DNA of 64,000 nt. Source: Gammaproteobacteria bacterium (GTDB lineage: Bacteria > Pseudomonadota > Gammaproteobacteria > Xanthomonadales > Marinicellaceae). The notes under the pieces were generated by a model that ran no database searches, was not told the origin of the DNA, and saw only the letters and a list, made by a program, of their open reading frames with translations. Shown one piece after another: positions 1 through 64,000 of the stretch. The number at the start of each line of letters is the position of its first letter. Position 1 is the stretch's first letter. The position numbers and the translations under genes were made by a program. The DNA lies in assembly GCA_030430025.1 (NCBI GenBank), contig JAUIGR010000010.1, positions 1,797-65,796 on the forward strand. Reading direction: 5' to 3'.

Positions 1-376
1 TGACTTCATAACTGAAGACTATATCATTGTCATTGGCATAAGAAGATAAAATCGATTCAGTATTAACATTTTCTCCATATTCGACAACCAAATAATTCTG
101 CAATTGAGTTGCTGCCCAATCGGGGCTCATGTCCATGATTGTTTTCAAATGTCCGGTGGCTCGTTTCTTGATGTAGTATTCGACTTTAATAGGAGCTTCA
201 CTGTTAAATGCACCAAGAGCAAATGAAGGTGGAGGAGGATTTAACTGAGCTTCTTGTACAACCTGCTCAGGGGTGACAGCTTCCTGATCGCTGCTTAATA
301 AAATGTGAAATGTGGAAGCCCATGAAACGGGCACAAAAAAGACCAATAGTGTGAGGATATGGTTTTTTTTAAGCAT
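1..376 (-). CDS. 5' part of a secreted protein running off the window edge; possibly a subtilisin (S8) prodomain
   Basis: Not in the ORF track. My translation from ATG at 376 is open to base 1: MLKKNHILTLLVFFVPVSWA (signal peptide) ... QLQNYLVVEYGENVNTESILSSYANDNDIVFSYEV. Overlaps the stop of the upstream gene by 8 nt. The S8 call rests on recalled resemblance of the L-x-x-Y-x-V-x-x-Y segment to peptidase prodomains. Confidence 0.6.
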   Translation of the reverse strand, partial: MLKKNHILTLLVFFVPVSWASTFHILLSSDQEAVTPEQVVQEAQLNPPPPSFALGAFNSEAPIKVEYYIKKRATGHLKTIMDMSPDWAATQLQNYLVVEYGENVNTESILSSYANDNDIVFSYEV

Positions 377-914
377 AATTCTTCCTATAAAACAGTGTAG
401 TTGAAAAAAGTATTAATAAAATAATGATTAACAGTCGATCAAATGTCAGTAAATCAACAGGATGAGGCACCTGATAAACAGTGAAATTTAGAGTGGGGCC
501 ATACTGCACTGCCAATATATTTGGTATAGGAAGTGGCGGTAAATCTTCTGGTATAAAGCCCCCAACCTCTTGTGAAATGGTTGTTAACGAATATTCACCA
601 GCTTCAAGGGTGCCTAATTCATAATAATATCGAGGTGCAGGCTCGAATGGAATCGGATTGCAGAGCAATAAACCCTCATAAATGACATTAAGTGTAATGT
701 CATTGGAATTCAGTTCAAAAAGGTGTGTTTCTCCAACCGAGTTTTCTCTTGGTAAGAGCATACATGGTGGGTAAAACTCGACAAATAATCCAACTCTGAT
801 CACATCACCTACTTTTGGGTTAGGTGGGTCAATAATGACAGGTGGTTCAAAATCCGCTTTCGACAGATTTGAAATAATCACCAACAAGAATATTAAGTAG
901 ATCTTTTTATGCAC
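369..914 (-). CDS. Small secreted protein with C-terminal IPTL-CTERM-like membrane anchor
   Basis: Likely GTG start at 914 (GGAG 5 nt upstream) rather than 953. Signal peptide, two Cys, C-terminus VPHPVDLLTFDR + hydrophobic helix + RK. Confidence 0.7.
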   Translation of the reverse strand: MHKKIYLIFLLVIISNLSKADFEPPVIIDPPNPKVGDVIRVGLFVEFYPPCMLLPRENSVGETHLFELNSNDITLNVIYEGLLLCNPIPFEPAPRYYYELGTLEAGEYSLTTISQEVGGFIPEDLPPLPIPNILAVQYGPTLNFTVYQVPHPVDLLTFDRLLIIILLILFSTTLFYRKNYA

Positions 915-1083
915 TGATGCTCCATTGACATGACCCCCTCCCTTTTTGCACAAGATAACACGCCAGAAGACAAATTTGTACTTATTTATTTAACTAAACT
1001 TAAATAATGCCAATTATTTTAAAGACCCAAATCGTCTCACTTAATACCTAAAAGGTGAGACAAATATTGTTTATCTTGCCCGC

Positions 1084-1164
1084 ATGAGTAAGAAAACATA
1101 CCAATTTGAAGTCTTGAGGACCGGTGAATTTACTGATGCCAATGGCAGAATAGAGGTGCCTTAA
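1084..1164 (+). pseudogene. 26-codon fragment resembling the N-terminus of a Mu-like phage protease/scaffold protein
   Basis: MSKKTYQFEVLRTGEFTDANGRIEVP*; recalled resemblance to the FEIFRAGTHTDxxG start of such proteins. Confidence 0.3.
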
Positions 1165-1497
1165 ATTTATAAAGTTGTTTGAACATCAACAGACCACCCA
1201 TTAAACGGATGGGTCTGGCTGGGTGGGCTTTTTCGCTGTAAAAGGGCTACTTATTCAAGATGTTGCCAATCAAGTTCGCAAGACAAGGCTATCAAAGGAT
1301 GTGATTGATCCAACTGGGAGGTGATGTCAAAAAAGGAGTTTTGTGGTGTTTGATCCGGTGTTTACTGCGCATTTAATTGATGATTTCGACCGATAAGTAA
1401 CAACTATTTTAACAATTCCAGTCGAAATACTACAGTAGAAAATCAATATATCTATTATATATCAATATGTTATAAGTTTATCAGGGTTGACTAATTA

Positions 1498-1803
1498 GTC
1501 GAACCTGATAAATGCATAATTTATTGTTAAATATACAGAGTTACTTCAATTTTGGATATTTTTTCGACCAGGAAACAGGTGTCACGATGCATTTTTATTC
1601 GCCGCTTCCATTCGGCTCTCAGGCTAACGTGAAAAAGTTTTCCAGAAACTTTTTTATGGTTGATGGTGTGGCACAGGGAGGTGCCACCTTGAGCCATCAG
1701 GCTCAAGTAAGGTCAAAAAACATCAGCAAAATCACACTTTTGCGCTTAAGTGTTTTTTTGACCGATGCTGGAAAAGGCCAGGAAGGACTTTTTCAGGATT
1801 GAC
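1498..1803 (+). mobile_element. MITE-like repeat, full-length copy (306 bp)
   Basis: TA|GTCGAACCTGATAAA ... TTTTCAGGATTGAC|TA imperfect terminal inverted repeats; TA on both sides; colinear with 41155-41459. Confidence 0.85.
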
Positions 1804-1874
1804 TAATTATTTCAAAAATCATCGGTGTGTTCATCAGGAGATGATATAGATCAAAGTCTCTTTTACTTGTGATA

Positions 1875-2324
1875 TTAAGTGAGAATGGCGTAAGTGGCTT
1901 TCATTTCCGTGGTTATGGTATTTTCCTGAAATCCTTGGCAGACAACTTTGATCGGTGCTTTATTTCCTTGTTGGAGTTGTTTGACTATACTCGGCCAATG
2001 TACTTGTTTTTCTGGTAAAACTTGAATAGACATTGTTTTGGTTTGTGGCTTTTTCCAACGCATATGACTATGGTGGATCACAACATCATGGTTGATCTCT
2101 AACGATTCAAGTTGGAACTTTACCCATGCCCAACCTGATATAGTCATTAGCGCAGCAGATGAGCCTCCAAAAAATGTGCCTTTGTCATTGATATTGGGTT
2201 GAAGTGGTGCGTTTGCTATCAATTTTTGCTTGGTGATCGACTTGACTTGCCATTGCATCTGCTTTGTCAAAGGGACTTCACAGTGAATGCGCTTGACGAA
2301 TGCGTCAATACTTAATGATAACAT
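1875..2324 (-). CDS. Hotdog-fold thioesterase (YiiD C-terminal-like)
   Basis: APLQPNINDKGTFFGGS motif; 149 aa. Confidence 0.8.
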   Translation of the reverse strand: MLSLSIDAFVKRIHCEVPLTKQMQWQVKSITKQKLIANAPLQPNINDKGTFFGGSSAALMTISGWAWVKFQLESLEINHDVVIHHSHMRWKKPQTKTMSIQVLPEKQVHWPSIVKQLQQGNKAPIKVVCQGFQENTITTEMKATYAILT

Positions 2325-2341
2325 GTCATATTATTATCGTA

Positions 2342-2680
2342 TTATTTGGACGGATTTCTTAGTTTCGCCGGTACCAGCAACTCAAACATATTACCAAGTT
2401 TACTACCGGAGCCGTTATCTTCATCTTTAACTTTTTCCATCCAGTTGTCTTGATTTGAGTCATTGGTGATCAACGTTGTTCCAATATCAGTGGCTTTGAC
2501 CTCAGGAAGAGAGACCGGTTTGTGGTCGGAGATGCGATTGAAGTCATTACCTGAAGGGTTGCTAGTTGCTTTAATCAGCTGTCCTTGGCTTTTTAATATA
2601 TCGATCTCACAAGTGTTATCATTGGCAATGGTCTGTGTTGCAGCAGTCAACATCAAAATAAATACTGTAATGCCTTTCAT
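2342..2680 (-). CDS. Small secreted hypothetical protein
   Basis: Signal peptide MKGITVFILMLTAATQTIA; directly upstream of the thioesterase on the same strand. Confidence 0.65.
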   Translation of the reverse strand: MKGITVFILMLTAATQTIANDNTCEIDILKSQGQLIKATSNPSGNDFNRISDHKPVSLPEVKATDIGTTLITNDSNQDNWMEKVKDEDNGSGSKLGNMFELLVPAKLRNPSK

Positions 2681-2696
2681 GTTAATACTCGATTTA

Positions 2697-2724
2697 GCCG
2701 AACATCAGATTTTCCAGGACTGAC
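2697..2724 (+). repeat. 28-bp degenerate relic of the MITE (both ends fused)
   Basis: TA|GCCGAACATCAGATTTTCCAGGACTGAC resembles left end GTCGAAC plus right end TTTTCAGGA(C/T)TGAC. Confidence 0.45.
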
Positions 2725-2791
2725 CGCAATAAATCAACCAAATCCGCCATTATTTTTCCTCAATAGCATAAAATAACTGCTATTAAAGCTG

Positions 2792-3811
2792 ATGATACAA
2801 AATAATATGGGAACATTTTGGCTGGCTGATTTCTCAAACACCATGAGAATTTTTACAGTGATTGTAGTCACTGAAATGATGGTCGTGGTTTATGGTTTGA
2901 GTTTTCTGTCATTGGACATGGCATTTTTAAATCAGTTGGCTGTTTTGAGTTTGCTGGCTCAGTTGATAGCCATTTCGCTAATTATTGTTCTTTCCTATCT
3001 AAGGCTTTGGTTGAATCATTTTAAGGTGGTTTTAGGGCTGTTTATTTTACTATTAATTTCTGTAATTTTGACTTCTTTGTATACGCGATTTTTGGCCTGG
3101 GTTGATCAAGTACTCGCTTTCGATCTGATTGCAGATGCTGATTTGTTTAATATTAAGATCTCATCAGCCACATGTATGACATTGTTGGCATTATTGCGTT
3201 ACTTTTATGTTCAGGATCAATGGGCGTGGCAATTGAACGCCCATGCCAAAGCAGAAATAAAAGCCTTACAATCAAGGATTAAACCACATTTTTTATATAA
3301 TAGTCTTAACTCGATTGCTTCACTCATAGCTATTGATGGTCAAGCTGCTGAAAAAGCAGTCTTGAATTTATCAGGACTTTTTCGTAAAGCTTTTGCAAAA
3401 AAGCGCAGTCTGGCGCCGCTATGGCAAGAGTTAGAGTGGATTGAGGAATATGTGGCTATTGAAAAATTGCGATTTTCAGATCGTTTGAATTATTTGACTC
3501 AAGTGGAAGAAACTTTGTTGGGTAATGAAATACCTGTATTATCAATCCAACCGTTGATTGAGAATGCTATATTGCATGGTATTGAACCAAGTAACCAAAC
3601 AGGCACTGTCAATCTGATTATTAAGCAGCAAGGTCAGAAGATTCACATTGAAGTGACTAACCCGTATCATGAAAATTATTTGTCTGATGGTAGTGGTGGT
3701 GCTATTCATAACATCAGGAAAAGACTTGCATTGCATTATGGTGACAAAGCCAGTTTATCGCAACAAGTCAATGGTTCAATTTACCAAACCGTTTTGGAGT
3801 TACCTTTATGA
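2792..3811 (+). CDS. algZ: LytS-type sensor histidine kinase (AlgZ/FimS-like)
   Basis: N-terminal TM helices; LQSRIKPHFLYNSLN, IQPLIENAILHG; upstream of algR-hemC. Confidence 0.85.
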   Translation: MIQNNMGTFWLADFSNTMRIFTVIVVTEMMVVVYGLSFLSLDMAFLNQLAVLSLLAQLIAISLIIVLSYLRLWLNHFKVVLGLFILLLISVILTSLYTRFLAWVDQVLAFDLIADADLFNIKISSATCMTLLALLRYFYVQDQWAWQLNAHAKAEIKALQSRIKPHFLYNSLNSIASLIAIDGQAAEKAVLNLSGLFRKAFAKKRSLAPLWQELEWIEEYVAIEKLRFSDRLNYLTQVEETLLGNEIPVLSIQPLIENAILHGIEPSNQTGTVNLIIKQQGQKIHIEVTNPYHENYLSDGSGGAIHNIRKRLALHYGDKASLSQQVNGSIYQTVLELPL

Positions 3812-4488
3812 AAATATTGATTGCAGATGATGAACCACTGGCAAGGATGCGATTAGCTAAAATGTTGAATCATCTGGGCTATGATCAAGTCATTGAGGCT
3901 CAAAATGGTAATGAAGCGGTGTCACTGGCTAATAAGCATTATCCTGATGTGATTTTTCTGGACATTCAAATGCCTCATTGTAGTGGTTTGGAAGCAGCAG
4001 AATTAATTAAAGCCAATATGCCTACTGTTCCCATTGTTTTTTGTACTGCCCATGATGAGTTTGCCTTAAAGGCCTTTGATTTATCTGCTAATGATTATTT
4101 GCTGAAGCCTGTTGCTTTGGATCGTTTAGGTCAATCTTTAAAAAAAGTCGGTGTGCTCACAGAGAGCCAAAAAATAACAGTCAAACGAGGTCAAAATACT
4201 TATGCCATTCCAGTGGATGAAATGATTTGTTTTATGGCTGAAGATAAATATGTGGAAGTTCATTTGTCAAACAAAAGATATTTATTGGACACAACATTAA
4301 CAGAATTGGAAAAGACATATCCTCAACTTTTGCGTCTACATCGGAACTGTTTGGTTCATCGTTCTTATCTGTGTGGTATACATGTTGATGATCAACACAA
4401 ATCCCATGCTATATTAAAAAAAATAGATTTACAGCCTGCTATTAGCAGGCGACAATTGGCGGTAGTTAAAAAGGAATTGGACTCATGA
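3808..4488 (+). CDS. algR: LytTR-family response regulator
   Basis: Receiver domain (DDEPLAR, FLDIQMP, DYLLKP) plus LytTR domain (LLRLHRNCLV); ATGA overlap with the kinase. Confidence 0.88.
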   Translation: MKILIADDEPLARMRLAKMLNHLGYDQVIEAQNGNEAVSLANKHYPDVIFLDIQMPHCSGLEAAELIKANMPTVPIVFCTAHDEFALKAFDLSANDYLLKPVALDRLGQSLKKVGVLTESQKITVKRGQNTYAIPVDEMICFMAEDKYVEVHLSNKRYLLDTTLTELEKTYPQLLRLHRNCLVHRSYLCGIHVDDQHKSHAILKKIDLQPAISRRQLAVVKKELDS

Positions 4489-5393
4489 CAAAAAAGATCA
4501 TCATAGCCACCCGTGAGTCTGCTTTGGCTTTGTGGCAAGCACAATATGTAGCAGCTTTGATTGAAAAACACACTCCTTATAAAACCGAGTTGTTGCCAAT
4601 GACAACTGAAGGTGATCAACGTTTGGAAGTGACATTAAGTAAATTAGGGGGGAAAGGTTTGTTTCTCAAGGAGTTAGAACAAGCCATGTTATCAGGCGAT
4701 GCTGATTTGGCTGTACACTCAATGAAAGATGTGCCTGCTGAATTACCAGAGGGTTTTACATTATGTGGTGTTTTTTCAAGGGATGATCCAGCAGATGCTT
4801 TTGTTTCGAATGATTTTGGAACGATCTCAGAATTACCAGAAAATGCGGTGGTTGGTACATCCAGTTTAAGAAGACAGGCTCAGTTGCTAGCCTGGCGCCC
4901 TGATATACAAGTGAAACCACTTCGGGGTAATGTGAATACACGCCTTGCTAAGTTAGATGCGGGCCAATATGATGCGATTATACTGGCTGCCGCCGGGTTG
5001 AATAGGTTGTCATTTAACGATCGTGTTGCCAGTCGATTGACCGTACCTCAATGGTTGCCAGCTATTGCACAAGGAGCCATTGGTATGGAGTGTTTGAGTC
5101 ATCGTACGGATTTGATAGAAGCTTTGGCTGCTTTAAACGATCAAAATACCTGGCAAGCAATACAAGCTGAACGTGCGTTAAACGCTCGTTTGGAAGGTTC
5201 ATGTTCTGTCGCTATCGGTGGTCATGCGATAGTCCATGAGGGTATGATAAGCTTGCAGGGTGGTGTTTTCAGTGAGGATGGGAAGGTCGCACTCAAATCA
5301 CAAGCTAGACACCCTGATCCTTTAGCTGTTGGTTACCAAGTGGCCGATGATCTGTTAGACCAAGGTGCAAGAGCAATTCTGAATGTAGCTTGA
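4485..5393 (+). CDS. hemC: Hydroxymethylbilane synthase
   Basis: IATRESALALWQ, VHSMKDVP, GTSSLRR, LRGNVNTRL, LEGSCSVAIG. Confidence 0.97.
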   Translation: MTKKIIIATRESALALWQAQYVAALIEKHTPYKTELLPMTTEGDQRLEVTLSKLGGKGLFLKELEQAMLSGDADLAVHSMKDVPAELPEGFTLCGVFSRDDPADAFVSNDFGTISELPENAVVGTSSLRRQAQLLAWRPDIQVKPLRGNVNTRLAKLDAGQYDAIILAAAGLNRLSFNDRVASRLTVPQWLPAIAQGAIGMECLSHRTDLIEALAALNDQNTWQAIQAERALNARLEGSCSVAIGGHAIVHEGMISLQGGVFSEDGKVALKSQARHPDPLAVGYQVADDLLDQGARAILNVA

Positions 5394-5397
5394 ACCA

Positions 5398-6114
5398 ATG
5401 AAAGTCATCATCACCAGACCCAAACCCAAGATAACCAATACCATTAAATATTATCAACAATTAGGCTTGTCATGTTTTCAAGCTCCTTGCATTGATGTCA
5501 TTACAGCACCAGGTCTAAAAAGTACTTGGCTTGAACTGGCACAAAAGACAACATGTTTAATTGTTCTCAGTAGCCATGCTATTGAGCATGCATTGCGAGT
5601 TAAGAAGGATTTTTTTGTTGAAGATCCGGGTGTTGTGATTGCGGTCGGAGCTGCTGTTCAGAGAGAATGGAAAAAACGTTTTGGTCAAGACATTATTAAT
5701 GCAGGGGGGAATTCAGAAGCTGTGATCAAACAAATACAACAAAGAAAAGTAAATCATATTTGCGTTTTGACTGCGGCTGGAGGACGGGAAAAGATCAAGC
5801 AATATGCACTGGAAAACCGCATTAATTTAACTCAAATCAATTGTTATCAGAGAAAAAAGTTGCCTCTGGATTTATTATGTTGGCATCTTTTGGTTAACAA
5901 ACATATGACTGTGTTGACAGCGACTAGTGGAGAGATTTTGCAGCATATTGAGGAATCATTGGATCCTCAAGATTGGCAGATTTTGCTAAAAAGACCTGTT
6001 GTGGTGGGGTCGTCAAGAATCGGGCAGTTGGCAGAAAAGCAAGGGTTTTTAAAAGTCATTGTGGCCCAAAGTCCCAGCAATCAAGATATGGCGAAAGCTG
6101 TTTTGAAGTGTTAA
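5398..6114 (+). CDS. hemD: Uroporphyrinogen-III synthase
   Basis: VIITRP start, AVGAAV, CYQR, TATSGE; follows hemC. Confidence 0.85.
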   Translation: MKVIITRPKPKITNTIKYYQQLGLSCFQAPCIDVITAPGLKSTWLELAQKTTCLIVLSSHAIEHALRVKKDFFVEDPGVVIAVGAAVQREWKKRFGQDIINAGGNSEAVIKQIQQRKVNHICVLTAAGGREKIKQYALENRINLTQINCYQRKKLPLDLLCWHLLVNKHMTVLTATSGEILQHIEESLDPQDWQILLKRPVVVGSSRIGQLAEKQGFLKVIVAQSPSNQDMAKAVLKC

Positions 6115-6121
6115 AGAGTTT

Positions 6122-6592
6122 TTAAAGAAAATCAGTTGGGTAAGCGTGTTGCCACTGTGCTGATTTGATTTTAAAGTGGACATCATGGCGTTTGAGCACC
6201 ACATTAAATTTCAGCAGCTGTGCTCGTGCTTCAGATAGGGTAGTTAAATCAGTAAGGGGGGTGCCACCCAGTGCTGCCACCACTTCAATTTTTACTTCAT
6301 TGTCACTCAACCATTGTGTTTCTTTGAGGACTTGCGTTATGTGAACGGTTTTGTGTTTCATAAAACGAAAGTGCAACAATCGCTGGATATCTTTTTTACT
6401 CATCCCATTTTCAGGTCTGAAATTTTCATCAAAGTAATCCATCAGCTCAGAAGTTTTTTTGCTTTCAGCCAGCAATTCCATTTGAGTCAGATCTTCTTTG
6501 AGTTGCTTTTCCTTGCTCAATGGCGCATTACCACATGCCGTCACTACGATCAGAGCAAAAAGTGGCAAAAATTTCGTGGTGTTCATGATCAA
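6122..6592 (-). CDS. Lipoprotein, NTF2/SnoaL-like fold
   Basis: Lipobox VVTA-C; DYFDENF and W-x-I-like C-terminal strand pattern. Confidence 0.65.
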   Translation of the reverse strand: MIMNTTKFLPLFALIVVTACGNAPLSKEKQLKEDLTQMELLAESKKTSELMDYFDENFRPENGMSKKDIQRLLHFRFMKHKTVHITQVLKETQWLSDNEVKIEVVAALGGTPLTDLTTLSEARAQLLKFNVVLKRHDVHFKIKSAQWQHAYPTDFL

Positions 6593-6662
6593 TGGGTCGA
6601 GTGTTAAATCAAATTATTGTATCATAGTTAGAGATCAAACAGACTCAGCTCAGGAGACTACC

Positions 6663-6995
6663 ATGACACCCATTAAATACAGTTGTGTTGTTACATTGTT
6701 GTTAATCAGCACTTTATTACAGGCCACCGAAAAAACAAACACAATCACTCATTCGAATCAAAACCTCAAGGCGGTCATTCCTAAAGATGAGCCGACTGAA
6801 ATCACAGTCATCATTGAAAAAAATAGAAAGATTGAAGAATACCGACATAAAGGCGAGTTGGTATTGGTCAAAGTGACCCCCAAGGATGGTAAACCTTATT
6901 TTTTAGATCCACTGGAAAATAAAAATCTGGGTTCTGGAAAAGAGTTGATAGAGGCTGGTGTTAAACCGGTACATTGGATAGTCAAGGAATTTTAA
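6663..6995 (+). CDS. DUF2782-family secreted protein
   Basis: ATG 6663 with AGGAG RBS; IEEYRHKGELVLVKVTPKDGKPYFL; C-terminal W-x-V-x-x-F. Confidence 0.8.
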   Translation: MTPIKYSCVVTLLLISTLLQATEKTNTITHSNQNLKAVIPKDEPTEITVIIEKNRKIEEYRHKGELVLVKVTPKDGKPYFLDPLENKNLGSGKELIEAGVKPVHWIVKEF

Positions 6996-6997
6996 AA

Positions 6998-8584
6998 ATG
7001 ACGGTCAGACAGCAGTTTATTTTATTACTTGTGCTGGTGCCAATATTGACTGTTGTTTTGGCGACATATTGGCCTACAGCTTGGTGGCTTTTTTTGTTAT
7101 GGACACCATTGGCTATGACGGGTATTTGGGACATGTTTCAAACCAGAAAGGCCATTTTAAGGTTATACCCAGTGATTGGCCATCTGCGTTATTTATTTGA
7201 AGCCATCCGGCCAGAAATACAGCAGTACTTCGTTGAATCTGACCTCAGCGGTACGCCGGTACCCAGAGAGTTCAGGGCTTTGGTTTATCAACGGGCCAAA
7301 GGACAACGAGATACCCGTCCATTTGGTACCATTATTGATGTTAACGCTGATGGATATGAATGGATTAACCATTCTTTGGCACCCAAGCATCATTATGATT
7401 TCAATCCACGCGTGCGTTTTGGTGGGCCTGACTGCGAGCAACCCTATGATGCATCACCCTTGAATATTTCTGCCATGAGTTTTGGGTCTTTAAGTAAACA
7501 CGCGATCATGGCCTTGAATCAAGGCGCCAAAGCAGGTGGTTTTGCCCACAATACCGGAGAAGGAGGTATCAGCCCATACCATCGTCAAGGTGGTGATCTG
7601 ATTTTTCAGTTTGGAACAGGCTATTTTGGTTGTCGGGATGAATCTGGTAATTTTTGTCCTGATCGATTTAAGGAGAAAGCAAACTTTGAAGAAGTCAAAA
7701 TGATTGAAATTAAGCTTTCTCAAGGTGCCAAGCCAGGCCATGGAGGGATTTTGCCAGCGGTCAAGTTGACTCAGGAAATTGCAGAAATACGTCATGTATC
7801 TTTAGGCAAAGATGTAATCTCTCCTGCTGCTCACACTGCCTTTTCAACACCTGTTGAAATGATGCAGTTTATACAAAAACTGCGGGTTTTATCTGGAGGT
7901 AAACCCATTGGATTTAAACTGTGTATCGGCAAGAAAAGTGAATTTATTAGTGTTTGTAAGGCAATGATTCAAACAGGTATCAAACCAGACTTTATCACTA
8001 TAGACGGCAGTGAAGGAGGTACAGGTGCAGCTCCCATTGAAATGACCAATTCGGTAGGCACTCCTATTCGTGATGCGATAATTTTTGTCCATCAGACATT
8101 GGTTGGTATGGGGTTGCGCCAAGATATTCGTTTGGTTGCATCTGGGAAAGTGTTTTCAGCTTTTCACTTGCTTAAATTACTGGCGCTTGGTGCGGATGCT
8201 GTGAATTCAGCTCGTGCCATGATGTTTGCTTTGGGTTGTATTCAATCCCGTGCTTGTAATACTGATCAGTGTCCTACAGGTGTGGCTACTCAAAATCCAG
8301 CGAGAGTTAAAGGTTTGGTTGTCAAGGATAAAGCCAGGCGGGTTGCTAGTTATCATCAAAAAATGATGAAACATTTGGTTGAGTTATTGGGAGCGGCAGG
8401 GTTGGATGAATTGTCTCAGTTACAACCGGCTCATATCATGCATCGCGTTCAGGGTACTGATGTCAAGTCTTACGAGGATATGTTCCCCAGTTTGCTTCCT
8501 GGTGTACTGCTTGATGATGACGGTCGGCCAGAAAGCTGGCGGGTTGACTGGGAGGCAGCAAGAGCGGAGACTTGGTCGAACTGA
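6998..8584 (+). CDS. FMN-binding glutamate synthase family protein
   Basis: N-terminal TM helices; NISAMSFGSLS, NTGEGG, EIKLSQGAKPGHGG, DGSEGGTGAAP, CNTDQCPTGVATQ. Confidence 0.92.
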   Translation: MTVRQQFILLLVLVPILTVVLATYWPTAWWLFLLWTPLAMTGIWDMFQTRKAILRLYPVIGHLRYLFEAIRPEIQQYFVESDLSGTPVPREFRALVYQRAKGQRDTRPFGTIIDVNADGYEWINHSLAPKHHYDFNPRVRFGGPDCEQPYDASPLNISAMSFGSLSKHAIMALNQGAKAGGFAHNTGEGGISPYHRQGGDLIFQFGTGYFGCRDESGNFCPDRFKEKANFEEVKMIEIKLSQGAKPGHGGILPAVKLTQEIAEIRHVSLGKDVISPAAHTAFSTPVEMMQFIQKLRVLSGGKPIGFKLCIGKKSEFISVCKAMIQTGIKPDFITIDGSEGGTGAAPIEMTNSVGTPIRDAIIFVHQTLVGMGLRQDIRLVASGKVFSAFHLLKLLALGADAVNSARAMMFALGCIQSRACNTDQCPTGVATQNPARVKGLVVKDKARRVASYHQKMMKHLVELLGAAGLDELSQLQPAHIMHRVQGTDVKSYEDMFPSLLPGVLLDDDGRPESWRVDWEAARAETWSN

Positions 8585-8627
8585 ATAAATCAGTTAAGAT
8601 GATCAGCTGTTAAAGCAATCAACCACC

Positions 8628-9890
8628 ATGACATTAACTAAAAAAATTATCATTTTCATGATTGCAGGAGCTTTACTGGGCTTGCTCTTGAACTTAACCG
8701 AATGGAACCAAAATGCCTATATTGACACTTATTTGACAGGCGGGTTGTTTCATTTGGTGGGTCAGCTGTTCATCAAGTCGTTGAAAATGATGGTGGTACC
8801 TTTGGTGTTTGTTTCACTTTTTTGTGGCACCACGGCTTTGAGGGAACCATCTATGTTAGGTTCTTTGGGTGGCAAAACCTTGTTACTTTATCTATTCACG
8901 ACAGCAGTTGCGTTAATTTTAGCTCTGTCATTCGCTTTGATGGTTGGTGTCGGTACGGGGGCTGAAATTCCAACCACTTTAGAATATGCAGCTAAGGCTG
9001 ATAAACCATTGATAGATGTAATTTTAAACATCATTCCTGGCAATCCGGTGATGGCTATGGCTGAAGGGAATATGTTGGCTGTGATCGTTTTTGCTATTTT
9101 GTTGGGTTTCAGTGCTTCACAAGCCGGTGGTGCTGGAGCCAAAGTCATTGAATTTTTCCAAAGTTTCAATGAAGTGATCATGAAGCTAGTGATGTTGATT
9201 ATGCATTTTGCGCCTTATGCGGTGTTTGCTATTTTAACTCAAGTTTTTGCTCAACTAGGTATAGATGCCATTAATACATTAGCCGGTTATTTCTTTACTG
9301 TGCTTAGCTTGTTGGTGTTTCATGCGTTGGTGGTCTATCCCTTATTACTGAAGTTATTGGCTGGCATTTCTCCTGCTATGTTTTTACGGAAAATGGAAGC
9401 GGCCTGGTCATTTGCATTTGGAACGTCCAGTTCCAATGCCACTATTCCAGTAACGCTGAGAACAGTGACAGAGAGATTGGGCGTGAACAAATCAGTGGCC
9501 TCGTTCACTATTCCTTTTGGTGCCACTATAAATATGGATGGTACTGCCATCATGCAAGGCGTTGCTACTGTTTTCATTGCCCATGCTTATGGGGTTGATT
9601 TGACGACTTCGCAATTGTTAACTGTTGTGCTGATGGCAACCATTGCGTCGATAGGGTCGGCTGGTGTTCCCAGTGCAGGTTTAGTGATGTTGCAAGGTGT
9701 GTTGTTGCAAGTGGGCTTACCGGTTGAAGGTATTGCTATTATTTTAGGTATTGACCGTTTGCTTGATATGACCAGAACAGCGGTTAATATCACCGGTGAT
9801 GCCGCTGTGACTTGCATTGTTGCGAAATCTCAAGGGCAATGGAATGAAGATGTTTTTGCTGATCCTCATGCAGGTGAGATCAAAGATTAA
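8628..9890 (+). CDS. Dicarboxylate/amino acid:cation symporter (DAACS)
   Basis: AFGTSSSNAT, GATINMDGTA, GIDRLLDMTRTAVN. Confidence 0.93.
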   Translation: MTLTKKIIIFMIAGALLGLLLNLTEWNQNAYIDTYLTGGLFHLVGQLFIKSLKMMVVPLVFVSLFCGTTALREPSMLGSLGGKTLLLYLFTTAVALILALSFALMVGVGTGAEIPTTLEYAAKADKPLIDVILNIIPGNPVMAMAEGNMLAVIVFAILLGFSASQAGGAGAKVIEFFQSFNEVIMKLVMLIMHFAPYAVFAILTQVFAQLGIDAINTLAGYFFTVLSLLVFHALVVYPLLLKLLAGISPAMFLRKMEAAWSFAFGTSSSNATIPVTLRTVTERLGVNKSVASFTIPFGATINMDGTAIMQGVATVFIAHAYGVDLTTSQLLTVVLMATIASIGSAGVPSAGLVMLQGVLLQVGLPVEGIAIILGIDRLLDMTRTAVNITGDAAVTCIVAKSQGQWNEDVFADPHAGEIKD

Positions 9891-9935
9891 GCAGATTTCA
9901 TTCTTATTTGGCTTCTAACAAGCTTGGTATGGTTT

Positions 9936-11300
9936 TCATGATGGACAAATCATTTGGTAATACTTTTGAGCCACATTATCAAAGCCACCGTTGCTCATAA
10001 AAACAACGACATCACCAGATTTTTGATTGTGGTTTAATGCTTGCAGGATTTGACTGGTCGAAGGCAGCAATTTTACTTGTTTTGCTTTCAACTGATTAAC
10101 GACATCAGCATCCCATTTTATGGTCGGATCATGCATGATCATACAAACATTCGCTTCTGATACCGCATTGACTAACCCTTGGGCATGAACACCTGCTCGC
10201 ATCGAGTTACTTCTTGGTTCAATGACCACCACAATGCGTTGATTAGGATGTGTGGCTTTGGCTCCAGCTATGGTCGTTTCTATAGCTGTTGGGTGATGGG
10301 CAAAATCATCATAAACAGTGATGTTTTGTGCTGTTCCTATGTACTCCATGCGTCTCTTAACGCTTTTGAATTGGGATAAAGAATCGGCACTTTGTTCGAT
10401 GCTGATACCGGCTTTTTGTGCTGCCAGTATGGCGGCCAAGGCATTGAGCTGATTGTGTTGGCCAGGAATATTCCAGGTAATGGACACAATCCTTTGAGAA
10501 CCTTTATTGATGTGAAACTGTTGTGGATTCTTTGGGTTGGTGCTTATCCAGTAGTCGGCAGCTTGATTGGTGCCAAAGGTGACTACAGGTGTCCAAGATC
10601 CCATTGCTAGCACAGACTTTAAGTGTTTATCATCATGATTGACAACCAGCAGGCCGTTTTGGGGGATGGTACGTATTAGGTGATGGAATTGTTTTTTGAT
10701 ATCAGCCAGGTTATCAAAAATATCAGCATGGTCGAATTCCAGATTATTCAAAATGACAACGTTGCTATGGTAGTGAACAAATTTTGATCGCTTATCGAAA
10801 AATGCCGAATCATACTCATCGGCTTCGATAACAAAAATATTGCTGTCAGTGATTCTTGCGGATTGATTAAAGTGTTGACACACACCACCAATTAAGAAAC
10901 CTGGGTTAATGCCTTGGTCTTCGAAAATCCATGCCAACATCGATGATGTGGTTGTTTTCCCGTGCGTTCCTGCTACGGCATAGACGGTCTTATGTCTCAG
11001 TACCTGCTCACCTAGCCACTGAGGTCCTGACCAATAAGGCATGGTATGTTCAAGGACATATTCAGTGGCTTTCATACCGCGTGTCATGACGTTACCCACG
11101 ATAACCATATCTAAATCATCGCTGAGCGGTTCGGTATCATAACCATGATGTATTTTAATACCTAGTTGTTCGAGCTGAGTGCTCATCGGTGGATAGATGT
11201 TTTGGTCAGAACCAGTGATTTGATGACCCATTTGACGGCCAATAGCCGCGATACCGCCCATAAATGTACCGCAAATACCGAGAATGTGTATCTTAGACAT
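9936..11300 (-). CDS. mpl: Murein peptide ligase
   Basis: HILGICGTFMGG, VAGTHGKTTTSS, EADEYDSAFFDKRSKF, DDFAHHPTAI. Confidence 0.96.
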   Translation of the reverse strand: MSKIHILGICGTFMGGIAAIGRQMGHQITGSDQNIYPPMSTQLEQLGIKIHHGYDTEPLSDDLDMVIVGNVMTRGMKATEYVLEHTMPYWSGPQWLGEQVLRHKTVYAVAGTHGKTTTSSMLAWIFEDQGINPGFLIGGVCQHFNQSARITDSNIFVIEADEYDSAFFDKRSKFVHYHSNVVILNNLEFDHADIFDNLADIKKQFHHLIRTIPQNGLLVVNHDDKHLKSVLAMGSWTPVVTFGTNQAADYWISTNPKNPQQFHINKGSQRIVSITWNIPGQHNQLNALAAILAAQKAGISIEQSADSLSQFKSVKRRMEYIGTAQNITVYDDFAHHPTAIETTIAGAKATHPNQRIVVVIEPRSNSMRAGVHAQGLVNAVSEANVCMIMHDPTIKWDADVVNQLKAKQVKLLPSTSQILQALNHNQKSGDVVVFMSNGGFDNVAQKYYQMICPS

Positions 11301-11479
11301 CAGAAAAATAAAAGTCAGTTTAGCTCGAATATTTAATATGTAAACATAATTTCAAATAAATGAGAAGACTCCGTTGATAACTAAAGACCAGTGATTTGTT
11401 AAAAAAACATTGTTTTTTTTGACCTTTTCCCGACAAAAATTTCGATGGTTGTGATAATTAGTAGAAAAAACATCGACTC

Positions 11480-12785
11480 ATGAACAAATACATATTCGCT
11501 TTATCTATATTTTTCTCTCATACAGTAACAGCGATAACCTTTGAAGGATCAGGTTTTGGTGAGATTCCAGATGGTCCTGGCGCTTGTGGTAATTTAGGAG
11601 ACCCATTGGCTATTAGTTTTGATGTCACAGATGTCAGTGAAGTCAATAGATTAGGGTTAGGTATAGATATCGAACACGACTGGATGGGTGATTTGATTGT
11701 CGAATTGGAAGCACCTGACCTTACTCGCCATACTGTTTGGTCAAACAGGTGCACTAGAGGGAGAGTGCGGTGGAGATAATAGTGATCTCAATGGATATTA
11801 TTATTTTACCGATGAGGCCTCCGAATACTTATTGAATCACTGGTGGATCGTGGCTGCCAATTTGGACCATGATGAAACATTACCAACAGCTTCCTATCGA
11901 ACCACTTCGATGGGAGGAGAAGTTGATGCAGGATTTCAGACTTCAATGAATGAGGCCTTCAGTAATGTGACAGAGCCTAATGGCACCTGGACACTGTATG
12001 TTTATGATAATTGGAAGGTTGTAAGTGGCTATGTCAGTGATGCCTCCTTAACCTTTAACCCTGTTGTTGGTCAAATCAACGATGGCGAGGCTACCTTCGT
12101 AATAGGATACAATGACGGTTATGGAAGCAGCCTGATAATTGATATAGAGTACTTATCCTATATGGGTTGGTCTTATCGACTCGATATTGACACCCAAGAA
12201 TATCTTTTTCCGAAAGCAGATTATGCTATTTATGATGAGGATACTGTGACCATTACCTGGTTAGATGTCGATGACAAAGGTTTCAGAGCCGATTTGACTC
12301 ATGTGATTGATCAAACGGGCCTTGAAGCTGATCAGGCGATTTTAACCAGCACCATGAAAATCACTAATTTAAATGCTGCTGATATCGATATCAGTTTGTT
12401 TAGTTTAGCTGACTTTGATGTTAATGGAATTAATGATGATATGGGTCAATTGGTTAATGATAATATCAGTCACATCAGGCAAACAGATGGTCCTTATCAG
12501 GTAGAGTTTCGAGCAGGCGGTAATGAAAACTATCAAATAGGAAATTACGAATCCGTTGGTTTTCCACTGGTCGGTATTGATGGTGACATTGATGATTTAC
12601 CCAATGGTGAAAATGGTTATGGACCTGATAATATAGCAACAGCTTTTCAATGGTTCAGTGGTCCTTTATCTGCTGATTCCAGTTATCAGGTACAAACCAC
12701 GGTCGCTGTCGGTGGTATCACCGCACCGGAACCAGCTGACCCCGTTAATTCATCAGATCTGATATTTGCTGACGGCTTTGATTAA
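11480..12785 (+). pseudogene. Secreted proprotein-convertase P-domain protein with DLIFADGFD tail, split by a frameshift
   Basis: ORFs 11480-11779 and 11697-12785 join at ~11735 (ELEAPDLTRHT / FGQTGALEG; +1 frame change). P-domain motifs IEHDWMGDLIVEL and NGTWTLYVYDNW lie on either side of the break. Confidence 0.75.
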
Positions 12786-12803
12786 CAATAGATGAATTCA
12801 TTC

Positions 12804-12833
12804 ACACCTCGAATGGAAGTTTGGGGTGTTTTC
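12804..12833 (+). terminator. Probable intrinsic terminator
   Basis: ACACCTCGAA-TGGAAG-TTTGGGGTGT followed by TTT, 18 nt after the stop. Confidence 0.55.
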
Positions 12834-13002
12834 AATCATTGATACAACAGCCATTGGTCAGTGTTAATGGTTTAGTCCGTTATACTAAAGGGCATCTTTT
12901 CTGCAAGAGGTGCCTTAAAGTGAATCACAAATAGGAAATTACTGTGATTCGTTGGTATTATCGCTATAATGTCCGGCTTGCGAACAAAACAGAACAATTA
13001 AT

Positions 13003-13782
13003 TTGATTATTACAAGCTTACGGCTGGTATGCCGAGTGATTGCATTTTTGTTGGCGCTGATCTTCGTTCTACCATTTGTGGTGGTTGGTATTATAATGGC
13101 CAAGTTGTTGAAGTTGAAGCGTTTGAATGAGTGGTTGCTTGTTCACTGGTCGCGCCTGTTATTGGGTGTATGCGGTCTATCAATTAATATTCATGGCACA
13201 TTACCCGAGCATCCTATCTTTATTGTGGCCAATCATGTTTCATGGTTAGACATCCCAGTTATTCACAGCTTAACTTTGGCAGGTTTTGTTGGGAAAAGTG
13301 AAATCAAATACTGGCCGCTGTTAGGTTGGTTGGCGATGTTGGGTGATACCATTTTCATTGAAAGGGGTAATCACAATTCAAGAAAAATGGTCATTGCCTC
13401 ATTGATCAAACGGCTACAATGTAACCGTTCGGTCGCTGTCTTTCCTGAGGGACGTGTGACTGATGGCAGTGATTTGGGTCGATTCCATAGACAGTTGTTG
13501 AGAGCTGCTGCAGAAACTCAAACACCAGTCGTTCCAATAGCCATTAAGTTTACTAATAAACAAGGGGTGAGGAATGGTCAAATGGGTTTCATCGACAACG
13601 AATGGTTCATTACCCATGTTTGTCGTTTGCTGACTTTACCCAGTTCTCGTGTTGACATTTATTGTGGTGACGGTATTTTGGATAGGGACGGGAACATCAG
13701 ATCAGTTACTGCACAAGCCAGACATTTCATTGCACAAAAGTTATCGGAAGATGATTATTTGCCAGCCGCCGATTTGGCCTAA
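13003..13782 (+). CDS. Lysophospholipid acyltransferase (PlsC/OlsA family)
   Basis: NHVSWLD, FIERG, VFPEGRVT. Confidence 0.9.
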   Translation: MIITSLRLVCRVIAFLLALIFVLPFVVVGIIMAKLLKLKRLNEWLLVHWSRLLLGVCGLSINIHGTLPEHPIFIVANHVSWLDIPVIHSLTLAGFVGKSEIKYWPLLGWLAMLGDTIFIERGNHNSRKMVIASLIKRLQCNRSVAVFPEGRVTDGSDLGRFHRQLLRAAAETQTPVVPIAIKFTNKQGVRNGQMGFIDNEWFITHVCRLLTLPSSRVDIYCGDGILDRDGNIRSVTAQARHFIAQKLSEDDYLPAADLA

Positions 13783-14698
13783 AAATCCACATATTCAATC
13801 TTTTCTGGCTTCAAGTAGGCTGCGATTGAGACTGCTGCCCAAGGAACCTCGTTTTATTAAACAAGCACAACAGCTCATTATAGACACTGAGCTAGTGATG
13901 CTCGAAGGAGTGTATTCACCTAATCAGGGCAGTCAATTGGTGATCATTCTACATGGTTGGGAAGGCAGTGCAGATTCCACTTATGTGCAACTGTTAGCTC
14001 ATCGACTTTATGAAGCAGGTTGTTCGGTTTTGCGTCTGAATATGCGAGATCACGGCGGTACTCATCATATGAATGAAGCGTTGTTTCACTCTTGCCGGAT
14101 TGAAGAGATGGTTATGGCGCTGGATTGGATTGTTGATCGATTCGAATATCAGGACATCAGTTTGTGCGGTTTTTCTTTAGGAGGTAATTTTGCCTTGCGA
14201 ATGGCTGCTTATACTGAAAAAAAGCTGAGTAATGTGTTTGCTATTTCTCCACCAATCAATCCCCACAATGCGATGTTGGCCATTCAAAACACCAGGATTT
14301 ATCATGCTTATTTTATGAAGAAGTGGCGGCGATCCTTGCAATTGAAGCAAGATCATTTCCCTCACTTGTTTGAGGGGCATGATTGGCAACAGGAATCATC
14401 TCTGGCCGATTTGACTGCAGATTTTGTTGTCAGACATACCGATTACCCAAAAGCAGAAGATTATTTTGCTGGTTATCGCATCACACCAAAAATCATCCAA
14501 AACATCGATACGGATGCTCAAATCATCAGTTCTTGGGATGATCCTGTGATTCCTTTCACGGATTTGAGTACAATAGACCGTTTACCGCAAGTTAAAATAG
14601 TGGGCACACCACATGGGGGTCATTGTGGATTTATCCAAGGGTTGTCACTGCACTCTTGGGTAGAGGCGCACATTGTTAAAGAGGTATGTCATGAGTGA
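13751..14698 (+). CDS. YheT-like alpha/beta hydrolase
   Basis: Likely ATG at 13751; LHGWEGS, GFSLGGN nucleophile elbow, DDPVIP, GGHCGF. Confidence 0.85.
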   Translation: MIICQPPIWPKNPHIQSFLASSRLRLRLLPKEPRFIKQAQQLIIDTELVMLEGVYSPNQGSQLVIILHGWEGSADSTYVQLLAHRLYEAGCSVLRLNMRDHGGTHHMNEALFHSCRIEEMVMALDWIVDRFEYQDISLCGFSLGGNFALRMAAYTEKKLSNVFAISPPINPHNAMLAIQNTRIYHAYFMKKWRRSLQLKQDHFPHLFEGHDWQQESSLADLTADFVVRHTDYPKAEDYFAGYRITPKIIQNIDTDAQIISSWDDPVIPFTDLSTIDRLPQVKIVGTPHGGHCGFIQGLSLHSWVEAHIVKEVCHE

Positions 14699-16685
14699 AT
14701 TGGAACGTTATAAGGAATTACACAAGAAAGGACAGTTTAAGGAGGCCATTAAAGGTTACCAGGAATTGTTAAAAACAGATAAAAACAATGAAGATCTTCA
14801 TTTTTCTTTGGCGCATGCTTTGGCTAAAGAACATCAGCTAGAAGATGCTTTACAACATGTCAATTCGGCACTGGGTATGGCGCCACATGCTGAACGTTAT
14901 CTCCAATTCAAGGGACAATTACTTTTGGGACTGAACCAGCTGGAGTTAGCCGTAAAAGCGTTTCAGGCGTCGATAAAAGAAAACCCCAATCTTTTTTACT
15001 CTTATTTGGCCTTAGGTGACATTTATACCATTTGGCAACAGCCAGAGAAGGCTGAAAAACAGTTCCAGTTGGCTTTAAAAGTTTATGAAAATGCATTGCC
15101 TGCTATCATCAAGATGGCTCGGCTCGACTTGATGATGGGTTACTATGAGAAGGCTTTTGATCGTTTGCAAGAAGCTGAATTACAGTATCCGAATGATCTC
15201 GAATTGAAATTGCAGTTAGGCATAGTTAAGTTAGAGACACATGAAGATGCTTTAGCAGAGTTGTATTTTCGTCAAATACTCAAACAGCAACCATCTCATT
15301 TGATCGCACAGGCTTATTTGTCACTAAGTTTAGCGGCTTCAGATCAACAACAGGCTGCTCAGATTGTTACTCAATTAACACAGCAGCAAACCAAAATTCC
15401 AGAAGTGATGGTGGCTATGGGTATGCTTTATCATCATACCAATCGACACCGTCAAGCTTTAACATTTTTAGAGCCAGTGGCGCGTTCTGGTATTGCCATG
15501 CCCAGCTGGATTATGGCCTATGCGAAATCGCTGGCCATGGCGGGTGAATTAGATGCAGCGATTAAATGTCTGAAATCTCAATTACAAATAGGCGACAATC
15601 CACAGGTACTATTATTGCTTGGACAATTATATCAAAGCAATAAAGACTACGAAAAAGCCATACAAACTTATACAAAAATCAAGTCAGATTGGTCACATTA
15701 CGACCAAGCATGTATCAAGCTGGCTGAGGTTTTTTATCAAAAGCAAGCCTATGAAGATAGCTTGCAAGAGGCAGAAAATTTAATCAAAAAAGACCCTAAT
15801 CATCCATCGGCATTGAAACTGGCTGTTCATAATATGAGTCAACTCAATCGCTTTGAACAAGCAGTGGCACTGATCGAAGGTATTGATAAGGATAAACACA
15901 GTAAACAGTTCACTCGACAGATGGGTTTTTTGAGTGGTTTATTACATGATGCACTGGGACATTATGATGTCGCTTGGGGGTTGTTTCAGCAGCTTAAGTA
16001 TGCTGAAAAAACGCCACTGGAAACGTTAACGGCAGAACAGGAAAAGCAGATTGCAGCATGGCCAAAGGAAGAAGCGACTTCTGATATTGTTTTTTTGTTT
16101 TCTGATGCGGCGACAGGGCACCATGATTTTGTCGAGTGGCTGTTGAAGAACAATCATAGTGTGCTACTGGATCGGTTTTCTAGTGAACCAAGAAGTGACG
16201 TATTTGATATTGTGCGGTCGTTTGATGAACTTTCTGGATTTGATGAAACTCAAGTTCATTTATTGAGGAAAAAATATTTAACGCGTGTACGTACAATGGT
16301 GAAATCAGGCTCTGACAAGATCATTGATTGTTTGCCTTTTTCAATGGCACATGCGGCCATTGCGAAGAAAGTTTTTCCAGGTGTTCCAGTGATTGTTTTG
16401 ACACGCAATTTTGCTGATTTTCGATTGCACAATCATGTTTTTGGGACCGACCAAGTTCATTTCTCACAATTCACCTCTGTTCTCAATCAAGTCATAGCTA
16501 TGGGGCTAAATCTGACCGTCGTAGATATTGATGAATGGAAGAAAAATGAAGCGACCATAATGGATAAACTCAGAGAACTCCTAGGTGATGATATCAAACC
16601 ATATCAACACATGACTCGATCACCATTGGAACAATTGATATTGCCTTATATGCACTGGAAAAACTATAAGGAGTTGATGAACTGA
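14691..16685 (+). CDS. TPR-repeat protein with degenerate sulfotransferase-like C-terminal domain
   Basis: ATG 14691 with GAGG RBS; many TPR-type helices; C-terminal IVFLFSD, IVLTRN, HWKNY. Confidence 0.75.
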   Translation: MSELERYKELHKKGQFKEAIKGYQELLKTDKNNEDLHFSLAHALAKEHQLEDALQHVNSALGMAPHAERYLQFKGQLLLGLNQLELAVKAFQASIKENPNLFYSYLALGDIYTIWQQPEKAEKQFQLALKVYENALPAIIKMARLDLMMGYYEKAFDRLQEAELQYPNDLELKLQLGIVKLETHEDALAELYFRQILKQQPSHLIAQAYLSLSLAASDQQQAAQIVTQLTQQQTKIPEVMVAMGMLYHHTNRHRQALTFLEPVARSGIAMPSWIMAYAKSLAMAGELDAAIKCLKSQLQIGDNPQVLLLLGQLYQSNKDYEKAIQTYTKIKSDWSHYDQACIKLAEVFYQKQAYEDSLQEAENLIKKDPNHPSALKLAVHNMSQLNRFEQAVALIEGIDKDKHSKQFTRQMGFLSGLLHDALGHYDVAWGLFQQLKYAEKTPLETLTAEQEKQIAAWPKEEATSDIVFLFSDAATGHHDFVEWLLKNNHSVLLDRFSSEPRSDVFDIVRSFDELSGFDETQVHLLRKKYLTRVRTMVKSGSDKIIDCLPFSMAHAAIAKKVFPGVPVIVLTRNFADFRLHNHVFGTDQVHFSQFTSVLNQVIAMGLNLTVVDIDEWKKNEATIMDKLRELLGDDIKPYQHMTRSPLEQLILPYMHWKNYKELMN

Positions 16686-17433
16686 TGATTGAAATAGTGC
16701 AAGCTTTGAGTTTGGCCCTGATACAAGGCTTGACTGAATTTTTGCCAATTTCATCTTCTGCTCATTTGATTTTACTGTCTCAATTTGCTGGTTGGTCAGA
16801 CCAAGGAGTTGTTTTAGACATTGCTGCTCATGTGGGTACTCTATTTGCGGTAGTTTGGTATTTTCGTGCCCATCTCATGAAGTTAATTAAGGGAGAGGAC
16901 CGTCATATGCTGGCCTATATTGTGGTTTCAGCCGTTCCTTTGGGTATCTGCGGGCTATTATTTGCTGGTTTAATAGAGTTCCACCTCCGTTCAGCTACAG
17001 TTATTGCAGCGGCTTCTGTTTTTTTTGGTATTGCTTTGTGGTGGTCCCAACGCCACGCAGCGTCAAAGGATTTATCTTGGCGAGTGGTTGTTTACATGTC
17101 TGTTGCACAATGTTTGGCGCTGATTCCTGGCGCATCTCGTTCCGGGGTTACCATGACTGCAGGAATGTGGGCTGGGTTAGCCAAAAGTCAGGCAGCCAGT
17201 TTTTCATTTCTGATGGCGATACCTGCTATTGGTATGACTGCACTTTATGGGTTCATTAAAATAGTGAAACAACCTGAAGCAGTGGCTTGGATGCCATTGT
17301 TAATAGTAGTATTTGGAAGTTTCATTGCTGCTTATGTTTGTATACATTTTTTCATGAAGTGGATTGAACGAATAGACTTTGTTTGGTTTATGCACTATCG
17401 CTGGATTCTTGCTGTTCTGATTTGGGTGGCTTT

Positions 17434-17437
<4 letters not shown>
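16685..17437 (+). CDS. uppP: Undecaprenyl-diphosphate phosphatase
   Basis: QGLTEFLPISSSAHL, ALIPGASRSGVT, SFSFLMAIP. Confidence 0.95.
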
Positions 17438-19328
<1,891 letters not shown>

Positions 19329-19366
19329 TATAGTAAAATGGGGTGTTTAAAGTGGCATTATAACTG

Positions 19367-19573
19367 ATGCTAAAAATGAAAACACAATGTCAATGCTGTG
19401 AAAAAAACTTATCTGATGATATGTTGGCTTTTGTTTGTAGTTATGAGTGTACATTCTGTGATATCTGTGCAGAAACGCTACGGTTTATTTGTCCTAACTG
19501 TAATGGTGAGCTAATTAGAAGAGCAAGTAGTTTGGATTGTGTGGTATCGAATGGAAAAGTTAGGAAAGAGTAA
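19367..19573 (+). CDS. DUF1272 Cys-rich protein
   Basis: CQCCEK ... CSYECTFCDIC ... CPNCNGEL. Confidence 0.85.
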   Translation: MLKMKTQCQCCEKNLSDDMLAFVCSYECTFCDICAETLRFICPNCNGELIRRASSLDCVVSNGKVRKE

Positions 19574-19575
19574 AT

Positions 19576-20412
19576 ATGGGTAATATATTGTGGTTAGCCT
19601 CCTATCCAAAATCAGGCAATACATGGCTTCGAGTTTTCATTGAAAACTATTTGGTCAACGGTGCTAAACCAGTTGATATTAACTCCATTCATCAAAGATC
19701 CATCGACGAAGTCAAGGCTTTTCGTTATCAACCTTATGTAGGCGATGGTCAAACGACCATGGCTCTGAGTACCGAAGCATTATGTGCTATCAGGCCACGG
19801 GTTCATGCTGATATTGCGGCACAGGCGCAGGGTACAGTATTTGTTAAAAGCCACAATTTTCAGGGTGAGTTCAAAGGATATCCTTTGCACAACTGGCAAG
19901 TCTCATCAGGTGCTATTTATGTGGTCAGAAATCCGCTCGATGTGGCGGTATCAATGGCCGCTTATTTTAATCGAAGTATTGATGAAACGATTGAATATAT
20001 GGCAGAAGATATGACTGGCACTCCTAACGAACCGGAAAATGTGCCTCAAATCATCACGTCCTGGTCTTTACATGTTAAAAGTTGGACAGAAAACGAAGAT
20101 GAGCGGAATAAGTTGGTATTGCGTTATGAGGATATGTTAGAAAATCCTCGTAAGTCTTTTCGTAAAGTCGAGTCACTGCTGGGTTTAAAACGCAATCCGT
20201 CTCGTTTAATGAAAGCCATTAGACATGCGTCATTCAGACAAATGCAAGCACAGGAACGAGGCAAGGGTTTTGTTGAAAAACATGAAGATGCAGGCTATTT
20301 TTTTCGCAGAGGATCTCAGGGTCAATGGCGTGAGGTGTTAAGTGATTCTCAAGTACAAAAAATTGTTGATACTCATCAGCAACAAATGGCAAGGTTTAAA
20401 TACTTGCCTTAA
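19576..20412 (+). CDS. Sulfotransferase domain protein
   Basis: ASYPKSGNTW (5'-PSB), VRNPLDVAVS (3'-PB), LRYEDM, FFRRG. Confidence 0.92.
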   Translation: MGNILWLASYPKSGNTWLRVFIENYLVNGAKPVDINSIHQRSIDEVKAFRYQPYVGDGQTTMALSTEALCAIRPRVHADIAAQAQGTVFVKSHNFQGEFKGYPLHNWQVSSGAIYVVRNPLDVAVSMAAYFNRSIDETIEYMAEDMTGTPNEPENVPQIITSWSLHVKSWTENEDERNKLVLRYEDMLENPRKSFRKVESLLGLKRNPSRLMKAIRHASFRQMQAQERGKGFVEKHEDAGYFFRRGSQGQWREVLSDSQVQKIVDTHQQQMARFKYLP

Positions 20413-20477
20413 TACCAATTGGTTGAGAGCAGGTTGAACGAGCACACAGTGGTTGGGCCGAGTGAGCATTGTAACAA

Positions 20478-21191
20478 CTAATCAGACAAATTAGCTTTGA
20501 TTGACTGAATGTCCTTGTGGCGAATGTCTTTCCCTTTTGCTAGATAGATGGTGTATTCACAAATGTTCTTGGCATGATCTCCAATTCGTTCCAAGGCTTT
20601 GGCACAGTGTGATAAAAGAAATAGTGATTTGAGTTCAGATGGAGTTTTGATCATTTGATTAATTATTTTGTCATTCAACTGCAAAAAATGGGCATTAATT
20701 ATTTGATCTTTTTCTACCAAATCAATGGCTTGATCGGTATCTAGTTTAGCCAGTGCATTTAAAGCGGCTGACAGTACACCCAAAACTTTCTGCCCCAGGT
20801 GATCTAATTCATGGTAAAAAGGGCTTTGATAGTCTATTAACGATAACTCTCCGACAATATAAGCAATTTTTTCGGCTTGATCACCAATGCGTTCTAGGTC
20901 TGTGATGCTCTTTATCACTGAAATAATCAGTCTTAAATCACTCGCTTTAGGTTGTCGTTCGGCAATGATTCGGGTACATTCGCTGTCTAGTTCAATCTCC
21001 ATTTCATCAATGGCATCACCTTTAGCTAACACATCATTGGCTAGCTCCTTAGATTTGTCTTTAAGGCTGAGGATTGTCTTTCTTAATTGGTTTTCAACCA
21101 TGCCTCCCATTTTTAAGAGAAGGTTGCGGACATCCTCAAAATCATGGTTAAAAACCTTTCTGTCTTGTTGATCAAATTCTAAATGTTCCAT
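20478..21191 (-). CDS. phoU: Phosphate transport system regulator
   Basis: MGGMVE, RQPKASDLR, DLERIGD, LERIGDHAKNI. Confidence 0.96.
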   Translation of the reverse strand: MEHLEFDQQDRKVFNHDFEDVRNLLLKMGGMVENQLRKTILSLKDKSKELANDVLAKGDAIDEMEIELDSECTRIIAERQPKASDLRLIISVIKSITDLERIGDQAEKIAYIVGELSLIDYQSPFYHELDHLGQKVLGVLSAALNALAKLDTDQAIDLVEKDQIINAHFLQLNDKIINQMIKTPSELKSLFLLSHCAKALERIGDHAKNICEYTIYLAKGKDIRHKDIQSIKANLSD

Positions 21192-21564
21192 AATCTATTC
21201 AATAAAGAGAGGCATATTTTGCTGTCAATTTAATATTTTGGACAGATTCATTACCTGATTAGTTTTGCTGATTTTAATCAACTATCTGTAAAAATAAATT
21301 TATGTGATTATACTATTTGCACCACAAATATTATGTGTCATAAACAACAACAATGAGTTATTGTACTGTTATTGTGTTCATAATATGTGACGAAAGTTCT
21401 GTTTTGTCTATCATTAGGGCACTTCTATTAATGAGATTTTGCTGATAGGTTGGTAGGATACTTCTATAAGAAAAGGTTTGAAATCAGTGGTAAGGGCTTT
21501 GAATATAAGTTATGCTGGCGTCCCATTTTTCCAACGGTAAATAACTCCATCTATCCACAGTATT

Positions 21565-23007
21565 ATGCAATTCAAGGACTTAGGCTTGTCAGAGCCATTA
21601 CTCAAAGCCGTTGAGGCAAAAGGTTATGATATACCATCGCCAATTCAGTCAGAGGCTATACCTGCCATCCTATCAGGTAAGGATGTCTTAGCTGCTGCGC
21701 AAACTGGAACGGGTAAGACAGCAGGCTTTACTTTGCCTATATTGGAAAGGTTATCAAAAGGGCGGAAAGCACATTTTAATGCCGTTCGTGCATTGGTCTT
21801 GACGCCTACAAGAGAGCTGGCAGCACAGGTCGCTGATGCAGTGGCTATTTACAGTCAGTATTTGACTTTGAAATCAGCAGTGGTATTTGGTGGAGTCAAA
21901 ATCAACCCTCAAATGATCAAGTTAAGAAGAGGTGTTGATGTTTTGGTAGCAACACCTGGTCGGTTGTTGGACTTATACAGCCAAAACGCCATTCGCTTTG
22001 ATTACTTGGAAGTGTTGGTTCTTGATGAGGCTGATCGGATGTTGGATATGGGGTTCATTCATGATATTAAGAAGATCATCAGATTGTTACCAAAGAAACG
22101 ACAGAATCTGATGTTTTCTGCAACATTTTCTTCACAGATCAGGCAGTTGGCTCAGTCCATAACTCACTATCCTATTGAGATTACAGTCAGTAAAAATCAG
22201 GCCGCCAATGCGGTGACTCATTGGTTACATCCTGTTGATAAAAAAAAGAAACCAGCTTTATTACGGCATTTGATTGATGATGAGGCATGGGAGCAGGTTT
22301 TGGTTTTCTGTCGAACAAAGCACGGTGCTAATCGATTGGCTGCGTATTTGGAAAAGAACAATATCATGGTCGCCGCTATACATGGTAATAAAAGTCAGTC
22401 AGCACGAACGAAGGCATTGGCGGGCTTTAAAAATAAAAAAATACAAGTGTTGGTTGCTACGGATATTGCTGCTCGTGGTATTGATATCAACCAATTACCC
22501 CAGGTAGTTAATTTTGATTTACCCAATGTGCCGGAAGATTACGTTCACCGGATTGGCAGAACGGGTAGGGCGGGCGCGACAGGCCAGGCAATATCTTTGG
22601 TATCTGCGGATGAAGTGAAACAACTGAAGGGAATAGAACAGTTACTTAAACATCCAATTGAGCGCCGGTATGTCGATGATTTTGAGCCCGTGCATGAGGT
22701 GCCATTAACAGCCAAACCTGCTCAAATGAGTCAACCCAAAAAAATCAAACGACCCAAACCCCAGCATTTTGTTAAAGCCAGCATAAAAGCTAAATGGGCA
22801 GCCCGAACAGATGAAGACAGTCGAGAGGCAAAGAAGCGTGATCAAAAAGGACAGTCTGCACAAAAGGGCAATAAACAATCAAAGGCTGACTCGAAAAATG
22901 TTGATCAAAAGAAAAATGCTATGAAGAAGACTCGATCCAAAGCTTGGAACAAACAAAAAAACCAATCAGTTAGAAAAAGTAAACCAAGTGGTAAGCGAAT
23001 TAAATGA
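21565..23007 (+). CDS. rhlE: DEAD-box RNA helicase (RhlE-like) with Lys-rich tail
   Basis: [34 protein letters not shown]. Confidence 0.9.
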
Positions 23008-23501
23008 GTCAGGTGAAAACGAGAGTGGGACTATATGTCGATGTCCAGAACGTTTATTACACTACCCGTGCTGTTTTTGGGCGCTCATTTAATTATCGAG
23101 GTTTTTGGGCGCATATTAATAGTCAGTATCAACTGGTGTATGCAAGGGCTTATGCAGTACAACGGGATGATGATGCTCAAATCAAGTTTCAAGATGCATT
23201 ACGACATATTGGATTTGATGTCAGGTTAAAAAAATTCATACAACGGGCTGATGGCAGTGCTAAAGGAGACTGGGATGTTGGTATCACTATAGATATGATT
23301 GAGCAAGCAGGATTTGTGGATGAGGTTATTTTGTTATCAGGAGACGGTGATTTTTCTATTCTGCTTGATCACATCAAAAAAAAATATGCTATCAGAACAA
23401 CCGTTTATGGGGTAGAAGCATTAACAGCACAAGCCCTTATCCAGGCTTCAAGTACATTTCATGCAATAGATAATCATTGGTTATTACCTCTTAAGTCTTG
23501 A
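23004..23501 (+). CDS. NYN/LabA (PIN-like) domain protein
   Basis: [26 protein letters not shown]; ATGA overlap with the helicase stop. Confidence 0.9.
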
Positions 23502-23511
23502 ATTTATAAAA

Positions 23512-24309
23512 TCAGCGGACTTTTGGGATAGTGACAGTAGGTAAGCGTTTGAACCAATGTTCGAAAGCCAGTGCGGCCTGATGATATAGCATGCCTAGCC
23601 CGTCATGGCATTGAGAGCAATGTTGGGTTGCAACAGTCAGGAAAGGTTGAGCAGTTTGGCCATAACTTAAGTCATAAGCAATTGAATGGTCAGTAAACCA
23701 TTGGGGTTTTAGCTCAGGGCTTTGGTTTTGGTAACCCAAGGTGGTACCATGGATGATCAAATCGTATGCTGGTTGATTTTGGTTATCAGTTGCTGCCAGA
23801 GAACAGCGGTCAAAACGTTGAGAGAGGGCTGCGGCTTTGGCTTTGGTACGATTATCGATGTCAATTGATGCTACTTGTGCATCGAGAAGTGCAGGGATAA
23901 TGCCCTGAACGGCACCACCGGCACCGAGAATCAGTACTCGTTTATTGGTCAATGTGATATTTTTGGAAGTCAGATCATTGACTAAACCGTCACCGTCAGT
24001 GTTATCACCCCATAGTTGTTGGCCCTTTTTGAATAAGGTGTTGACTGCGTCTGCTTTTTGGGCACGTGCTGTCAAGTTATCCAGCATTGGTATGATATTG
24101 GTTTTATGAGGTACTGTGATATTAGCGCCAAGACCACCTTTGGCAAAAAAATCTCTGACTTGATCAATTAACTGAGTGGCATCGACTTCAACTAACCTGT
24201 AATTAATCAATAATCCGAATTGATTTGCAAAAACTTGATGAATGTGCGGCGATTGGCTATGTTTGACAGGTTGGCCAAAAAGTGCCAATTGGTTTATTCG
24301 TTCAGCCAT
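23512..24309 (-). CDS. aroE: Shikimate dehydrogenase
   Basis: HSQSP, NITVPHK, AVNT, NTDG, GAGGA, GLGMLYHQA. Confidence 0.95.
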   Translation of the reverse strand: MAERINQLALFGQPVKHSQSPHIHQVFANQFGLLINYRLVEVDATQLIDQVRDFFAKGGLGANITVPHKTNIIPMLDNLTARAQKADAVNTLFKKGQQLWGDNTDGDGLVNDLTSKNITLTNKRVLILGAGGAVQGIIPALLDAQVASIDIDNRTKAKAAALSQRFDRCSLAATDNQNQPAYDLIIHGTTLGYQNQSPELKPQWFTDHSIAYDLSYGQTAQPFLTVATQHCSQCHDGLGMLYHQAALAFEHWFKRLPTVTIPKVR

Positions 24310-25283
24310 TCAATAACACGGTCTGCATAATAGGTCATTATCACATCACATCCGGCTCTTTTAAAACAAAGTAATGTTTCCATAACTGCTGGTCGTTCAG
24401 CTAAGAACCCTTGGTTAATAGCACCTTGCAACATGGTGTATTCGCCGGAGACGTGATAGGCCCAGATAGGAACATTGAATTGTGACTTAGCCATGGCGAT
24501 GACGTCTAGATAAGGTAGCCCAGGTTTAACCATCACCATATCAGCACCTTCATTGATGTCCATAGCAATTTCATCAATGGCCTCCAAGGCATTAGTGGGA
24601 TTCATTTGATAACTGTTTTTAGCGCTTTTACCCAGATTAGCAGCAGAGCCAACGGCTTCCCTGAATGGCCCGTAAAAACTTGATGCATATTTGGCTGAAT
24701 AAGACAATATCAGGGTATGGTGGTGTTTTTGCTGCTCCAACATAGCACGAATCTCACCAACACGGCCATCCATCATATCTGAAGGAGCCACCACATCAGC
24801 ACCCGCTTTGGCATGGGATCGTGCTTGCATTACCAGTGCTTTGATGGTGACATCATTGAGAATCTCACCTTGTTCGTTGATCATGCCATCTTGACCATGA
24901 GATGTATATGGATCAAGTGCTACATCGGTAATGACCAGTAGTTCTGGCAAACTAGATTTGATGAATTTGACTGTTTTCTGTATCAGTCCTTCAGGGTTCC
25001 AGGCTTCGGCAGCATCGTCTGTTTTGTAACGTTCTTCAATTACAGGAAATAACGCCACTGCATTGAGCCCTTTTTCATGTAAAGGGATCAATTTGTCCAA
25101 CAGTATATCGGCACTCATGCGTTGAACACCTGGCATGGATTCGATCGTTTCTGTGCGATTAAAACCGTCCAGTACGAAGACTGGCCAAATCAGGTCATTG
25201 ACCGTTAATTGATTCTCACAACTCAAGTTGCGTATGGCTTGGGAAGCACGCAAACGTCTTTTTCTGGTGTATGGAAATTGCAT
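24294..25283 (-). CDS. hemB: Porphobilinogen synthase
   Basis: DVALDPYTSHGQDG, PSDMMDGR, YSAKYASSFYGPFR, MVKPG, YHVSGEY. Confidence 0.97.
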   Translation of the reverse strand: MQFPYTRKRRLRASQAIRNLSCENQLTVNDLIWPVFVLDGFNRTETIESMPGVQRMSADILLDKLIPLHEKGLNAVALFPVIEERYKTDDAAEAWNPEGLIQKTVKFIKSSLPELLVITDVALDPYTSHGQDGMINEQGEILNDVTIKALVMQARSHAKAGADVVAPSDMMDGRVGEIRAMLEQQKHHHTLILSYSAKYASSFYGPFREAVGSAANLGKSAKNSYQMNPTNALEAIDEIAMDINEGADMVMVKPGLPYLDVIAMAKSQFNVPIWAYHVSGEYTMLQGAINQGFLAERPAVMETLLCFKRAGCDVIMTYYADRVIEWLNE

Positions 25284-25374
25284 CTTTTCTGGGGTATGCA
25301 GCTTAGAAAGGTGATAGTTTATGGCTTTTCATGTAAAATTTCATCTTTTGCTTTGGCTGATATTGAACCACGAG

Positions 25375-26145
25375 ATGGCTGTTATCATAAAAACTCCTGA
25401 ACAGATTGAAAAAATGCGCATAGCAGGGCAGTTGGCAGCCGAAGTTCTTGACATGATCGGAGCACATGTGAAGCCTGGTGTGTCGACTTTAGAGTTGGAT
25501 GAAATTTGTCATAGGCATATCACAGAAGTACAACAAGCCATTCCTGCGCCGTTGAACTACCGGGGTTTTCCAAAGTCCATTTGCACCTCAGTGAATCATG
25601 TGATTTGTCATGGTATACCGGATGAGAAGAAAATGCTCAAAGAAGGGGATATCATTAACATCGATGTGACGGTCATCAAAGATGGCTGGCATGGTGATAC
25701 TTCGAGGATGTTTTTTGTTGGTGAACCAAAGCAACGAGCGAAGCGATTGGTCGAAGTCACTTATGAAGCCATGAAACGAGGCATTGAGATGGTCAAGCCA
25801 GGTGTAAAATTAGGTGACATAGGTGCGGCTATTCAAGCGTATGCATATAAAAATCGTTATTCAGTAGTTTATGAATATTGTGGTCATGGTATTGGTCAGA
25901 CATTTCACGAAGACCCTCAAGTGTTACATTATGGGCGTACAGGCACAGGGTTGACGCTTGAACAAGGCATGACTTTTACCATTGAGCCAATGATCAATAT
26001 TGGTAAGAGACACTCAAAGTTATTAGCTGATGGTTGGACCGTGGTAACAAAAGACCGCAGTCTTTCTGCTCAGTGGGAGCATACCATCGCAGTCACTGCA
26101 GATGGTTTTGATGTGCTCACTCAATCACCTCGTTTCCCCTTATAA
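25375..26145 (+). CDS. map: Type I methionine aminopeptidase
   Basis: Likely start 25375 (MAVIIKTPEQ); CHGIP, HGDTS, GHGIG, TIEPM, WEHT. Confidence 0.96.
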   Translation: MAVIIKTPEQIEKMRIAGQLAAEVLDMIGAHVKPGVSTLELDEICHRHITEVQQAIPAPLNYRGFPKSICTSVNHVICHGIPDEKKMLKEGDIINIDVTVIKDGWHGDTSRMFFVGEPKQRAKRLVEVTYEAMKRGIEMVKPGVKLGDIGAAIQAYAYKNRYSVVYEYCGHGIGQTFHEDPQVLHYGRTGTGLTLEQGMTFTIEPMINIGKRHSKLLADGWTVVTKDRSLSAQWEHTIAVTADGFDVLTQSPRFPL

Positions 26146-26151
26146 AATTTC

Positions 26152-28740
26152 ATGGCATTGCTGGCTCCTCCTGATCATGCTGATGATTACCTTGATCTAT
26201 TGATTTTATCTCAGGATGCTATTGCGCTTAGGGAGCTGAGGTCAAAATTGAGTTTAGTTGATGATAAATTGGCCGAACACTTTTATCAGTGGCAAAACAT
26301 TTCAAGACTAGTCAGGACACGAGCTTGGGTGATCGAACAGTTTGTGTTGTATTTTTGGAATCAGCAGTTGGCACAATGTGACAACTTGGCATTGGTCGCT
26401 GTTGGTGGCTTCGGGCGTGGTGATTTACAACCTCATTCAGATGTTGATTTATTGGTGCTTTATCAAGGTCACCTGCCTGCTGAACCCATTGGGCAGTTCA
26501 TCCAAAACCTCTGGGATTTGGGTTTGGATGTAGGACATGCAGTGCGTACCGTTGATCAATCAGTGTCTTTAGCTAGCAACGATGTGACTGTGGCTACCAA
26601 TATCATGGAAGGCAGATTCATGCGGGGAGATAAACTATTGTTTGAGGCTTTGAGTCGATGTTGTAGTGATGAACGCATTTGGTCAGGGCGTGACTTTTTT
26701 CAAGCCAAGTATAAGGAACAGCTGCAGCGCCATAGAAAATATGGTGATACTGCCTATAACCTTGAGCCTAACATCAAAGAGGGACAGGGTGGTTTGCGTG
26801 ATATCCAAATGGTTACTTGGGTTGCACAACGACATTTTCATGTTGGCTCTATGCATGGTTTGGTGGATGTGGGTTTTTTACAACCAGATGAATACATTAG
26901 TTTACAAAAAGGACAGCGAAAACTATGGAAAATTCGTTATGCCCTGCATTTGTTGGCGGGTAGAAAAGAAGACCGTTTGTTGTTTGAATATCAAAAAAAA
27001 TTGGCCAAAATATTTGGTTATGAAGATGATGCCAATGGACTTGCAGTGGAAAAGTTCATGCAGGCACATTACCGTAATGTGATGCAATTGGAATTGCTCA
27101 ACATGAGGTTATTACAGCTGTTTAAAGAAAACATTCTACAAAGTCATGATGATAAAAAAATCATCGAGTTGGATGGTGACTTCCTGATCATTAATCATTA
27201 CTTAGAGGCTCGGAGTGCAAAGCTGTTTATCGATAACCCTGAAGCTATTATAGATCTTTTTGTCCATTATCAGCAACGTCCGGGAATTGCCGGTATTCGA
27301 GCCAATACTTTGCGTTATCTAAGTCAGTCACTATATGTCATTGATGATGACTTTCGGGCCTCAAAAACCATCAAGAAGAAGTTTTTGTCTATTTTTAAAA
27401 ATAAAAATCTGGTTTATTGTCAACTGAACTTAATGAATGCGTTGGGTATTCTGGGTCTTTATATTCCTGTGTTTGGAAAGATAGTCGGGAGAATGCAGTA
27501 TGACTTGTTTCATATGTATACTGTGGATCAGCATAGTTTATTTGTTTTGAGGAATATTAGGCGAATTATACGTGGTAAAAATCCACATGTACTGGCGCAC
27601 CAAATTTGTCAAAAATTTGATGAGCCTTATCTGTTGTGTTTGGCAGGATTTTTCCATGATGTTGCCAAAGGTCGTGGCGGAGATCATGCAGAGTTGGGTG
27701 CCATTGATGCGGCAGAGTTCGCATCTTCTTTTTATCTTCCAGAACAAGATGGAAAATTATTGAGTTGGCTAGTTAAATATCACTTGATAATGTCCGTTGT
27801 GGCTCAAAAACAAGATATCTCAGATTTACAAGTAATCGAAAAATTTGCCAATCTGGTAGAAAATCAAAAACAATTGGATGCTCTGTATGTTTTGACCATT
27901 GCGGATATTTCTGGAACCGATCCAAAGTTATGGAATACCTATAAAGACAGTTTATTATCAGAGTTATATCGAAGAACCAGCCGTTATTTGGCTCAGACTG
28001 ATTTGATTGATCCTGTTAAGCAAACGCAAAAAGAGGCGTTAAAGCTTTTAACTGAATTTGATCAACAGACCATAAAGAACATGTGGGGTGATTTTTCTGC
28101 ACGTTTTTTTAAGGAAAATGATGCGAGACGAGTGGCACAGATTACTCGGATTATCAGTGAAAATAATGGTCAAAATACATTTTCTGTCATAGAACAACAT
28201 GCTGATGGTTTTGAGTTTTTTATTTTTGGCGAAGAACATCAAGGGTTGTTTCATCATGTGACTTTGTTATTAACTGCTTACCCAGTCAGTATTGTTAATG
28301 CACGAATTTTGAGTAGTGATAACCAAAAAGTGATGGACAGCTTTCATTGTTTAGGTCCTTATGATAATGATTTGTTGAAGCACTTGGAAAACGATTTGTT
28401 AAAAATGATGGAGACCAAAAAGGTGTGCTTTGGGTATAGTCAAAAGTGGCCCTCCAAACGTGTCCAAAATTTTGATATGGTGACGGAAATTCATTGTGAA
28501 TCGAGTCGTGATGGTAGCAAGAGTCGCATAGAAATTCGCTGTGCAGACCGTCCTGGCTTGTTGGCTACCATTACGGGTTGTTTTCTTGACAATGAAATCT
28601 ATGTGGAAGGCGCCAAAGTGGCGACTTTTGGTCATCAGGCTGAGGATGTGTTTTGGATAAGTATTGATGGTAGTGCGCTCCCTGATAAAACAGCAGATCA
28701 ATTATTAAACCATTTACGACAACTCTTGGCTTTCAAATAG
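26152..28740 (+). CDS. glnD: [Protein-PII] uridylyltransferase
   Basis: GGFGRG, SDVDL, LEPNIKEGQGGLRD, HD domain (FHDVAKGRGGDH), ACT domains; follows map. Confidence 0.96.
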   Translation: MALLAPPDHADDYLDLLILSQDAIALRELRSKLSLVDDKLAEHFYQWQNISRLVRTRAWVIEQFVLYFWNQQLAQCDNLALVAVGGFGRGDLQPHSDVDLLVLYQGHLPAEPIGQFIQNLWDLGLDVGHAVRTVDQSVSLASNDVTVATNIMEGRFMRGDKLLFEALSRCCSDERIWSGRDFFQAKYKEQLQRHRKYGDTAYNLEPNIKEGQGGLRDIQMVTWVAQRHFHVGSMHGLVDVGFLQPDEYISLQKGQRKLWKIRYALHLLAGRKEDRLLFEYQKKLAKIFGYEDDANGLAVEKFMQAHYRNVMQLELLNMRLLQLFKENILQSHDDKKIIELDGDFLIINHYLEARSAKLFIDNPEAIIDLFVHYQQRPGIAGIRANTLRYLSQSLYVIDDDFRASKTIKKKFLSIFKNKNLVYCQLNLMNALGILGLYIPVFGKIVGRMQYDLFHMYTVDQHSLFVLRNIRRIIRGKNPHVLAHQICQKFDEPYLLCLAGFFHDVAKGRGGDHAELGAIDAAEFASSFYLPEQDGKLLSWLVKYHLIMSVVAQKQDISDLQVIEKFANLVENQKQLDALYVLTIADISGTDPKLWNTYKDSLLSELYRRTSRYLAQTDLIDPVKQTQKEALKLLTEFDQQTIKNMWGDFSARFFKENDARRVAQITRIISENNGQNTFSVIEQHADGFEFFIFGEEHQGLFHHVTLLLTAYPVSIVNARILSSDNQKVMDSFHCLGPYDNDLLKHLENDLLKMMETKKVCFGYSQKWPSKRVQNFDMVTEIHCESSRDGSKSRIEIRCADRPGLLATITGCFLDNEIYVEGAKVATFGHQAEDVFWISIDGSALPDKTADQLLNHLRQLLAFK

Positions 28741-29012
28741 GATCAGTGATAAAAAATAAGGATAAATTCATTGATTGAGGCTGTCAATAATAACGCTTAG
28801 ATTCAATTGAGATAGGTTAGTGTCGGACTCTTTGGTGAACAGGTCAAGTGTTAAAACTTCATTGATGAGATCATTCGTTTCGGATAGGCTGAAAAAAGCA
28901 ACAGCATTTTATCATAAGGTAAAATATTCTCTGTTATGTCAATATATTCATCTTTTTATTCCTGTTATGACAATCAAAAATGTGACCTCTTAAAACAAAA
29001 CGAGAAATAAAA

Positions 29013-29732
29013 ATGAAACTCAGTGAAAAAATCAAGTTACTCAGAACAGCAGAAAATTTAACCCAGCCAGAATTAGCGGATAAAGCAGGAATAGAACAGT
29101 CTTATCTTTCCAAACTGGAAAATGATAAGGGTTCACCTTCTTTTACTGTTATTAATAAGATTGCGCAGGCATTTGGTTTAACAGGCATGGAACTGATCAA
29201 TAGTCTCAATCACACATATATAGAGCAAAACTTATCACATATCCCCGAAGTGGCCGCTGAATATGCATCCGTCAAAAAACGTCAAGCTCAACTCTTGAAA
29301 AGGCGTTTTTTAATGGCCTCCTTGACAGTTATTCTGGGTATTGGTGTGTATTTTATGGGCATGATGAAGATTGTTTTTCCCGAAACTGAATATATATATC
29401 AATCATTAGGTGTGATCAAGGATAATGAAACCATTTATCAATTCTATGATAGCACGATCGATGAGCTTAATGAAACTCGAAAAGAAGCTGAGGCAAGGAT
29501 CAAAGCCAATCGAGATCGAATTGATATTAAATTATTAACGATGACAGAGTACCCGGGGTATTCTTTTGTTAAAAAAGAAGATGGTGGTCGTCGACGATAT
29601 GTTAAGCTTGAAGAAAAAAAATTATCCAGCAAGTACAATGATATGGTCTCCATTTTGGGTGTCATGCAGATTGTGGCAGGTGTTTTTATGTTTATTTTTA
29701 CCCAAAAGTTTAAGGACATCAGTTCCGACTAA
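29013..29732 (+). CDS. XRE-family HTH protein with two TM helices
   Basis: LTQPELADKAGIEQSYLSKLENDKGSPS; hydrophobic segments near aa 100-120 and aa 210-230. Confidence 0.85.
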   Translation: MKLSEKIKLLRTAENLTQPELADKAGIEQSYLSKLENDKGSPSFTVINKIAQAFGLTGMELINSLNHTYIEQNLSHIPEVAAEYASVKKRQAQLLKRRFLMASLTVILGIGVYFMGMMKIVFPETEYIYQSLGVIKDNETIYQFYDSTIDELNETRKEAEARIKANRDRIDIKLLTMTEYPGYSFVKKEDGGRRRYVKLEEKKLSSKYNDMVSILGVMQIVAGVFMFIFTQKFKDISSD

Positions 29733-29934
29733 TTGTTACCCACATATGGAAGCGAGGAAAGTTTTTAGTCTAAACTGAACCCTTCTTAGACAGTCTATTC
29801 GACAATAACCAAATAAACTTGTTGGGTCTTTACCAACGTCATTGTATTGATTCTGAAGTCACGAGGTTGAAGATCAGTTGATCCTATCAATGTAAAGTAC
29901 CAACGGAATACAAAAATATGTGCGTTAAAACGAT

Positions 29935-30690
29935 CTAGTGAGCTGTCCAGCCACCATCCAGAGTAATAGCTTGAGCTGTGATGTTTTGGGCTGCAGGGCT
30001 AATTAAGAAAGCGACTGTTTCTGCTAGCTCTTGCGGTTGAATAAAGGTTTTCTTGGGCATGGCAGCCAACATGACTTTATCAATGACTTCCGATTCTTTC
30101 ACTCCATGAACTTTTGCTTGTTGTTTAATTTGTCCTCTGACCATTGGTGTATCAACATAACCGGGACAGATGGTGTTGATAGTGATGTCTTGGTTTTTAA
30201 TTTCCAGTGCGATGCTTTTGGCGAGTCCTAAAAGACCGTGTTTGGCTGCTACGTATGCACTTTTATAGGCTGAGGCGACCAAAGAGTGAACTGAACCGAT
30301 ATTGATAATGCGACCAAAGTTTTGTGCTTTCATTTTTGGTAATACCGCTTGAGTGGTCATGGCTGGCCCCACCAGCATGATGTTAATGAGTTGTTGCCAT
30401 TTCTCAGCAGGGAAAGATTCTAATGGCGCCACATACTGCATACCAGCGTTATTGATCAGGACATCAATGACTTCGATCTCAGTATGTGCTTTTAGTTGTT
30501 CAAGGTGTTTTGAGTTACAAACATCCAACAAAAATGTTTCGACTTTGATACCATCTTCGGTCAGTTGTTGTTTGGCTTCAGCCAAACGCATTTCAGACAG
30601 ATCACTGATGATGACTTCATGGTTTGTAGCCAAATGCTTGGCAATGGCAAAACCGATGCCCGAGCTGCTGCCAGTGATGAGAATTTTCAT
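29935..30690 (-). CDS. bdhA: 3-hydroxybutyrate dehydrogenase
   Basis: GSSSGIG, NNAGMQYVAPLESFP, GSVHSLVASAYKSAYVAAKHG, CPGYVDTP. Confidence 0.88.
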   Translation of the reverse strand: MKILITGSSSGIGFAIAKHLATNHEVIISDLSEMRLAEAKQQLTEDGIKVETFLLDVCNSKHLEQLKAHTEIEVIDVLINNAGMQYVAPLESFPAEKWQQLINIMLVGPAMTTQAVLPKMKAQNFGRIINIGSVHSLVASAYKSAYVAAKHGLLGLAKSIALEIKNQDITINTICPGYVDTPMVRGQIKQQAKVHGVKESEVIDKVMLAAMPKKTFIQPQELAETVAFLISPAAQNITAQAITLDGGWTAH

Positions 30691-32585
30691 GGTCTGTCTT
30701 TGATGATTAATTGTTGGTTATGGGTGGTGATCATGCGTTGTGGATGTTCTGATATGGGCGAATGTCGGAGAACTTGTTGACTGGCAGGTAACGCCTCGTT
30801 TTTTGTCAGGTATAACCACATCAAATCAAGAGCTGCCTCTAAGTGTGGGTGCATGGCTGCAAAATCCTTATCGAAGTCAGGCAGTGATAGCAGGGCATCA
30901 AAATGCTGAGCTGTTTCAATTTCATATAGACGTAGCAGGTGATTGCCTAACTGCTTAGCCTTGTGATAATAAGCTCTGGAACTGTGGTTGATGGAGACGA
31001 TACCGTCAGCAGTACCGTGGAGAATGATCATCGGAATATTCAGTGATTTGCCTGTTACTGAGGTTGATTGTACATGTTGATAATACTGGTTTTTACTTTG
31101 TTTTGCTTGTTGCCACTGCTGATATAAACAGTGTTGTGGAGCGAAGCCATAACCAGGTTGAAAGAGCAGCTTGCTGGGTAATTGCCCAGTTTCGAAGTAG
31201 GCTGGTTCAATGTTTAAGGTAGGTGCAATACCGCTGGATAAAGCAAACATGTTCTGCCAGTCGTGTGCACCGAGTTCGATGCTTTGTGCCATCGCATTGA
31301 ACGCTGAATAACCAACATCACATATCAGCTCTTTGGCTTCACTTTGTAGATAACTGTTGGTGTATGTGATGTTGATAGAAGCCCATAATTGTGTCAACGT
31401 GTTAAAAGGTAACAATGTCATTGATGATGTTGTCCAACCTTTGGTTTTTAGTTGGTCGATGGCTTGTTCTGGTAGTGATAGTTCATTTTCTGAATCAAGA
31501 AAACCATGTTCGGCTAACTGTTGGCAGCGAAGCTCAAGCATCGGTTTGATGACAGCCAGTTGGGAAGAAAAGGGAGCATCTTTTAATTCGACCGACAAAC
31601 TCGCACAAGGTTGTAGCATACCAGCATGATTGGCTAATTCAATTAATGGTTGGCTAGTGATCTTGGCGGTGTGATCACTGGTGTTAACAATGAACTCATA
31701 TTCATTGACAAAAAGTTGGGGCTCAGCTGCTACTACGGCATCAATCAATTGTTTTGTATCCAATTCGGCGGCTTTAACGACAGCGCCTCCTCCATTGGAT
31801 ACACTGGCGGCCAATACCAGGAAATCATTGCTGCTGTATCCCAGTCTTGATAGAGATGCCAAAGCATATTCAATGGAATCTAATACCATGTGCCCCCACC
31901 ACTGTTCGGGGTTAGTTTGTGAATAAGCATGTTTGAAAACCACTTGGTTCTTTACGCCAGATTTGAGTATCACAGGCCCCTCGATGGTGTCAGCCTGCCA
32001 TAAGCCATTCAATTGGTAAGAGCCTTGTGATGTTGCTATTTCCGTTCCTGTCCCCTTATCCGTATATACTACAGCACAGCCTTGACTCAATGCCCAGGCC
32101 CCTGTGGTGCCGACCGCACCCAGCACATTGCGTGAACCACTGGAAGGTGCTACGACAAGGCATGGATGATCAGTGTTGAGCTGTTCCGGGACCTGCAGCA
32201 ATGTGGTGTGACTGACGGTACTGTTGAGTTGACGTTGTGCCCAGTACTCTGTACCAGCTATGGCTTTTTGTGAGCTGCTAATACCATGACTTTGACCATA
32301 GCCATGTGCTGGGTTCAAGTCATTAAGTGCCTTGAATTGAGTATGATAACTGGCTCGTCTTAATTGCTTTGCTGACGGGTTATCAGGTAATTGTGGTGGA
32401 GTTGAACGTAGACCTTCCAATCCCAAACCGGCTGTCAGCAGGTCATCATCGACACCATTGTAAGCGATCTGGTATTGCCAGGGTGCGGCGGCTTTGTTTT
32501 CAACTGTGGTTTGGCAACCTGTTAGTAGCAGGCTGCCAAAGACAGCTAAAGGCCAAATTCTGGTGGCTATTATGTTCATTTTCAT
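30687..32585 (-). CDS. D-3-hydroxybutyrate oligomer hydrolase, lipoprotein
   Basis: Lipobox LLTG-C; DDLLTAGLG, YTDKGTG, HAYSQTNPE, ASVSNGGGA, HGTADG, NHSSRAY, AQHFD. Confidence 0.9.
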   Translation of the reverse strand: MKMNIIATRIWPLAVFGSLLLTGCQTTVENKAAAPWQYQIAYNGVDDDLLTAGLGLEGLRSTPPQLPDNPSAKQLRRASYHTQFKALNDLNPAHGYGQSHGISSSQKAIAGTEYWAQRQLNSTVSHTTLLQVPEQLNTDHPCLVVAPSSGSRNVLGAVGTTGAWALSQGCAVVYTDKGTGTEIATSQGSYQLNGLWQADTIEGPVILKSGVKNQVVFKHAYSQTNPEQWWGHMVLDSIEYALASLSRLGYSSNDFLVLAASVSNGGGAVVKAAELDTKQLIDAVVAAEPQLFVNEYEFIVNTSDHTAKITSQPLIELANHAGMLQPCASLSVELKDAPFSSQLAVIKPMLELRCQQLAEHGFLDSENELSLPEQAIDQLKTKGWTTSSMTLLPFNTLTQLWASINITYTNSYLQSEAKELICDVGYSAFNAMAQSIELGAHDWQNMFALSSGIAPTLNIEPAYFETGQLPSKLLFQPGYGFAPQHCLYQQWQQAKQSKNQYYQHVQSTSVTGKSLNIPMIILHGTADGIVSINHSSRAYYHKAKQLGNHLLRLYEIETAQHFDALLSLPDFDKDFAAMHPHLEAALDLMWLYLTKNEALPASQQVLRHSPISEHPQRMITTHNQQLIIKDRP

Positions 32586-32588
32586 TCA

Positions 32589-34805
32589 TTAGAAATTATA
32601 AGTGATCGCTGCATACCATGTTCTTGGAGCACCATAGTAAGCAGTTTGGATATTGCCGACACTAGAAAATTCTTGCGCTTCTACTTTATATACTTCATCT
32701 CCGAGATTTTTACCTCCAATAGTCAATGCCCAGGCTGGGTTGGCAAATTCGTAAGTGGCGTGGGCGTTGTAAACCCAATAACCTTCTTGAGTTAGTGCTT
32801 CCTGATTGTCGACAGACAGATACATGTCATCAATGTAGCTGGCCTGTGTACTGAGTCTTAAATTGCCACCTGTTGATATCGGTATGTTGTGATGAAACCC
32901 CAAATTAAATGTCCACTCTGGGGAGAAAGGTGGAATGTCATCCGATCGGTCTTCATCTGGACGTCTAAAGTCGAAGAATTGATCGTATTCAGCATCCATA
33001 TAACCGATGGCGCTATTGAAGTAGGTATTAGTGCTAATCAGCCAGGCCAGCTCTATTTCTGCACCTTGAATAGAGAGTTCGGCAGCGTTGATCACCGGGA
33101 AACTGGAAATGTCCTCAGCAACTCGGGCTTGAAAGTCTTCATAATCGCTACTGAAGACAGCATAGTTAGCCCTTAATCTGTTGTTTAAGAATGTTGACTT
33201 ACCACCAAATTCGTATGTCCATACTGTTTCAGGTTTGAATGAACTGACATCACTGGCACCATTGGCACGTCCATTGAATCCACCTGACTTGAAGCCTTTC
33301 GAGACACTGGTGTACAACATGTGATTGTCATTAATCTGATAGTCTACAGAAATCATCGGTGTAACACTGTCCCAACTGTCTTTATCATTAAATGAAAAGG
33401 TACCATTGAGGAAAGCCCCAGCATCTGAGAGCGTAGAGGTGGTTCGGAAGTATTTTTTTTCGTCTTTAGAGTATCTTATCCCGGCTGACATACCCCAGCG
33501 GTCATTAATTTGCCAGTTGGCTTGAGTGAATAAAGCATAGCTAGTGGTCTCCAAGTCGTCTGCAATGGTCCTCAGAAAATCTAAAGGAAAACCGTCGTAA
33601 AGTAAGAAATCATCTGCATAGGCTTCCTGATATGAAGGCACATCTTCCTGCATATAATAAGCGCCAATTACACCACTTAAGCCATTGCCATTATTAAACA
33701 GCATCTGTAACTCTTGACTGAATTGATTTTGATCGACACCGACGAATACATCACCAAGCTCTAATGTACTGGCGTCTATGTCAATAAAAGAATCAGATTG
33801 TAAATCACGGTGAGCGGTGATGGACCTCATTTGCCAGACATCATTGATATCATAATCGATGATAAAACTGATGCCCCAATGTCGCAGTTCTTGATTTTCA
33901 TCGTTTCTAAAAGAAGAGCTGGATTGGAAATCAAACTCTTCTCCACTGGGTACATACAGTGGAACCACACCACCGGCCAAATCAACAGCTACTAAAGTGG
34001 CCTCTGGATTGCCCAGAGACAAGGCATTCTCTTGGTTGGTATAATCCATCGTTAATTGCCAGTTGAAACGATCATTATTGGCTGAATTGAATTTCACTCT
34101 GAAAGATGTATTATCTCTGTCGTTGTAGTGTTGCTGTGTGATTGGATCTGTGACAAAGCCATTATCGAGTCCATAAAGTGTCGAGATGCTGAAGTTGGTG
34201 CTGTTACTAACGGCGCCAGCATAGTAAGCGTTGAGGGATGTTTTTCCGTAGTCGCCAGCCAGTACTTGTATGGTGCCTGTGGTTTCACCAGTGGCTTGTC
34301 GTGTGACTACGTTGATGGCACCACCGATGGTGTTTTTACCATAAAGAGTACCTTGAGGTCCTCGTAACACTTCAATTCGTTCAACATCATACAGGTTCAT
34401 CAAGGCACCCTGAATACGTGATAGGTAAACACCATCGATATAGATGCCAACTCCTGGATCAAAAGTTTGAAGGGCATCAGGTTGTCCGATACCTCGGATG
34501 TAAACATTGGCGCTGGACGATGAGCCTCGACCGAGCACCAAATTCATGTTAGGTACGGCGCCATTTAGCGAGTCCAGACTTTCGGCTTGTGCTTCTTGTA
34601 ACTCTTCTCTTGAAAAAGTAGAAACGGCGACAGGCACCTCTTGTAATGATTCCTCGGTTTTTCTGGCTGTGACTTTGACGTCATCCAAGGCCAGCGCTTC
34701 ATCTTCTTGGTTGTTCTGTGCCCAGGCTGGTTGTCCAACTTGCCAACCTAAAATGGTACTAAGTAATGTTAAATTAATAGCTTGATTTAGAATGGATTTT
34801 TTCAT
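32589..34805 (-). CDS. TonB-dependent receptor
   Basis: Signal peptide; VKVTARK, VPVAVS, RIEVLRGPQGTLYGKN; C-terminal PRTWYAAITYNF. Confidence 0.95.
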   Translation of the reverse strand: MKKSILNQAINLTLLSTILGWQVGQPAWAQNNQEDEALALDDVKVTARKTEESLQEVPVAVSTFSREELQEAQAESLDSLNGAVPNMNLVLGRGSSSSANVYIRGIGQPDALQTFDPGVGIYIDGVYLSRIQGALMNLYDVERIEVLRGPQGTLYGKNTIGGAINVVTRQATGETTGTIQVLAGDYGKTSLNAYYAGAVSNSTNFSISTLYGLDNGFVTDPITQQHYNDRDNTSFRVKFNSANNDRFNWQLTMDYTNQENALSLGNPEATLVAVDLAGGVVPLYVPSGEEFDFQSSSSFRNDENQELRHWGISFIIDYDINDVWQMRSITAHRDLQSDSFIDIDASTLELGDVFVGVDQNQFSQELQMLFNNGNGLSGVIGAYYMQEDVPSYQEAYADDFLLYDGFPLDFLRTIADDLETTSYALFTQANWQINDRWGMSAGIRYSKDEKKYFRTTSTLSDAGAFLNGTFSFNDKDSWDSVTPMISVDYQINDNHMLYTSVSKGFKSGGFNGRANGASDVSSFKPETVWTYEFGGKSTFLNNRLRANYAVFSSDYEDFQARVAEDISSFPVINAAELSIQGAEIELAWLISTNTYFNSAIGYMDAEYDQFFDFRRPDEDRSDDIPPFSPEWTFNLGFHHNIPISTGGNLRLSTQASYIDDMYLSVDNQEALTQEGYWVYNAHATYEFANPAWALTIGGKNLGDEVYKVEAQEFSSVGNIQTAYYGAPRTWYAAITYNF

Positions 34806-34862
34806 GTGGAGGTGTCCCGATTATTAAGCTGAATAAAATATTACAACATTAGAATAACTAAT

Positions 34863-34878
34863 TTCAATATATGTTTAA
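34863..34878. promoter_or_regulatory. Candidate TetR operator (imperfect palindrome)
   Basis: TTCAATATATGTTTAA, 12/16 self-complementary, between the divergent receptor and TetR genes. Confidence 0.3.
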
Positions 34879-35003
34879 TCTTTTACAAAGCCATCGTTAA
34901 AATAACGTCATCATTTTGAGAAAAGAGCATTTTGTTGATAAGATCTCCATGATAAACTGATTCACTTTGTTGATATTCAATCTAAGCGGATAAGGAAAAG
35001 TAA

Positions 35004-35648
35004 ATGGCCTTGGATACCAAAACATTGATATTGGATGCTGCTGAAAAATTGTTTGCCACTCGAGGATTTTATGGGGTGTCCATGAGACAAATTACCATTG
35101 AGGCAGGTGTTGACCCTGCTTTAGCCAATTATCATTTTGGGAAAAAAAGAAACTTATTTGATGCAGTGATGTTGCGACGTGCTGAGGTGTTGAATCGAGA
35201 GAGGATACAAATGCTAGATGATTGTTTGCGACGAGCCAAACCTAATCCACCGCCGCTTGAAGAAATCATAGATGCTTTTACCCATGCCTTGCTCAATCGC
35301 TCTAACAAAGGCGGTGCTGGTTGGAAACATTATTTTGCTATCATTGCACAAATCAATAATCATCCAGAGTTGGGTGGCGTGATCATGACTCAGTATTTTG
35401 ACCCTTTGGCTAAAAAATTTATGAAAGCCATCACTCGGGCCTTACCAGATGCACAACCTGAGGATTTATATTGGTGTTATCATTTCTTGTCGGGTGCATT
35501 GACTTTAACTTTTTCTGGAACCAACCGCATCAATAATTTATCTGATGGCTTATGTAATGCCAGCGATTTAGATGCTGTACATGAACGTCTGGTACCATTT
35601 ATCACAGCAGGTTTTTCAATTTTTAAATCATCTGTCAGTCAGCGATGA
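35004..35648 (+). CDS. TetR/AcrR regulator, PsrA-like C-terminal domain
   Basis: ILDAAEKLFATRGF, ANYHFGKK, YWCYHFLSGAL. Confidence 0.9.
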   Translation: MALDTKTLILDAAEKLFATRGFYGVSMRQITIEAGVDPALANYHFGKKRNLFDAVMLRRAEVLNRERIQMLDDCLRRAKPNPPPLEEIIDAFTHALLNRSNKGGAGWKHYFAIIAQINNHPELGGVIMTQYFDPLAKKFMKAITRALPDAQPEDLYWCYHFLSGALTLTFSGTNRINNLSDGLCNASDLDAVHERLVPFITAGFSIFKSSVSQR

Positions 35649-35653
35649 TTGGT

Positions 35654-37852
35654 TTAATTGGTCGATAGCTTGGCAAATTTGGCAGCCAACACTTTCGGAC
35701 CGACTTGATTGAATTGCACCAATACTTGTAAATAATCGCCTTTACCACTCATGTCAGTGATAACACCCTCACCAAAACTGGCATGATGGACAGTTTGGCC
35801 AATGTGATAGGGTGTATCTGTGTTTGGTTGGATTTGTTGTTGATAAGGTGATGCCGAATCTATTATTTGTCGGTGATGACGTGCTGGATGAATATTGCCA
35901 CGTTGTTGTTGTACCAATTGGTTGGGTATTTCTCTGAGAAATTGGGAAGGTTGGCAGGGCGTGATTTTACCTCGTAGTCTTCTTGATGTCGCATAGCTCA
36001 TGAACAGTTTTTTCTCCGTTCGGGTGATACCAACATAGCATAATCGACGTTCTTCCTGCAGTTTGTTAAAATCTTCCATGGAGTTTTGGTGTGGGAACAA
36101 ACCTTGTTCCATACCAACCATGAAGACAATTGGAAACTCTAACCCTTTGGCTGAATGCAGGGTCATCAGTTGAACATGTGGTTCATCCTCGTTATCGCGA
36201 TCACCAGCATCTAACGATACAGCAGCTAAAAAAGAAGCCAAGGGACTCAGTCCTAGTGCTGCATCTTCATCGCTGATTTGGTGAGTCTCTGCTGCATTGA
36301 TTAACTCATCAAGGTTTTCTAAACGTGTTTGTGCTTTTTCAGGTGGTTCTTTCAAGTAATGGTCTTTCAAGGCGCTGCGTTCAATAATGTCATGGAATAA
36401 ATGACTCAAGATTTGGTCTTGATGATTGTTGTCTAGTTCATCAATCATTGAACAAAAAGCGGTGAAACTGCTGGCAGCACGGTTTGATAAGCTACCAGAT
36501 TTAACCAATGAGATGGCTGATTGCCAGAGGCTGGTTTGATTGATTTGGGCATGGTTTCTTATCATATTGAGTGTTTTCAGTCCCATACCCCTGGTTGGTG
36601 TGTTGATAACCCGTTCAAAGCCAATGTCATCATGGCGATTATTGACTAACCGTGCATAAGCCATGACATCTTTGATTTCCATCCGTTCAAAGAATCGTAA
36701 ACCGCCATAAATTTGGTAGGGGATCTGGCGTTTGATCAATGTTTCTTCCAACAGCCGGGATTGCGCATTTGAACGGTACAAAATAGCAATTTCATCGGCC
36801 CGAATGGTATCACGTAGTAGTTGTTCAATTGCTTCACCGACATAGAATGCTTCATCGAACTCTGAGTGAGCACCGTATATATTGATTTTGTCACCTTGCT
36901 CCTGAGCTGACCACAGCCGTTTTCCTAGACGATTTTTGTTGTGTTCAATCACACCATTGGCTGCATCCAGTATGTTTTGCGTAGAGCGGTAGTTTTGTTC
37001 GAGTTTATAAAGAGCCGTGTTGTTATTGAGGTTCTGGAAATCGAGGATGTGGTCGACTTTGGCACCACGCCATGCATATATGGACTGGTCATCATCACCG
37101 ACAACAAAAAGTTTGTTGTTTTTGCCTGCCAGTAGTTGAATGAAAGCTGACTGAATATTATTAGTGTCTTGAAACTCATCAACCAAAATGTGTGAAAAGC
37201 GCATTTGATATTTGTGTAATAACTGATCATTATTGAGTAGCAGCTCATGGGCTCGTAGTAACATTTCAGCAAAGTCAACTAAGCCTGCACGCTGACAATG
37301 ATTTTCATATTGTTGATAAATTTTAGTCAGTGTTTGTGTATTGAAGTCACCAAAGTTTTCAATTTCGTCAGCTCTTAAACCTTCGTTTTTATTATCATTG
37401 ATAAAACCCTGAATAGCCCTTGGTGGCCACTGTTTTTCATCTAATTCCAGATCACCGAGACAGCGGCGAATTAAGCGATATTGGTCATCGGAATCGAGAA
37501 TTTGGAAATTTTTAGGTAGCTTGGCTACTTCAGTATGAATTTGTAGTAATCGGAGAGCGATACTATGGAAAGTACCAATCCACAAGTTGTTGACGTCTTG
37601 TTTAAGCATGTAGGCAATGCGGTTACGCATTTCTGCTGCGGCTTTGTTAGTAAAAGTCACCGCCAAGATGCTGTAGGGAGAAATAAATTCTGCGCCAATC
37701 AACCAAGCAATGCGATGAACCAGCACCCGAGTTTTGCCGCTACCGGCACCAGCTAAAACCAAAGCATTTTGTGCTTCTGTAGTTACGGCTGCTGCTTGGT
37801 CATCATTGAGGTTATTTAAAATGGTTTCCGTGCTGATGTTCATGGTGGCCAA
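35654..37852 (-). CDS. uvrD: DNA helicase II
   Basis: AGAGSGKT, DEFQD, VGDDDQSIY, QNYRST, TLHSAKGLEF, EERRLCYVG. Confidence 0.96.
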   Translation of the reverse strand: MATMNISTETILNNLNDDQAAAVTTEAQNALVLAGAGSGKTRVLVHRIAWLIGAEFISPYSILAVTFTNKAAAEMRNRIAYMLKQDVNNLWIGTFHSIALRLLQIHTEVAKLPKNFQILDSDDQYRLIRRCLGDLELDEKQWPPRAIQGFINDNKNEGLRADEIENFGDFNTQTLTKIYQQYENHCQRAGLVDFAEMLLRAHELLLNNDQLLHKYQMRFSHILVDEFQDTNNIQSAFIQLLAGKNNKLFVVGDDDQSIYAWRGAKVDHILDFQNLNNNTALYKLEQNYRSTQNILDAANGVIEHNKNRLGKRLWSAQEQGDKINIYGAHSEFDEAFYVGEAIEQLLRDTIRADEIAILYRSNAQSRLLEETLIKRQIPYQIYGGLRFFERMEIKDVMAYARLVNNRHDDIGFERVINTPTRGMGLKTLNMIRNHAQINQTSLWQSAISLVKSGSLSNRAASSFTAFCSMIDELDNNHQDQILSHLFHDIIERSALKDHYLKEPPEKAQTRLENLDELINAAETHQISDEDAALGLSPLASFLAAVSLDAGDRDNEDEPHVQLMTLHSAKGLEFPIVFMVGMEQGLFPHQNSMEDFNKLQEERRLCYVGITRTEKKLFMSYATSRRLRGKITPCQPSQFLREIPNQLVQQQRGNIHPARHHRQIIDSASPYQQQIQPNTDTPYHIGQTVHHASFGEGVITDMSGKGDYLQVLVQFNQVGPKVLAAKFAKLSTN

Positions 37853-38949
37853 TTACAATGCGTTTCTAGAATATGAACTTGTTCTCCAGCAATGACTGGA
37901 AACTGTTGTTTAATATGTGCTTCAATGGCTTTAATACCTTCAGGTCTAAGAGGATAGTAATACTGTCTGCTATTGGTATCAGAGTGTTCAACCCTAACCG
38001 CAAGTATACCAGCCTGTTGACTTTTGACATAAGTTAAATTGGCCTCTCGTTTGTTTTCGAGATCACTGCTGTTATCAATCCAAAAGGAACCAGTGAGGCG
38101 ATTCTGTTCAAAGGCTCCCAAGCATATCTTATCTTCATTTAATGGCCAGTGTGTTGGCTGGAATAAGTGTAATTCTAGTCCATGTACTTGGAAAGCTGCC
38201 ATCGCTGTTCTCTGCTGTATTATCCAGTCGATGTATTGATCAGCTGTGCCATCAAAAAAAGTAACAAAATGATGCATCGAAAACATGGGGCTGAATACCA
38301 AGTGGTCATGCAAGTAAAAATAATTATGTTGTTTGCTCTGAGACATGGTTTTGGATTGACTCTGTAAGACCGCATGCTCAATGATTTGCCAACAAGCATC
38401 TTGCCCTAATTGTTGATAATGATTATGCATCATGGCAAGTAAGTCGATATTACTGAGGTAATTGGCATGTTGAACAGTCAAGCCAGTGATTTCGCTTAAC
38501 GCCTGGTAAGTAGGTGGAGAGATCATGCCTTTATTCATCAGATCTTGCTCGAATGCTTGGGCAATGGTTTCGCTATTGGTATACAAGATGAAAGGTATCA
38601 GCATCAGCGGTTGACTAGAATGGTGTGGCTGTAACCCTTCAGGCATTTGACCATGGTCAGCGCCAATAGATAGGACTTTGTGCTGCTGTTGCTCACCTTG
38701 CATTGCAGCTGAGGCGTATTGATTTAATGTGCTATGTATTGGCCATTTGGGCTGAAGTATTTGTTCAACAGGATAACAAGCCACCGAGCATGCTAACGAG
38801 ACGTTCTCTTTTGTCATTGAAAGAATCGCTGTTAAGTCTCGGCTTATGGTTTCTACTAGCTTACTGGCATCGGTCTTATCAATGATTTGATTAAAGGATT
38901 GGTGGCATTCCAAAGCAATCATCCCTTGCAGTTGGTATTGGACATTCAT
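37840..38949 (-). CDS. Hypothetical protein between engB and uvrD
   Basis: 369-aa ORF; 2-nt gap to engB and 13-nt overlap with the uvrD start; no motif recognised. Confidence 0.8.
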   Translation of the reverse strand: MNVQYQLQGMIALECHQSFNQIIDKTDASKLVETISRDLTAILSMTKENVSLACSVACYPVEQILQPKWPIHSTLNQYASAAMQGEQQQHKVLSIGADHGQMPEGLQPHHSSQPLMLIPFILYTNSETIAQAFEQDLMNKGMISPPTYQALSEITGLTVQHANYLSNIDLLAMMHNHYQQLGQDACWQIIEHAVLQSQSKTMSQSKQHNYFYLHDHLVFSPMFSMHHFVTFFDGTADQYIDWIIQQRTAMAAFQVHGLELHLFQPTHWPLNEDKICLGAFEQNRLTGSFWIDNSSDLENKREANLTYVKSQQAGILAVRVEHSDTNSRQYYYPLRPEGIKAIEAHIKQQFPVIAGEQVHILETHCNWPP

Positions 38950-38951
38950 GG

Positions 38952-39572
38952 TCAGTTTTGTTTTAAGTAAGCTTGTTCTTCTTCAAACCAAGGAGTCAAT
39001 ACCTCAGATAAGGTGTTGGTCCCTTCTTTCCGTAAAGCGGAAAAGATTTGACATGTGGTGGTCGGACTCAATGTTTTGATTTGTTTTTGGACTTGCATGA
39101 AAGTTTTTTTAGCTTGTCCTGATTTTAGTTTATCTGCTTTGTTAAGTATGATATGTGATCGTATATTGGAGTTGAAAGCCCAGGTGATCATTTGTTGATC
39201 AAATTCTTTCATTGGATGACGGATGTCTTGGATGATGACTACACCAATCAGACTTTGTCTTTTCATCAGGTAATTGTTAATTTCTTGGTCCCAATATTTG
39301 CGCATTTTTAAAGGAACTTTGGCATAACCATAACCGGGTAAGTCGACCAATCGCATCCCAGGTGCGAATTCGAAACAATTAAATAACTGAGTTCGACCCG
39401 GTGTTTTACTGACTTTTGCTAGTCCTTTGTGATTGGTTAAGGCATTGATGGTAGTGGATTTTCCTGCATTAGAGCGACCAGCAAAGGCAATTTCCATACC
39501 ATCATCGGCAGGTAATTGTGACATTTTGTACGCGCTGATTAAGAACTCACAGTGATTGAACAGTTTAGTCAT
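38952..39572 (-). CDS. engB: Ribosome-biogenesis GTP-binding protein YihA/EngB
   Basis: GRSNAGKS, KTPGRT, DLPGYG, NKADK; likely start 39572. Confidence 0.95.
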   Translation of the reverse strand: MTKLFNHCEFLISAYKMSQLPADDGMEIAFAGRSNAGKSTTINALTNHKGLAKVSKTPGRTQLFNCFEFAPGMRLVDLPGYGYAKVPLKMRKYWDQEINNYLMKRQSLIGVVIIQDIRHPMKEFDQQMITWAFNSNIRSHIILNKADKLKSGQAKKTFMQVQKQIKTLSPTTTCQIFSALRKEGTNTLSEVLTPWFEEEQAYLKQN

Positions 39573-39694
39573 GAATCTGAACACCCGACAAAAAGGTCCA
39601 TTTTAAATGAGTCGCCTACAATTTGATATGTTAGACCGAGGCTTATCGGCTATAATACCGGCTTTTAAATGAACAAACCAAGATAGGGGTTTAT

Positions 39695-40306
39695 ATGAAA
39701 CGCATCATTTTATCTATGTTATTGGCGTTGTCTTCCTCAGTTCTGGCTCAGGATGCTGATAAAGGCAAAGTGTTGTCAACGACCTGTGCCGCGTGCCATG
39801 GAGTGGATGGAAATAGTATCAATCCTATTTGGCCTTCGATAGCAGGTCAACATGCTAAATACATTGAACGTCATTTAAAGCTATTCAAGACAGGTGAACG
39901 TGAGAGTGTCAACATGGCTCCTATGGTGGCTGCGTTGTCAGAACAAGATATGAAAGACCTGGCTGCTTATTTTACTTCCCAGAAAATGAAACTGAAAGCT
40001 GCAGACCCAGAACAGGTTGAATTAGGCAGAAAAATTTATCAAGGTGGTATTAAAGAACGAGATGTGCCTGCTTGTATGGCTTGTCATGGTCCAACTGGAC
40101 AAGGTAATCCTTTGGCAGGTTATCCGAAACTGGCTAATCAGCATGCTGCTTATACCGTTAATGAGCTGAAGTTGTATCGTAAAGGTCGGGTCCTTGGAAA
40201 TAAAAATGATGTGAATGGCAAAATCATGGCGGATATTGTCAAATATTTGTCTGATGAAGAAATTACTGCTGTGGCCAGTTATGTCCAAGGCCTACAAAAA
40301 AAATAA
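39695..40306 (+). CDS. Di-haem cytochrome c4
   Basis: Signal peptide; CAACH and CMACH; divergent from engB. Confidence 0.93.
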   Translation: MKRIILSMLLALSSSVLAQDADKGKVLSTTCAACHGVDGNSINPIWPSIAGQHAKYIERHLKLFKTGERESVNMAPMVAALSEQDMKDLAAYFTSQKMKLKAADPEQVELGRKIYQGGIKERDVPACMACHGPTGQGNPLAGYPKLANQHAAYTVNELKLYRKGRVLGNKNDVNGKIMADIVKYLSDEEITAVASYVQGLQKK

Positions 40307-40366
40307 ATTACGAACATTCGATGATGGCTGTGGTCAAACACTCGATTAACTGGAAGAGAATATAAA

Positions 40367-41137
40367 ATGAAAAAACCGTTTATTTTTTTAGTGTTGTTTT
40401 TTGTTGTGGCTTGCTCACAAGCTGTCAATGATGAGCAACAAGTTGAAGATCAGTTAAAACAAACAGAACAAGAAGAAATTCATTCTGTTACTACAGAAGC
40501 CGAAACTGCGCTTGACAAGCTTGGTGATGATACTGGTAAGGTTATCGAAGAAATAGCGAAGGAAATCGTTCCAGAAAGTACTGATTATCAAGCAGGAATC
40601 CATTATGCAGTTTTGAACCCGGCTTGGGACACTCAATCAGATGAGGTGGTTGTTTATGAGTTTTTTGGTTACCTGTGCCCGCATTGTTATTCATTTCAGC
40701 CTTATATGAAAGGGTTTGAACAGAGAAAGAAAGATAACGTCAAATTAGTTAGGGTACCTGTGGTTTTTCAACCTCTATGGAAAATTTATGCTCAAGCTTA
40801 TTATGCTGCTGAGAATTTAGGTATTTTGGAGAAATCACATCAGGCTTTTTTTCAGGCTATCCATGAACAGAAAAAGCAGTTCAGAACGATAGAGCAAATT
40901 GCTCAGTGGTTTGCTGACTCTTTTGGTGTGGATAAAGATCAGTTTTTATCAACGGCGAATTCATTCATGGTTGATGGTATGATTCGTAAAGGTGCGCAGA
41001 TGATGCGTCAGATGCAGATACAATCTACTCCTACTTTGGTTGTTAATGGTAAATATAAACCCAATTCAAAACAGTTGAAGTCTAGACAAGATATGATCAA
41101 CTTAATGGATTACTTAATTGCTAAAGAAAGCGAATAA
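40367..41137 (+). CDS. dsbA: Thiol:disulfide oxidoreductase DsbA, lipoprotein type
   Basis: Lipobox VVA-C; EFFGYLCPHCY; STP cis-Pro loop. Confidence 0.9.
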   Translation: MKKPFIFLVLFFVVACSQAVNDEQQVEDQLKQTEQEEIHSVTTEAETALDKLGDDTGKVIEEIAKEIVPESTDYQAGIHYAVLNPAWDTQSDEVVVYEFFGYLCPHCYSFQPYMKGFEQRKKDNVKLVRVPVVFQPLWKIYAQAYYAAENLGILEKSHQAFFQAIHEQKKQFRTIEQIAQWFADSFGVDKDQFLSTANSFMVDGMIRKGAQMMRQMQIQSTPTLVVNGKYKPNSKQLKSRQDMINLMDYLIAKESE

Positions 41138-41154
41138 GAAAGAAGGAGTAAGTA

Positions 41155-41459
41155 GTCAGTCCTGAAAAAGTCCCTCCTGGCCTTTTTCAGCATCGGTCAA
41201 AAAACACTTAACCACAAAAGTGTGATTTTGCTGATGTTTTTTGACCTTACTTGAGCCTTACGGCTCAAGGTGGCACCTCCTTGTGCCACACCATCGACCA
41301 GAAAAAAGTTTCTGGAAAACTTTTTCACGTTAGCCTGAGAGCCGTATGGAAGCGGCGAATCAAAAAGCATTGAAACACTTGTTTTCTGGTCGGGAAACAT
41401 ATGACTTGTAAGAAAAATTATTTTGTACAACAATAACTTATGCTTTTTTCAAGTTCGAC
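41155..41459 (-). mobile_element. MITE-like repeat, full-length copy (305 bp), reverse orientation
   Basis: TA|GTCAGTCCTGAAAAAG ... TCAAGTTCGAC|TA; colinear with 1498-1803. Confidence 0.85.
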
Positions 41460-41466
41460 TAAATAC

Positions 41467-41505
41467 AAAAACCGGCTTGTTCTGTGTCAGTTCAGCCGGT
41501 TTTTT
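41467..41505. terminator. Probable bidirectional terminator
   Basis: AAAAACCGGCT-16nt-AGCCGGTTTTT between convergent genes. Confidence 0.6.
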
Positions 41506-41536
41506 TATGCATTATGGGTCTTTTTAAAGACAGTGA

Positions 41537-42106
41537 TTATTGATTCCATTCTTCTTCAGCAACTGAGTTGACAATAGAATTGGCCGTGGCTTTGATGCCT
41601 TCTGCTGCTGTTTGTAACTTGTTAGCATGGTGTTTGGGTTTCATGATCTCATAGTGCTCACCATGGTCACGAAGTTTACCCTGACGAAACAATTCAATGA
41701 ATATAGACTTTGGTGTCAAACTACCATTGGCGTGTTTCCGGCAAATTACTTCAAAAGATTCTGGATCATCAATCTTAGGGATAAGGCATGTGTCTCTTTT
41801 TTCACAGGCAGCAATAACATCTTTATAGATCAGATCAACTTTGCTGGGTTTTAACTTGGTTTCTTTAGCGGTTGTATAAGAGACAATAAATCGCCGATCA
41901 ATTCCTGTCCTAGCAGAAATTTCTACTACAGTTGCACGCGGTTTTTCTTTTTTACATCCTTTAACAATGTGCATTTTGTAGTATTCCATAAACTCTTTGT
42001 AGGAAAAGTCATAGGCTAAAGTGGCTTTGGCTATCACTTGAGCGATTTCTTCAACCGAAGCCGAAATCTGGGCTCGATTTGCTATATTTTGATCATCTTG
42101 CATCAT
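41537..42106 (-). CDS. Putative HTH protein, DUF6502-like (short)
   Basis: VEISARTGIDRRF HTH-like segment; ESFEVICRKH ... PKSIFIELFRQG recalls DUF6502 proteins. Confidence 0.55.
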   Translation of the reverse strand: MMQDDQNIANRAQISASVEEIAQVIAKATLAYDFSYKEFMEYYKMHIVKGCKKEKPRATVVEISARTGIDRRFIVSYTTAKETKLKPSKVDLIYKDVIAACEKRDTCLIPKIDDPESFEVICRKHANGSLTPKSIFIELFRQGKLRDHGEHYEIMKPKHHANKLQTAAEGIKATANSIVNSVAEEEWNQ

Positions 42107-42256
42107 TTATTTTATTCTTTCTATATTAATTATTAATAAAACTAGTGTGATTTATGGCACTGGAAAGTACCAAAAATCAGCATCGATGAGCTATTGATTG
42201 CGATTCAAAACTTGACCTTTGGTTTATCAAATCCATGATCAAGTAAAAATATCATG

Positions 42257-42961
42257 TCATAAGTGATATACATCAAATCGACAGGATTTACCCGTGATTT
42301 GAAAAGTGAGCTTATGACTGTTAAGCACCGGTGATTTGGCTGGTCGTTTAATGACCACCCGGTACTTCGCACATTGTAAGGCGTGATTGAGGAGTGAGCC
42401 TACGTCGTTCATGGTTTTCTTGTGTAAACGATGAAACAACTGCATGTCCTTTTTTACCAACGCATCCTTATTGCGAGGCGGGAACATGGGATCGAGGTAG
42501 ATGATATCATACTTTTGCCATTTTATCATATTAAAAGCGTCATCAAAGTACAATGTAAAGGGTCTTGGTCTGTTATTTAATTGATTTTGATAATGATTTA
42601 AGGCATTGTGTAATAAAGTAAAAACGACAGGATTTACTTCACAGGCGACCACTTTAAAACCAGCACAACTGAGTAAAAAAGCATCTTTTCCAAAACCACA
42701 GGTGGCGTCTAACAGATTAAAGTGTACTTGTCCTTTAATTCGACACGCCTTTACCAAGAGTTCCTTGTTGATGTGTTGTGAACTACGATGGATTAACTTT
42801 TTGTTTAAAAAATTAGCGGTCGCAGTGATTTTAGGATTATTCAGATCGACTAAAAATAAAACCCCATCTTTAAAAGATAGGGTTAAATCTGATGCTATTA
42901 AGTGTTCTTGAACTAATCTAGCATCTATCCCTAGGGTTTTTAGATGCGAATCAAGATTCAT
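42257..42961 (-). CDS. rsmJ: 16S rRNA m2G1516 methyltransferase
   Basis: [26 protein letters not shown]. Confidence 0.9.
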
Positions 42962-44250
42962 TTCCTTTTTTTGATGTCCACATAATCCCTGGTTTTTGCG
43001 CCACGATAAACTTGTCGTGGTCTGCCAATACGAGTGTCCGATGTTTCATGCTGCTCTAACCATTGTGATGTCCAACCAACTGTCCTGGCTATGGCAAACA
43101 TGACTGTGAACATTTGTGTTGGCATGCCCAGCGCTTTGTAAATGATGCCTGAATAAAAATCAACATTTGGGTATAAGTTTCGCGAGACAAAATACTCATC
43201 TTTTAGTGCAATTTCTTCTAATTTCATGGCCAGTTCAAGTTGTGGATCATGAACTCCGAGACTATTTAATACTTCATGGCAGGCTTGACGTATGATGGTG
43301 GCACGAGGGTCAAAATTTTTGTAAACACGATGACCAAAGCCCATTAACCTGAAAGGATCATTTTTATCCTTCGCTTTGGCAATGTACTTATCGATTTGTG
43401 ATACATCACCAATTTTATCTAACATGTTCAGCACTGCTTCATTCGCACCGCCATGTGCAGGACCCCACAAAGACGCAATGCCCGCGGAAATACAAGCAAA
43501 AGGGTTGGCACCTGTTGAGCCGACTAATCGTACCGTGGATGTTGATGCGTTTTGTTCGTGATCAGCATGAAGTATGAATAATAAGTCCAGTGCTTTTGCT
43601 GCAATTGGGTTAATTTCATAAGGTTCAGCAGGAACCCCAAACATCATATGTAATAAACGTTCTGTGAAATTGAGACTGTTTTTAGGATACATGATCGGTT
43701 GACCAATGTGGTTTTTGTATACAAAGGCAGCCACAGTGGGCATCTTGGCAATCAGTCGTATCGCTGCTAACCGACGATCACTAGGATTGCTCATATCCAT
43801 GTGGTTATGATAGAAAGCGGCTAATGACCCGATGGCACTCATCATCATTGCCATTGGATGTGCGTCATACTGAAACCCTTTCATAAAAGAGTGTATCTTT
43901 TCATGGACCATGGTATGACGTGTGATTTCACTTTTAAATGCCGTGTATTGGCTTTGGCTTGGGAGTTCACCATTGATCAGTAAGTAAGTAACCTCCATAA
44001 AAGTACTATCCTTAGCCAGTTGTTCAATGGGATAGCCACGATACAATAAAACGCCTTTGGCTCCATCAATGAAGGTGATGTCACTGGTGCACGAGCCTGT
44101 GGCAGCGAACCCCGAGTCATAAGTAAAGTAACCCGTTTGTTTATGAAGCGTTTTGATATCAAAGGTAGGTGGTCCCATTTTGGACCGTATAACTGGTAAT
44201 TCAGCGGATTGTCCTTCGGGTGTGATTAATTTAACAACTTCTTGACTCAT
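42958..44250 (-). CDS. gltA: Type II citrate synthase
   Basis: [43 protein letters not shown]. Confidence 0.97.
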
Positions 44251-44365
44251 GTAATTATCTCTCTGATTATCGATTTTGTTTGGTTTTTTGATGAGACCGT
44301 TTATTCTGGCGGATCATTTTAACAAAAGAATGATTGGACGTTGGTGATATCTATCAAATTTCCAC

Positions 44366-44388
44366 AAAAAAGCCCGACTAGATCGGGC
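44366..44388 (-). terminator. Intrinsic terminator after rpmE2
   Basis: Minus strand GCCCGA-TCTAG-TCGGGC-TTTTTT. Confidence 0.75.
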
Positions 44389-44418
44389 CTTGAAGTTATC
44401 TGGGAAAGATTTAAAGAA

Positions 44419-44664
44419 TTACTTTCTTTGGTACCTGCGTTTAAATCGATCAACACGACCACCGGTATCAACCACTTTGTGTTGACCGGTATAGAACGGA
44501 TGTGATTTTGATGAAATCTCGATTTTGACCAGCGGATACTCATTACCATCTTCCCATTGAATGGTGTCCTTTGTATGAATACATGAACGTGTCAAGATGG
44601 CGAAGTCGGCGCCAGCATCTTGAAAAACCACTTCACGGTACTCCGGATGAATATCTTTTTTCAT
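44419..44664 (-). CDS. rpmE2: Type B 50S ribosomal protein L31 (no Zn-ligand Cys set)
   Basis: [31 protein letters not shown]. Confidence 0.93.
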
Positions 44665-44702
44665 AACTGTTTCCGTTGTCATAAGTTTAAACGAGAGGCG
44701 CG

Positions 44703-44730
44703 ATTATATAGATCACCCTTTAACTTGTAA
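44703..44730 (-). promoter_or_regulatory. Sigma70 promoter of rpmE2
   Basis: TTTACA-16-TATAAT followed by a GC-rich discriminator (CGCGCC). Confidence 0.6.
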
Positions 44731-44741
44731 AGAACTAATTA

Positions 44742-44902
44742 GTCAGTCCTGAAAAAGTCCCTCCTGGCCTTTTTCAGTATCGGTCAAAAAACACTTGACC
44801 ATAAAAGTGCTATTTTGCTGATGTTTTCTGGTCGAAAAAGTGCACAAGATTGAAGTAACTCTTCATACTTAACAATAGAGTTATGCTTTTTTCAGGTTCG
44901 AC
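44742..44902 (-). mobile_element. MITE-like repeat, internally deleted copy (161 bp)
   Basis: Both ends intact with flanking TA; ~145 bp lost between two TGTTTT microhomologies. Confidence 0.85.
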
Positions 44903-45417
44903 TAATTAATGTCAATTTCTCCAATATCTACATCAAAACGATCCATCAGGCTGCCAAGGTCTTTAAGCAATATTTTGCCGCCGATTTTAATGACAATCAA
45001 TTCTGATTCATCTTCTAATGAAACCACCGACAAGCCTTTCATGGTTTGTTCGTCCATTTCTGCCAGAATATAAACGGTGGTGTCTTCTTCTCTGATTGCG
45101 GCCAATTGTTGAAACCCAGCTGCTTTGAGTGACTTTGCGGTGTTGCCAACCCAGGTTTTAAGTGCATTGATATCGCCATCAAATCCTTCATCTAATTCGT
45201 AAACTCGAACCACAATTTCATTCAAGTTTTTCATGACGTTAGATATTTCGTCTTCAGATTTAGACATGCCACTGAGTAGCCCGAGCATTCCTGCACCTAA
45301 ATTGACCTCAACATTTGGTTCGCTTTTGACAATTTGACTGAGCATGCCCATGATATCTTGTGCTTTAGTATATGGCGATAAAACCAGCAAAAGCGTTATA
45401 AAGGTTATTTTTTTCAT
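44902..45417 (-). CDS. DUF4252-family secreted protein
   Basis: Signal peptide; VEVNLGAGML, IVVRVYE, VVIKIGGKI-like C-terminus; third gene of an ECF cluster. Confidence 0.75.
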   Translation of the reverse strand: MKKITFITLLLVLSPYTKAQDIMGMLSQIVKSEPNVEVNLGAGMLGLLSGMSKSEDEISNVMKNLNEIVVRVYELDEGFDGDINALKTWVGNTAKSLKAAGFQQLAAIREEDTTVYILAEMDEQTMKGLSVVSLEDESELIVIKIGGKILLKDLGSLMDRFDVDIGEIDIN

Positions 45418-45442
45418 GATATTCTCCGTTGGTATCGAGCCC

Positions 45443-45799
45443 TTATATTTTTGCTATTGATTTAGAAATTGGTACGATAATGGCGGGTTTGATACCATGT
45501 GTGTTAACGCCACTTAGTGTTTTATTACTCACCTTCTGCATGTAATGCATGGCCACTTCCAAATCGTGTTGCGCTGTTAACAATTTTTGCTCCTGGCTGT
45601 GTTCATGCCAGATCAAACCAGAGGCTGCTATTGCAACAAAGGAAAACGCCATGGCTGGTTTAAACCAGGTATTGTGGTCAATGCCAATGCGTTCGTACAG
45701 TTCTTGCTTCATACTAGGAGGGCAGCGTCTTTTGCTTGCCTGATCAAAGTAATCAGCCAGTTCTGATTTGATCTGTTGTTTAATTAATTTATTACGCAT
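45443..45799 (-). CDS. Single-TM anti-sigma-like protein
   Basis: Overlaps the ECF sigma stop; one TM (AMAFSFVAIAASGLIW); short C-terminal helix. Confidence 0.65.
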   Translation of the reverse strand: MRNKLIKQQIKSELADYFDQASKRRCPPSMKQELYERIGIDHNTWFKPAMAFSFVAIAASGLIWHEHSQEQKLLTAQHDLEVAMHYMQKVSNKTLSGVNTHGIKPAIIVPISKSIAKI

Positions 45800-46286
45800 A
45801 AGCTTTTTCCAGTTTTTCTTTTAATTGGTTTCGAGCACGGTGTAAATAGACTTTAATTTGTGACAGACTCAAGTCCAGCACTTCGGCCATTACCTGATAA
45901 CTCAACCCATTGACCTCTCTCATGACAAGCAAAGATTGATAGGGTTCTGTTAATTCATCGATGGCGCGTGTGATCTCATCGCCCAGTTCGTCATTAATCA
46001 CTGTGTCTATTGCACTCGGTACCACGTCAGCTCCTACAGCTTTGGCTGTTTGATATTCATGAGCATGTTTTCGTCGTCTGAGTATATCCAGACATTGGTT
46101 TCTTGCCACTTTGTATAACCACGCTTTTTCAAATTTTAAACCTTGTTCACGCCGTTCCCATAATTTAATGAAGGTGTCTTGCACCACATCTTCGGCCTCT
46201 AATTGATTGCCAAGCATTTGATAGGCCAGTGCATAGAGACCGTTTTGATTTTGATTAACTTGAAGTCGGTACCAAATACTCATCAT
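45792..46286 (-). CDS. ECF sigma-70 factor
   Basis: AEDVVQDTFIKLW, WLYKVARNQCLD, LSYQVMAE, VKVYLHRAR-like region 4. Confidence 0.92.
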   Translation of the reverse strand: MMSIWYRLQVNQNQNGLYALAYQMLGNQLEAEDVVQDTFIKLWERREQGLKFEKAWLYKVARNQCLDILRRRKHAHEYQTAKAVGADVVPSAIDTVINDELGDEITRAIDELTEPYQSLLVMREVNGLSYQVMAEVLDLSLSQIKVYLHRARNQLKEKLEKAYA

Positions 46287-46327
46287 TAAATCGTTATAAT
46301 CTGCCCATACAACGATGGTTCGAAGTA

Positions 46328-46999
46328 ATGGTTACACACAAATATAAAAAAACACAATTTTTTTTATTGTTATCGATGTTTTTACTTTTGGTGGGGTGTG
46401 GTGCTAAGCCGAAGCCTATTTCTCAAAAAGAGTTGTTGATTAATGCGCTGATGATCAAAGATAACAGGGCAATCACACAGCATAAAACCATCATTGAGGA
46501 TAAAAGACGGGTATTAAATCTGGTTCAACTGTATCAATTAATGGTTGCCAATGAGCCTTATCGTGTTATTGCCAATAGTCAAATATTGCTTGGCAATATA
46601 CACCATTATTCATTGCCACAACAGGCTATCCTTAAACAAATTTTATTATGGGCCTATGCGCACCCTATTTATCGACAAGAAACAGGTAAACAAATTCGCA
46701 TATTACAGCGGACTGAGTTACTGGTTGCACCCAGTGAAGTTGACTTTCTCAAATGTGAAAGGGATTTAAGCACTTGTTCTGACTTGCGTCGACAAATTGA
46801 ACACATCATTAGTACCAAAGAGTTGAATGAAGCACTTTATTTGATGGCTGATCATGATCCTTGTATTAATCTCGGAGATGAAGGTTTAACTGGAGATTTT
46901 GCCAATCAGTGTCTGGCCAGTCGAAAAGGCGATTTAAAGATTAATCTGCTCAGTATGCCAAGCTTTTTAGTTGAGCAGTGGGAGGTGGCTTTGGAGTAA
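46328..46999 (+). CDS. Hypothetical lipoprotein
   Basis: Lipobox LLVG-C; three further Cys; no family recognised. Confidence 0.7.
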   Translation: MVTHKYKKTQFFLLLSMFLLLVGCGAKPKPISQKELLINALMIKDNRAITQHKTIIEDKRRVLNLVQLYQLMVANEPYRVIANSQILLGNIHHYSLPQQAILKQILLWAYAHPIYRQETGKQIRILQRTELLVAPSEVDFLKCERDLSTCSDLRRQIEHIISTKELNEALYLMADHDPCINLGDEGLTGDFANQCLASRKGDLKINLLSMPSFLVEQWEVALE

Positions 47000-47003
47000 C
47001 GTT

Positions 47004-48416
47004 TTACTCTTTCGGGAGTTGTTTACTGTTTTGAGCGCCTAACTGATCTAGGTGTGAGATTTGGCTGTATAAATTACCTCTGCCTGTTCTTAGTTTGTTA
47101 TCAGCTTGTTCCCAAGTTTTATTGATCTGGCTTAGCTGGTGATGAATTTTATTGAAGTCATCATAAAAACCCGCAAATTTGTCAATGAGTTTGCCAGCTC
47201 GGGCGGCAATCTCACGTGCGTTTTTGTTTTGTTTGTCGTTTTGCCATAACATATGGACGGTTCTCAGTGTAGCCAGTAAATTAGTTGCAGATACCAGTAA
47301 AATGTTTTTGCGATAGGCTTTTTCAAGAAGGTCTGTCTCATTGTTAATGGCTGTCATGAGAGCCCCTTCTATGGGAACAAACATCAATACAAAATCAACT
47401 GTTTGCAAACCCTCAATGTGTTGATAGTTTTTAGCAGATAAGCCACTGATGTGTTGCTGTAAGCTTTGTAGGTGTTGTTTTAAAAACAGTTGTTTTTCTT
47501 GCTGATCATTGGTGTTGACATATCGTTGATAAGCTGTCAAGGATACTTTGGCATCCACTATCAACGATTTTTCATCAGGCAAATGAATTACCACATCGGG
47601 TCGTTTACGTTCACCTTGTTGAGAAAAGTTAACTTCAGTCTGATATTCTCTGCCTTGCTCTAAACCAGCCAAGTCAAGCAGTTTTTGCAAGACCATTTCC
47701 CCCCAGTTACCTTGGGTCTTGCTTTCAGCGGTCAGTGCCTGAGTCAAATTTTCTGCCCTTTCTGAGAGTGTGTGATTTAGCTTAGACATTTCCGTTAATT
47801 GGTGCTTCAAGGCTTCGCTTTGTTTTACACTTTCAATTTTATTTAAGGTGACTTGTTCCGAAAATAACTTTAACTGTTCATGGATAGGTCTAACCAACTG
47901 TTGAATTTGTTTTTGGTTTTGTTCAGAGAATTTTTGGCTCTTTTGGTCGAGAATTTTTTGCCCTAAGTGGCTGAATTCATTCTTCAGTTGTGATTTGGCT
48001 TCATCAATGAAAGTCTGTTGCTCTTTGAGACGAATGGTTTTTTGGACGAGTTCAGCTTCCATGCTGCGTAAATTCAATTTTGTTTGGTGTAATCTGTCTT
48101 GTAACTCAGGTAATTTGTTGACTTCTGACTGCAGGTGGTCACGTGTTGTTTCCAATTGTGCAACCAGTCGATTTAAACCTTCATTTTTCTTTTGCGTATG
48201 TTGATGCTGTAGCATCTGGTTTTTCAATGTTTCTTCAAGCCGACCTAGCTCTTTGTTCAGCTGTGTCAGGGTTTGTTCTTGCTGTTTTGCGTGCCATAGT
48301 TTTTGCTGTCGCCACCAGAGATAGGCAGCCAACACTCCCAAGAGTAGACCAAGCAACATCGTAATCAACAGACTTTGCCATTTGTATAGTTCTATAAAAC
48401 CCAGTAAATTTTCCAT
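47004..48416 (-). CDS. rmuC: DNA recombination protein RmuC
   Basis: N-terminal TM plus coiled coil; QGNWGE, RPDVVI, VDAK, FVLMFVPIE. Confidence 0.95.
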   Translation of the reverse strand: MENLLGFIELYKWQSLLITMLLGLLLGVLAAYLWWRQQKLWHAKQQEQTLTQLNKELGRLEETLKNQMLQHQHTQKKNEGLNRLVAQLETTRDHLQSEVNKLPELQDRLHQTKLNLRSMEAELVQKTIRLKEQQTFIDEAKSQLKNEFSHLGQKILDQKSQKFSEQNQKQIQQLVRPIHEQLKLFSEQVTLNKIESVKQSEALKHQLTEMSKLNHTLSERAENLTQALTAESKTQGNWGEMVLQKLLDLAGLEQGREYQTEVNFSQQGERKRPDVVIHLPDEKSLIVDAKVSLTAYQRYVNTNDQQEKQLFLKQHLQSLQQHISGLSAKNYQHIEGLQTVDFVLMFVPIEGALMTAINNETDLLEKAYRKNILLVSATNLLATLRTVHMLWQNDKQNKNAREIAARAGKLIDKFAGFYDDFNKIHHQLSQINKTWEQADNKLRTGRGNLYSQISHLDQLGAQNSKQLPKE

Positions 48417-48464
48417 AGTGATTATGCTATCATTTCACACAAATGAACACAAAGGTAATCCAAT

Positions 48465-49481
48465 ATGAAGGTTTTTAAATATTTATTTTTTGCGTTGTTG
48501 TTTTTATTGGCAGCTTTCCTTGCCTATGGTTTCTTTATTTTAGAAGATGAAGTACAAGTCAAGCGATCTATCAAGATAGATAGACCTGCAAAAATGGTTT
48601 ATCAAGCCATTAATAGCATGCATACATTTAATCGATGGTCGCCTTGGGCTGATATGGATCCTAATGCCAAATATCAAATAACAGGGCCTACCACAGGTGT
48701 GGGCTCAAAAATGGCATGGCAGGGTAATCAAGATGTTGGTTCGGGTACTCAAGAAATTATTGAGGTTAAAGAAAATCAAATGATCAAAACAGAGTTGTTT
48801 TTTGATGGCCAGGGAGATGACCCTTCTTGGGCTACATTACAGATTGTTGATCAGGGCGATTCGGTGGTGGTTGACTGGGTTTTTGAGGCTGACTTCAATG
48901 GCAATATACTGGGTCGCTATTTTGGTCTGATGATGGATGATATGCTTGGTCCTCAATATGAAAAAGGGCTGACTAAACTAAAGGCTTTAGTTGAGTCACA
49001 AAAAGTCTATGATTTTTCGATGATTTCGATTGAGAATGTTCGACCACAAACTATTTTATATGTTTCCAGCCAGGCTAATACGAATTCAGATGTCAGTGCG
49101 GTTTTGGAGCAAGCCTATGGACAAATTATGTCAACTATTACTGCAAATGGTTTGGAAACAGCAGGAATGCCTATGGCCATTACTCGTAGTTGGAATGCTG
49201 GTGACTGGGTATTTGATGCAGCCATTCCCGTTGATGTTGATGGCATTGAGCTGGTTGAGGACAACCCTGTGAAACTGGGTAACACCTATTCTGGTAAGGC
49301 TGTTAAGTATATACAACTAGGGAGTTATGACTTGGCTGAAGCATCTTATGAAGCATTGGAGGCATACTTGGTCGATCAAGGATTAGAAAAAAATGGCGAT
49401 TCTTGGGAGGTTTATGTCAATGACCCAGCCACAGTTGAAGAAACGGCCATTGAAACACATATTTTTTATCCAATTAAGTAG
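48465..49481 (+). CDS. SRPBCC plus GyrI-like ligand-binding protein
   Basis: WSPWADMDP, GVGSKMAW, QYEKGLTKLK; C-terminal GSYD, WEVYVNDP. Confidence 0.85.
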   Translation: MKVFKYLFFALLFLLAAFLAYGFFILEDEVQVKRSIKIDRPAKMVYQAINSMHTFNRWSPWADMDPNAKYQITGPTTGVGSKMAWQGNQDVGSGTQEIIEVKENQMIKTELFFDGQGDDPSWATLQIVDQGDSVVVDWVFEADFNGNILGRYFGLMMDDMLGPQYEKGLTKLKALVESQKVYDFSMISIENVRPQTILYVSSQANTNSDVSAVLEQAYGQIMSTITANGLETAGMPMAITRSWNAGDWVFDAAIPVDVDGIELVEDNPVKLGNTYSGKAVKYIQLGSYDLAEASYEALEAYLVDQGLEKNGDSWEVYVNDPATVEETAIETHIFYPIK

Positions 49482-49512
49482 TTAAAATAAAGAATATTTT
49501 TACAAGTAGAAG

Positions 49513-49536
49513 TGCATCTTTTTTTAAAAAGATGCA
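49513..49536. terminator. Inverted repeat after 48465-49481
   Basis: TGCATCTTTTTTTAAAAAGATGCA. Confidence 0.4.
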
Positions 49537-49636
49537 GGTTTGGGTTGAAAAAATATGAGTTGTACTTGAGAATGATAAGCTTAAATAAGCACTGTTGGTT
49601 AGCAGAGCTTATTTATAGGCGAATCTTTAACATGAC

Positions 49637-49646
49637 GGGGGGGGGG
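49637..49646 (+). repeat. G10 homopolymer at the RBS of 49649-51487
   Basis: CATGAC-GGGGGGGGGG-AA-ATG. Confidence 0.9.
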
Positions 49647-49648
49647 AA

Positions 49649-51487
49649 ATGAAAGCAATAACGATGGCTGCTGGTATGATGCTGGCCGCCCATTCAATAG
49701 CGGCAGATAATGCGCCGCACCTAAAGTTTAATCAACTATTAAAACCAGAAACATTATATCAGCAAAGAGACTCTAAGGCTCTTAAGGGAGTTGTTATAGC
49801 TACAGTAGGTGATGATAATGCATGTGACTATCGATTAGGAACAACCAGAATTAATGATGCCATCAATGGAGGGTACATTCACATTAGGGTGGCAGCAGGA
49901 ACATATACAGAAAATATCAGCATTGTTGACAAAAATATGACCATAGAAGGTGGGTATGCTAATTGTACGGATGCTGCTAATGATGTTGTAGGTGGCGGTA
50001 GTACAATCATAGATGGATCAGGAGATACAGCAACCTCTGTGGTGGGGATCTCGGGAAACTCTGATGTTTGGAATATCACCCTGAGAAGGTTGACTATCCA
50101 AAATGGAGGTACTATCTCATTGCTTGTTGGAGGAGGCATTAATGTTATAAATTCAGATGCCAATATTTTGTTTGATAATCTTATTATTTTAGAAAATACA
50201 GCCAACTTCGGCGGCGGGATTGGTATTATTTTCGGTGCTCCTTCAATTAATATTGTGGACACCAATATTTGGAGCAATACAGGTAATTCGGGAGGAGGAA
50301 TCTCTTGTAATTCTGTTGGTGCAGGGATTAATTTTTACGATACAGGAAATGCGGGTAAGGGTTCAATCTTTGGTAACCAAGTTGTTTTGAGAGATGGTGG
50401 AGGTGTTGAGCTGCTTGCAGGCTGTTCGATGATATTATTTTCAGGTCAAGATCCAGATAATCTCATAGATTTTAGAGGTATTATCAATAATACAAGTGTT
50501 AGGCACGGCGGTGGAGTTTATGCTGCTAATGGGTCTCAGTTTACTGCAATTGGTTTCTTTTTCTTGGCAGGAAATAATGATGCTCCTGCTACTGTCAGGG
50601 CTAATACGGCTGACAGTGACAACAATGACGAAGGTAATGGTGGTGGCATTTATCTAACGGGTGCGAATACTTCAGCAGGTTTGTATAACATCAGACTGTC
50701 TGATAACAGCGCATATAATGGTGGTGGTATAGCTGTTGAAGAGGGTGCAACTTTATTGACAGAAGCCATTAAGTTTTCTTCATCGTGCTGGGCTCCAGGA
50801 AAATGTAACCAGATTCACGGAAATCAGGCTGATTCTTTTGGAGGAGCTATATATTCAGATCAATCGGCAGATCTCGAAACCAATACCAGTATCTTTTCCT
50901 CTCATATTTATGGCAATACAGCTGCTTCAGCAGGGTCAGCATCATATGTCAGAGGAGAAGATAATGAATTTTTAATAGAAGGCTCAGTGATCTATGAAAA
51001 CACTGGTGGGTCGGTTGTATTGTATAACTTTACAAATTCGATTGCTCGCTATCAGTTCAATACCATTGCCGATAACCAGGCTGGTTTAAGTATAGTGAGG
51101 AATTTTCAAGGGACCAGTCAATTAATGAGTTCCATTGTCCACCAGTTAGATGCCACAGATGTTTATTCAACTGTATCGCCCGTTGATGATGCGTTTGATT
51201 GTCTCATAACACATGCAGAAACTGGATTTACACCCATCTTTAGCACTATTATTGATGACCCAGAGTTCGTTGATCGGGCAAATGATGACTATCATATCAA
51301 CTCATTCAATTCGCCAGCGGTTGATTTTTGTGATGGTTTTACCGTTCCAGAGCGTGATACTGATATTGATAATGAGCAGCGTGGTTGGGATGATTACACT
51401 ACGGTTAATAACATCGGACCCTACGATATAGGTGCCGATGAGACTTATGGTAATGATATCATATTTGAAGATGGTTTAGAAATGTAA
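49649..51487 (+). CDS. Secreted beta-helix (PMP/GGAI-repeat) protein with choice-of-anchor-Q-like end and DIIFEDGLE tail
   Basis: Signal peptide; repeated N-x-A-x-x-GGGI; DYHINSFNSPAVD ... DIGADE; terminal DIIFEDGLEM. Confidence 0.85.
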   Translation: MKAITMAAGMMLAAHSIAADNAPHLKFNQLLKPETLYQQRDSKALKGVVIATVGDDNACDYRLGTTRINDAINGGYIHIRVAAGTYTENISIVDKNMTIEGGYANCTDAANDVVGGGSTIIDGSGDTATSVVGISGNSDVWNITLRRLTIQNGGTISLLVGGGINVINSDANILFDNLIILENTANFGGGIGIIFGAPSINIVDTNIWSNTGNSGGGISCNSVGAGINFYDTGNAGKGSIFGNQVVLRDGGGVELLAGCSMILFSGQDPDNLIDFRGIINNTSVRHGGGVYAANGSQFTAIGFFFLAGNNDAPATVRANTADSDNNDEGNGGGIYLTGANTSAGLYNIRLSDNSAYNGGGIAVEEGATLLTEAIKFSSSCWAPGKCNQIHGNQADSFGGAIYSDQSADLETNTSIFSSHIYGNTAASAGSASYVRGEDNEFLIEGSVIYENTGGSVVLYNFTNSIARYQFNTIADNQAGLSIVRNFQGTSQLMSSIVHQLDATDVYSTVSPVDDAFDCLITHAETGFTPIFSTIIDDPEFVDRANDDYHINSFNSPAVDFCDGFTVPERDTDIDNEQRGWDDYTTVNNIGPYDIGADETYGNDIIFEDGLEM

Positions 51488-51508
51488 GAATTTGAGGGTA
51501 TAAACTCC

Positions 51509-51539
51509 AAAGCCCCTTTGAAAAACGAAGGGGCTTTTT
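51509..51539. terminator. Bidirectional intrinsic terminator
   Basis: AAAGCCCCTT-9nt-AAGGGGCTTTTT between convergent genes. Confidence 0.8.
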
Positions 51540-51617
51540 ATCTCATTTTCATGTGTCGGTTGTTTAGTTTTCAAGAGTTGTGATATTAACAATTGAATTG
51601 TGCTAATTCCTAGATGT

Positions 51618-52106
51618 TCACCAGTAGGGTTCACGAATAAAGTGACAAGTGTAGCCGTTAGGGATGCGCTCAAGGTAATCCTGATGTTCGGGTTCTGCTT
51701 CCCAAAAATCACCAGCTGGGCTCACTTCTGTGACTACTTTGTTAGGCCAAAAACCGGAACCATCGACTTCATCAATGGCATTTTGTGCTATTTGTTTTTG
51801 CTCATTTGAGGTATAGAATATAGCAGAACGGTAGGAGGTACCTACGTCATTGCCTTGACGATTTTGTGTGGTTGGGTCGTGTATTTGAAAAAAGAACCTG
51901 AGCATTTCTTTGAATGAAGTTTGTTGTGGGTCGATGATGATTTCGAGTGTTTCGGCATGAGTTCCATGGTTCTTATAAGTGGCATTTTTGATATTGCCAC
52001 CACAGTACCCGACACGGGTTGATATGACTCCCGGTTGTTTTCGGAACAAGTCCTGCATCCCCCAAAAGCAACCTCCAGCTAACAAAACACGTTCTTGGTT
52101 GTTCAT
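51618..52106 (-). CDS. msrA: Peptide methionine sulfoxide reductase A
   Basis: [30 protein letters not shown]. Confidence 0.96.
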
Positions 52107-52606
52107 CTGATCAATCTCATGGTAAAAACATGATGATTGGGGCTCTGTACCATTTTGTCAAGCTGTTTCAATAGCAGATACAGGTAAAAACAAATGCGGT
52201 TCAAATGAGGGAGATAAGAATGTGCGTTGTTATGTCAACGATACTGCCGAGGCCATATGAAATCAATCTATGGTTACGGTATACACAACAGACAGGCGTT
52301 GAGGTGGACTGATACATCGGTAGAGCGTTAGCGCATGTTCTGTGTATGATTCAAGCGATGGTTAGTCGATGGTTGCTGGGTAATGAGGTTGCCATGGATG
52401 TTAATTTATGACAGTGTCAACGCGATACTTTAATGACTATTGTAGAGGCCTCTACTTGTTCAAATTGATATTCTTGTTGATTCAATAAACAAGATCGATA
52501 CCATCACTTTAATTCAGCTACTATTCATGATTGAAAAACATAATGAGTGACTGCTTTTAGAATGGATCTAAAAACTTAACCCATTTAATAATGAAAAGGT
52601 AGAAAT

Positions 52607-53908
52607 ATGAAAAAAATACTTTGTTTACTTTCCGTTTTTTATTTAGGCATTTCATGGGGGTCTCAGTATTACAAGACAGAGACCACAACCATGGATTATC
52701 AAGATATCGATGACATGGTTGATCGTGTGATGCTTTTTGATGGCAATGAGGGTTACTATGATGACCTATCAGCTGAAATAGAGTTACCCTTCCCGTTTCT
52801 TTTTTATGGGCAAGAATATAACAGCCTGCGCGTTAGTACCAATGGTTATTTGGTTTTTCCTGATGATCAACCTGGTGATTACATGGGCAACGATCCCTTA
52901 CCTAGTACAGACGAACCCGATGGTATCATTGCTGTCTTTTGGGATGATTTAATAGTTCAAGATGAAGGGACAACAGATCAAATATCATATGTTGTTCAAG
53001 GTGAAGCACCTAATCGAGTCTTGATTGTTGATTATCGTTCAGTGAGTTTTTTTAGCCCTAGCGGTTACATTTATTCACAAGTTAAATTATTTGAGGGAGG
53101 TCATGTCATAGAATTCCATTATGATAATAGTTATCCCGATATAGTAGCTAATGCATCAGCCACCATTGGTCTTGAACATCCTTGTGGTTGTCTTGCCGAT
53201 CCAGGGCCTAATGCAGATAATACAAATAGCACTACGCCTAATGAAGCTTATCGCTTTAGTCCGGTTTATTATACCCGCAGTGAAATTGATATGGATTACA
53301 TAACCACGATGAACATGCCTGGAAGGGAGATACTTTTTAATGGCGGTGTGGGTTCCTATGATGATGATGAAGCTGAGATCAATCTACCATTCACATTTGA
53401 GTTTTATGGAACAGCTTATGACAGCCTGCGGGTAAGTACCAATGGTTATTTGGTCTTCCCTGAGGGTGAAATAGGCACTGACTTTGGCAATGATTCATTA
53501 CCTAATACAGGAGGCCCCAATGGCATTATTGCAGTCTTTTGGGATGATTTAAAAGTTAGGCAAAATGATGGTTATATCGATCAAATCTCATATGTTGTTC
53601 AAGGACAGGCGCCCAACCGAGTGTTGATTATTGATTATCAGTCGATAGGATCTTTGAGTAATGGCGATGATAATATATGGGCTCAGGTTAAGCTATATGA
53701 AAGCAGTTATATTATAGAACTTCATTATCAAGAAGATTTGAGTGATACAGATTCTGGTGGAGTCGACGCCACTATGGGTCTGGAGCATCCTTGTGGTTGT
53801 CTTGCTGAACCAGGTCCTAATTACGACAATGACAATGACGTAATACCGATGGTTGCCTATCGCTACACACCTAACGATTTAATTTTTATGAATGGCTTCA
53901 ATGACTGA
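52607..53908 (+). CDS. Secreted protein with two tandem nidogen-like domains and DLIFMNGFND tail
   Basis: Signal peptide; twice LPF-x-F-x-FYG-x-x-Y-x-SLRVSTNGYL ... IAVFWDDL ... GLEHPCGCLA. Confidence 0.85.
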   Translation: MKKILCLLSVFYLGISWGSQYYKTETTTMDYQDIDDMVDRVMLFDGNEGYYDDLSAEIELPFPFLFYGQEYNSLRVSTNGYLVFPDDQPGDYMGNDPLPSTDEPDGIIAVFWDDLIVQDEGTTDQISYVVQGEAPNRVLIVDYRSVSFFSPSGYIYSQVKLFEGGHVIEFHYDNSYPDIVANASATIGLEHPCGCLADPGPNADNTNSTTPNEAYRFSPVYYTRSEIDMDYITTMNMPGREILFNGGVGSYDDDEAEINLPFTFEFYGTAYDSLRVSTNGYLVFPEGEIGTDFGNDSLPNTGGPNGIIAVFWDDLKVRQNDGYIDQISYVVQGQAPNRVLIIDYQSIGSLSNGDDNIWAQVKLYESSYIIELHYQEDLSDTDSGGVDATMGLEHPCGCLAEPGPNYDNDNDVIPMVAYRYTPNDLIFMNGFND

Positions 53909-53932
53909 TAGCCAGCATTAAATTGCATCTAT

Positions 53933-53969
53933 TTGTCATGGCTCTGAATACTTTTCAGAGCCATGACAA
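53933..53969. repeat. Perfect 16-bp inverted repeat (terminator-like)
   Basis: TTGTCATGGCTCTGAA-TACTT-TTCAGAGCCATGACAA, 24 nt after the stop. Confidence 0.8.
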
Positions 53970-54026
53970 TCAGCTTCATACTTTCACAGTGGATAACCTG
54001 ATTACCGGCGTCATTGTCTATACTTA

Positions 54027-54080
54027 GTCAATCCTGAAAAAGTCCTTCCTGGCCTTTTTCAGATTCAGTTTAAAAACACT
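54027..54080 (-). mobile_element. MITE end fragment
   Basis: TA|GTCAATCCTGAAAAAGTCCTTCCTGGCCTTTTTCAG matches the right end of 1498-1803. Confidence 0.75.
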
Positions 54081-54200
54081 ATCGAATCCAAAATAAGAAT
54101 CAGTTAAAAAAGCAATCAGCTTAATAGCTGAAAATATCAAATTAACAACATTTCCACCAAGGCTTTGTTAGAATGCCTCCTTTTTATAAAGATCAAGTAC

Positions 54201-55103
54201 ATGTGGTTTAAGAATGCGCGACTATTTCAACTAAATGAAGACATTGGTTTGGATCCTCAGGCCTTGAATGAGGCACTACAAAAAGAAGCTCTAACAGCCT
54301 GTAAACCACAGGAATTGTTGTCTAAAGGCTGGGTATCACCTTTTGGTCGGACAAGTGATGTATATGTTTGGCAAAGTGGTGAAGCTTTGCTGTTTTGTTT
54401 GGGTATGGAGGAAAAAATCCTCCCTGCGGCAGCGATCAACCATCAGTTGAACCAAAGAATTGAAAACATTCAATCTGAAACAGGTCAAAAACCGGGACGT
54501 AAACAACAAACCGATATGAAACAACAGTTGGTGTTAGAGATGGTTCCTCAAGCTTTCGTCAAACCAAAGCAGGTGTTTGCCTATTTGGATCTGAACTTGA
54601 AGATGCTGATAGTAGATACCTCCAGCCAAAATGCTGCTGAAGAATTGGTTAATCACATGCGACACACCTTAGGATCATTTAAAGTGTCGGCCTTTGGTCC
54701 TTCTTCTTCAGTTGCACAGGTAATGACACATTGGGTCACTCATGCTAAGGCTGAAGGTGGATTTGATATCGATTCGGAAATTGTTTTGGAAACCATGGAT
54801 GAGAGCAAAGGCTTGGTACGGGGTCGTAATATTGAGCACCTCGATGACCAAATGCAACAGCACATCGATAATGGTTATCTGGTAACTTCCCTGGGTCTGG
54901 TTTTTAATGACCGCATTGATCTCATTTTAGGTCATGATTTAAGTATCAAGAAAATCAAATTCACTGACATCGTTTTGGATCAGATGGAAGAAAATGGTTT
55001 AGAAGATGAGTTTCAAATATTAGACACAAAATTTACATTATTTAGCCTCGAAATCAGAGCCATGTTAAAGGCCTTGTTTGGTGTTTTTAAACAGTCTGAA
55101 TGA
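54201..55103 (+). CDS. rdgC: Recombination-associated protein RdgC
   Basis: MWFKNARLF, SKGWVSPFG, EEKILPAAAIN, LRHTLGS-like segment. Confidence 0.93.
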   Translation: MWFKNARLFQLNEDIGLDPQALNEALQKEALTACKPQELLSKGWVSPFGRTSDVYVWQSGEALLFCLGMEEKILPAAAINHQLNQRIENIQSETGQKPGRKQQTDMKQQLVLEMVPQAFVKPKQVFAYLDLNLKMLIVDTSSQNAAEELVNHMRHTLGSFKVSAFGPSSSVAQVMTHWVTHAKAEGGFDIDSEIVLETMDESKGLVRGRNIEHLDDQMQQHIDNGYLVTSLGLVFNDRIDLILGHDLSIKKIKFTDIVLDQMEENGLEDEFQILDTKFTLFSLEIRAMLKALFGVFKQSE

Positions 55104-55104
55104 C

Positions 55105-55740
55105 ATGGACTTGGTATATTGGGAAAAGATTTTTGAGACACATGTTAATGGCATTGATGCTGTTGATGCGGGTCATGATCTTAATCACATCAAGCGGGTA
55201 GTTAAAACTGCCAAACAATTAGCAGCAGCCGAACAGGCCGAGATTGCGGTAGTGCTGCCTGCCGCCTGGTTACATGACTGCGTTCAGGTAGCCAAAGACT
55301 CGCCTTTGAGAACACAAGCTTCAAGAATGGCGGCTCAGGAGGCTGAACAGTTATTGATTCGTTGGCAATATCCGGTACAACATATTCCAGCCATTGTTCA
55401 TGCCATAGAAGCCCACAGTTTTTCAGCTCATATCACCTGTGAAACATTGGAGGCAAAAGTGGTTCAGGATGCAGATAGGATGGATGCATTAGGTGCGATA
55501 GGAACGGTACGAACGTTGTTGGTTGGCCAATCTTTTGGTAACCCTTTATTGGCTGAAAATGATCCCTTTTGTGTTCAACGAGATGCCAATGATCAAACAT
55601 CTATTATCGATCATTTTTATACCAAGTTATTGAAACTTAAAGATTCGTTCCACACTGATTCGGCTAAGGTGGAAGCACAAAAACGACATGATTTCATGAT
55701 CCTTTTTTTGAAACAATTGTCTGATGAAGTTTTGGGCTGA
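55105..55740 (+). CDS. HD-domain phosphohydrolase (YedJ-like)
   Basis: GHDLNHIKRV, WLHDC, VQDADRMDALGAIG, HFYTKLL. Confidence 0.9.
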   Translation: MDLVYWEKIFETHVNGIDAVDAGHDLNHIKRVVKTAKQLAAAEQAEIAVVLPAAWLHDCVQVAKDSPLRTQASRMAAQEAEQLLIRWQYPVQHIPAIVHAIEAHSFSAHITCETLEAKVVQDADRMDALGAIGTVRTLLVGQSFGNPLLAENDPFCVQRDANDQTSIIDHFYTKLLKLKDSFHTDSAKVEAQKRHDFMILFLKQLSDEVLG

Positions 55741-55744
55741 TAAA

Positions 55745-57742
55745 ATGACAACCATGATTGTGCGATTACTGATTCTAGTCACCTTAAGTCTTCTGTTGAG
55801 TAATGGCGGTTTGGCCGATAACAACGACCTGTTAAAAAAGAGGAAATTGTTTGGACAATTATATTCGGCAGCACTGAAGGGGCAGCATGCTTTTGTCAAC
55901 CAAAAACGCCATCAACTCCATGGTTACGTGCTCGAACATTATTTGGATTATGCAACTATCCACCATAACCTGAATAAAAATCCAGGAACCTCAACTGATC
56001 AGATTATTGCTGACTTTAAAGTTAAACATCCGAATAGCCCATTGAATCGTCGTCTGGATACTGCTCGTTTGAATGCGTTGGGCATAAGGGCGATGTGGCC
56101 AGAATATCTCAAATGGCATAATGGTTTGGATTCAGGTAAAAAACAATGCTGGTACTTACAAGCGAGATTGGCTATGAACCAGACACAGAATTTGCCGGCA
56201 TTAGTAGAGGCGATGTGGATGAGTGGCTTGTCTGCACCAGATGCTTGTGATCCTGTGTTCAAGTGGTGGCAGCAACAAGGGTATATGAAAGAAAATTTAA
56301 TTCTCAAACGGATCAAAAAAGCATTTGAACACAATAATTTCAGTTTAATTACATACCTGAAGAGTAAATTAAAAAAAGAGCCGTCTTGGGTTGGTCGTGC
56401 CATTGAATTGGCGAAAAGGCCAGAACATGGTTTGCGCCAATCGATTACATGGACATCTGATGCAGAAACTGTTTGGTTAATTGAAAAAACAGCCATGCGT
56501 ATGGCATCTGAGCAGCCGATGACATTACAGGCCATGTGGTCGGACATTAACCATACACATGTTTTAACTGCAACTCAGAAGCAGTTAATAGAAAGAAAAA
56601 TGGCGTTATTTGCAGCCACAGATTATAACCATTGGTCAATTGGTGCGATGGAGCAACTGCCTGAAGAAATGAAGGATGACCAAATTAAGGCATGGATCGT
56701 GCGTTATTATCTTTTTAATCAAAGTTGGCCTGACGTTTTGAAAGCTTTACAAAACATGTCACCCAACCAGCTGGCGAGAGACAACTGGCAGTATTGGCTG
56801 GCTCGCGCTCACGTCAAAACAGGTCAGCCTACAAAAGCCAAAGCGATATTTACAAAGTTAGCCACTAAAACTAACTACTATAGTTTCTTATCAGCTGATC
56901 ACTTGCGTCTCCCTTATGCGCTGTGTCAAAAAAATCCTGTCAATCCTAACCCTCAGTTTCAAGCTTCTGAGGGCATAGAGCGAGCCATCGAATTACATCA
57001 TTTAGGCATGTTGAGTATGGCCAGAAGTGAATGGAATGTAGCGTACAAAGGTATAAGTCGACCGGACAAACAAGCGCTCAGTGAACGGGTAATGAAAGAA
57101 GGTTGGTATGCTAAGGCCATTGCCATCATGGCAGACATGGGTCAATGGGATAACTACCATTTGCGTTATCCCATTGCCCATAAAAAAACAATCGCTCAAT
57201 ACACTAAAGGCAGTTCAATATTGCCTCAATGGGTAATGGCCATCATTAAGCAAGAAAGTGCTTGGACTAAGGATGCAGTGTCACATGCCAATGCCCATGG
57301 TTTGATGCAATTATTACCAAGCACCGCTCAAAGGTTGAGCGACCAGTTAGGTATTAATTACAAAGACCAACATCAATTGCATCAGCCTGATTTTAATATC
57401 AAACTGGGTATCAGCTATCAAAAAAAGCTCTTTGAACAGTTCAATCACCCGATTTTGGCCGCTGCTGCCTATAATGCTGGGGAAGGTAAGTCCATTGATT
57501 GGTCAGTTGATTTCCCAACCTCTCCAGACATCTGGTTGGAAACCATCCCTTATAAGGAAACCAGAAAGTACGTGACCAAAATTTTATCAAATGTCACTAT
57601 CTATGATTGGTTGATCAATGGACAGCCCAAACGCATCAGCCATTGGATGCCGACGATGCCTGTTAACAAGCAGACCAGTCAACCATGGCCTGCCGCCAGT
57701 GTGGTCAAAAACTCAGCATCTTTAGCTGTATGCAGTCCATAA
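55745..57742 (+). CDS. slt: Soluble lytic murein transglycosylase
   Basis: Signal peptide; IIKQESAW, AHGLMQL, AAYNAGEG, IPYKETRKYV. Confidence 0.92.
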   Translation: MTTMIVRLLILVTLSLLLSNGGLADNNDLLKKRKLFGQLYSAALKGQHAFVNQKRHQLHGYVLEHYLDYATIHHNLNKNPGTSTDQIIADFKVKHPNSPLNRRLDTARLNALGIRAMWPEYLKWHNGLDSGKKQCWYLQARLAMNQTQNLPALVEAMWMSGLSAPDACDPVFKWWQQQGYMKENLILKRIKKAFEHNNFSLITYLKSKLKKEPSWVGRAIELAKRPEHGLRQSITWTSDAETVWLIEKTAMRMASEQPMTLQAMWSDINHTHVLTATQKQLIERKMALFAATDYNHWSIGAMEQLPEEMKDDQIKAWIVRYYLFNQSWPDVLKALQNMSPNQLARDNWQYWLARAHVKTGQPTKAKAIFTKLATKTNYYSFLSADHLRLPYALCQKNPVNPNPQFQASEGIERAIELHHLGMLSMARSEWNVAYKGISRPDKQALSERVMKEGWYAKAIAIMADMGQWDNYHLRYPIAHKKTIAQYTKGSSILPQWVMAIIKQESAWTKDAVSHANAHGLMQLLPSTAQRLSDQLGINYKDQHQLHQPDFNIKLGISYQKKLFEQFNHPILAAAAYNAGEGKSIDWSVDFPTSPDIWLETIPYKETRKYVTKILSNVTIYDWLINGQPKRISHWMPTMPVNKQTSQPWPAASVVKNSASLAVCSP

Positions 57743-58986
57743 TTAACCACTCTTATTTGGTCGGTGGTGCGGTCAGAGACCGACTCCTTGGTTTAACTAT
57801 AAAAGACCATGATTATGTGGTGGTGGGTAAAACACCTGATGACTTACTGGCTGCTGGTTTTCTTTCTGTTGGTAAGGATTTCCCGGTATTTCTGCACCCG
57901 GAAACTCAAGATGAATATGCCTTGGCACGTACGGAAAGAAAAAATGGCATGGGCTATCATGGCTTTCGGTTTAATACCGACAGCTCGGTGACACTTGAAG
58001 ATGATTTGTTGCGTCGTGATTTGACCATCAATGCCATGGCTATGGGTCCAGACGGCCAGATTATAGACCCCTATGGTGGTCAGCGAGACCTCGAAAACAA
58101 AGTCCTCCGGCATGTTTCCCCTGCCTTTGCAGAGGATCCATTGCGGGTATTGCGTGTTGCTAGGTTCATGGCTCGTTTTGCCCACTTGGGATTCCAAGTA
58201 CATTCCGAAACGTTGGCACTGATGAAGCAGCTTGTTGATTCAGATGAGCTTGAAACTCTGCCAGCTGAACGCATCTGGCAGGAAATCAAAAACAGCCTCA
58301 ATACACCGAGACCTTCGGCTTTTTTTATGACTTTAAGGGACTGTGCTGCTTTAGAGGCGTTACTACCGGAAATTGACTGCTTGTTTGGAGTGCCCCAGAC
58401 AAAACAATGGCACCCAGAAGTAGATACCGGACTTCATGTGATGCTTGCCATCGATCAAGCCAGAGATTTAGATAACGTAGTGGCATTTGCGGTGATGTTA
58501 CACGATTTGGGCAAAGGCATCACACCACAAGATGTGCTGCCCAGTCACAGAGGACATGAGGCAGCCGGTGTGCCGTTAGTGCAAGCAGTTTGTGAGCGTT
58601 TAAAAGTGCCTAATCCATATAAAGACTTGGCCATTAAGGTCTGTCGCTGGCACCTACAAGCCCATACCATCATGCAGCTCAAAGCTTCAACTGTAGACAA
58701 ACTCTTTAAGTCGTTGGATGCTTATCGTCAGCCACAAATTCTGGAGTATTTTGTGCAAGCCTGTCGAGCGGATGCCTTGGGCCGTTGGGGGGATGAATTC
58801 AAAGTTTATCCGCAGGCAGATGTCATCAGATCGCTATTTACAGCAGCGCAAAGTATTGATCAGCAAGCCATTGTTTCCGATTATCAAAAAAAAGGTCATG
58901 AAGGTCAGATGTTGGGCCAAGCCATCCGTCAAGCACGAATTGCCGCCATAAGAATGGCAAAAAGCAATGGTTTGAAAGTTAATTGA
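57730..58986 (+). CDS. cca: Multifunctional CCA-adding enzyme
   Basis: YLVGGAVRD, DHDYVV, RRDLTINA, EDPLRVLR; HD domain (LHDLGKG). Confidence 0.96.
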   Translation: MQSIINHSYLVGGAVRDRLLGLTIKDHDYVVVGKTPDDLLAAGFLSVGKDFPVFLHPETQDEYALARTERKNGMGYHGFRFNTDSSVTLEDDLLRRDLTINAMAMGPDGQIIDPYGGQRDLENKVLRHVSPAFAEDPLRVLRVARFMARFAHLGFQVHSETLALMKQLVDSDELETLPAERIWQEIKNSLNTPRPSAFFMTLRDCAALEALLPEIDCLFGVPQTKQWHPEVDTGLHVMLAIDQARDLDNVVAFAVMLHDLGKGITPQDVLPSHRGHEAAGVPLVQAVCERLKVPNPYKDLAIKVCRWHLQAHTIMQLKASTVDKLFKSLDAYRQPQILEYFVQACRADALGRWGDEFKVYPQADVIRSLFTAAQSIDQQAIVSDYQKKGHEGQMLGQAIRQARIAAIRMAKSNGLKVN

Positions 58987-59132
58987 ATGTCTCTACTATT
59001 AGAGAAAAACACATTGTTTATCTGGAGGGCACTTCTATTAATGAGTTATTTCTTCTGCAAGTTGACAAGGTGTCATATGCAAGGCGCACTTTGCACTGAA
59101 TTCAAATACAAAAATGGCTTTCAAGCGACAAA

Positions 59133-59158
59133 AAAAGCCCGCGACTATACGGGCTTTT
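59133..59158. terminator. Bidirectional intrinsic terminator
   Basis: AAAAGCCCG-CGACTATA-CGGGCTTTT between convergent genes. Confidence 0.75.
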
Positions 59159-59218
59159 CCTTACTTACCTGTTTATCTACAGGTTTAGCGGTGATCTTTA
59201 CATAAAGTTAAGACAATG

Positions 59219-60583
59219 TTATAAGACCTCAGGCTCATCAAAGCCATCCATAAAGATCAAATCAGAACCAAAAAATGGAAAATATGAGGGTACATAGCGG
59301 TATCCTTTCTGAGGTACAACGTCATTGTCATTATTGTAGTTAGGTCCTGGCTCGGCAATACAGCCACAAGGGTGTTCCAGACCAATGGTGGCGTTTGTAT
59401 AACCATCATCTGTATCACTGAGGAAGCTACTATAATGAAATTCAATCACATTAGACCCTTCGTACAATTTGGCTTGAGCCCAGAGATGGTCATCAGTAGG
59501 ACCATTTCCGTCGGCACGAATTTGTACTGATCTATAATCAACAATTAAAACGCGATTAGGCGCCTCACCTTGAACAACATATGATATTTGATCAGTGCCT
59601 CCTGCATTTTGAGCGACCTGCAGATCATCCCAAAAGACAGCAATGATGCCATCGGGGTGTTGAGCACTGGGTAATGAGTTGTTGTCATACTCGTTGCTTG
59701 TTTCACCATCAGGAAAGACCAGATATCCATTGGTGCTGACACGTAGGTTTTGATACGCCTTGCCATAGAACTTAAATGAGAAAGGTAATTCTATTTCAGC
59801 TGAGGTATCATCATAAGTATTCTCACTGCCATCAAAAAGCATCATCCGACCAGCCACGCCATCCATATCTTGGTAGTCTAAGTTAATTTCACTGCGGTCA
59901 TAATATTGCGGCGGAGTGTATCGATACGCTACATCAGGCACAGTATCGTTGTCATTATTGTAGTTAGGCCCTGGCTCGGCAATACAGCCACAAGGATGCT
60001 CCAGACCAATGGTGGCGTTTGTATAACCATCATTTGTATCACTGAGGAAGCTATTATAATGAAATTCAATCACATGAGACCCTTCGTACAATTTGGCTTG
60101 AGCCCAGATAAGATCATTAGTAGGATTTCCCTCGGCACGAATTTCTACTGATCGATAATCAACGATCAAAACACGATTAGGCGCCTCACCTTGAACAACA
60201 TATGAAATCTGATCTACAATTCCACCATTTGGACCTACCTCGAGATCATCCCAAAAAACAGCAATGATGCCATTGGGGCCTTGTGGATTAGGTAATGAGT
60301 CATTGTCATACTCAGTGGCTGATTGATTGAGGAAGACCAGGTAACCATTGGTACTGACACGCAGGTTGTTATATTCTTGCCCATAAAAAAGAAATGGGAA
60401 GGGTAACTCTATTTCAGCTTCCTCATCATCATAAGTATCTATACTACCATCAAAAAGCATCGCCCGACCAGCCACGCCAGCCAAGTCTTGATAATCCATG
60501 GGGATCACTTCACGTTGATAGTCATCACCACCAAAAGCAAGGGCAGTATATAAGAGGGCTATAACACAATATATTTTTTTCAT
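59219..60583 (-). CDS. Paralogue of 52607-53908: two nidogen-like domains, DLIFMDGFD tail
   Basis: Same domain motifs twice including GLEHPCGCIAEPGPN; signal peptide. Confidence 0.87.
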   Translation of the reverse strand: MKKIYCVIALLYTALAFGGDDYQREVIPMDYQDLAGVAGRAMLFDGSIDTYDDEEAEIELPFPFLFYGQEYNNLRVSTNGYLVFLNQSATEYDNDSLPNPQGPNGIIAVFWDDLEVGPNGGIVDQISYVVQGEAPNRVLIVDYRSVEIRAEGNPTNDLIWAQAKLYEGSHVIEFHYNSFLSDTNDGYTNATIGLEHPCGCIAEPGPNYNNDNDTVPDVAYRYTPPQYYDRSEINLDYQDMDGVAGRMMLFDGSENTYDDTSAEIELPFSFKFYGKAYQNLRVSTNGYLVFPDGETSNEYDNNSLPSAQHPDGIIAVFWDDLQVAQNAGGTDQISYVVQGEAPNRVLIVDYRSVQIRADGNGPTDDHLWAQAKLYEGSNVIEFHYSSFLSDTDDGYTNATIGLEHPCGCIAEPGPNYNNDNDVVPQKGYRYVPSYFPFFGSDLIFMDGFDEPEVL

Positions 60584-60746
60584 AATTAACCTATTAACTT
60601 AGTTCATTCGGTTGCCATTACGATTTTTAATCATAAGACGGTCCAAGTTTTTGATAAATTTTGATCACGGCTGTAGATGAGCTCTTCAAATGAGCAACAG
60701 GAATTTCATTATCAGCGCAAGATATTGGCCTTATTTTTAAAACACT

Positions 60747-60847
60747 GAATAAAAATGCATAGTGGCATCTGTTTTCTGGTCGAAAGAATGTGTAAAATGA
60801 AAAAATTCTCATGTTTAACAATAAGTTATGCATTTTTCAGATTCGAC
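60747..60847 (-). mobile_element. MITE end fragment (~100 bp)
   Basis: GAATAAAAATGCAT ... TTCTGGTCGAAA ... TTATGCATTTTTCAGATTCGAC|TA matches the left third of the element. Confidence 0.75.
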
Positions 60848-60856
60848 TAATTACAT

Positions 60857-61567
60857 ATGCACTATTGGAACCAAGATAATTTTGAGGGTTTGAGAGCGAT
60901 TGGCGAGAAATATATCTCAATGGAAGGGTTTGGATTTTTTGGCAAGTATTGTTTACAAAAAGAACAAGGCCTTAATAAACAGGCGATCGTTTCAATCAGA
61001 GCCTTTGTTGCAGATGTCCGAAGTAGTTCACAGAAAGTCCAAAGAAATATGGCAGAGGAATTATGTTCTCTGAGTTTCGGGAATAGAGCAGTTCATCAAC
61101 TTTTAGCCTACCCTTTGAAGATATTTCTAAAAGAAGTGTTGACCAATTGGACAAAAGAAGAACCCCAAAATCCCATTCCATACAAATGGTTGGGATATGT
61201 TAGTAGGGATATATCATTTTTTGAAAGAGCACATGAACTTGATCCGAAAGATGAAATTTGTATTGGGCAAATAGCCCAAGCCCATTTCAATGATATTGAT
61301 TACCAGACGCATCATCTGTCTGAATCTTTGTTTTTGGGCAGTTTAAAAGATGCCCAGCTATCTCTACAAAGTGCGGAATCTTTGATAACCAAGCTGTCAA
61401 CGAATAAGATCAAGTCGAAGATGCAGAGTGAGTTTAAGTATTATCATCAGCTTTTAAGTTGTTGGCAAAAGTATTCAAGACTATCTTCAGCAAAGTCGTT
61501 TCCAGAATGGTGTGCAGCCAAGGGGATGTCATTTGATTTTTGGTCAATTGTGCACTATGACCAATAA
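60857..61567 (+). CDS. Hypothetical helical protein
   Basis: 236-aa ORF, MHYWNQDNFEGL ... ; no function recognised. Confidence 0.7.
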   Translation: MHYWNQDNFEGLRAIGEKYISMEGFGFFGKYCLQKEQGLNKQAIVSIRAFVADVRSSSQKVQRNMAEELCSLSFGNRAVHQLLAYPLKIFLKEVLTNWTKEEPQNPIPYKWLGYVSRDISFFERAHELDPKDEICIGQIAQAHFNDIDYQTHHLSESLFLGSLKDAQLSLQSAESLITKLSTNKIKSKMQSEFKYYHQLLSCWQKYSRLSSAKSFPEWCAAKGMSFDFWSIVHYDQ

Positions 61568-61590
61568 TCGTCAGTGTTTTGAAATCGACT

Positions 61591-61687
61591 AATTGGTCCT
61601 ATGAGACTGAACTCCACAATCGCCGATTGTATTGGCCAAAAGGGTAAAGTCTTAGGAGGATCTTCTTCTATCAATGGTATTTGCTAC
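61591..61687 (+). pseudogene. Fragment of a GMC oxidoreductase (choline dehydrogenase-like) gene
   Basis: NWSYETELHNRRLYWPK, then a +1 shift to GKVLGGSSSINGICY; matches the GMC motif W-P-R-G-K-V-L-G-G-S-S-S-I-N. Confidence 0.75.
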
Positions 61688-61711
61688 TTTGTTGGAGTGT
61701 CCTTGACTTGA

Positions 61712-62167
61712 TTACATGTTTTTCATTAATGAATACAGGCGATGAAATACCCCTTTCCCTCTGAAATTTTCGACACCAAAGCATACATTCTTGGAAATGA
61801 TGCCACATAAGCCACCAACAATATTTCCCAAAGTACTTAAATTTGAATAGAAAGCTGATAGAACACCCATTCCTAAAAGACCTCCGATAATGAATCCAGA
61901 AAATGGTATTCTTACCAGAACAGTCAATGGACTGCTCGATGCGCCAAAAAAAATCATAGCGAAAGCCAATCCTGCGATCATTCCAGGGAAAAGCCCAATG
62001 GCTATTGCAGCTGGAAAAGTGAGTAAAAAATACAGCAGTATAGCAATTTCACCACGAAGCATTTCCTTTACGATAAAATAAACGGCTGGCATGATAGGTC
62101 CGATAAAAGAAAATATGATGATTGTTTTTGTAAAACCTTCAAACTGTGAGTAATTCAACTCTTTCAT
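61712..62167 (-). CDS. Hypothetical membrane protein
   Basis: Four Gly-rich hydrophobic segments. Confidence 0.6.
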   Translation of the reverse strand: MKELNYSQFEGFTKTIIIFSFIGPIMPAVYFIVKEMLRGEIAILLYFLLTFPAAIAIGLFPGMIAGLAFAMIFFGASSSPLTVLVRIPFSGFIIGGLLGMGVLSAFYSNLSTLGNIVGGLCGIISKNVCFGVENFRGKGVFHRLYSLMKNM

Positions 62168-62169
62168 AT

Positions 62170-62267
62170 TCGGTCAAACGCAGTTAATCGCAAAAGTGTG
62201 ATTTTGCTGATGTTTTTTTGACCTCATTTGAGCCTGACGGTTCAAGGTGGTACTTCCATGTGCCACA
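62170..62267 (-). mobile_element. MITE internal fragment
   Basis: TCGGTCAAA ... TTTGAGCCTGACGGTTCAAG GTGGTAC ... GTGCCAC matches the central hairpins. Confidence 0.75.
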
Positions 62268-62412
62268 GCAAAGTAATGGGATTAAAAGTATTTTTTTCAT
62301 TTTTTAATCTCTTGGTTAGTTAAATTTAAAAATTTGCCAGGCCATGTTGTTGAACATAACCTGGCTACTAATATCCAACCATCTGTATTAAAATGATAGG
62401 ATATTGCATCCT

Positions 62413-62826
62413 TCAATCTTGATCATGTTTAAAGGAGTCAATATTGTTTTTTATGCTTTTCTTGGAGGTCTTTTTTTGCCCTGCATTCCGGATCAAATGG
62501 ATTACTATCATATTGAGAAAATGTATGAGTCCCAGAATCATTAGCACTTGACCAATATTAGAACTTAAATAAATGATTATGCTCTCGATATCGGTAACTC
62601 TATAATTGGACTGTAAGCGCACTAACACAAAGCCAACATTTAGTAGGTAAAATCCGACGACTAACATGTGGTTAACAGATTTAGCCAGTTCAACTTTGCC
62701 ATTAAAACCATCAATGAGGTAAACCTCACCATTTTTGCTTAAGGTTCGGGATACAAAAATGGTGATGCAGATGCTAATGAAGATGTATGCAATATAAGTA
62801 ATAGATGTAATCATGTCTGGCCTCAT
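62413..62826 (-). CDS. Conserved small membrane protein
   Basis: NGEVYL, SVNHMLVVGFYLLNVG; three TM segments. Confidence 0.75.
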   Translation of the reverse strand: MRPDMITSITYIAYIFISICITIFVSRTLSKNGEVYLIDGFNGKVELAKSVNHMLVVGFYLLNVGFVLVRLQSNYRVTDIESIIIYLSSNIGQVLMILGLIHFLNMIVIHLIRNAGQKKTSKKSIKNNIDSFKHDQD

Positions 62827-63165
62827 AGTCTTAGGTTTAAAAAATGATCCGTTGTAGAATCAATCGGTGATAGTTTATGAGGTAGTAAGAAGCATTGCTT
62901 TCAGATTTATATTTCCGCAACAAAAAGATTAAATTAACTTTAAATTCAATAAGATAAAATCATTGCTGAATGATAATATAAGAGTTTGCTATGATTTTAA
63001 TCTGCTGTTTCGGTATTTCCCTGGAGATTCTTTGGTTTCTCCCTTAATAAGTGGTGTAGAAACTTAGACTGTGAATCCCTCCGATTTTATCGAAGCTTGA
63101 CCGAAACACGAGTGAATCTACTTCACGCCAGGTTTTATAAAGTCCGTATAATATTTTTGGAAGAT

Positions 63166-63207
63166 TTGAATCGCCAATGAAATTTGTATATAATTGGACA
63201 TATATGT
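63166..63207 (+). promoter_or_regulatory. Sigma70 promoter and palindromic operator of vapBC
   Basis: TTGAAT-17-TATAAT (63166-63194); perfect palindrome ACATATATGT at 63198-63207. Confidence 0.65.
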
Positions 63208-63224
63208 GTTTAATGGAGTTTAGA

Positions 63225-63455
63225 ATGGGTCAGGTTACAATCTACTTAGAAGATGACATTGAGAGGAAGATGAAAGATGCTGCAAAGTCAGCCAGACTTT
63301 CAAAAAGTAAATGGATTGCAAGGCTTATTAAAGAACAAGTATCTAATGAGTGGCCTCAGTCTGTTATAGATATGGCAGGTTCTTGGAATGACTTCCCCAC
63401 TATAAGTGAAATTAGGGAAAACGAAGGGAATGATATTGAGCGAGAGAAACTGTGA
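63225..63455 (+). CDS. vapB: RHH/CopG-type antitoxin
   Basis: ATG 63225 with GGAG RBS; QVTIYL strand, SKSKWIARL helix; stop overlaps the toxin start. Confidence 0.82.
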   Translation: MGQVTIYLEDDIERKMKDAAKSARLSKSKWIARLIKEQVSNEWPQSVIDMAGSWNDFPTISEIRENEGNDIEREKL

Positions 63456-63871
63456 TGTTTGTGCTTGATACCAATACATTAATCTATTTTTTCAAAGGCA
63501 TGGGCAATGTTTCAAAAAACTTTCTTGAGGTACAACCCAAGAATATAGCTATTCCATCGGTAGTTCTTTATGAATTAAAGTATGGCATAGCAAAATCTAA
63601 CTCTCCTCAAAAGCGCAATAAGCAATTAATGGAATTGTGCTCTTTAGTTGAAACCCTACCGTTTGGTGATAGTGCAGCTCAAGTATCTGCATCAATCAGA
63701 GCCAGCCTCGAAAAGCAGGGTACACCTATTGGTCCTCTTGATGTCTTAATTGCAGGAACAACAATAGCTAATAAGGGCATATTAGTTACTAACAATACAA
63801 AGGAGTTTTCAAGAATACCAAATTTGAGGTTGGATAATTGGTACATTACTCCAATCCCTAGTCCAACCTAA
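63452..63871 (+). CDS. vapC: PIN-domain toxin
   Basis: LDTN, VVLYELKYG, GPLDVLIAG, VTNNTKEF. Confidence 0.93.
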   Translation: MMFVLDTNTLIYFFKGMGNVSKNFLEVQPKNIAIPSVVLYELKYGIAKSNSPQKRNKQLMELCSLVETLPFGDSAAQVSASIRASLEKQGTPIGPLDVLIAGTTIANKGILVTNNTKEFSRIPNLRLDNWYITPIPSPT

Positions 63872-63924
63872 CTCCAATAAGAAGAATGATAAACCTCGAG
63901 TCAAATATACTCAATCAGCTCAAA

Positions 63925-63983
63925 ATTAATTAGTCGAATCTGAAAAAGTCCATGCTGACCTTTTTCAGATTCGACTAATTAAT
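63925..63983. mobile_element. 43-bp hairpin form of the MITE within a perfect 24-bp inverted repeat
   Basis: ATTAATTAGTCGAATCTGAAAAAG-TCCATGCTGAC-CTTTTTCAGATTCGACTAATTAAT. Confidence 0.8.
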
Positions 63984-64000
63984 ATCTGAGCAAAAGACCC

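Follow-up and report, generated by a model that had tools for sequence, protein, structure and literature searches.

The stretch of DNA analysed here, referred to as the window, is 64 kb long and carries nine copies or relics (43-306 bp) of one short repeat, as tallied by blastn together with an end-motif search. The host is an uncultured marine Marinicella. The genes flanking the repeats are gammaproteobacterial; the citrate synthase shares 91% identity with the Marinicella rhabdoformis enzyme, and the named matches that follow it all come from Marinicella. An earlier note on this DNA had listed most of these repeats as a MITE family, and a blastn search of 1496-1805 against the window recovered every copy listed there except a relic at 2697, so that two full copies, one deleted copy, one hairpin form and three fragments can be taken as real.

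The first full-length copy (c1) lies on the plus strand at 1498-1803 and is 306 bp long, running from GTC to GAC, with the left end GTCGAACCTGATAAA and the right end TTTTTCAGGATTGAC. Its left 6-bp flank, TAATTA at 1492-1497, is also the flank of an insertion sequence (IS) remnant's end, and the direct repeat TAATTA follows on the right at 1804-1809; many metagenome contigs match c1 as far as 1492 and 1809/1810. The second full-length copy (c2; 41155-41459, minus strand, 305 bp) is flanked by TAAGTA (41149-41154) and TAAATA (41460-41465), and its blastn match (41153-41461, minus) is 86.6% identical to c1 over the full length (E 7e-102). The third copy (c3; 44742-44902, minus strand, 161 bp) lacks c1 positions 83-218 and has TAATTA at 44736-44741 and 44903-44908; in its blastn match (44740-44904, minus), query positions 1-82 are joined to 219-310, which indicates an internal deletion.

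Three fragments, all on the minus strand, represent different parts of the element. The right-end fragment (54027-54080; c1 positions 254-306) lies upstream of rdgC next to TACTTA at 54021-54026, and was found as a blastn match at 54025-54080 to query positions 254-310 (E 6e-14). The left-end fragment (60747-60847; c1 positions 1-103) has TAATTA at 60848-60853 and a match at 60747-60849 to query positions 1-105 (E 3e-24). The internal fragment (62170-62270; c1 positions 169-270, the same span as its blastn match, E 2e-27) is without ends, and several of its stems are broken. The smallest copy is a 43-bp mini-element (63933-63975), in which both terminal repeats stand back to back (GTCGAATCTGAAAAAG...CTTTTTCAGATTCGAC) between TAATTA at 63927-63932 and at 63976-63981; a blastn match at 63931-63977 covers both of its arms. 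A possible degenerate mini-element lies at 2697-2724. It gave no match when the element was searched against the window by blastn, but its right arm, ATTTTCCAGGACTGAC (2709-2724), differs from the end motif at two positions, and it is plausibly a MITE relic.

Searches with two end motifs (up to 3 mismatches) gave 12 and 17 matches in the window, where 1.4 and 5.2 were expected, and none of 100 shuffles reached such counts. All intact ends read TA|GTC...GAC|TA, just as the earlier note described them. Its description of the copies as intergenic also holds: they face either way, are found in intergenic regions of every kind and all lie between open reading frames (ORFs), with two near-overlaps. 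In one of these the GAC of c3, together with the adjoining TA, supplies the TAG stop codon of an ORF on the minus strand (44902-45417); in the other the fragment at 62170 begins 3 bp from the ATG of a minus-strand ORF (61712-62167). The c3 copy takes up most of the spacer (44682-44902) between a DUF4252 gene and rpmE2 (L31 type B), which is 220 bp long in the window and about 70 bp in relatives. The 43-bp mini-element sits 62 bp downstream of a vapBC-like toxin-antitoxin pair (VapC NF047863, E 1.6e-39), and pair and mini-element together span 63177-63975.

Structure, folding and coding capacity

A full copy measures about 305 bp. Its terminal inverted repeats, about 17-21 bp long, are imperfect (GTCRAnYCTGAWAAA...); they are accompanied by a left subterminal stretch that varies, a core rich in hairpins and a hairpin at the right end. 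Within copies, 13-16 of the first 17 nucleotides are complementary, and in the 43-bp form 16 of 16. The left subterminal 40-45 nt differ almost wholly between copies (1540-1585 compared with 41375-41420, 44822-44870 and 60765-60810), and such a divergent stretch beside a remainder that is about 95% identical points to subfamilies or to a mosaic origin. The right 45 nt or so form a hairpin that resembles a second, inward-facing copy of the end, and a similar inner palindrome can be read off the sequence at the right ends of full ISs. An internal motif, GGCTAACGTGAAAAA, is kept in both full copies (1622-1636 and 41321-41335) and is three mismatches away from the terminal repeat; it could be an inner transposase-binding site, or it could be chance. 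The core matches none of the ISs examined, among which the resident IS is known only from its left part, and the interior of the MITE is best read as cargo whose origin was not traced to any of them. The family varies in length, as many metagenome contigs have lost 54-195 bp internally.

Stable folding raises the question of whether these repeats are structured RNA or regulatory modules of the host (an sRNA, a terminator or a REP-like unit) kept by selection, and not selfish DNA. The predicted folds of both full copies are chains of hairpins far more stable than those of shuffled sequences (z -5.4 and -4.4), and c1 and c2 agree at about 95% of positions in the core (c1 positions 100-270) but diverge in the left subterminal part, both of which speak for a host function. 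A stable foldback is, however, a generic property of MITEs (PMC3184786), and the three copies compared show 0 compensatory changes and 7 broken pairs, with a positive covariation term. No Rfam family matches the window at gathering score, the best sub-threshold match having an E value of 0.15 and 20.7 bits where 46.4 are needed, and no consistent promoter or terminator was found in the copies. The core, moreover, is absent from c3 and from many metagenome variants, and the copies stand in either orientation in spacers of all kinds. We therefore consider a host function very improbable. Even closer to negligible is the chance that the element carries a real small gene. A 96-aa ORF (1512-1802) does span nearly all of c1, and a 67-aa ORF is open in the same frame in c2, but the frame is destroyed in c3 and the 96-aa product has no Pfam match. 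Among 1.84 billion representative proteins it has only four short matches, all of them ORFs of other copies with deletions or frame changes; a fifth match, to a 2835-aa protein, was set aside as a repeat-inflated chance match. The element is a MITE without a conserved ORF and encodes nothing. As the earlier note had proposed, it is non-autonomous; it has inverted repeats at its termini and lacks conserved coding capacity.

Ends, resident insertion sequence and target sites

The relationships of the ends were examined with a degenerate 21-nt right-end pattern, which matches five of the five right ends in the window and was scanned against one genome per GTDB species. The 28 loci found are of two kinds, namely complete ISs and short gene-less elements. 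The complete ISs with the element's right end are about 1.5 kb long and occur in metagenome-assembled genomes (MAGs) of Bacteroidia, Acidobacteria and Verrucomicrobia. For example, the IS at locus L027 comprises 1502 bp between GTCGCCCCTGAAAAAGTC and GGACTTTTTCAGGATCGAC, and its 453-aa ORF is identified as NF033578 transpos_IS5_1, 'IS5 family transposase' (NCBIfam, E 3.5e-128), with the Pfam domains DUF772 and DDE_Tnp_1. A tblastn search of PLSDB with this transposase found 478 plasmids, all annotated as IS5 family. Four plasmid ISs that were retrieved have the same termini as the MITE: those of Sulfurospirillum pSDCE1 (end TAGTCGCCCCTGAAAAA), Trichlorobacter lovleyi pGLOV01 (ISGlo4, end TAGTCGTCCCTGAA), a Neptuniibacter plasmid and Leptospira interrogans pLiSL42 (end TAGTCGTCCCTGAAAAA); a Chondrinema copy has the related end TAGTCGCTCCTTA. 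A GTCG-N3-CCTGAA core is common to the MITE, ISGlo4 and three other plasmid ISs. The MITE termini (GTCRAnYCTGAAAAA) belong to the IS5-family clade NF033578 that includes ISGlo4, and not to IS630/Tc1. The earlier note had taken a match to a known IS end as a point against a new family; the ends do match a known IS clade, but the MITE family itself matches nothing in the libraries searched. A search of the literature on ISGlo4 and on Marinicella insertion sequences found nothing relevant.

A decayed and truncated IS5-family insertion sequence (1079-1491, minus strand) abuts c1. It consists of a left end, GTCAACCCTGATAAACTTATAAC, read from 1491 downwards, a leader of about 113 nt and a pseudogene of the transposase N-terminus (1361-1079) with one frameshift and one stop codon; the spacing from end to transposase, about 113 nt, compares with 118 nt in the IS at L027. 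In a tblastn search of the window with IS5-family transposases, 1361-1254 and 1234-1079 (minus) matched residues 6-41 and 51-101 of the L032 protein (joint E 2e-6), and residues 50-86 of the L027 protein also matched the remnant (E 2e-4). A 75-aa fragment obtained by reading through the remnant matches annotated IS5-family transposases in a 7.3-Gb plasmid collection (E 4e-10, 4e-8 and 3e-7), and gave no match in Pfam. The first 40 nt or so of the remnant are 76% identical to the left end of the MITE, and the remnant's end (1456-1491) and c1 share the TAATTA at 1492-1497. The statement in the earlier note that the window contains no transposase is thus right for intact genes only, the pseudogene and its end at 1456-1491 having been overlooked.

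In a biofloc metagenome run (X1), a 936-nt contig at depth 148 and several smaller ones are 86% identical to 1255-1429, and a related IS is present there at roughly 20 copies per genome-equivalent. A protein-guided JGI scan for close relatives of the remnant found none. The copy in the window is a pseudogene, and a complete transposase gene was not recovered for this organism, although one is presumably encoded elsewhere in it. The 454-aa ORF at 59219-60583, whose start is 165 bp from the fragment at 60747-60847 and 264 bp from the terminal repeat of that fragment (60847), was considered as a transposase and rejected, as it is NIDO-like. Two such NIDO-like ORFs (52607-53908 and 59219-60583; PF06119, E ~1e-7) are found in the window, each beside a MITE relic, and neither is present at the orthologous loci of relatives, where msrA and rdgC are adjacent (L043) and cca is followed by an HD_4 gene (L042); they may be insertions bordered by MITE ends.

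For the target site, inward-facing ends were paired at all loci and the six bases outside GTC...GAC were compared. The flanks are mostly TANNTA and usually the same on both sides, with identical hexamers in 13 of the 20 element or IS pairs. TAATTA occurs on both sides of c1, c3, the 43-bp form and three MAG elements; the palindromic hexamer flanks three of the four complete copies in the window, where direct and inverted repeats cannot be told apart. Among non-palindromic pairs, 7 of 14 are identical, a number that none of 100,000 permutation trials reached (p<1e-5). These are TAAGTA, TATCTA, TATGTA and TATTTA at MITEs and TATTTA, TACCCA and TAACTA at three complete ISs. The flanks of c2 agree in five of six bases (TAAGTA/TAAATA). 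As exceptions, the flanks are inverted at L003 and L023 and unlike at L026, L033 and L020. Duplications of 4 bp (YTAR/CTAG) and of 3 bp were considered and rejected, since the flanks do not fit them; L003 alone fits CTAG.

Filled and empty sites could be compared in two cases. For an IS, L. kirschneri pLiSL20 reads ...AATAT TAACTA ACGTGAG... where L. interrogans pLiSL42 has TAACTA-[1478-bp IS]-TAACTA. For the MITE itself there is one precise empty site, that of c3, at which the relatives read G/CAATTA and not TAATTA: the window has GACAT TAATTA [161 bp] TAATTA GTTCTTTACAAG, the closest relative (L038, Logan SRR24075711) GAACT GAATTA ATGCTTTACAAG, and M. rhabdoformis (L037) GATAT CAATTA ACGCTTTACAG. 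With the 161-bp element and one hexamer taken out, the window is collinear with both relatives without any gap. Because of the non-palindromic direct repeats and the two empty sites, the duplication, reckoned against the GTC...GAC boundaries, is 6 bp, TANNTA, most often TAATTA. Duplications of 2-9 bp have been reported for the IS5 family (PMC4596501), so that 6 bp falls within its known range. The empty sites that the earlier note had called for thus exist at the c3 locus in two relatives, each with one hexamer and not with a single TA. TAATTA occurs 29 times in the window; 11 occurrences are not fully inside ORFs, and 6 of these 11 flank element ends. Such a distribution agrees with a hexamer that, having stop codons on both strands, would be rare inside genes and would direct insertions to gene ends and spacers.

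Identity of the element and mode of mobilisation

The element has the features by which a bacterial MITE can be tested, that is, inverted repeats, a flank duplication, a small, multi-copy and gene-less form, and filled versus empty sites. Very probably it is an IS5-derived MITE family that has been inserted at TANNTA by an IS5-clade transposase acting in trans. In this model, the MITE ends and about 40 nt at the left would derive from an IS of the NF033578/ISGlo4-like clade, and the cognate IS would be an IS5-family element with GTCRA..CTGAAAAA ends. The DDE transposase of that IS, supplied in trans, presumably binds the MITE ends and would insert the element into TANNTA hexamers, preferably TAATTA, so that the hexamer stands on either side of it. 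Further rounds of transposition, together with decay and internal deletion (as far as the 43-bp form with its two ends), would then have given rise to a few hundred copies and relics, nearly all of them intergenic. Mobilisation in trans by that transposase is an inference.

Two other accounts of how the element moves need to be weighed against this model. The earlier note had attributed it to an IS630/Tc1-mariner-type transposase that duplicates only TA, as for Correia, ERIC and RUP. The TA|GTC...GAC|TA found at every end would suit such a transposase, and ERIC-type elements carry 5'-TA-3' at both termini (PMC3184786). With duplication of TA alone, however, the empty sites of both the IS and c3 should be 4 bp longer than they are, and the direct hexamers would need a tandem (TANN)2TA in the target for each of seven independent non-palindromic pairs. 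The element's termini match IS5-family elements, and the decayed transposase with such an end that adjoins c1 is also of the IS5 family. No IS630-like gene was found among the window ORFs scanned, which are part of all ORFs, and the ORFs beside the copies have no transposase domains. The duplication of TA alone is therefore contradicted, and an IS630/Tc1 parentage is hardly credible. Less easily dismissed, yet still unlikely, is a variant with the same element and partner in which the termini are TA-GTC...GAC-TA and a 2-bp staggered cut within TA-NN-TA duplicates only NN. Its filled and empty sequences would be identical to those left by a 6-bp duplication, the TA beside GTC and GAC is nearly invariant across phyla, and the reported IS5-family range begins at 2 bp (PMC4596501). 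Against it, the Neptuniibacter IS has TACCCA on both sides, so that CA stands next to GTC and is repeated on the right, which is explained more simply as a target duplication.

Abundance, comparison with known systems and significance

Two biofloc metagenome runs contain the window almost word for word (0.96 of sampled words), and two aquatic runs contain part of it. In biofloc run X1, the summed contig depth is 1600-2900 on the element and 6-9 on its unique flanks, 353 contigs match a 3-kb stretch that contains c1, and the depth is likewise high at c2 and c3. In the source metagenome the element thus reaches about 200-340 times the depth of the genome, or roughly 200-340 copy-equivalents per genome assuming that the copies belong to this population, a figure that is an assembler depth in a mixed community and not a closed-genome count. 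This agrees with the high genome-wide abundance that the earlier note had expected. In aquatic run X3, where a related strain is thinly represented, the element is at about 50 times its flanks; in this and the other thin related-strain metagenome (X4), contigs are short and shallow at candidate empty sites. A Logan contig (ERR3428543_74772, L001) joins the YiiD-like gene (1875-2324) to rdgC (from 54165) through the MITE right end that the two loci share (1768-1805 and 54025-54080), and is either a chimera of the de Bruijn graph or a real inversion between inverted copies.

Five orthologous Marinicella loci of 21 kb each (105 kb in all) contain no copy or end, which upholds the lineage restriction suggested in the earlier note. 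They represent M. rhabdoformis, the uncultured relative closest to this organism, and three contigs whose citrate synthase is 86% identical. The element is absent from the spacers orthologous to those of c2 and c1, which are too diverged for the exact site to be placed. No Marinicella was among the matches of the right-end pattern in the scan of one genome per GTDB species; a left-end pattern that matches four of the four left ends in the window gave 0 matches in a JGI metagenome scan, and a blastn search of the element against all PLSDB plasmids gave no match. The expansion is specific to this species or its immediate relatives.

The nearest known systems are the ISs of the NF033578 clade, that is, ISGlo4 and the Leptospira, Sulfurospirillum, Neptuniibacter and Chondrinema plasmid copies. 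They have the same terminus, (TA)GTCG-NNN-CCTGAAAAA, and have the TANNTA 6-bp flanking repeat and the right-end inner palindrome in common with the MITE. These ISs are 1.47-1.53 kb long and encode a 436-456-aa DDE transposase, whereas the MITE is at most 306 bp long and has no gene and a core without detectable similarity to them. The IS5-related MITEs of Porphyromonas gingivalis (BrickBuilt, MITE239, MITEPgRS/464 and MITE700) likewise combine the terminal repeats of resident IS5 elements with unrelated interiors and occur in variable or partial copies (PMC4596501). They differ in their terminal repeats (GAGACC... and ACGTGAGTTCGA), belong to another IS5 subgroup, contain internal minisatellites and have a much lower copy number (PMC4596501).

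Correia (Neisseria), ERIC (Enterobacteriaceae) and RUP (S. pneumoniae) resemble the Marinicella element in size class, intergenic location, TA beside the termini and a stable foldback. Its copy number is in the range of Correia and ERIC, for which more than 120 copies and 30-711 copies, depending on the species, have been reported (PMC10969869). In contrast to them, it duplicates 6 bp and not TA alone, its ends are IS5-family ends and not those of the partners proposed for these elements, and there is no sequence similarity. Chunjie of Geobacter uraniireducens and QMITE1/2 of Coxiella burnetii are likewise AT-rich, have terminal repeats about 21 bp long and predicted folds of high stability, and also occur in many truncated or partial sizes down to about 40 bp (PMC3184786; PMC10969869). 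The direct repeats are 9 bp for Chunjie and 7-9 bp for QMITE2, against 6 bp here, in a comparison made by description and not by sequence.

The short gene-less elements found with the right-end pattern come from a Bdellovibrionales MAG (JAPPLY01, 56-330 bp) and a Chlamydiae MAG (OY969110, about 145-160 bp). Their termini and their TANNTA flanks, often TAATTA, are those of the Marinicella MITE, and their interiors are unrelated to it; both are multi-copy (L003-L015, L023 and L024 in JAPPLY01; L007, L011, L021 and L026 in OY969110). They appear to be independent births of MITEs from the same IS clade in other phyla. A far-reaching reading, which we regard as improbable, is that the ISGlo4-like IS5 branch might be a cross-phylum integrator specific for TANNTA (preferably TAATTA) that has independently spawned high-copy MITEs in Gammaproteobacteria, Bdellovibrionota and Chlamydiota, and that the hairpin core in Marinicella, which is unusually well conserved, might not be plain cargo and might have been taken over by the host, perhaps as a regulatory module at gene ends that acts at the RNA level or through DNA structure. 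As a separate observation, about 30 records of Leptospira plasmids contain a MITE-like repeat of about 150 bp with the ends (TA)ACGTGAGTTCGACGTAAGAAA (L035, 1865-2012; L036, about 420-660), which resemble the ISPg3/MITE239 ends of P. gingivalis. The pLiSL42 IS5-family element is inserted at the edge of this repeat, which in L. kirschneri contains a tandem expansion of about 40 bp.

The MITE described here is a new family of an ordinary kind of element in a little-studied genus, and it leaves the current understanding of MITEs unchanged. With its family and target duplication corrected to IS5 and a hexamer, it accounts for most intergenic repeats and for the assembly breaks in the genome of this Marinicella, and Logan contigs end or cross over at its copies. 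A few hundred copies amount to a load in the range of heavily colonised bacterial genomes, such as those of Photorhabdus with ERIC and Neisseria with Correia. The strict preference for TAATTA makes insertion sites predictable, and may serve strain typing or, if the transposase is recovered, a site-selective transposon. The family is also a clean example of how one IS clade gives rise to unrelated MITEs in several phyla.

Follow-up and report, generated by a model that had tools for sequence, protein, structure and literature searches.

Few bacterial storage polymers are as abundant as the polyester PHB, which is also one of the leading biodegradable plastics. The pathway given for its use in textbooks, which consists of a secreted depolymerase, an oligomer hydrolase and the dehydrogenase BdhA, is to our knowledge silent on how the hydrolysis products pass the outer membrane of Gram-negative cells. 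The extracellular PHB depolymerase and 3-hydroxybutyrate (3HB)-oligomer hydrolase of Ralstonia pickettii A1/T1 and the PhaY/PhaZ2 and BdhA enzymes of Ralstonia and Paracoccus convert PHB to oligomers, oligomers to 3HB and 3HB to acetoacetate, and we know of no outer-membrane importer assigned to these systems. The PETase and MHETase of Ideonella sakaiensis follow the same two-step logic, a secreted depolymerase and a hydrolase of the soluble ester product.

Several described loci combine a TonB-dependent receptor with degradative enzymes. In CUT loci, such as the Xanthomonas SuxA sucrose locus, and in the Caulobacter MalA and NagA systems, receptor, degradative enzyme and local repressor are clustered for the scavenging of scarce carbon. 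The Bacteroidota PUL (SusC/SusD) use an outer-membrane TonB-dependent transporter and lipoprotein hydrolases that act on the oligomers of a polymer. In the peg operon of sphingomonads, the TonB receptor PegB, proposed to bring polyethylene glycol into the periplasm, is clustered with catabolic dehydrogenases (PMC11644497).

The locus considered here lies in the window, the whole 64-kb stretch of DNA that was analyzed, which belongs to a marine or aquaculture gammaproteobacterium. A preliminary description had placed a TonB-dependent receptor gene, a hydrolase gene and a dehydrogenase gene in a row, with a divergent TetR gene, and all of its coordinates matched the list of open reading frames (Table 1). 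Receptor stop and hydrolase start are separated by 3 nt (TAA tga ATG), and the bdhA start overlaps the hydrolase stop codon by 4 nt (ATGA). This close packing, together with the promoter-like site upstream and the terminator-like site downstream, points to an operon, of which the hairpin is the probable end, although the promoter and terminator calls rest on consensus matches, which occur at background frequency. We consider it probable that the locus is a TetR-repressed three-gene operon for the uptake and catabolism of exogenous (R)-3-hydroxybutyrate oligomers, the soluble fragments of PHB.

Table 1. Features of the locus, with positions in the window
Feature	Position	Strand	Remarks
TetR gene	35004..35648	+	214 aa; divergent from the operon
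Candidate operator TTAAACATATATTGAA	34863..34878	-	imperfect palindrome; AAACA-nn-TnTT core, PsrA-box-like
Sigma-70-like promoter of the receptor operon	34838..34867	-	TTGAAA-18-TAATAT; consensus match only
TonB-dependent receptor gene	34805..32589	-	738 aa
Lipoprotein PF10605 3HB-oligomer hydrolase gene	32585..30687	-	632 aa
3-Hydroxybutyrate dehydrogenase gene (bdhA)	30690..29935	-	251 aa
Terminator-like hairpin followed by T run	29821..29837	-	about 100 nt past the bdhA stop; consensus match only

The locus resembles a CUT locus in the way it works, without being one. The substrate of CUT loci is a carbohydrate, whereas the window enzymes are a 3HB-oligomer esterase and a 3HB dehydrogenase, with no glycoside hydrolase among the Pfam matches. 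An inner-membrane transporter, which is part of the CUT definition, was found in the window neither by Pfam nor by the HMMs of relatives, while the PHB-type loci of relatives do include a permease (GntP-like or MFS). Compared with the PUL, there is no SusD-like gene, the PF10605 hydrolase follows the receptor, the receptor is of the classical proteobacterial type and the regulator is a TetR protein or, in relatives, a two-component system. The likeness to the peg operon is one of description, a polymer or oligomer TonB receptor clustered with a catabolic dehydrogenase (PMC11644497), whereas its polyether substrate, its PEG dehydrogenase and aldehyde dehydrogenase, and its regulator all differ. 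With the Ralstonia and Paracoccus systems the locus has both the chemistry and the enzyme family, PF10605, in common. The PETase/MHETase system acts on another substrate, and we know of no TonB receptor described there.

The dehydrogenase scored 322.4 bits against TIGR01963 (cut-off 307.05). Named 3HB dehydrogenases make up its first 11 PDB matches (E <= 8e-52) and all 12 at E <= 1e-40, with 6ZZQ at the top (E = 2.5e-60). The GMQ, GSVH, YKSAY, AAKHG and VRGQI stretches align to the matching conserved stretches of 6ZZQ, and we take them, from the literature on the P. fragi enzyme, to hold the catalytic Ser-Tyr-Lys of the short-chain dehydrogenases and the carboxylate-binding Gln, His, Lys and Gln. 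No signal peptide was seen in the translation. Strong homology evidence predicts a cytoplasmic NAD-dependent (R)-3-hydroxybutyrate dehydrogenase.

The hydrolase matched PF10605 with an E-value of 2.6e-119 (400 bits, cut-off 27), residues 40-613 covering positions 27-651 of the 688 in the profile. It has a lipobox, LLTG followed by Cys at residue 23, and this cysteine is nearly invariant in an alignment of 13 family members, in which six further cysteines are invariant. The lipoprotein signal and the six cysteines indicate that the enzyme works outside the cytoplasm. Ser261, Asn262, Gly263, Gly264, Asp525 and His559 are invariant in the 13 and in 50 family members, the window protein included; from the motif context, the serine of SVSNGG is the likely nucleophile and would form a catalytic triad with the Asp and His. 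A PDB sequence search returned no homologue, but the AlphaFold2 model (pLDDT 93) remotely resembles the lidded alpha/beta hydrolases of the tannase, feruloyl-esterase and MHETase family (TM about 0.35, identity 10-14%). Hydrolysis of 3HB dimers to pentamers is predicted, with indirect support from the translational coupling to the 3HB-specific dehydrogenase.

Comparison of related genomes showed that the association of this receptor with PHB and 3HB genes recurs. The closest receptor orthologues (62-71% identity, the Marinicella clade) keep the identical module, TetR divergent from receptor, 3HB-oligomer hydrolase and BdhA, and both M. litoralis and M. gelatinilytica, as well as four metagenome contigs, carry it in unrelated surroundings. 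Within the module the TetR gene is conserved best, at 83% identity to its Marinicella counterpart. As a proxy for co-location, 19 of 30 receptor clusters of this clade share their longest-contig size with a PF10605 cluster. The sister clade belongs to the Xanthomonadales (45-50% identity) and a second clade is 31-35% identical. Receptors of both clades adjoin genes for an extracellular type-2 scl-PHA depolymerase, BdhA, a PF10605 protein, a GntP-like permease and an ErcS/ErdR-like two-component system. The order in the sister clade is a GntP-like permease divergent from receptor, depolymerase and ErcS-like kinase, and an ErdR-like regulator and BdhA divergent from the hydrolase; the loci of Cellvibrionales and Wenzhouxiangellaceae contain a reshuffled set of these genes, and the PHB loci of the two clades have at least five gene orders. 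The depolymerase of the relatives is homologous to 2D80, the PHB depolymerase of P. funiculosum (E = 3.9e-43), and scored 361 bits on NF050059 (cut-off 280), and the BdhA beside the receptors of these clades passed TIGR01963 in nine of ten tested.

Altogether, a PHB- or 3HB-specific gene lay within 7 kb of the receptor in 27 of 80 receptor-centered loci from genomes of different species, where about 1% is expected by chance on a rough estimate. This recurrent linkage, in at least five gene orders, supports the earlier proposal of a TonB-receptor locus that is an analogue, for a polyester, of the PUL and CUT loci. The literature search found no paper linking a TonB receptor to PHB genes, and the preliminary description likewise knew of no characterized hydroxyalkanoate-oligomer receptor of this type. 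Viewed from the hydrolase side, roughly one in two PF10605 genes lacks a TonB receptor within 7 kb, unlike the window gene; the genes lacking one form a lower-scoring HMM type, 31-35% identical to the window hydrolase, and the Burkholderiales-named references fall in that clade, which presumably also holds the biochemically characterized prototype.

The locus in the window is a minimal version of the larger PHB-utilization locus of Xanthomonadales, Cellvibrionales and Wenzhouxiangellaceae, which adds a secreted type-2 PHA depolymerase, a permease and an ErcS/ErdR-like two-component system. Among about 50 open reading frames in the window that were scanned with Pfam, none matched a PHB depolymerase, a CoA-transferase or a thiolase, as the preliminary description had noted for the first two, and a search of the 64 kb with HMMs for the depolymerase, the permease and the kinase of relatives gave nothing convincing. 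Neither tonB/exbBD nor an inner-membrane 3HB transporter or an acetoacetate-activating enzyme was found in the window by these Pfam and HMM searches. The suggestion that the oligomers are released by other microbes draws on the lack of a depolymerase in the 64 kb, a result that concerns the window rather than the whole genome.

Several other roles of the receptor were considered. It could import monomeric 3HB, or dimers at most, if the hydrolase were exposed at the surface or released and cut the oligomers outside the cell like the SusG-type enzymes of PULs. The residue following the lipidated cysteine is Gln, not Asp, so that outer-membrane sorting is predicted by the E. coli rule; the prototype PF10605 enzyme was reportedly purified from culture supernatant, by Zhang and co-workers in 1997, whose paper PMC7830162 cites; and some TonB receptors take molecules as small as sucrose. 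We nevertheless regard this arrangement as unlikely, 1) the locus has no linked export factor for surface lipoproteins, 2) a 104-Da organic acid passes general porins by diffusion and 3) relatives that secrete a depolymerase retain both receptor and hydrolase, which periplasmic processing of oligomers fits at least equally well. The porin argument bears on oligomer import as well, since 3HB dimers and trimers (190-276 Da) also fit porins and could do without a TonB receptor.

The regulator raises the question of a broader cargo. The TetR protein consists of TetR_N and TetR_C_30 domains (112.9 bits for the latter), and in the PDB it comes closest to NicR (5FHP) and PsrA of P. aeruginosa (PA3006, 2FBQ), with which it has the TetR_C_30 ligand domain in common. 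It scored 111.5 bits against the PsrA equivalog model NF053516 (cut-off 300); the protein is accordingly PsrA-like, as first described, on the strength of the domain and the two PDB matches, but it is not PsrA. The candidate operator resembles the PsrA box AAAC-N-GTTT, although this TetR would control a receptor operon instead of beta-oxidation genes. The palindrome was present in six of seven aligned spacers between TetR and receptor genes of Marinicella-type loci, the extracted spacer of the remaining one (L083) stopping short. It has a single exact match in the 64 kb, the operator site itself; with up to one mismatch there were three matches (0.54 expected), namely the exact site and one palindromic one-mismatch site read on both strands. 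Within the palindrome lies the -35 hexamer, TTGAAA, of the sigma-70-like promoter. The promoter scan overall was not enriched over shuffled sequences; the promoter hexamers are nonetheless kept in the Marinicella spacers.

PsrA senses long-chain fatty acids, and with a PsrA/NicR-like regulator the receptor might carry a wider or another class of hydroxyacyl or fatty esters or acids, for instance hydroxy acids derived from lipids or the oligomers of mixed scl/mcl-PHA, with 3HB oligomers as one cargo among these or a minor one. Sister TetR-type loci with a long-chain-fatty-acid-CoA-ligase-like enzyme, a 300-aa alpha/beta hydrolase and an MFS permease are consistent with this. The alphaproteobacterial receptor orthologues (41-45% identity) are also consistent with it; no recognizable 3HB gene is near them, and their arrangement is TetR divergent from receptor and MFS permease, with or without an alpha/beta hydrolase. 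The receptor family may thus transport more than one substrate. The proposal nevertheless passes the check that the preliminary description had set for it, linkage of receptor orthologues to 3HB genes: such linkage was seen in the Marinicella, sister and second clades, though not in the alphaproteobacteria. For the window receptor a broader cargo is distinctly unlikely: the dehydrogenase is the 3HB-specific BdhA in the window and in the gammaproteobacterial PHB-type loci, the relatives' depolymerase is of the short-chain-length type, and the TetR-type loci L006, L011, L072 and L077 carry a TIGR01963 BdhA too.

The receptor itself has a Plug domain (PF07715, 76.5 bits, residues 54-163) and a TonB_dep_Rec_b-barrel domain (PF00593, 151.6 bits, residues 230-701). 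In its translation the Sec signal peptide ends at PAWA, before QNN, the TonB box near the mature N-terminus is LALDDVKVTA, whose V45, T46 and A47 do not vary among 15 homologues, and the C-terminus is TYNF with an aromatic last residue, Phe; an N-terminal signaling extension is absent. That the receptor takes up an unrelated cargo, for example a siderophore, a metal or a vitamin, and is simply co-transcribed with two 3HB genes is improbable. Its best NCBIfam match was indeed the generic siderophore-receptor subfamily TIGR01783, but at 194.1 bits (cut-off 223.5), and the named equivalog models all scored far below their cut-offs. Siderophore, pesticin and heme receptors were the best PDB sequence matches, covering the plug domain alone, and relatives are labeled "iron complex outermembrane receptor protein" by JGI, yet the Pfam matches of flanking reading frames and the recurrent neighbor families included no iron-uptake or iron-related feature, and the PHB/3HB linkage recurs across several lineages. 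Recycling of the cell's own or envelope-associated short-chain PHB is very improbable, even though 3HB-oligomer hydrolases and BdhA serve intracellular PHB mobilization in Paracoccus and Ralstonia according to references given in PMC7830162, because the hydrolase is placed outside the cytoplasm, an outer-membrane importer has no part in intracellular turnover and neither phaC nor a phasin gene was found in the Pfam scans of about 50 reading frames in the window.

Import of 3HB oligomers is the role predicted for the receptor from its association with the neighboring genes. The TetR protein would occupy the palindrome overlapping the -35 hexamer until a ligand, for which 3HB itself, its oligomers and a CoA ester are candidates, frees it. 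The receptor, energized by TonB-ExbBD, would then draw oligomers across the outer membrane, and the lipoprotein hydrolase, presumably membrane-tethered and facing the periplasm, would cut them to 3HB. A permease, encoded elsewhere here and within the locus in relatives (GntP-like or MFS), would carry 3HB through the inner membrane, BdhA would oxidize it to acetoacetate in the cytoplasm, and enzymes encoded outside the window would activate and cleave the acetoacetate. With no depolymerase in its locus, the organism might live on oligomers freed by the enzymes of others.

These results suggest a TonB-receptor utilization locus with a polyester as its predicted substrate. The chances are about even that the receptor and its gammaproteobacterial relatives are the first TonB-dependent importers of polyester (polyhydroxyalkanoate) oligomers and belong to a widespread, undescribed PHB-utilization locus with two regulatory forms, the window form being stripped-down. 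The TetR-controlled form would be that of Marinicella, the window, some Lysobacterales, Halieaceae and Cellvibrionaceae, and the other, with an ErcS/ErdR-like system whose kinase is fused to a solute symporter, that of Xanthomonadales, Cellvibrionales and Wenzhouxiangellaceae. If so, a dedicated receptor would close the outer-membrane gap in the PHB pathway and extend the substrates of TonB receptors to polyesters. It would also serve as a genomic marker for PHB consumers, including depolymerase-less "cheaters", in marine, soil and aquaculture metagenomes, and receptor, TetR and operator would be parts for strain engineering or for biosensors of bioplastic breakdown products. The comparative evidence makes oligomer uptake directly testable in cultivable carriers.

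A 22.9-kb contig spans the locus contiguously and is listed identically under two runs (X1 and X2) that are possibly the same data. The sequence comes from biofloc and aquatic metagenomes, and PHB accumulators are abundant in such habitats, which counts in favor of PHB-oligomer uptake.

The four genes of the preliminary description, a tetR gene divergent from genes for a TonB-dependent receptor (TBDR), a PF10605 3-hydroxybutyrate (3HB)-oligomer hydrolase and a 3HB dehydrogenase (BdhA), were all found at identical coordinates in the ORF list. The two junctions that it reported were also present in the sequence, a 3-nt gap (TAA-tga-ATG) between the TBDR and hydrolase genes and a 4-nt overlap (ATGA) between the hydrolase gene and bdhA. 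The region was unbroken on a 22.9-kb Logan contig with an identical listing under two runs (X1 and X2, perhaps the same data), and a near-identical strain was found in a third run. By homology, the three closely packed genes form one unit that encodes a predicted outer-membrane receptor, an exported lipoprotein serine hydrolase of the PF10605 family and a BdhA of the cytoplasm, putatively under the control of the local TetR.

Features of the locus, in window coordinates
Feature	Position	Strand	Remarks
TBDR	34805..32589	(-)	738 aa; Plug + TonB_dep_Rec_b-barrel (Pfam)
PF10605 3HB-oligomer hydrolase	32585..30687	(-)	632 aa; full-length Pfam match, E = 2.6e-119
BdhA	30690..29935	(-)	251 aa; TIGR01963, 322 vs cut-off 307 bits
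TetR	35004..35648	(+)	214 aa, divergent from TBDR; TetR_C_30 ligand domain (Pfam)
Candidate operator, imperfect palindrome TTAAACAnnTnTTGAA	34878..34863		common to 6/7 aligned spacers
Promoter-like site TTGAAA-18-TAATAT	34867..34838		upstream of TBDR; consensus match
Terminator-like hairpin	29837..29821		after bdhA; consensus match

The TBDR translation had a signal peptide ending in AWA↓Q, a TonB box (LALDDVKVTA) and a C-terminal Phe, and its sequence matches in the PDB were confined to the plug domain. Its score missed the cut-off of the siderophore-receptor subfamily and fell far short of that of every named NCBIfam equivalog; with this score and no iron context among the Pfam hits of the flanking ORFs or the recurrent neighbour families, a siderophore-receptor reading was rejected. 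The description of the second product as a lipoprotein 3HB-oligomer hydrolase agreed with its full-length PF10605 match and its lipoprotein signal, LLTG↓C, whose lipobox Cys was nearly invariant in a 13-sequence alignment. S261 (in SVSNGG), D525, H559 and six invariant Cys were kept in alignments of 13 and 50 PF10605 proteins. These residues and the lipobox Cys mark the window enzyme as a serine hydrolase that is lipid-anchored outside the cytoplasm. The AlphaFold2 model of the hydrolase was confident (pLDDT 93), and no sequence homologue was found in the PDB. The only fold matches, too remote for a substrate to be read from structure (TM ~0.35), were lidded alpha/beta hydrolases related to tannase, feruloyl esterase and MHETase. 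The third product lacked a signal peptide and was a 3HB dehydrogenase as claimed, scoring above the TIGR01963 cut-off; its 11 best PDB matches (E <= 8e-52) were all named 3HB dehydrogenases, and alignment with 6ZZQ showed that the stretches with the catalytic and substrate-binding positions of the solved enzymes were conserved. Identity with the Marinicella litoralis proteins was 83% for TetR, 69% for TBDR, 69% for BdhA and 44% for the hydrolase, which was thus far more diverged than its neighbours. About 18 residues near the C-terminus, present in most family members, were missing from the window hydrolase.

Receptors from Marinicella species and related MAGs shared 62-71% identity with the TBDR. 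The complete module, TetR <> TBDR-hydrolase-BdhA (<> marks a divergent pair), also occurred in M. litoralis and M. gelatinilytica within flanks that differed from those of the window, indicating that the four genes move as a unit. A receptor scan with one genome per species gave 80 receptor-centred loci, whose neighbours were clustered; the recurrent families were annotated, and all of the loci were re-scanned with the family HMMs. Genes were called with a GC3 filter and later by HMM scans of stop-to-stop ORFs; an 852-aa family opposite the TBDR ('cluster 1') proved to be an antisense ORF produced by longest-ORF calling in high-GC loci and was discarded. A divergent TetR was present in 43/80 loci and a divergent GntP-like permease and/or large hybrid kinase in 33/80; one locus (L013) had both TetR and a GntP-like gene, and five fell outside both types.

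In a neighbor-joining tree, the window and Marinicella clade was sister to a Xanthomonadales clade (45-50% identity) with the context GntP-like permease <> TBDR, esterase, hybrid histidine kinase; LuxR-type response regulator, BdhA <> PF10605. Over its full length the esterase was homologous to 2D80, the PHB depolymerase of Penicillium funiculosum (E = 3.9e-43), and it passed NF050059, 'extracellular catalytic domain type 2 short-chain-length PHA depolymerase' (361 vs 280 bits). The kinase, which matched the NahK/ErcS family model, comprised N-terminal sodium:solute-symporter, PAS_7, HisKA, HATPase and receiver domains, and the regulator was ErdR-like at 211 bits, under the cut-off of 390. The same context accompanied a second TBDR clade, 31-35% identical, that included Dyella, Fulvimonas, Pseudoxanthomonas and Marilutibacter.

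The preliminary description depended on linkage of receptor orthologues to 3HB genes, and this linkage was found in part of the family. In 27/80 loci, at least one of PF10605, a validated BdhA and the type-2 depolymerase lay within 7 kb of the TBDR; all 27 were apparently gammaproteobacterial, although several were MAGs with coarse taxon labels only; the chance expectation was roughly estimated at ~1% (~3 single-copy genes among ~4000, ~13 genes per window). However, no 3HB gene was recognised near the alphaproteobacterial orthologues (41-45% identity), which were arranged as TetR <> TBDR-MFS, some with an added hydrolase. This order was kept in Caulobacterales and Sphingomonadales (L027-L061), sometimes with an alpha/beta hydrolase. 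SucC/SucD-like genes 3' of the caulobacterial receptors were considered as a catabolic locus and rejected when NCBIfam assigned them to the housekeeping succinyl-CoA ligase. In four TetR-type loci without PF10605 (L006, L011, L072, L077), a TIGR01963 BdhA adjoined the TBDR; these loci also encoded an alpha/beta hydrolase of 300 aa, with an MFS permease and an acyl-CoA ligase in varying combinations. The 300-aa protein, found also in L015 and L042, had no obvious signal peptide. A depolymerase homologue was added in L011, L015 and L042. These TetR-type loci lacking PF10605 also point to 3HB, and they may represent another route, with cytoplasmic hydrolysis of the oligomers.

A metagenome scan with the PF10605 alignment, followed by HMM annotation and a tree, gave 80 loci that split into a Marinicella and Xanthomonadales group and a lower-scoring HMM type (~490-565 bits), which shared its clade with the Burkholderiales-named references. 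None of the ~40 loci of the lower-scoring type had a TonB receptor within 7 kb. The full four-gene module of the Marinicella type was present in four metagenome loci, and one short contig carried the hydrolase and BdhA alone. The remaining loci of the group were flanked by the kinase and regulator, with a TBDR at the locus edge in 8 of ~15 and beyond reach in the others. Other gene orders occurred in basal marine members: BdhA <> hydrolase; depolymerase-TBDR <> GntP-kinase in one locus (L104), TBDR <> GntP ... hydrolase-kinase; regulator in another (L086), TBDR <> GntP-hydrolase-kinase; regulator-BdhA in Simiduia and Pseudoteredinibacter, and BdhA <> hydrolase; kinase-TBDR <> GntP; regulator in a Wenzhouxiangellaceae MAG. 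The Simiduia and window receptors were 33% identical over their full length. Retention of the same gene set through repeated reshuffling is a classical signature of functional coupling.

The larger conserved locus was observed in Xanthomonadales, Cellvibrionales and Wenzhouxiangellaceae (L007, L012, L014, L017, L021, L024, L056, L081 from genomes; L093-L159 from metagenomes; L162-L164). Besides BdhA and PF10605, it encodes a GntP-like permease, a member of the TBDR family, an ErdR-like regulator and a hybrid kinase of the NahK/ErcS family that is fused to a solute symporter; most of the loci add a type-2 scl-PHA depolymerase, which some lack. The set has the look of a complete PHB-utilisation locus, in which the kinase may be a sensor for 3HB or a related short acid.

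The closest PDB structures to the window TetR were NicR (5FHP) and PsrA (2FBQ), so the likeness to PsrA stood, but membership in the PsrA equivalog did not, the score being 111 against a cut-off of 300. When the TetR-TBDR spacers of the window, of Marinicella and of metagenome loci (seven in all) were aligned, the candidate operator TTAAACAnnTnTTGAA stood out; the spacer extracted from one locus (L083) stops short of the palindrome. The AAACA-nn-TGTT core of the palindrome resembles the PsrA box, and its right half is the -35 hexamer of the promoter-like site. There was no other exact match in the 64 kb, and allowing one mismatch gave 3 matches (the exact site and one palindromic site, both strands counted) vs 0.54 expected. 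The additional site, a perfect-armed palindrome TTCAACACCTGTTGAA at 7843-7858, is probably a chance match, since it lies within a glutamate-synthase-domain gene (6974-8584). The main support for the putative operator, promoter and terminator, beyond consensus matching, is conservation across loci.

The conserved association of these genes suggests that the TBDR would bring 3HB oligomers into the periplasm, where the tethered hydrolase would turn them into 3HB, and that BdhA would oxidise the product to acetoacetate. In relatives the inner-membrane step would fall to a GntP-like or MFS permease. An inner-membrane 3HB permease, TonB-ExbBD and an acetoacetate-activating enzyme were missing from the window. 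In agreement with the preliminary description, Pfam scans of ~50 window ORFs gave no PHB depolymerase or CoA-transferase; they gave no thiolase either, and HMMs found no window counterpart of the depolymerase, permease or kinase of the relatives. There is good confidence in the weaker claim, a role for the operon in breaking down exogenous 3HB esters; the complete sequence of receptor import, tethered hydrolysis and BdhA oxidation is favoured more guardedly, as the probable arrangement.

One alternative is that hydrolysis occurs at the cell surface and the TBDR then takes 3HB or dimers, which was considered unlikely. A wider or different range of hydroxyacyl esters for the receptor family was given a lower probability still; it is suggested by 1) the PsrA-like regulator, 2) the fatty-acyl-CoA-ligase-like neighbours and 3) the alphaproteobacterial loci without 3HB genes. 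An unrelated TBDR cargo, such as a siderophore, is very improbable given the recurrent linkage to PHB/3HB genes and the sub-threshold receptor-model scores. Recycling of endogenous PHB, against which the export signals speak, is the least credible of all.

In its working, this locus, which combines a TonB receptor with a hydrolase and a regulator, would resemble a carbohydrate (CUT) or polysaccharide (PUL) utilisation locus. However, the window locus belongs to neither class, because it has no carbohydrate enzyme, SusD or inner-membrane transporter. In concept, polymer import via a TonB receptor has its nearest precedent in PegB, from the PEG operon of sphingomonads (PMC11644497). Full-text searches of the openly accessible literature turned up no paper linking TonB receptors with 3HB-oligomer hydrolase, PHB or PHA depolymerase or BdhA. 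Since no such paper was found, a TonB-receptor utilisation locus for a polyester, a known kind of locus with a new substrate, appears to be new. Such a locus would extend TonB-receptor biology in a natural, unsurprising way and would fill a real gap in the PHB degradation pathway, and the comparative evidence behind it is unusually consistent.

The window has a G+C content of ~41%, and its sequence was found in biofloc and aquatic metagenomes; no RNA-seq run was listed among those that contain it. The flanks of the locus were unrelated housekeeping genes, uvrD and yihA on one side and an XRE-type HTH gene and glnD on the other. The XRE/HTH_3 regulator (239 aa, 29013-29732 (+)) is convergent to bdhA and does not belong to the module in Marinicella loci. 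Between uvrD and yihA/engB, a 369-aa ORF (37840-38949 (-)) had no Pfam or NCBIfam match, and at its 3' end it shares 13 nt with the start of uvrD. Pfam at E <= 1e-6 left three further ORFs without a match, at 49649-51487 (+) (612 aa), 11697-12785 (+) (362 aa) and 46328-46999 (+) (223 aa). Two proteins of 433-454 aa (52607-53908 (+) and 59219-60583 (-)) gave weak matches, ~32 bits, to NIDO, a nidogen-like, animal-type domain that is unusual in bacteria. A 278-aa protein (19576-20412 (+)) had a strong match (E = 2e-33) to Sulfotransfer_1, a family known mainly from eukaryotes.

Follow-up and report, generated by a model that had tools for sequence, protein, structure and literature searches.

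Short C-terminal signals allow the surface proteome of a bacterium to be predicted from sequence, and LPXTG, PEP-CTERM, GlyGly-CTERM, and the T9SS C-terminal domain (CTD) each led to a dedicated envelope machine. The T9SS CTD of Bacteroidota is a folded β-sandwich of about 70–100 residues that lacks a TM helix, closes Sec-exported cargo of many architectures, and is read after Sec export. GlyGly-CTERM/rhombosortase, PEP-CTERM/exosortase, MYXO-CTERM/myxosortase, and IPTL-CTERM use short C-terminal tags in patchy lineages with many cargo proteins per genome; their signals are tripartite (motif, hydrophobic TM helix, and basic cluster) and act on a membrane-held substrate. The “choice-of-anchor” concept describes the same domain being followed by alternative C-terminal sorting signals (10.1101/2023.03.06.531300).

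Here, we analyzed a 64-kb stretch of DNA (the window) from a Marinicella-like genome in which a peptide of the form D-[LI]-I-F-x-[DN]-G-[FL]-[DEN] closes four long ORFs, 0–5 residues before the stop; judging from sequence, this tail probably serves as a sorting or anchoring tag that has not been described before. The later part of gene 1 (11697–12785, + strand) ends in SSDLIFADGFD, with the tail DLIFADGFD at 12756..12782 and the stop codon directly after. Gene 2 (49649–51487, + strand) ends in GNDIIFEDGLEM, and its tail DIIFEDGLE (51455..51481) is followed by a Met and the stop. Gene 3 (52607–53908, + strand) ends in PNDLIFMNGFND, with DLIFMNGFN at 53876..53902 followed by an Asp and the stop, and gene 4 (59219–60583, − strand) ends in GSDLIFMDGFDEPEVL, with DLIFMDGFD at 59237..59263 followed by EPEVL and the stop. 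A six-frame scan of the 64 kb with the expression [DN][LIVRM]IF..[GS][FL][DENQ] returned only these four matches, all at the ends of ORFs of at least 354 amino acids. Amino acid composition predicts 0.03 chance matches for a six-frame window and about 1e-4 for the final 15 residues of the ~55 proteins; base shuffles (n = 200) gave a mean of 0.02 matches and a maximum of 1. The ORFs and ends given in an earlier note on this DNA, as well as its claim that no cytoplasmic protein in the window has the motif, are in agreement with these data.

Domain matches confirmed that the four proteins represent three unrelated architectures. Proteins 3 and 4 are paralogues (59% identity) that carry a signal peptide, two NIDO-like β domains (PF06119), and the tail, which begins 2 residues beyond YRYTP, the end of the domain, in protein 3 and behind an 8-residue linker in protein 4. 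Protein 2 consists of a signal peptide, a right-handed β-helix of ~600 amino acids with PMP-type repeats, and the sequence DIGADE-TYGN-tail. Protein 1 combines a P-domain-like module with a domain of ~230 amino acids (pattern WFYR...GLPFGPxDFTxAFQW), a Pro-rich linker, and the tail. In line with the earlier note, which saw no TM helix, all four lack hydrophobic TM-like stretches past residue 45. Homologues of protein 2 are annotated as β-helices with PF13229 or PF02415, and its only NCBIfam match at E ≤ 1 was POMP_repeat (15.2 bits against a cutoff of 15); NF041518 gave no match at E ≤ 1, and the proposal that 49649–51487 encodes a choice-of-anchor-Q-like domain was therefore not upheld. A terminator-like hairpin lies 3′ of the gene 2 tail at 51514–51533.

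The tail codons vary synonymously between the window genes and the flanking sequences are unrelated, indicating selection on the peptide itself. Even at ~25% identity, full-length relatives of proteins 2 and 4 retain the tail almost without exception (Phe in 37/37, [DN] in 37/37, and the Asp in 29/37), the tail columns are more conserved than the protein average, and these tails finish in Asp or Glu 0–2 residues from the C terminus. In the AlphaFold2 model of protein 3, the mean pLDDT is 88, but the tail falls below 50 (over residues 426–433) and is not packed on the preceding domain. Linkers before the tail range from 1 to 10 residues, the upstream folds differ, and two proteins (L044 and L050) carry tandem double tails. 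Together, these data show that the tail is a free appendage outside the preceding fold, under peptide-level selection and present on dozens of unrelated extracytoplasmic architectures; they argue against an integral strand of the preceding domain, which the earlier note had named as a possible refutation, and support a view of the tail as a distinct C-terminal addition, under strong selection, to proteins exported by Sec.

The taxonomic picture comes from a scan of genomes of 185,579 species and is a sample, restricted to the matches listed. Among these, matches from Marinicella, Dokdonella/Lysobacterales, and related gammaproteobacterial MAGs place the tail at the C terminus with few exceptions. 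Its hosts are Marinicellaceae, Wenzhouxiangellaceae, the Dokdonella group, and gammaproteobacteria related to them, as well as Acidobacteriota, where it takes a form ~19 residues long. This distribution agrees with the earlier note, which described the motif as widespread in Xanthomonadales-related and acidobacterial proteomes. The strict motif lay within 25 residues of a long-ORF stop in 67/75 gammaproteobacterial instances listed and within 8 residues in 60/75; ~6/75 were internal, with further sequence after them. The typical form is D-[LIV]-I-F-x-[DN]-G-[FL]-[DE], usually with 0–2 residues after it. The tail is common in Marinicella and Dokdonella, and no tail was seen in Xanthomonas, Stenotrophomonas, or Lysobacter among 118 sampled loci, a patchy spread that fits a dedicated accessory factor. 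To our knowledge, the host lineages are not known users of T9SS.

Among 75 tail-bearing proteins, 70 Pfam families are represented, with S8 and M36 peptidases, β-helices, FG-GAP, Calx-beta, and cadherin-like domains, and adhesin-like repeats among them. A crude signal peptide heuristic was positive for 41/58 tail-bearing proteins versus 84/364 untagged ORFs, a signal peptide is visible by eye in nearly all tail-bearing proteins, and only 4/58 have a TM-like stretch past residue 45. In each of the three window families, homologues have a T9SS CTD or an IPTL-, PEP-, or MYXO-like CTERM anchor where the window proteins have the tail: T9SS, IPTL-like, and PEP-like anchors in the NIDO-like family, T9SS in the β-helix family, and IPTL-, PEP-, MYXO-like, and T9SS-like anchors, plus a PVELxxFSVE end, for the protein 1 domain. 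All three families thus show choice-of-anchor behavior. The T9SS CTD fills the same slot in homologues of proteins 2, 3, and 4 and of M36 peptidases, and GlyGly-CTERM is likewise found there. Elsewhere, NF041518 is matched by 15/75 tail-bearing proteins, others match choice-of-anchor O or rhombotarget A (4), and the M36 proteins match NCBIfam models named as rhombosortase-, myxosortase-, and T9SS-dependent. These results show that the tail takes the place of established sorting signals (T9SS and GlyGly-, MYXO-, PEP-, and IPTL-CTERM) borne by homologues in other lineages.

The tail itself nevertheless lies outside the described families, as had been suspected: neither Pfam nor NCBIfam holds a model for it, we found no description in searchable papers, and no NCBIfam sorting signal matched the whole window proteins at E ≤ 1 or the isolated tails at E ≤ 10. 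The lack of a TM helix, the acidic ends, and the lack of NCBIfam matches exclude PEP-CTERM (TIGR02595), GlyGly-CTERM (TIGR03501), IPTL-CTERM (TIGR04174), and MYXO-CTERM, with which the tail otherwise shares short C-terminal placement, patchy lineages, numerous cargo proteins in a genome, and the same cargo families. A T9SS CTD (PF18962/TIGR04183) was rejected because no Pfam or NCBIfam match was obtained and only 11 residues follow YRYTP in protein 3; the tail has 9 residues (19 in Acidobacteriota), unlike the folded CTD. A type I secretion signal is incompatible with the Sec signal peptides of genes 2–4 and of gene 1 upstream of a frameshift. The OMP β-signal, read by BamA, is also a short, C-terminal, β-prone peptide with a conserved Phe; however, it ends in Phe, Tyr, or Trp on barrels, whereas the last conserved residue of the tail is Asp or Glu, extensions of 0–15 residues are tolerated, and the cargo is of soluble type. 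In the window, the last residues are Asp, Met, Asp, and Leu on β-helix, NIDO-like, and P-domain-like proteins, none of them barrels.

On balance, and with moderate confidence, we favor a function as a TM-less C-terminal sorting or anchoring tag on Sec-exported proteins. After Sec export and signal peptide removal, a lineage-specific receptor would read the tail in the periplasm or at the outer membrane, probably by binding it as an added β-strand or hairpin; the T9SS CTD is likewise read after Sec export and the β-signal in the periplasm. The outcome would be cargo moved across the outer membrane and/or held on the cell surface. As there is no TM helix, the tail cannot work like sortase-type signals that act on a membrane-held substrate; by analogy, its logic appears closer to that of the T9SS CTD or a docking peptide. 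Donor-strand complementation in chaperone-usher and type V pili, in which a short terminal strand completes the fold of another protein, offers an analogy only, since pilin folds are absent here and the cargo comprises enzymes and adhesin-like proteins. The 64-kb window yielded no candidate for a receptor, peptidase, or translocon, and none recurs as a neighbor among the 118 loci, where only ECF sigma/Ser-Thr kinase pairs recur. For Wenzhouxiangella, sister genus of Marinicella, a study found that no soluble protease activity is excreted and inferred outer membrane-anchored proteases (PMC7691419).

If the tail does act in sorting or anchoring, no shorter tag of this kind would be known; it would also be TM-less and would point to a novel receptor or translocon. 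Annotation would improve as well: a large, coherent set of proteases, β-helix proteins, and adhesin-like proteins from proteolytic gammaproteobacteria of marine and wastewater habitats (Marinicella, Wenzhouxiangella, and Dokdonella) and from Acidobacteriota, groups for which annotation lists no such signal, now carry the label hypothetical or names taken from relatives that depend on sortases, as these proteins cannot.

A testable origin for the signal is offered by Chloroflexota. There, the same peptide, extended as DLIFADGFESGNLSAWS, is always internal and heads a domain of ~210 amino acids after PT-rich linkers in 20/20 instances among the matches listed; together with the ~6/75 internal gammaproteobacterial cases, this indicates that the peptide is not intrinsically a C-terminal signal. 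The acidobacterial 19-residue tails align to positions 1–19 of the HMM of this domain (E 1e-7 to 1e-4). Its core is a ConA-like jelly roll (Foldseek E about 1e-7, TM about 0.5) matching PL7/18/20/36 lyases, the BoNT Hc-N domain, pentraxin, and neurexin LNS, and its first 43 residues give a weak Pfam match to the start of CBM_4_9, whose type of N-terminal strand region shares the pattern hydrophobic-F-x-[DN]-G-F-E-(x)G-x3-4-W. In gammaproteobacteria, by contrast, the peptide stands alone at the C terminus with no sandwich after it; the window tails stop 0–5 residues past the motif, the HMM finds nothing further in the window or in the gammaproteobacterial loci analyzed, and the ~210-residue domain was rejected for the window. 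The tail could be the detached N-terminal strand of a ConA-like jelly roll (a hairpin in Acidobacteriota) that completes, in trans, a receptor domain missing that strand and tethers the cargo to an envelope-anchored protein. We consider this version of the sorting-tag hypothesis unlikely. In the intact Chloroflexota domain, AlphaFold2 leaves residues 1–41, including the motif, unplaced at pLDDT < 50, so that the “first strand” and strand complementation remain conjecture, and ~0.6 Mb of gammaproteobacterial sequence, a tiny sample, contained no jelly roll lacking its first strand. Of the resemblance to ConA-type sandwiches recorded in the earlier note, the link to a ConA-like domain stands, but an integral strand is not seen there. 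A broader proposal, that diderm bacteria have a new pathway for sorting proteins or tethering them to the surface after Sec export, in which a 9-residue peptide docks by strand complementation into a ConA-like-derived envelope receptor and does the job of T9SS, rhombosortase, or exosortase on behalf of dozens of proteases and adhesin-like proteins in each genome, is speculative, and we would rate it as rather doubtful.

Two further readings seem improbable to a similar degree. The tail might mark periplasmic cargo for the T2SS, being read by a lineage-specific component such as GspC or GspD. Vibrio GlyGly-CTERM proteins are T2SS substrates, and S8 and M36 proteases are typical T2SS substrate classes. 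One contig places two tail-bearing genes 4–8 kb from gspD-gspE-gspF, but this single proximity may be chance, and no gsp genes recur near tagged genes among the 118 loci. The T2SS belongs to the Marinicella/Wenzhouxiangella core genome (PMC7691419), yet nearly all gammaproteobacteria possess this system, in contrast to the patchy tail, which is also used by Acidobacteriota. Alternatively, the tail might have no part in sorting and serve in extracellular adhesion or assembly, through self-association or a shared matrix or LPS ligand, or as a processing or quality-control mark for a periplasmic protease. Its short, β-prone, acidic character with an LIF...F hydrophobic face and its internal occurrence in other phyla are compatible with such a role, and the tandem tails suit avidity better than a cleaved signal. 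However, an equivalent sorting or anchoring role more simply explains why bona fide signals are systematically replaced in curated families that depend on sorting. That the tail caps the preceding domain structurally, or is an inert leftover of a ConA-like domain since lost, is highly improbable: many tails closely follow the β-helix terminal motif D[IVM]GA[YFVD]E and the peptide shares homology with the beginning of a larger domain, but the preceding folds are unrelated, the linkers vary, the NIDO-like protein gives a tail pLDDT < 50, and an inert remnant would decay rather than stay conserved above the protein average at 25% identity with synonymous codons.

Finally, the claim of four signal peptide proteins holds for the intact genes 2–4 but needs correction for gene 1. 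In tblastn against the window, the ortholog P0267 gave two HSPs in different frames, placing a frameshift near 11729–11731, and the number of intact signal peptide genes is therefore three; gene 1 counts as a fourth only if the frameshift is an assembly error. The stretch named earlier as its signal peptide, LTLLAILFGQTGA, was rejected because it aligns to an internal strand of the P-domain-like module of the ortholog. Reading of the DNA placed the true start at ATG 11480, in the other frame, where the N-terminal part (11480..11731, + strand) encodes the signal peptide MNKYIFALSIFFSHTVTA, followed by ITFEGSG and the start of the P-domain-like module. The gene-caller product of gene 1, P0266, begins at an internal Met.

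The tail, a C-terminal peptide of about nine residues with the pattern D-[LI]-I-F-x-[DN]-G-[FL]-[DEN], was found as the earlier note had quoted it at the ends of four ORFs: 11697–12785 (+ strand; protein 1, ending SSDLIFADGFD), 49649–51487 (+ strand; protein 2, ending GNDIIFEDGLEM), 52607–53908 (+ strand; protein 3, ending PNDLIFMNGFND), and 59219–60583 (− strand; protein 4, ending GSDLIFMDGFDEPEVL). A six-frame regular-expression scan of the whole 64-kb window with [DN][LIVRM]IF..[GS][FL][DENQ] returned these four sites only, each lying 0–5 residues ahead of the stop codon in an ORF that is at least 354 amino acids long. Chance matches expected from the window's own amino acid composition number 0.03 per six frames, and ~1e-4 for the last 15 residues of ~55 proteins; 200 shuffles of the window gave a mean of 0.02 matches, ruling out a chance origin. 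A DNA repeat or mobile element as the source is ruled out as well: because synonymous codons distinguish the four coding stretches, which have unrelated flanks, what is repeated is the peptide, not the DNA.

The proteins that carry the tail differ in architecture. Proteins 3 and 4, paralogues with 59% identity, each have two NIDO-like domains (PF06119). Protein 2 is a right-handed β-helix of ~600 amino acids with PMP-type repeats at threshold; its relatives carry a β-helix annotation or PF13229 plus PF02415, the best named one being P0104 from Marinicella sp. W31 (37% identity). The choice-of-anchor-Q-like domain previously proposed for this protein was not recovered, as model NF041518 was not reached. 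Protein 1 joins a P-domain-like module to a domain of ~230 amino acids with the signature WFYR...GLPFGPxDFTxAFQW. In agreement with the earlier reading, heuristic calls placed no transmembrane (TM)-like segment after the signal peptide in any of the four. PDB sequence searches with proteins 1 and 2 gave no useful match. The tandem NIDO-like proteins yielded a confident AlphaFold2 model (pLDDT 88), for which Foldseek found no PDB match at E ≤ 0.001; no bacterial structure of this two-domain fold appears to have been solved.

The tail is conserved in these proteins as a free appendage. Relatives were gathered by whole-protein similarity and hence are not biased toward the motif; the tail was kept in 7/7 close relatives of proteins 3 and 4 and, for protein 2, in essentially every full-length relative even at ~25% identity. 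The consensus of 37 tails is D(29)-[LIV]-I(29)-F(37)-x-[DN](37)-G(28)-[FL](36)-[ED](32), with 0–1 residues following the motif in 28 of them, and within the β-helix family, conservation of the tail columns exceeds the protein average. That the tail might be an integral strand of its own protein is not supported by the AlphaFold2 model of protein 3 (mean pLDDT 88.4, pTM 0.81), in which both domains are well defined and the final strand ends at YRYTP, while tail residues 426–433 have a pLDDT below 50. The linker between domain and tail ranges from 1 to about 10 residues across the window proteins. Elsewhere, two proteins end in tandem double tails (L044, DIIFKNGFEDFIFADGFEGDPVPPTCPAF; L050, DLIFEDGFEGILDLIFKNGFDN), the latter having a lipoprotein-type signal peptide (LLASC).

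Scanning one genome per species from 185,579 species with the back-translated strict motif D-[LF]-I-F-x-D-G-F-[DE] identified at least 118 loci; by our own estimate, about 25 matches are expected by chance in the 596 Gb. Among the matches listed, 28 were in Marinicella (26/28 no more than 25 residues from the stop of a long ORF), 31 in Dokdonella, Rhodanobacteraceae, Lysobacterales, Wenzhouxiangella, and Pseudofulvimonas (26/31 within 25 residues of the stop), and 16 in other gammaproteobacterial MAGs (15/16); most of these gammaproteobacterial instances lay no more than 8 residues from the stop. Several loci have looser tails on adjacent genes, with up to three in tandem. The species-rich genera Xanthomonas, Stenotrophomonas, and Lysobacter were absent from the matches listed, which are a sample. 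A few gammaproteobacterial proteins (L005, L006, L008, L020, L080, L111) carry the motif internally, with 60–360 residues after it; this region contains CxxCH in L005, and L080 resembles a read-through. In such cases a stop may have been lost, or the motif may mark a genuine junction between domains.

In Acidobacteriota, mostly Thermoanaerobaculia, the C-terminal form is longer (~19 residues, DLIFxDGFExGxxxxWSxxx), and in Chloroflexota the motif was internal in all 20 instances among the matches listed. There a Pro/Thr-rich linker precedes it, and it forms the start of a domain of ~210 residues with the pattern DLIFADGFESGNLSAWS...RYRARFYFDPNS...DNDTRRID...YFDAFESRR..IGP, which is often C-terminal and sometimes present in 2–3 tandem copies (L003, L010, L019, L036, L047, L053, L062, L091, L099, and other loci; proteins P0146–P0265). 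The acidobacterial tails align to positions 1–19 of an HMM of this domain. Pfam gave weak matches to Polysacc_lyase and the start of CBM_4_9, and neither NCBIfam nor PDB sequence searches returned anything; a search of a large protein database revealed at least 862 unnamed relatives. AlphaFold2 predicted a confident β-sandwich for the core (residues 42–200), which Foldseek matched to ConA-like jelly rolls (E about 1e-7, TM about 0.5), including alginate and glucuronan lyases, the BoNT Hc-N domain, pentraxin, and neurexin LNS. Residues 1–41, the most conserved part and the one bearing the motif, were left unplaced (pLDDT below 50). Thus, the likeness of the tail to the start of a ConA-type sandwich, noted earlier, holds as homology; a place for the motif as a sandwich strand is conjectural.

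Proteins with the tail form a diverse set of extracytoplasmic cargo. A crude, heuristic signal-peptide test was positive for 41 of 58 tail-bearing proteins, compared with 84 of 364 other ORFs; judged by eye, nearly all tail-bearing proteins have a signal peptide, one of them being a lipoprotein. The 75 tail-bearing proteins among the matches listed hit 70 different Pfam families, including β-helix (10 proteins), subtilases with PA domains (4), M36 peptidases, FG-GAP, P-domain, Calx-beta, Big_1, and cadherin-like domains. NCBIfam assigned choice-of-anchor Q to 15/75, choice-of-anchor O to 1/75, and rhombotarget A to 4/75 (the term "choice-of-anchor" is used as in 10.1101/2023.03.06.531300); up to 6/75 matched M36 models whose NCBI names mark them as rhombosortase-, myxosortase-, or T9SS-dependent.

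In homologues, the position of the tail is taken by known sorting signals. NIDO-like relatives carry a T9SS CTD or IPTL-/PEP-like anchors there, β-helix relatives end in a T9SS CTD, and relatives of the protein 1 domain end in the tail, in IPTL-/PEP-/MYXO-like anchors, or in T9SS-like sequences. A second short ending that lacks a TM segment, PVELxxFS[VI][ED], fills the same slot after protein 1-type domains in other lineages (P0291, P0292, P0318, P0336, P0368, P0401); we know of no assignment for it.

Neither whole proteins nor isolated tails matched a known sorting model in Pfam or NCBIfam, and no model in Pfam (2025) or NCBIfam (release 20.0) covers the tail or the Chloroflexota domain. The names given to relatives are "hypothetical" or those of generic β-helix proteins. 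Searches of the full-text literature with motif strings, and with sorting terms combined with Dokdonella or Marinicella, returned no description of the tail, nor is it mentioned in the myxosortase preprint. Compared with known prokaryotic C-terminal sorting tags, it is only 9 residues long and lacks a TM segment. Within the searchable literature, the tail is a candidate undescribed variant of such tags.

The best reading of the tail is that it would act as a sorting or anchoring tag, most tellingly because it occupies the slot of sorting signals in homologues, and also because its cargo is extracytoplasmic and diverse and its lineage distribution is patchy, as in dedicated accessory sorting systems. 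Work on Wenzhouxiangella AB-CW3, whose authors detected no excretion of protease activity and proposed that the proteases are anchored in the outer membrane (PMC7691419), supports the same reading. Since the tail has neither a TM helix nor a basic cluster, it could not keep the cargo anchored in the inner membrane for a sortase-like enzyme to act on; once the cargo has been exported by Sec, it would instead be a soluble periplasmic peptide. Because the tail is short, has acidic residues on either side of a hydrophobic LIF...F face, and shows homology to a strand-turn region, recognition would most likely occur by β-augmentation onto a periplasmic or outer-membrane receptor. Such a putative receptor would hand the cargo outward or keep it at the surface.

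The most specific option, and an attractive one, is the earlier suggestion that the tail may complete a split jelly-roll acceptor. The best 120 of the at least 862 relatives of the Chloroflexota domain were all Chloroflexi-like unnamed proteins, and its HMM had no match in the sampled gammaproteobacterial loci. Another option is that a lineage-specific T2SS adaptor reads the tail. The T2SS belongs to the core genome shared by Wenzhouxiangella and its sister genus Marinicella (PMC7691419), and one Marinicella-like contig (L120, 175–3943 and 7157–11400) has two tail-bearing genes 4–8 kb from gspD-gspE-gspF; however, this is a single case, possibly due to chance, and the T2SS has a far wider distribution than the tail. 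One of these two genes encodes a NIDO-like protein, and the other a 620-amino-acid protein ending in NDLIFKDSFDAIVL. A role in adhesion, assembly, or proteolytic control rather than sorting is a further option.

As a candidate undescribed sorting or anchoring tag, the tail is well supported by comparative evidence; the machinery of the proposed system was found neither in the window nor among neighbors. Pfam annotation of about 50 ORFs in the window revealed no plausible sorting enzyme or translocon, only housekeeping genes (hemB/C/D, mpl, glnD, gltA, uvrD, msrA, rdgC, slt, and cca among them), together with a TonB-dependent receptor and an ECF sigma factor. All-versus-all clustering of 2,720 ORFs from the 118 loci among the matches listed uncovered no machinery either, the recurrent neighbors being ECF sigma/Ser-Thr kinase pairs and generic families only. 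These pairs, an ECF-type sigma factor (~190 amino acids) and a TPR-containing Ser/Thr protein kinase (~800–930 amino acids), lie beside tail genes at L007, L011, L025, L063, L079, L085, and L101 (also L031, L032, L041, and L057), and may reflect regulation of the cargo or simple abundance in such genomes.

The signal peptides proposed for all four window proteins are intact in genes 2–4, and gene 1 is frameshifted. An exhaustive HMMER search identified P0267 as the closest ortholog of protein 1 (65% identity); it is longer by about 100 N-terminal residues, signal peptide included. The missing part was located by tblastn at 11480–11740 in another frame (MNKYIFALSIFFSHTVTA followed by ITFEGSG...ELEAPDLTRH), so that the signal peptide and first ~85 residues lie in one frame and the remainder (11697–12785) in another, with the switch near 11729–11731. 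The hydrophobic stretch formerly taken for a signal peptide at the start of the 11697 ORF aligns inside the P-domain-like module, and P0266, the gene call on the same contig, takes an internal Met as its start. Either gene 1 is a pseudogene or it contains an error of assembly.

In a collection of about 15 billion proteins, neither citrate synthase (42958–44250) nor HemB (24294–25283) has a relative with at least 90% identity; the source genome, Marinicellaceae-like to judge by homologues such as P0104 and by where the motif occurs, represents a lineage otherwise unsampled at the species or genus level. The GC content of the window is 40.6%, and a PIN-domain protein (VapC-like toxin) is encoded near its end, at 63452–63871.
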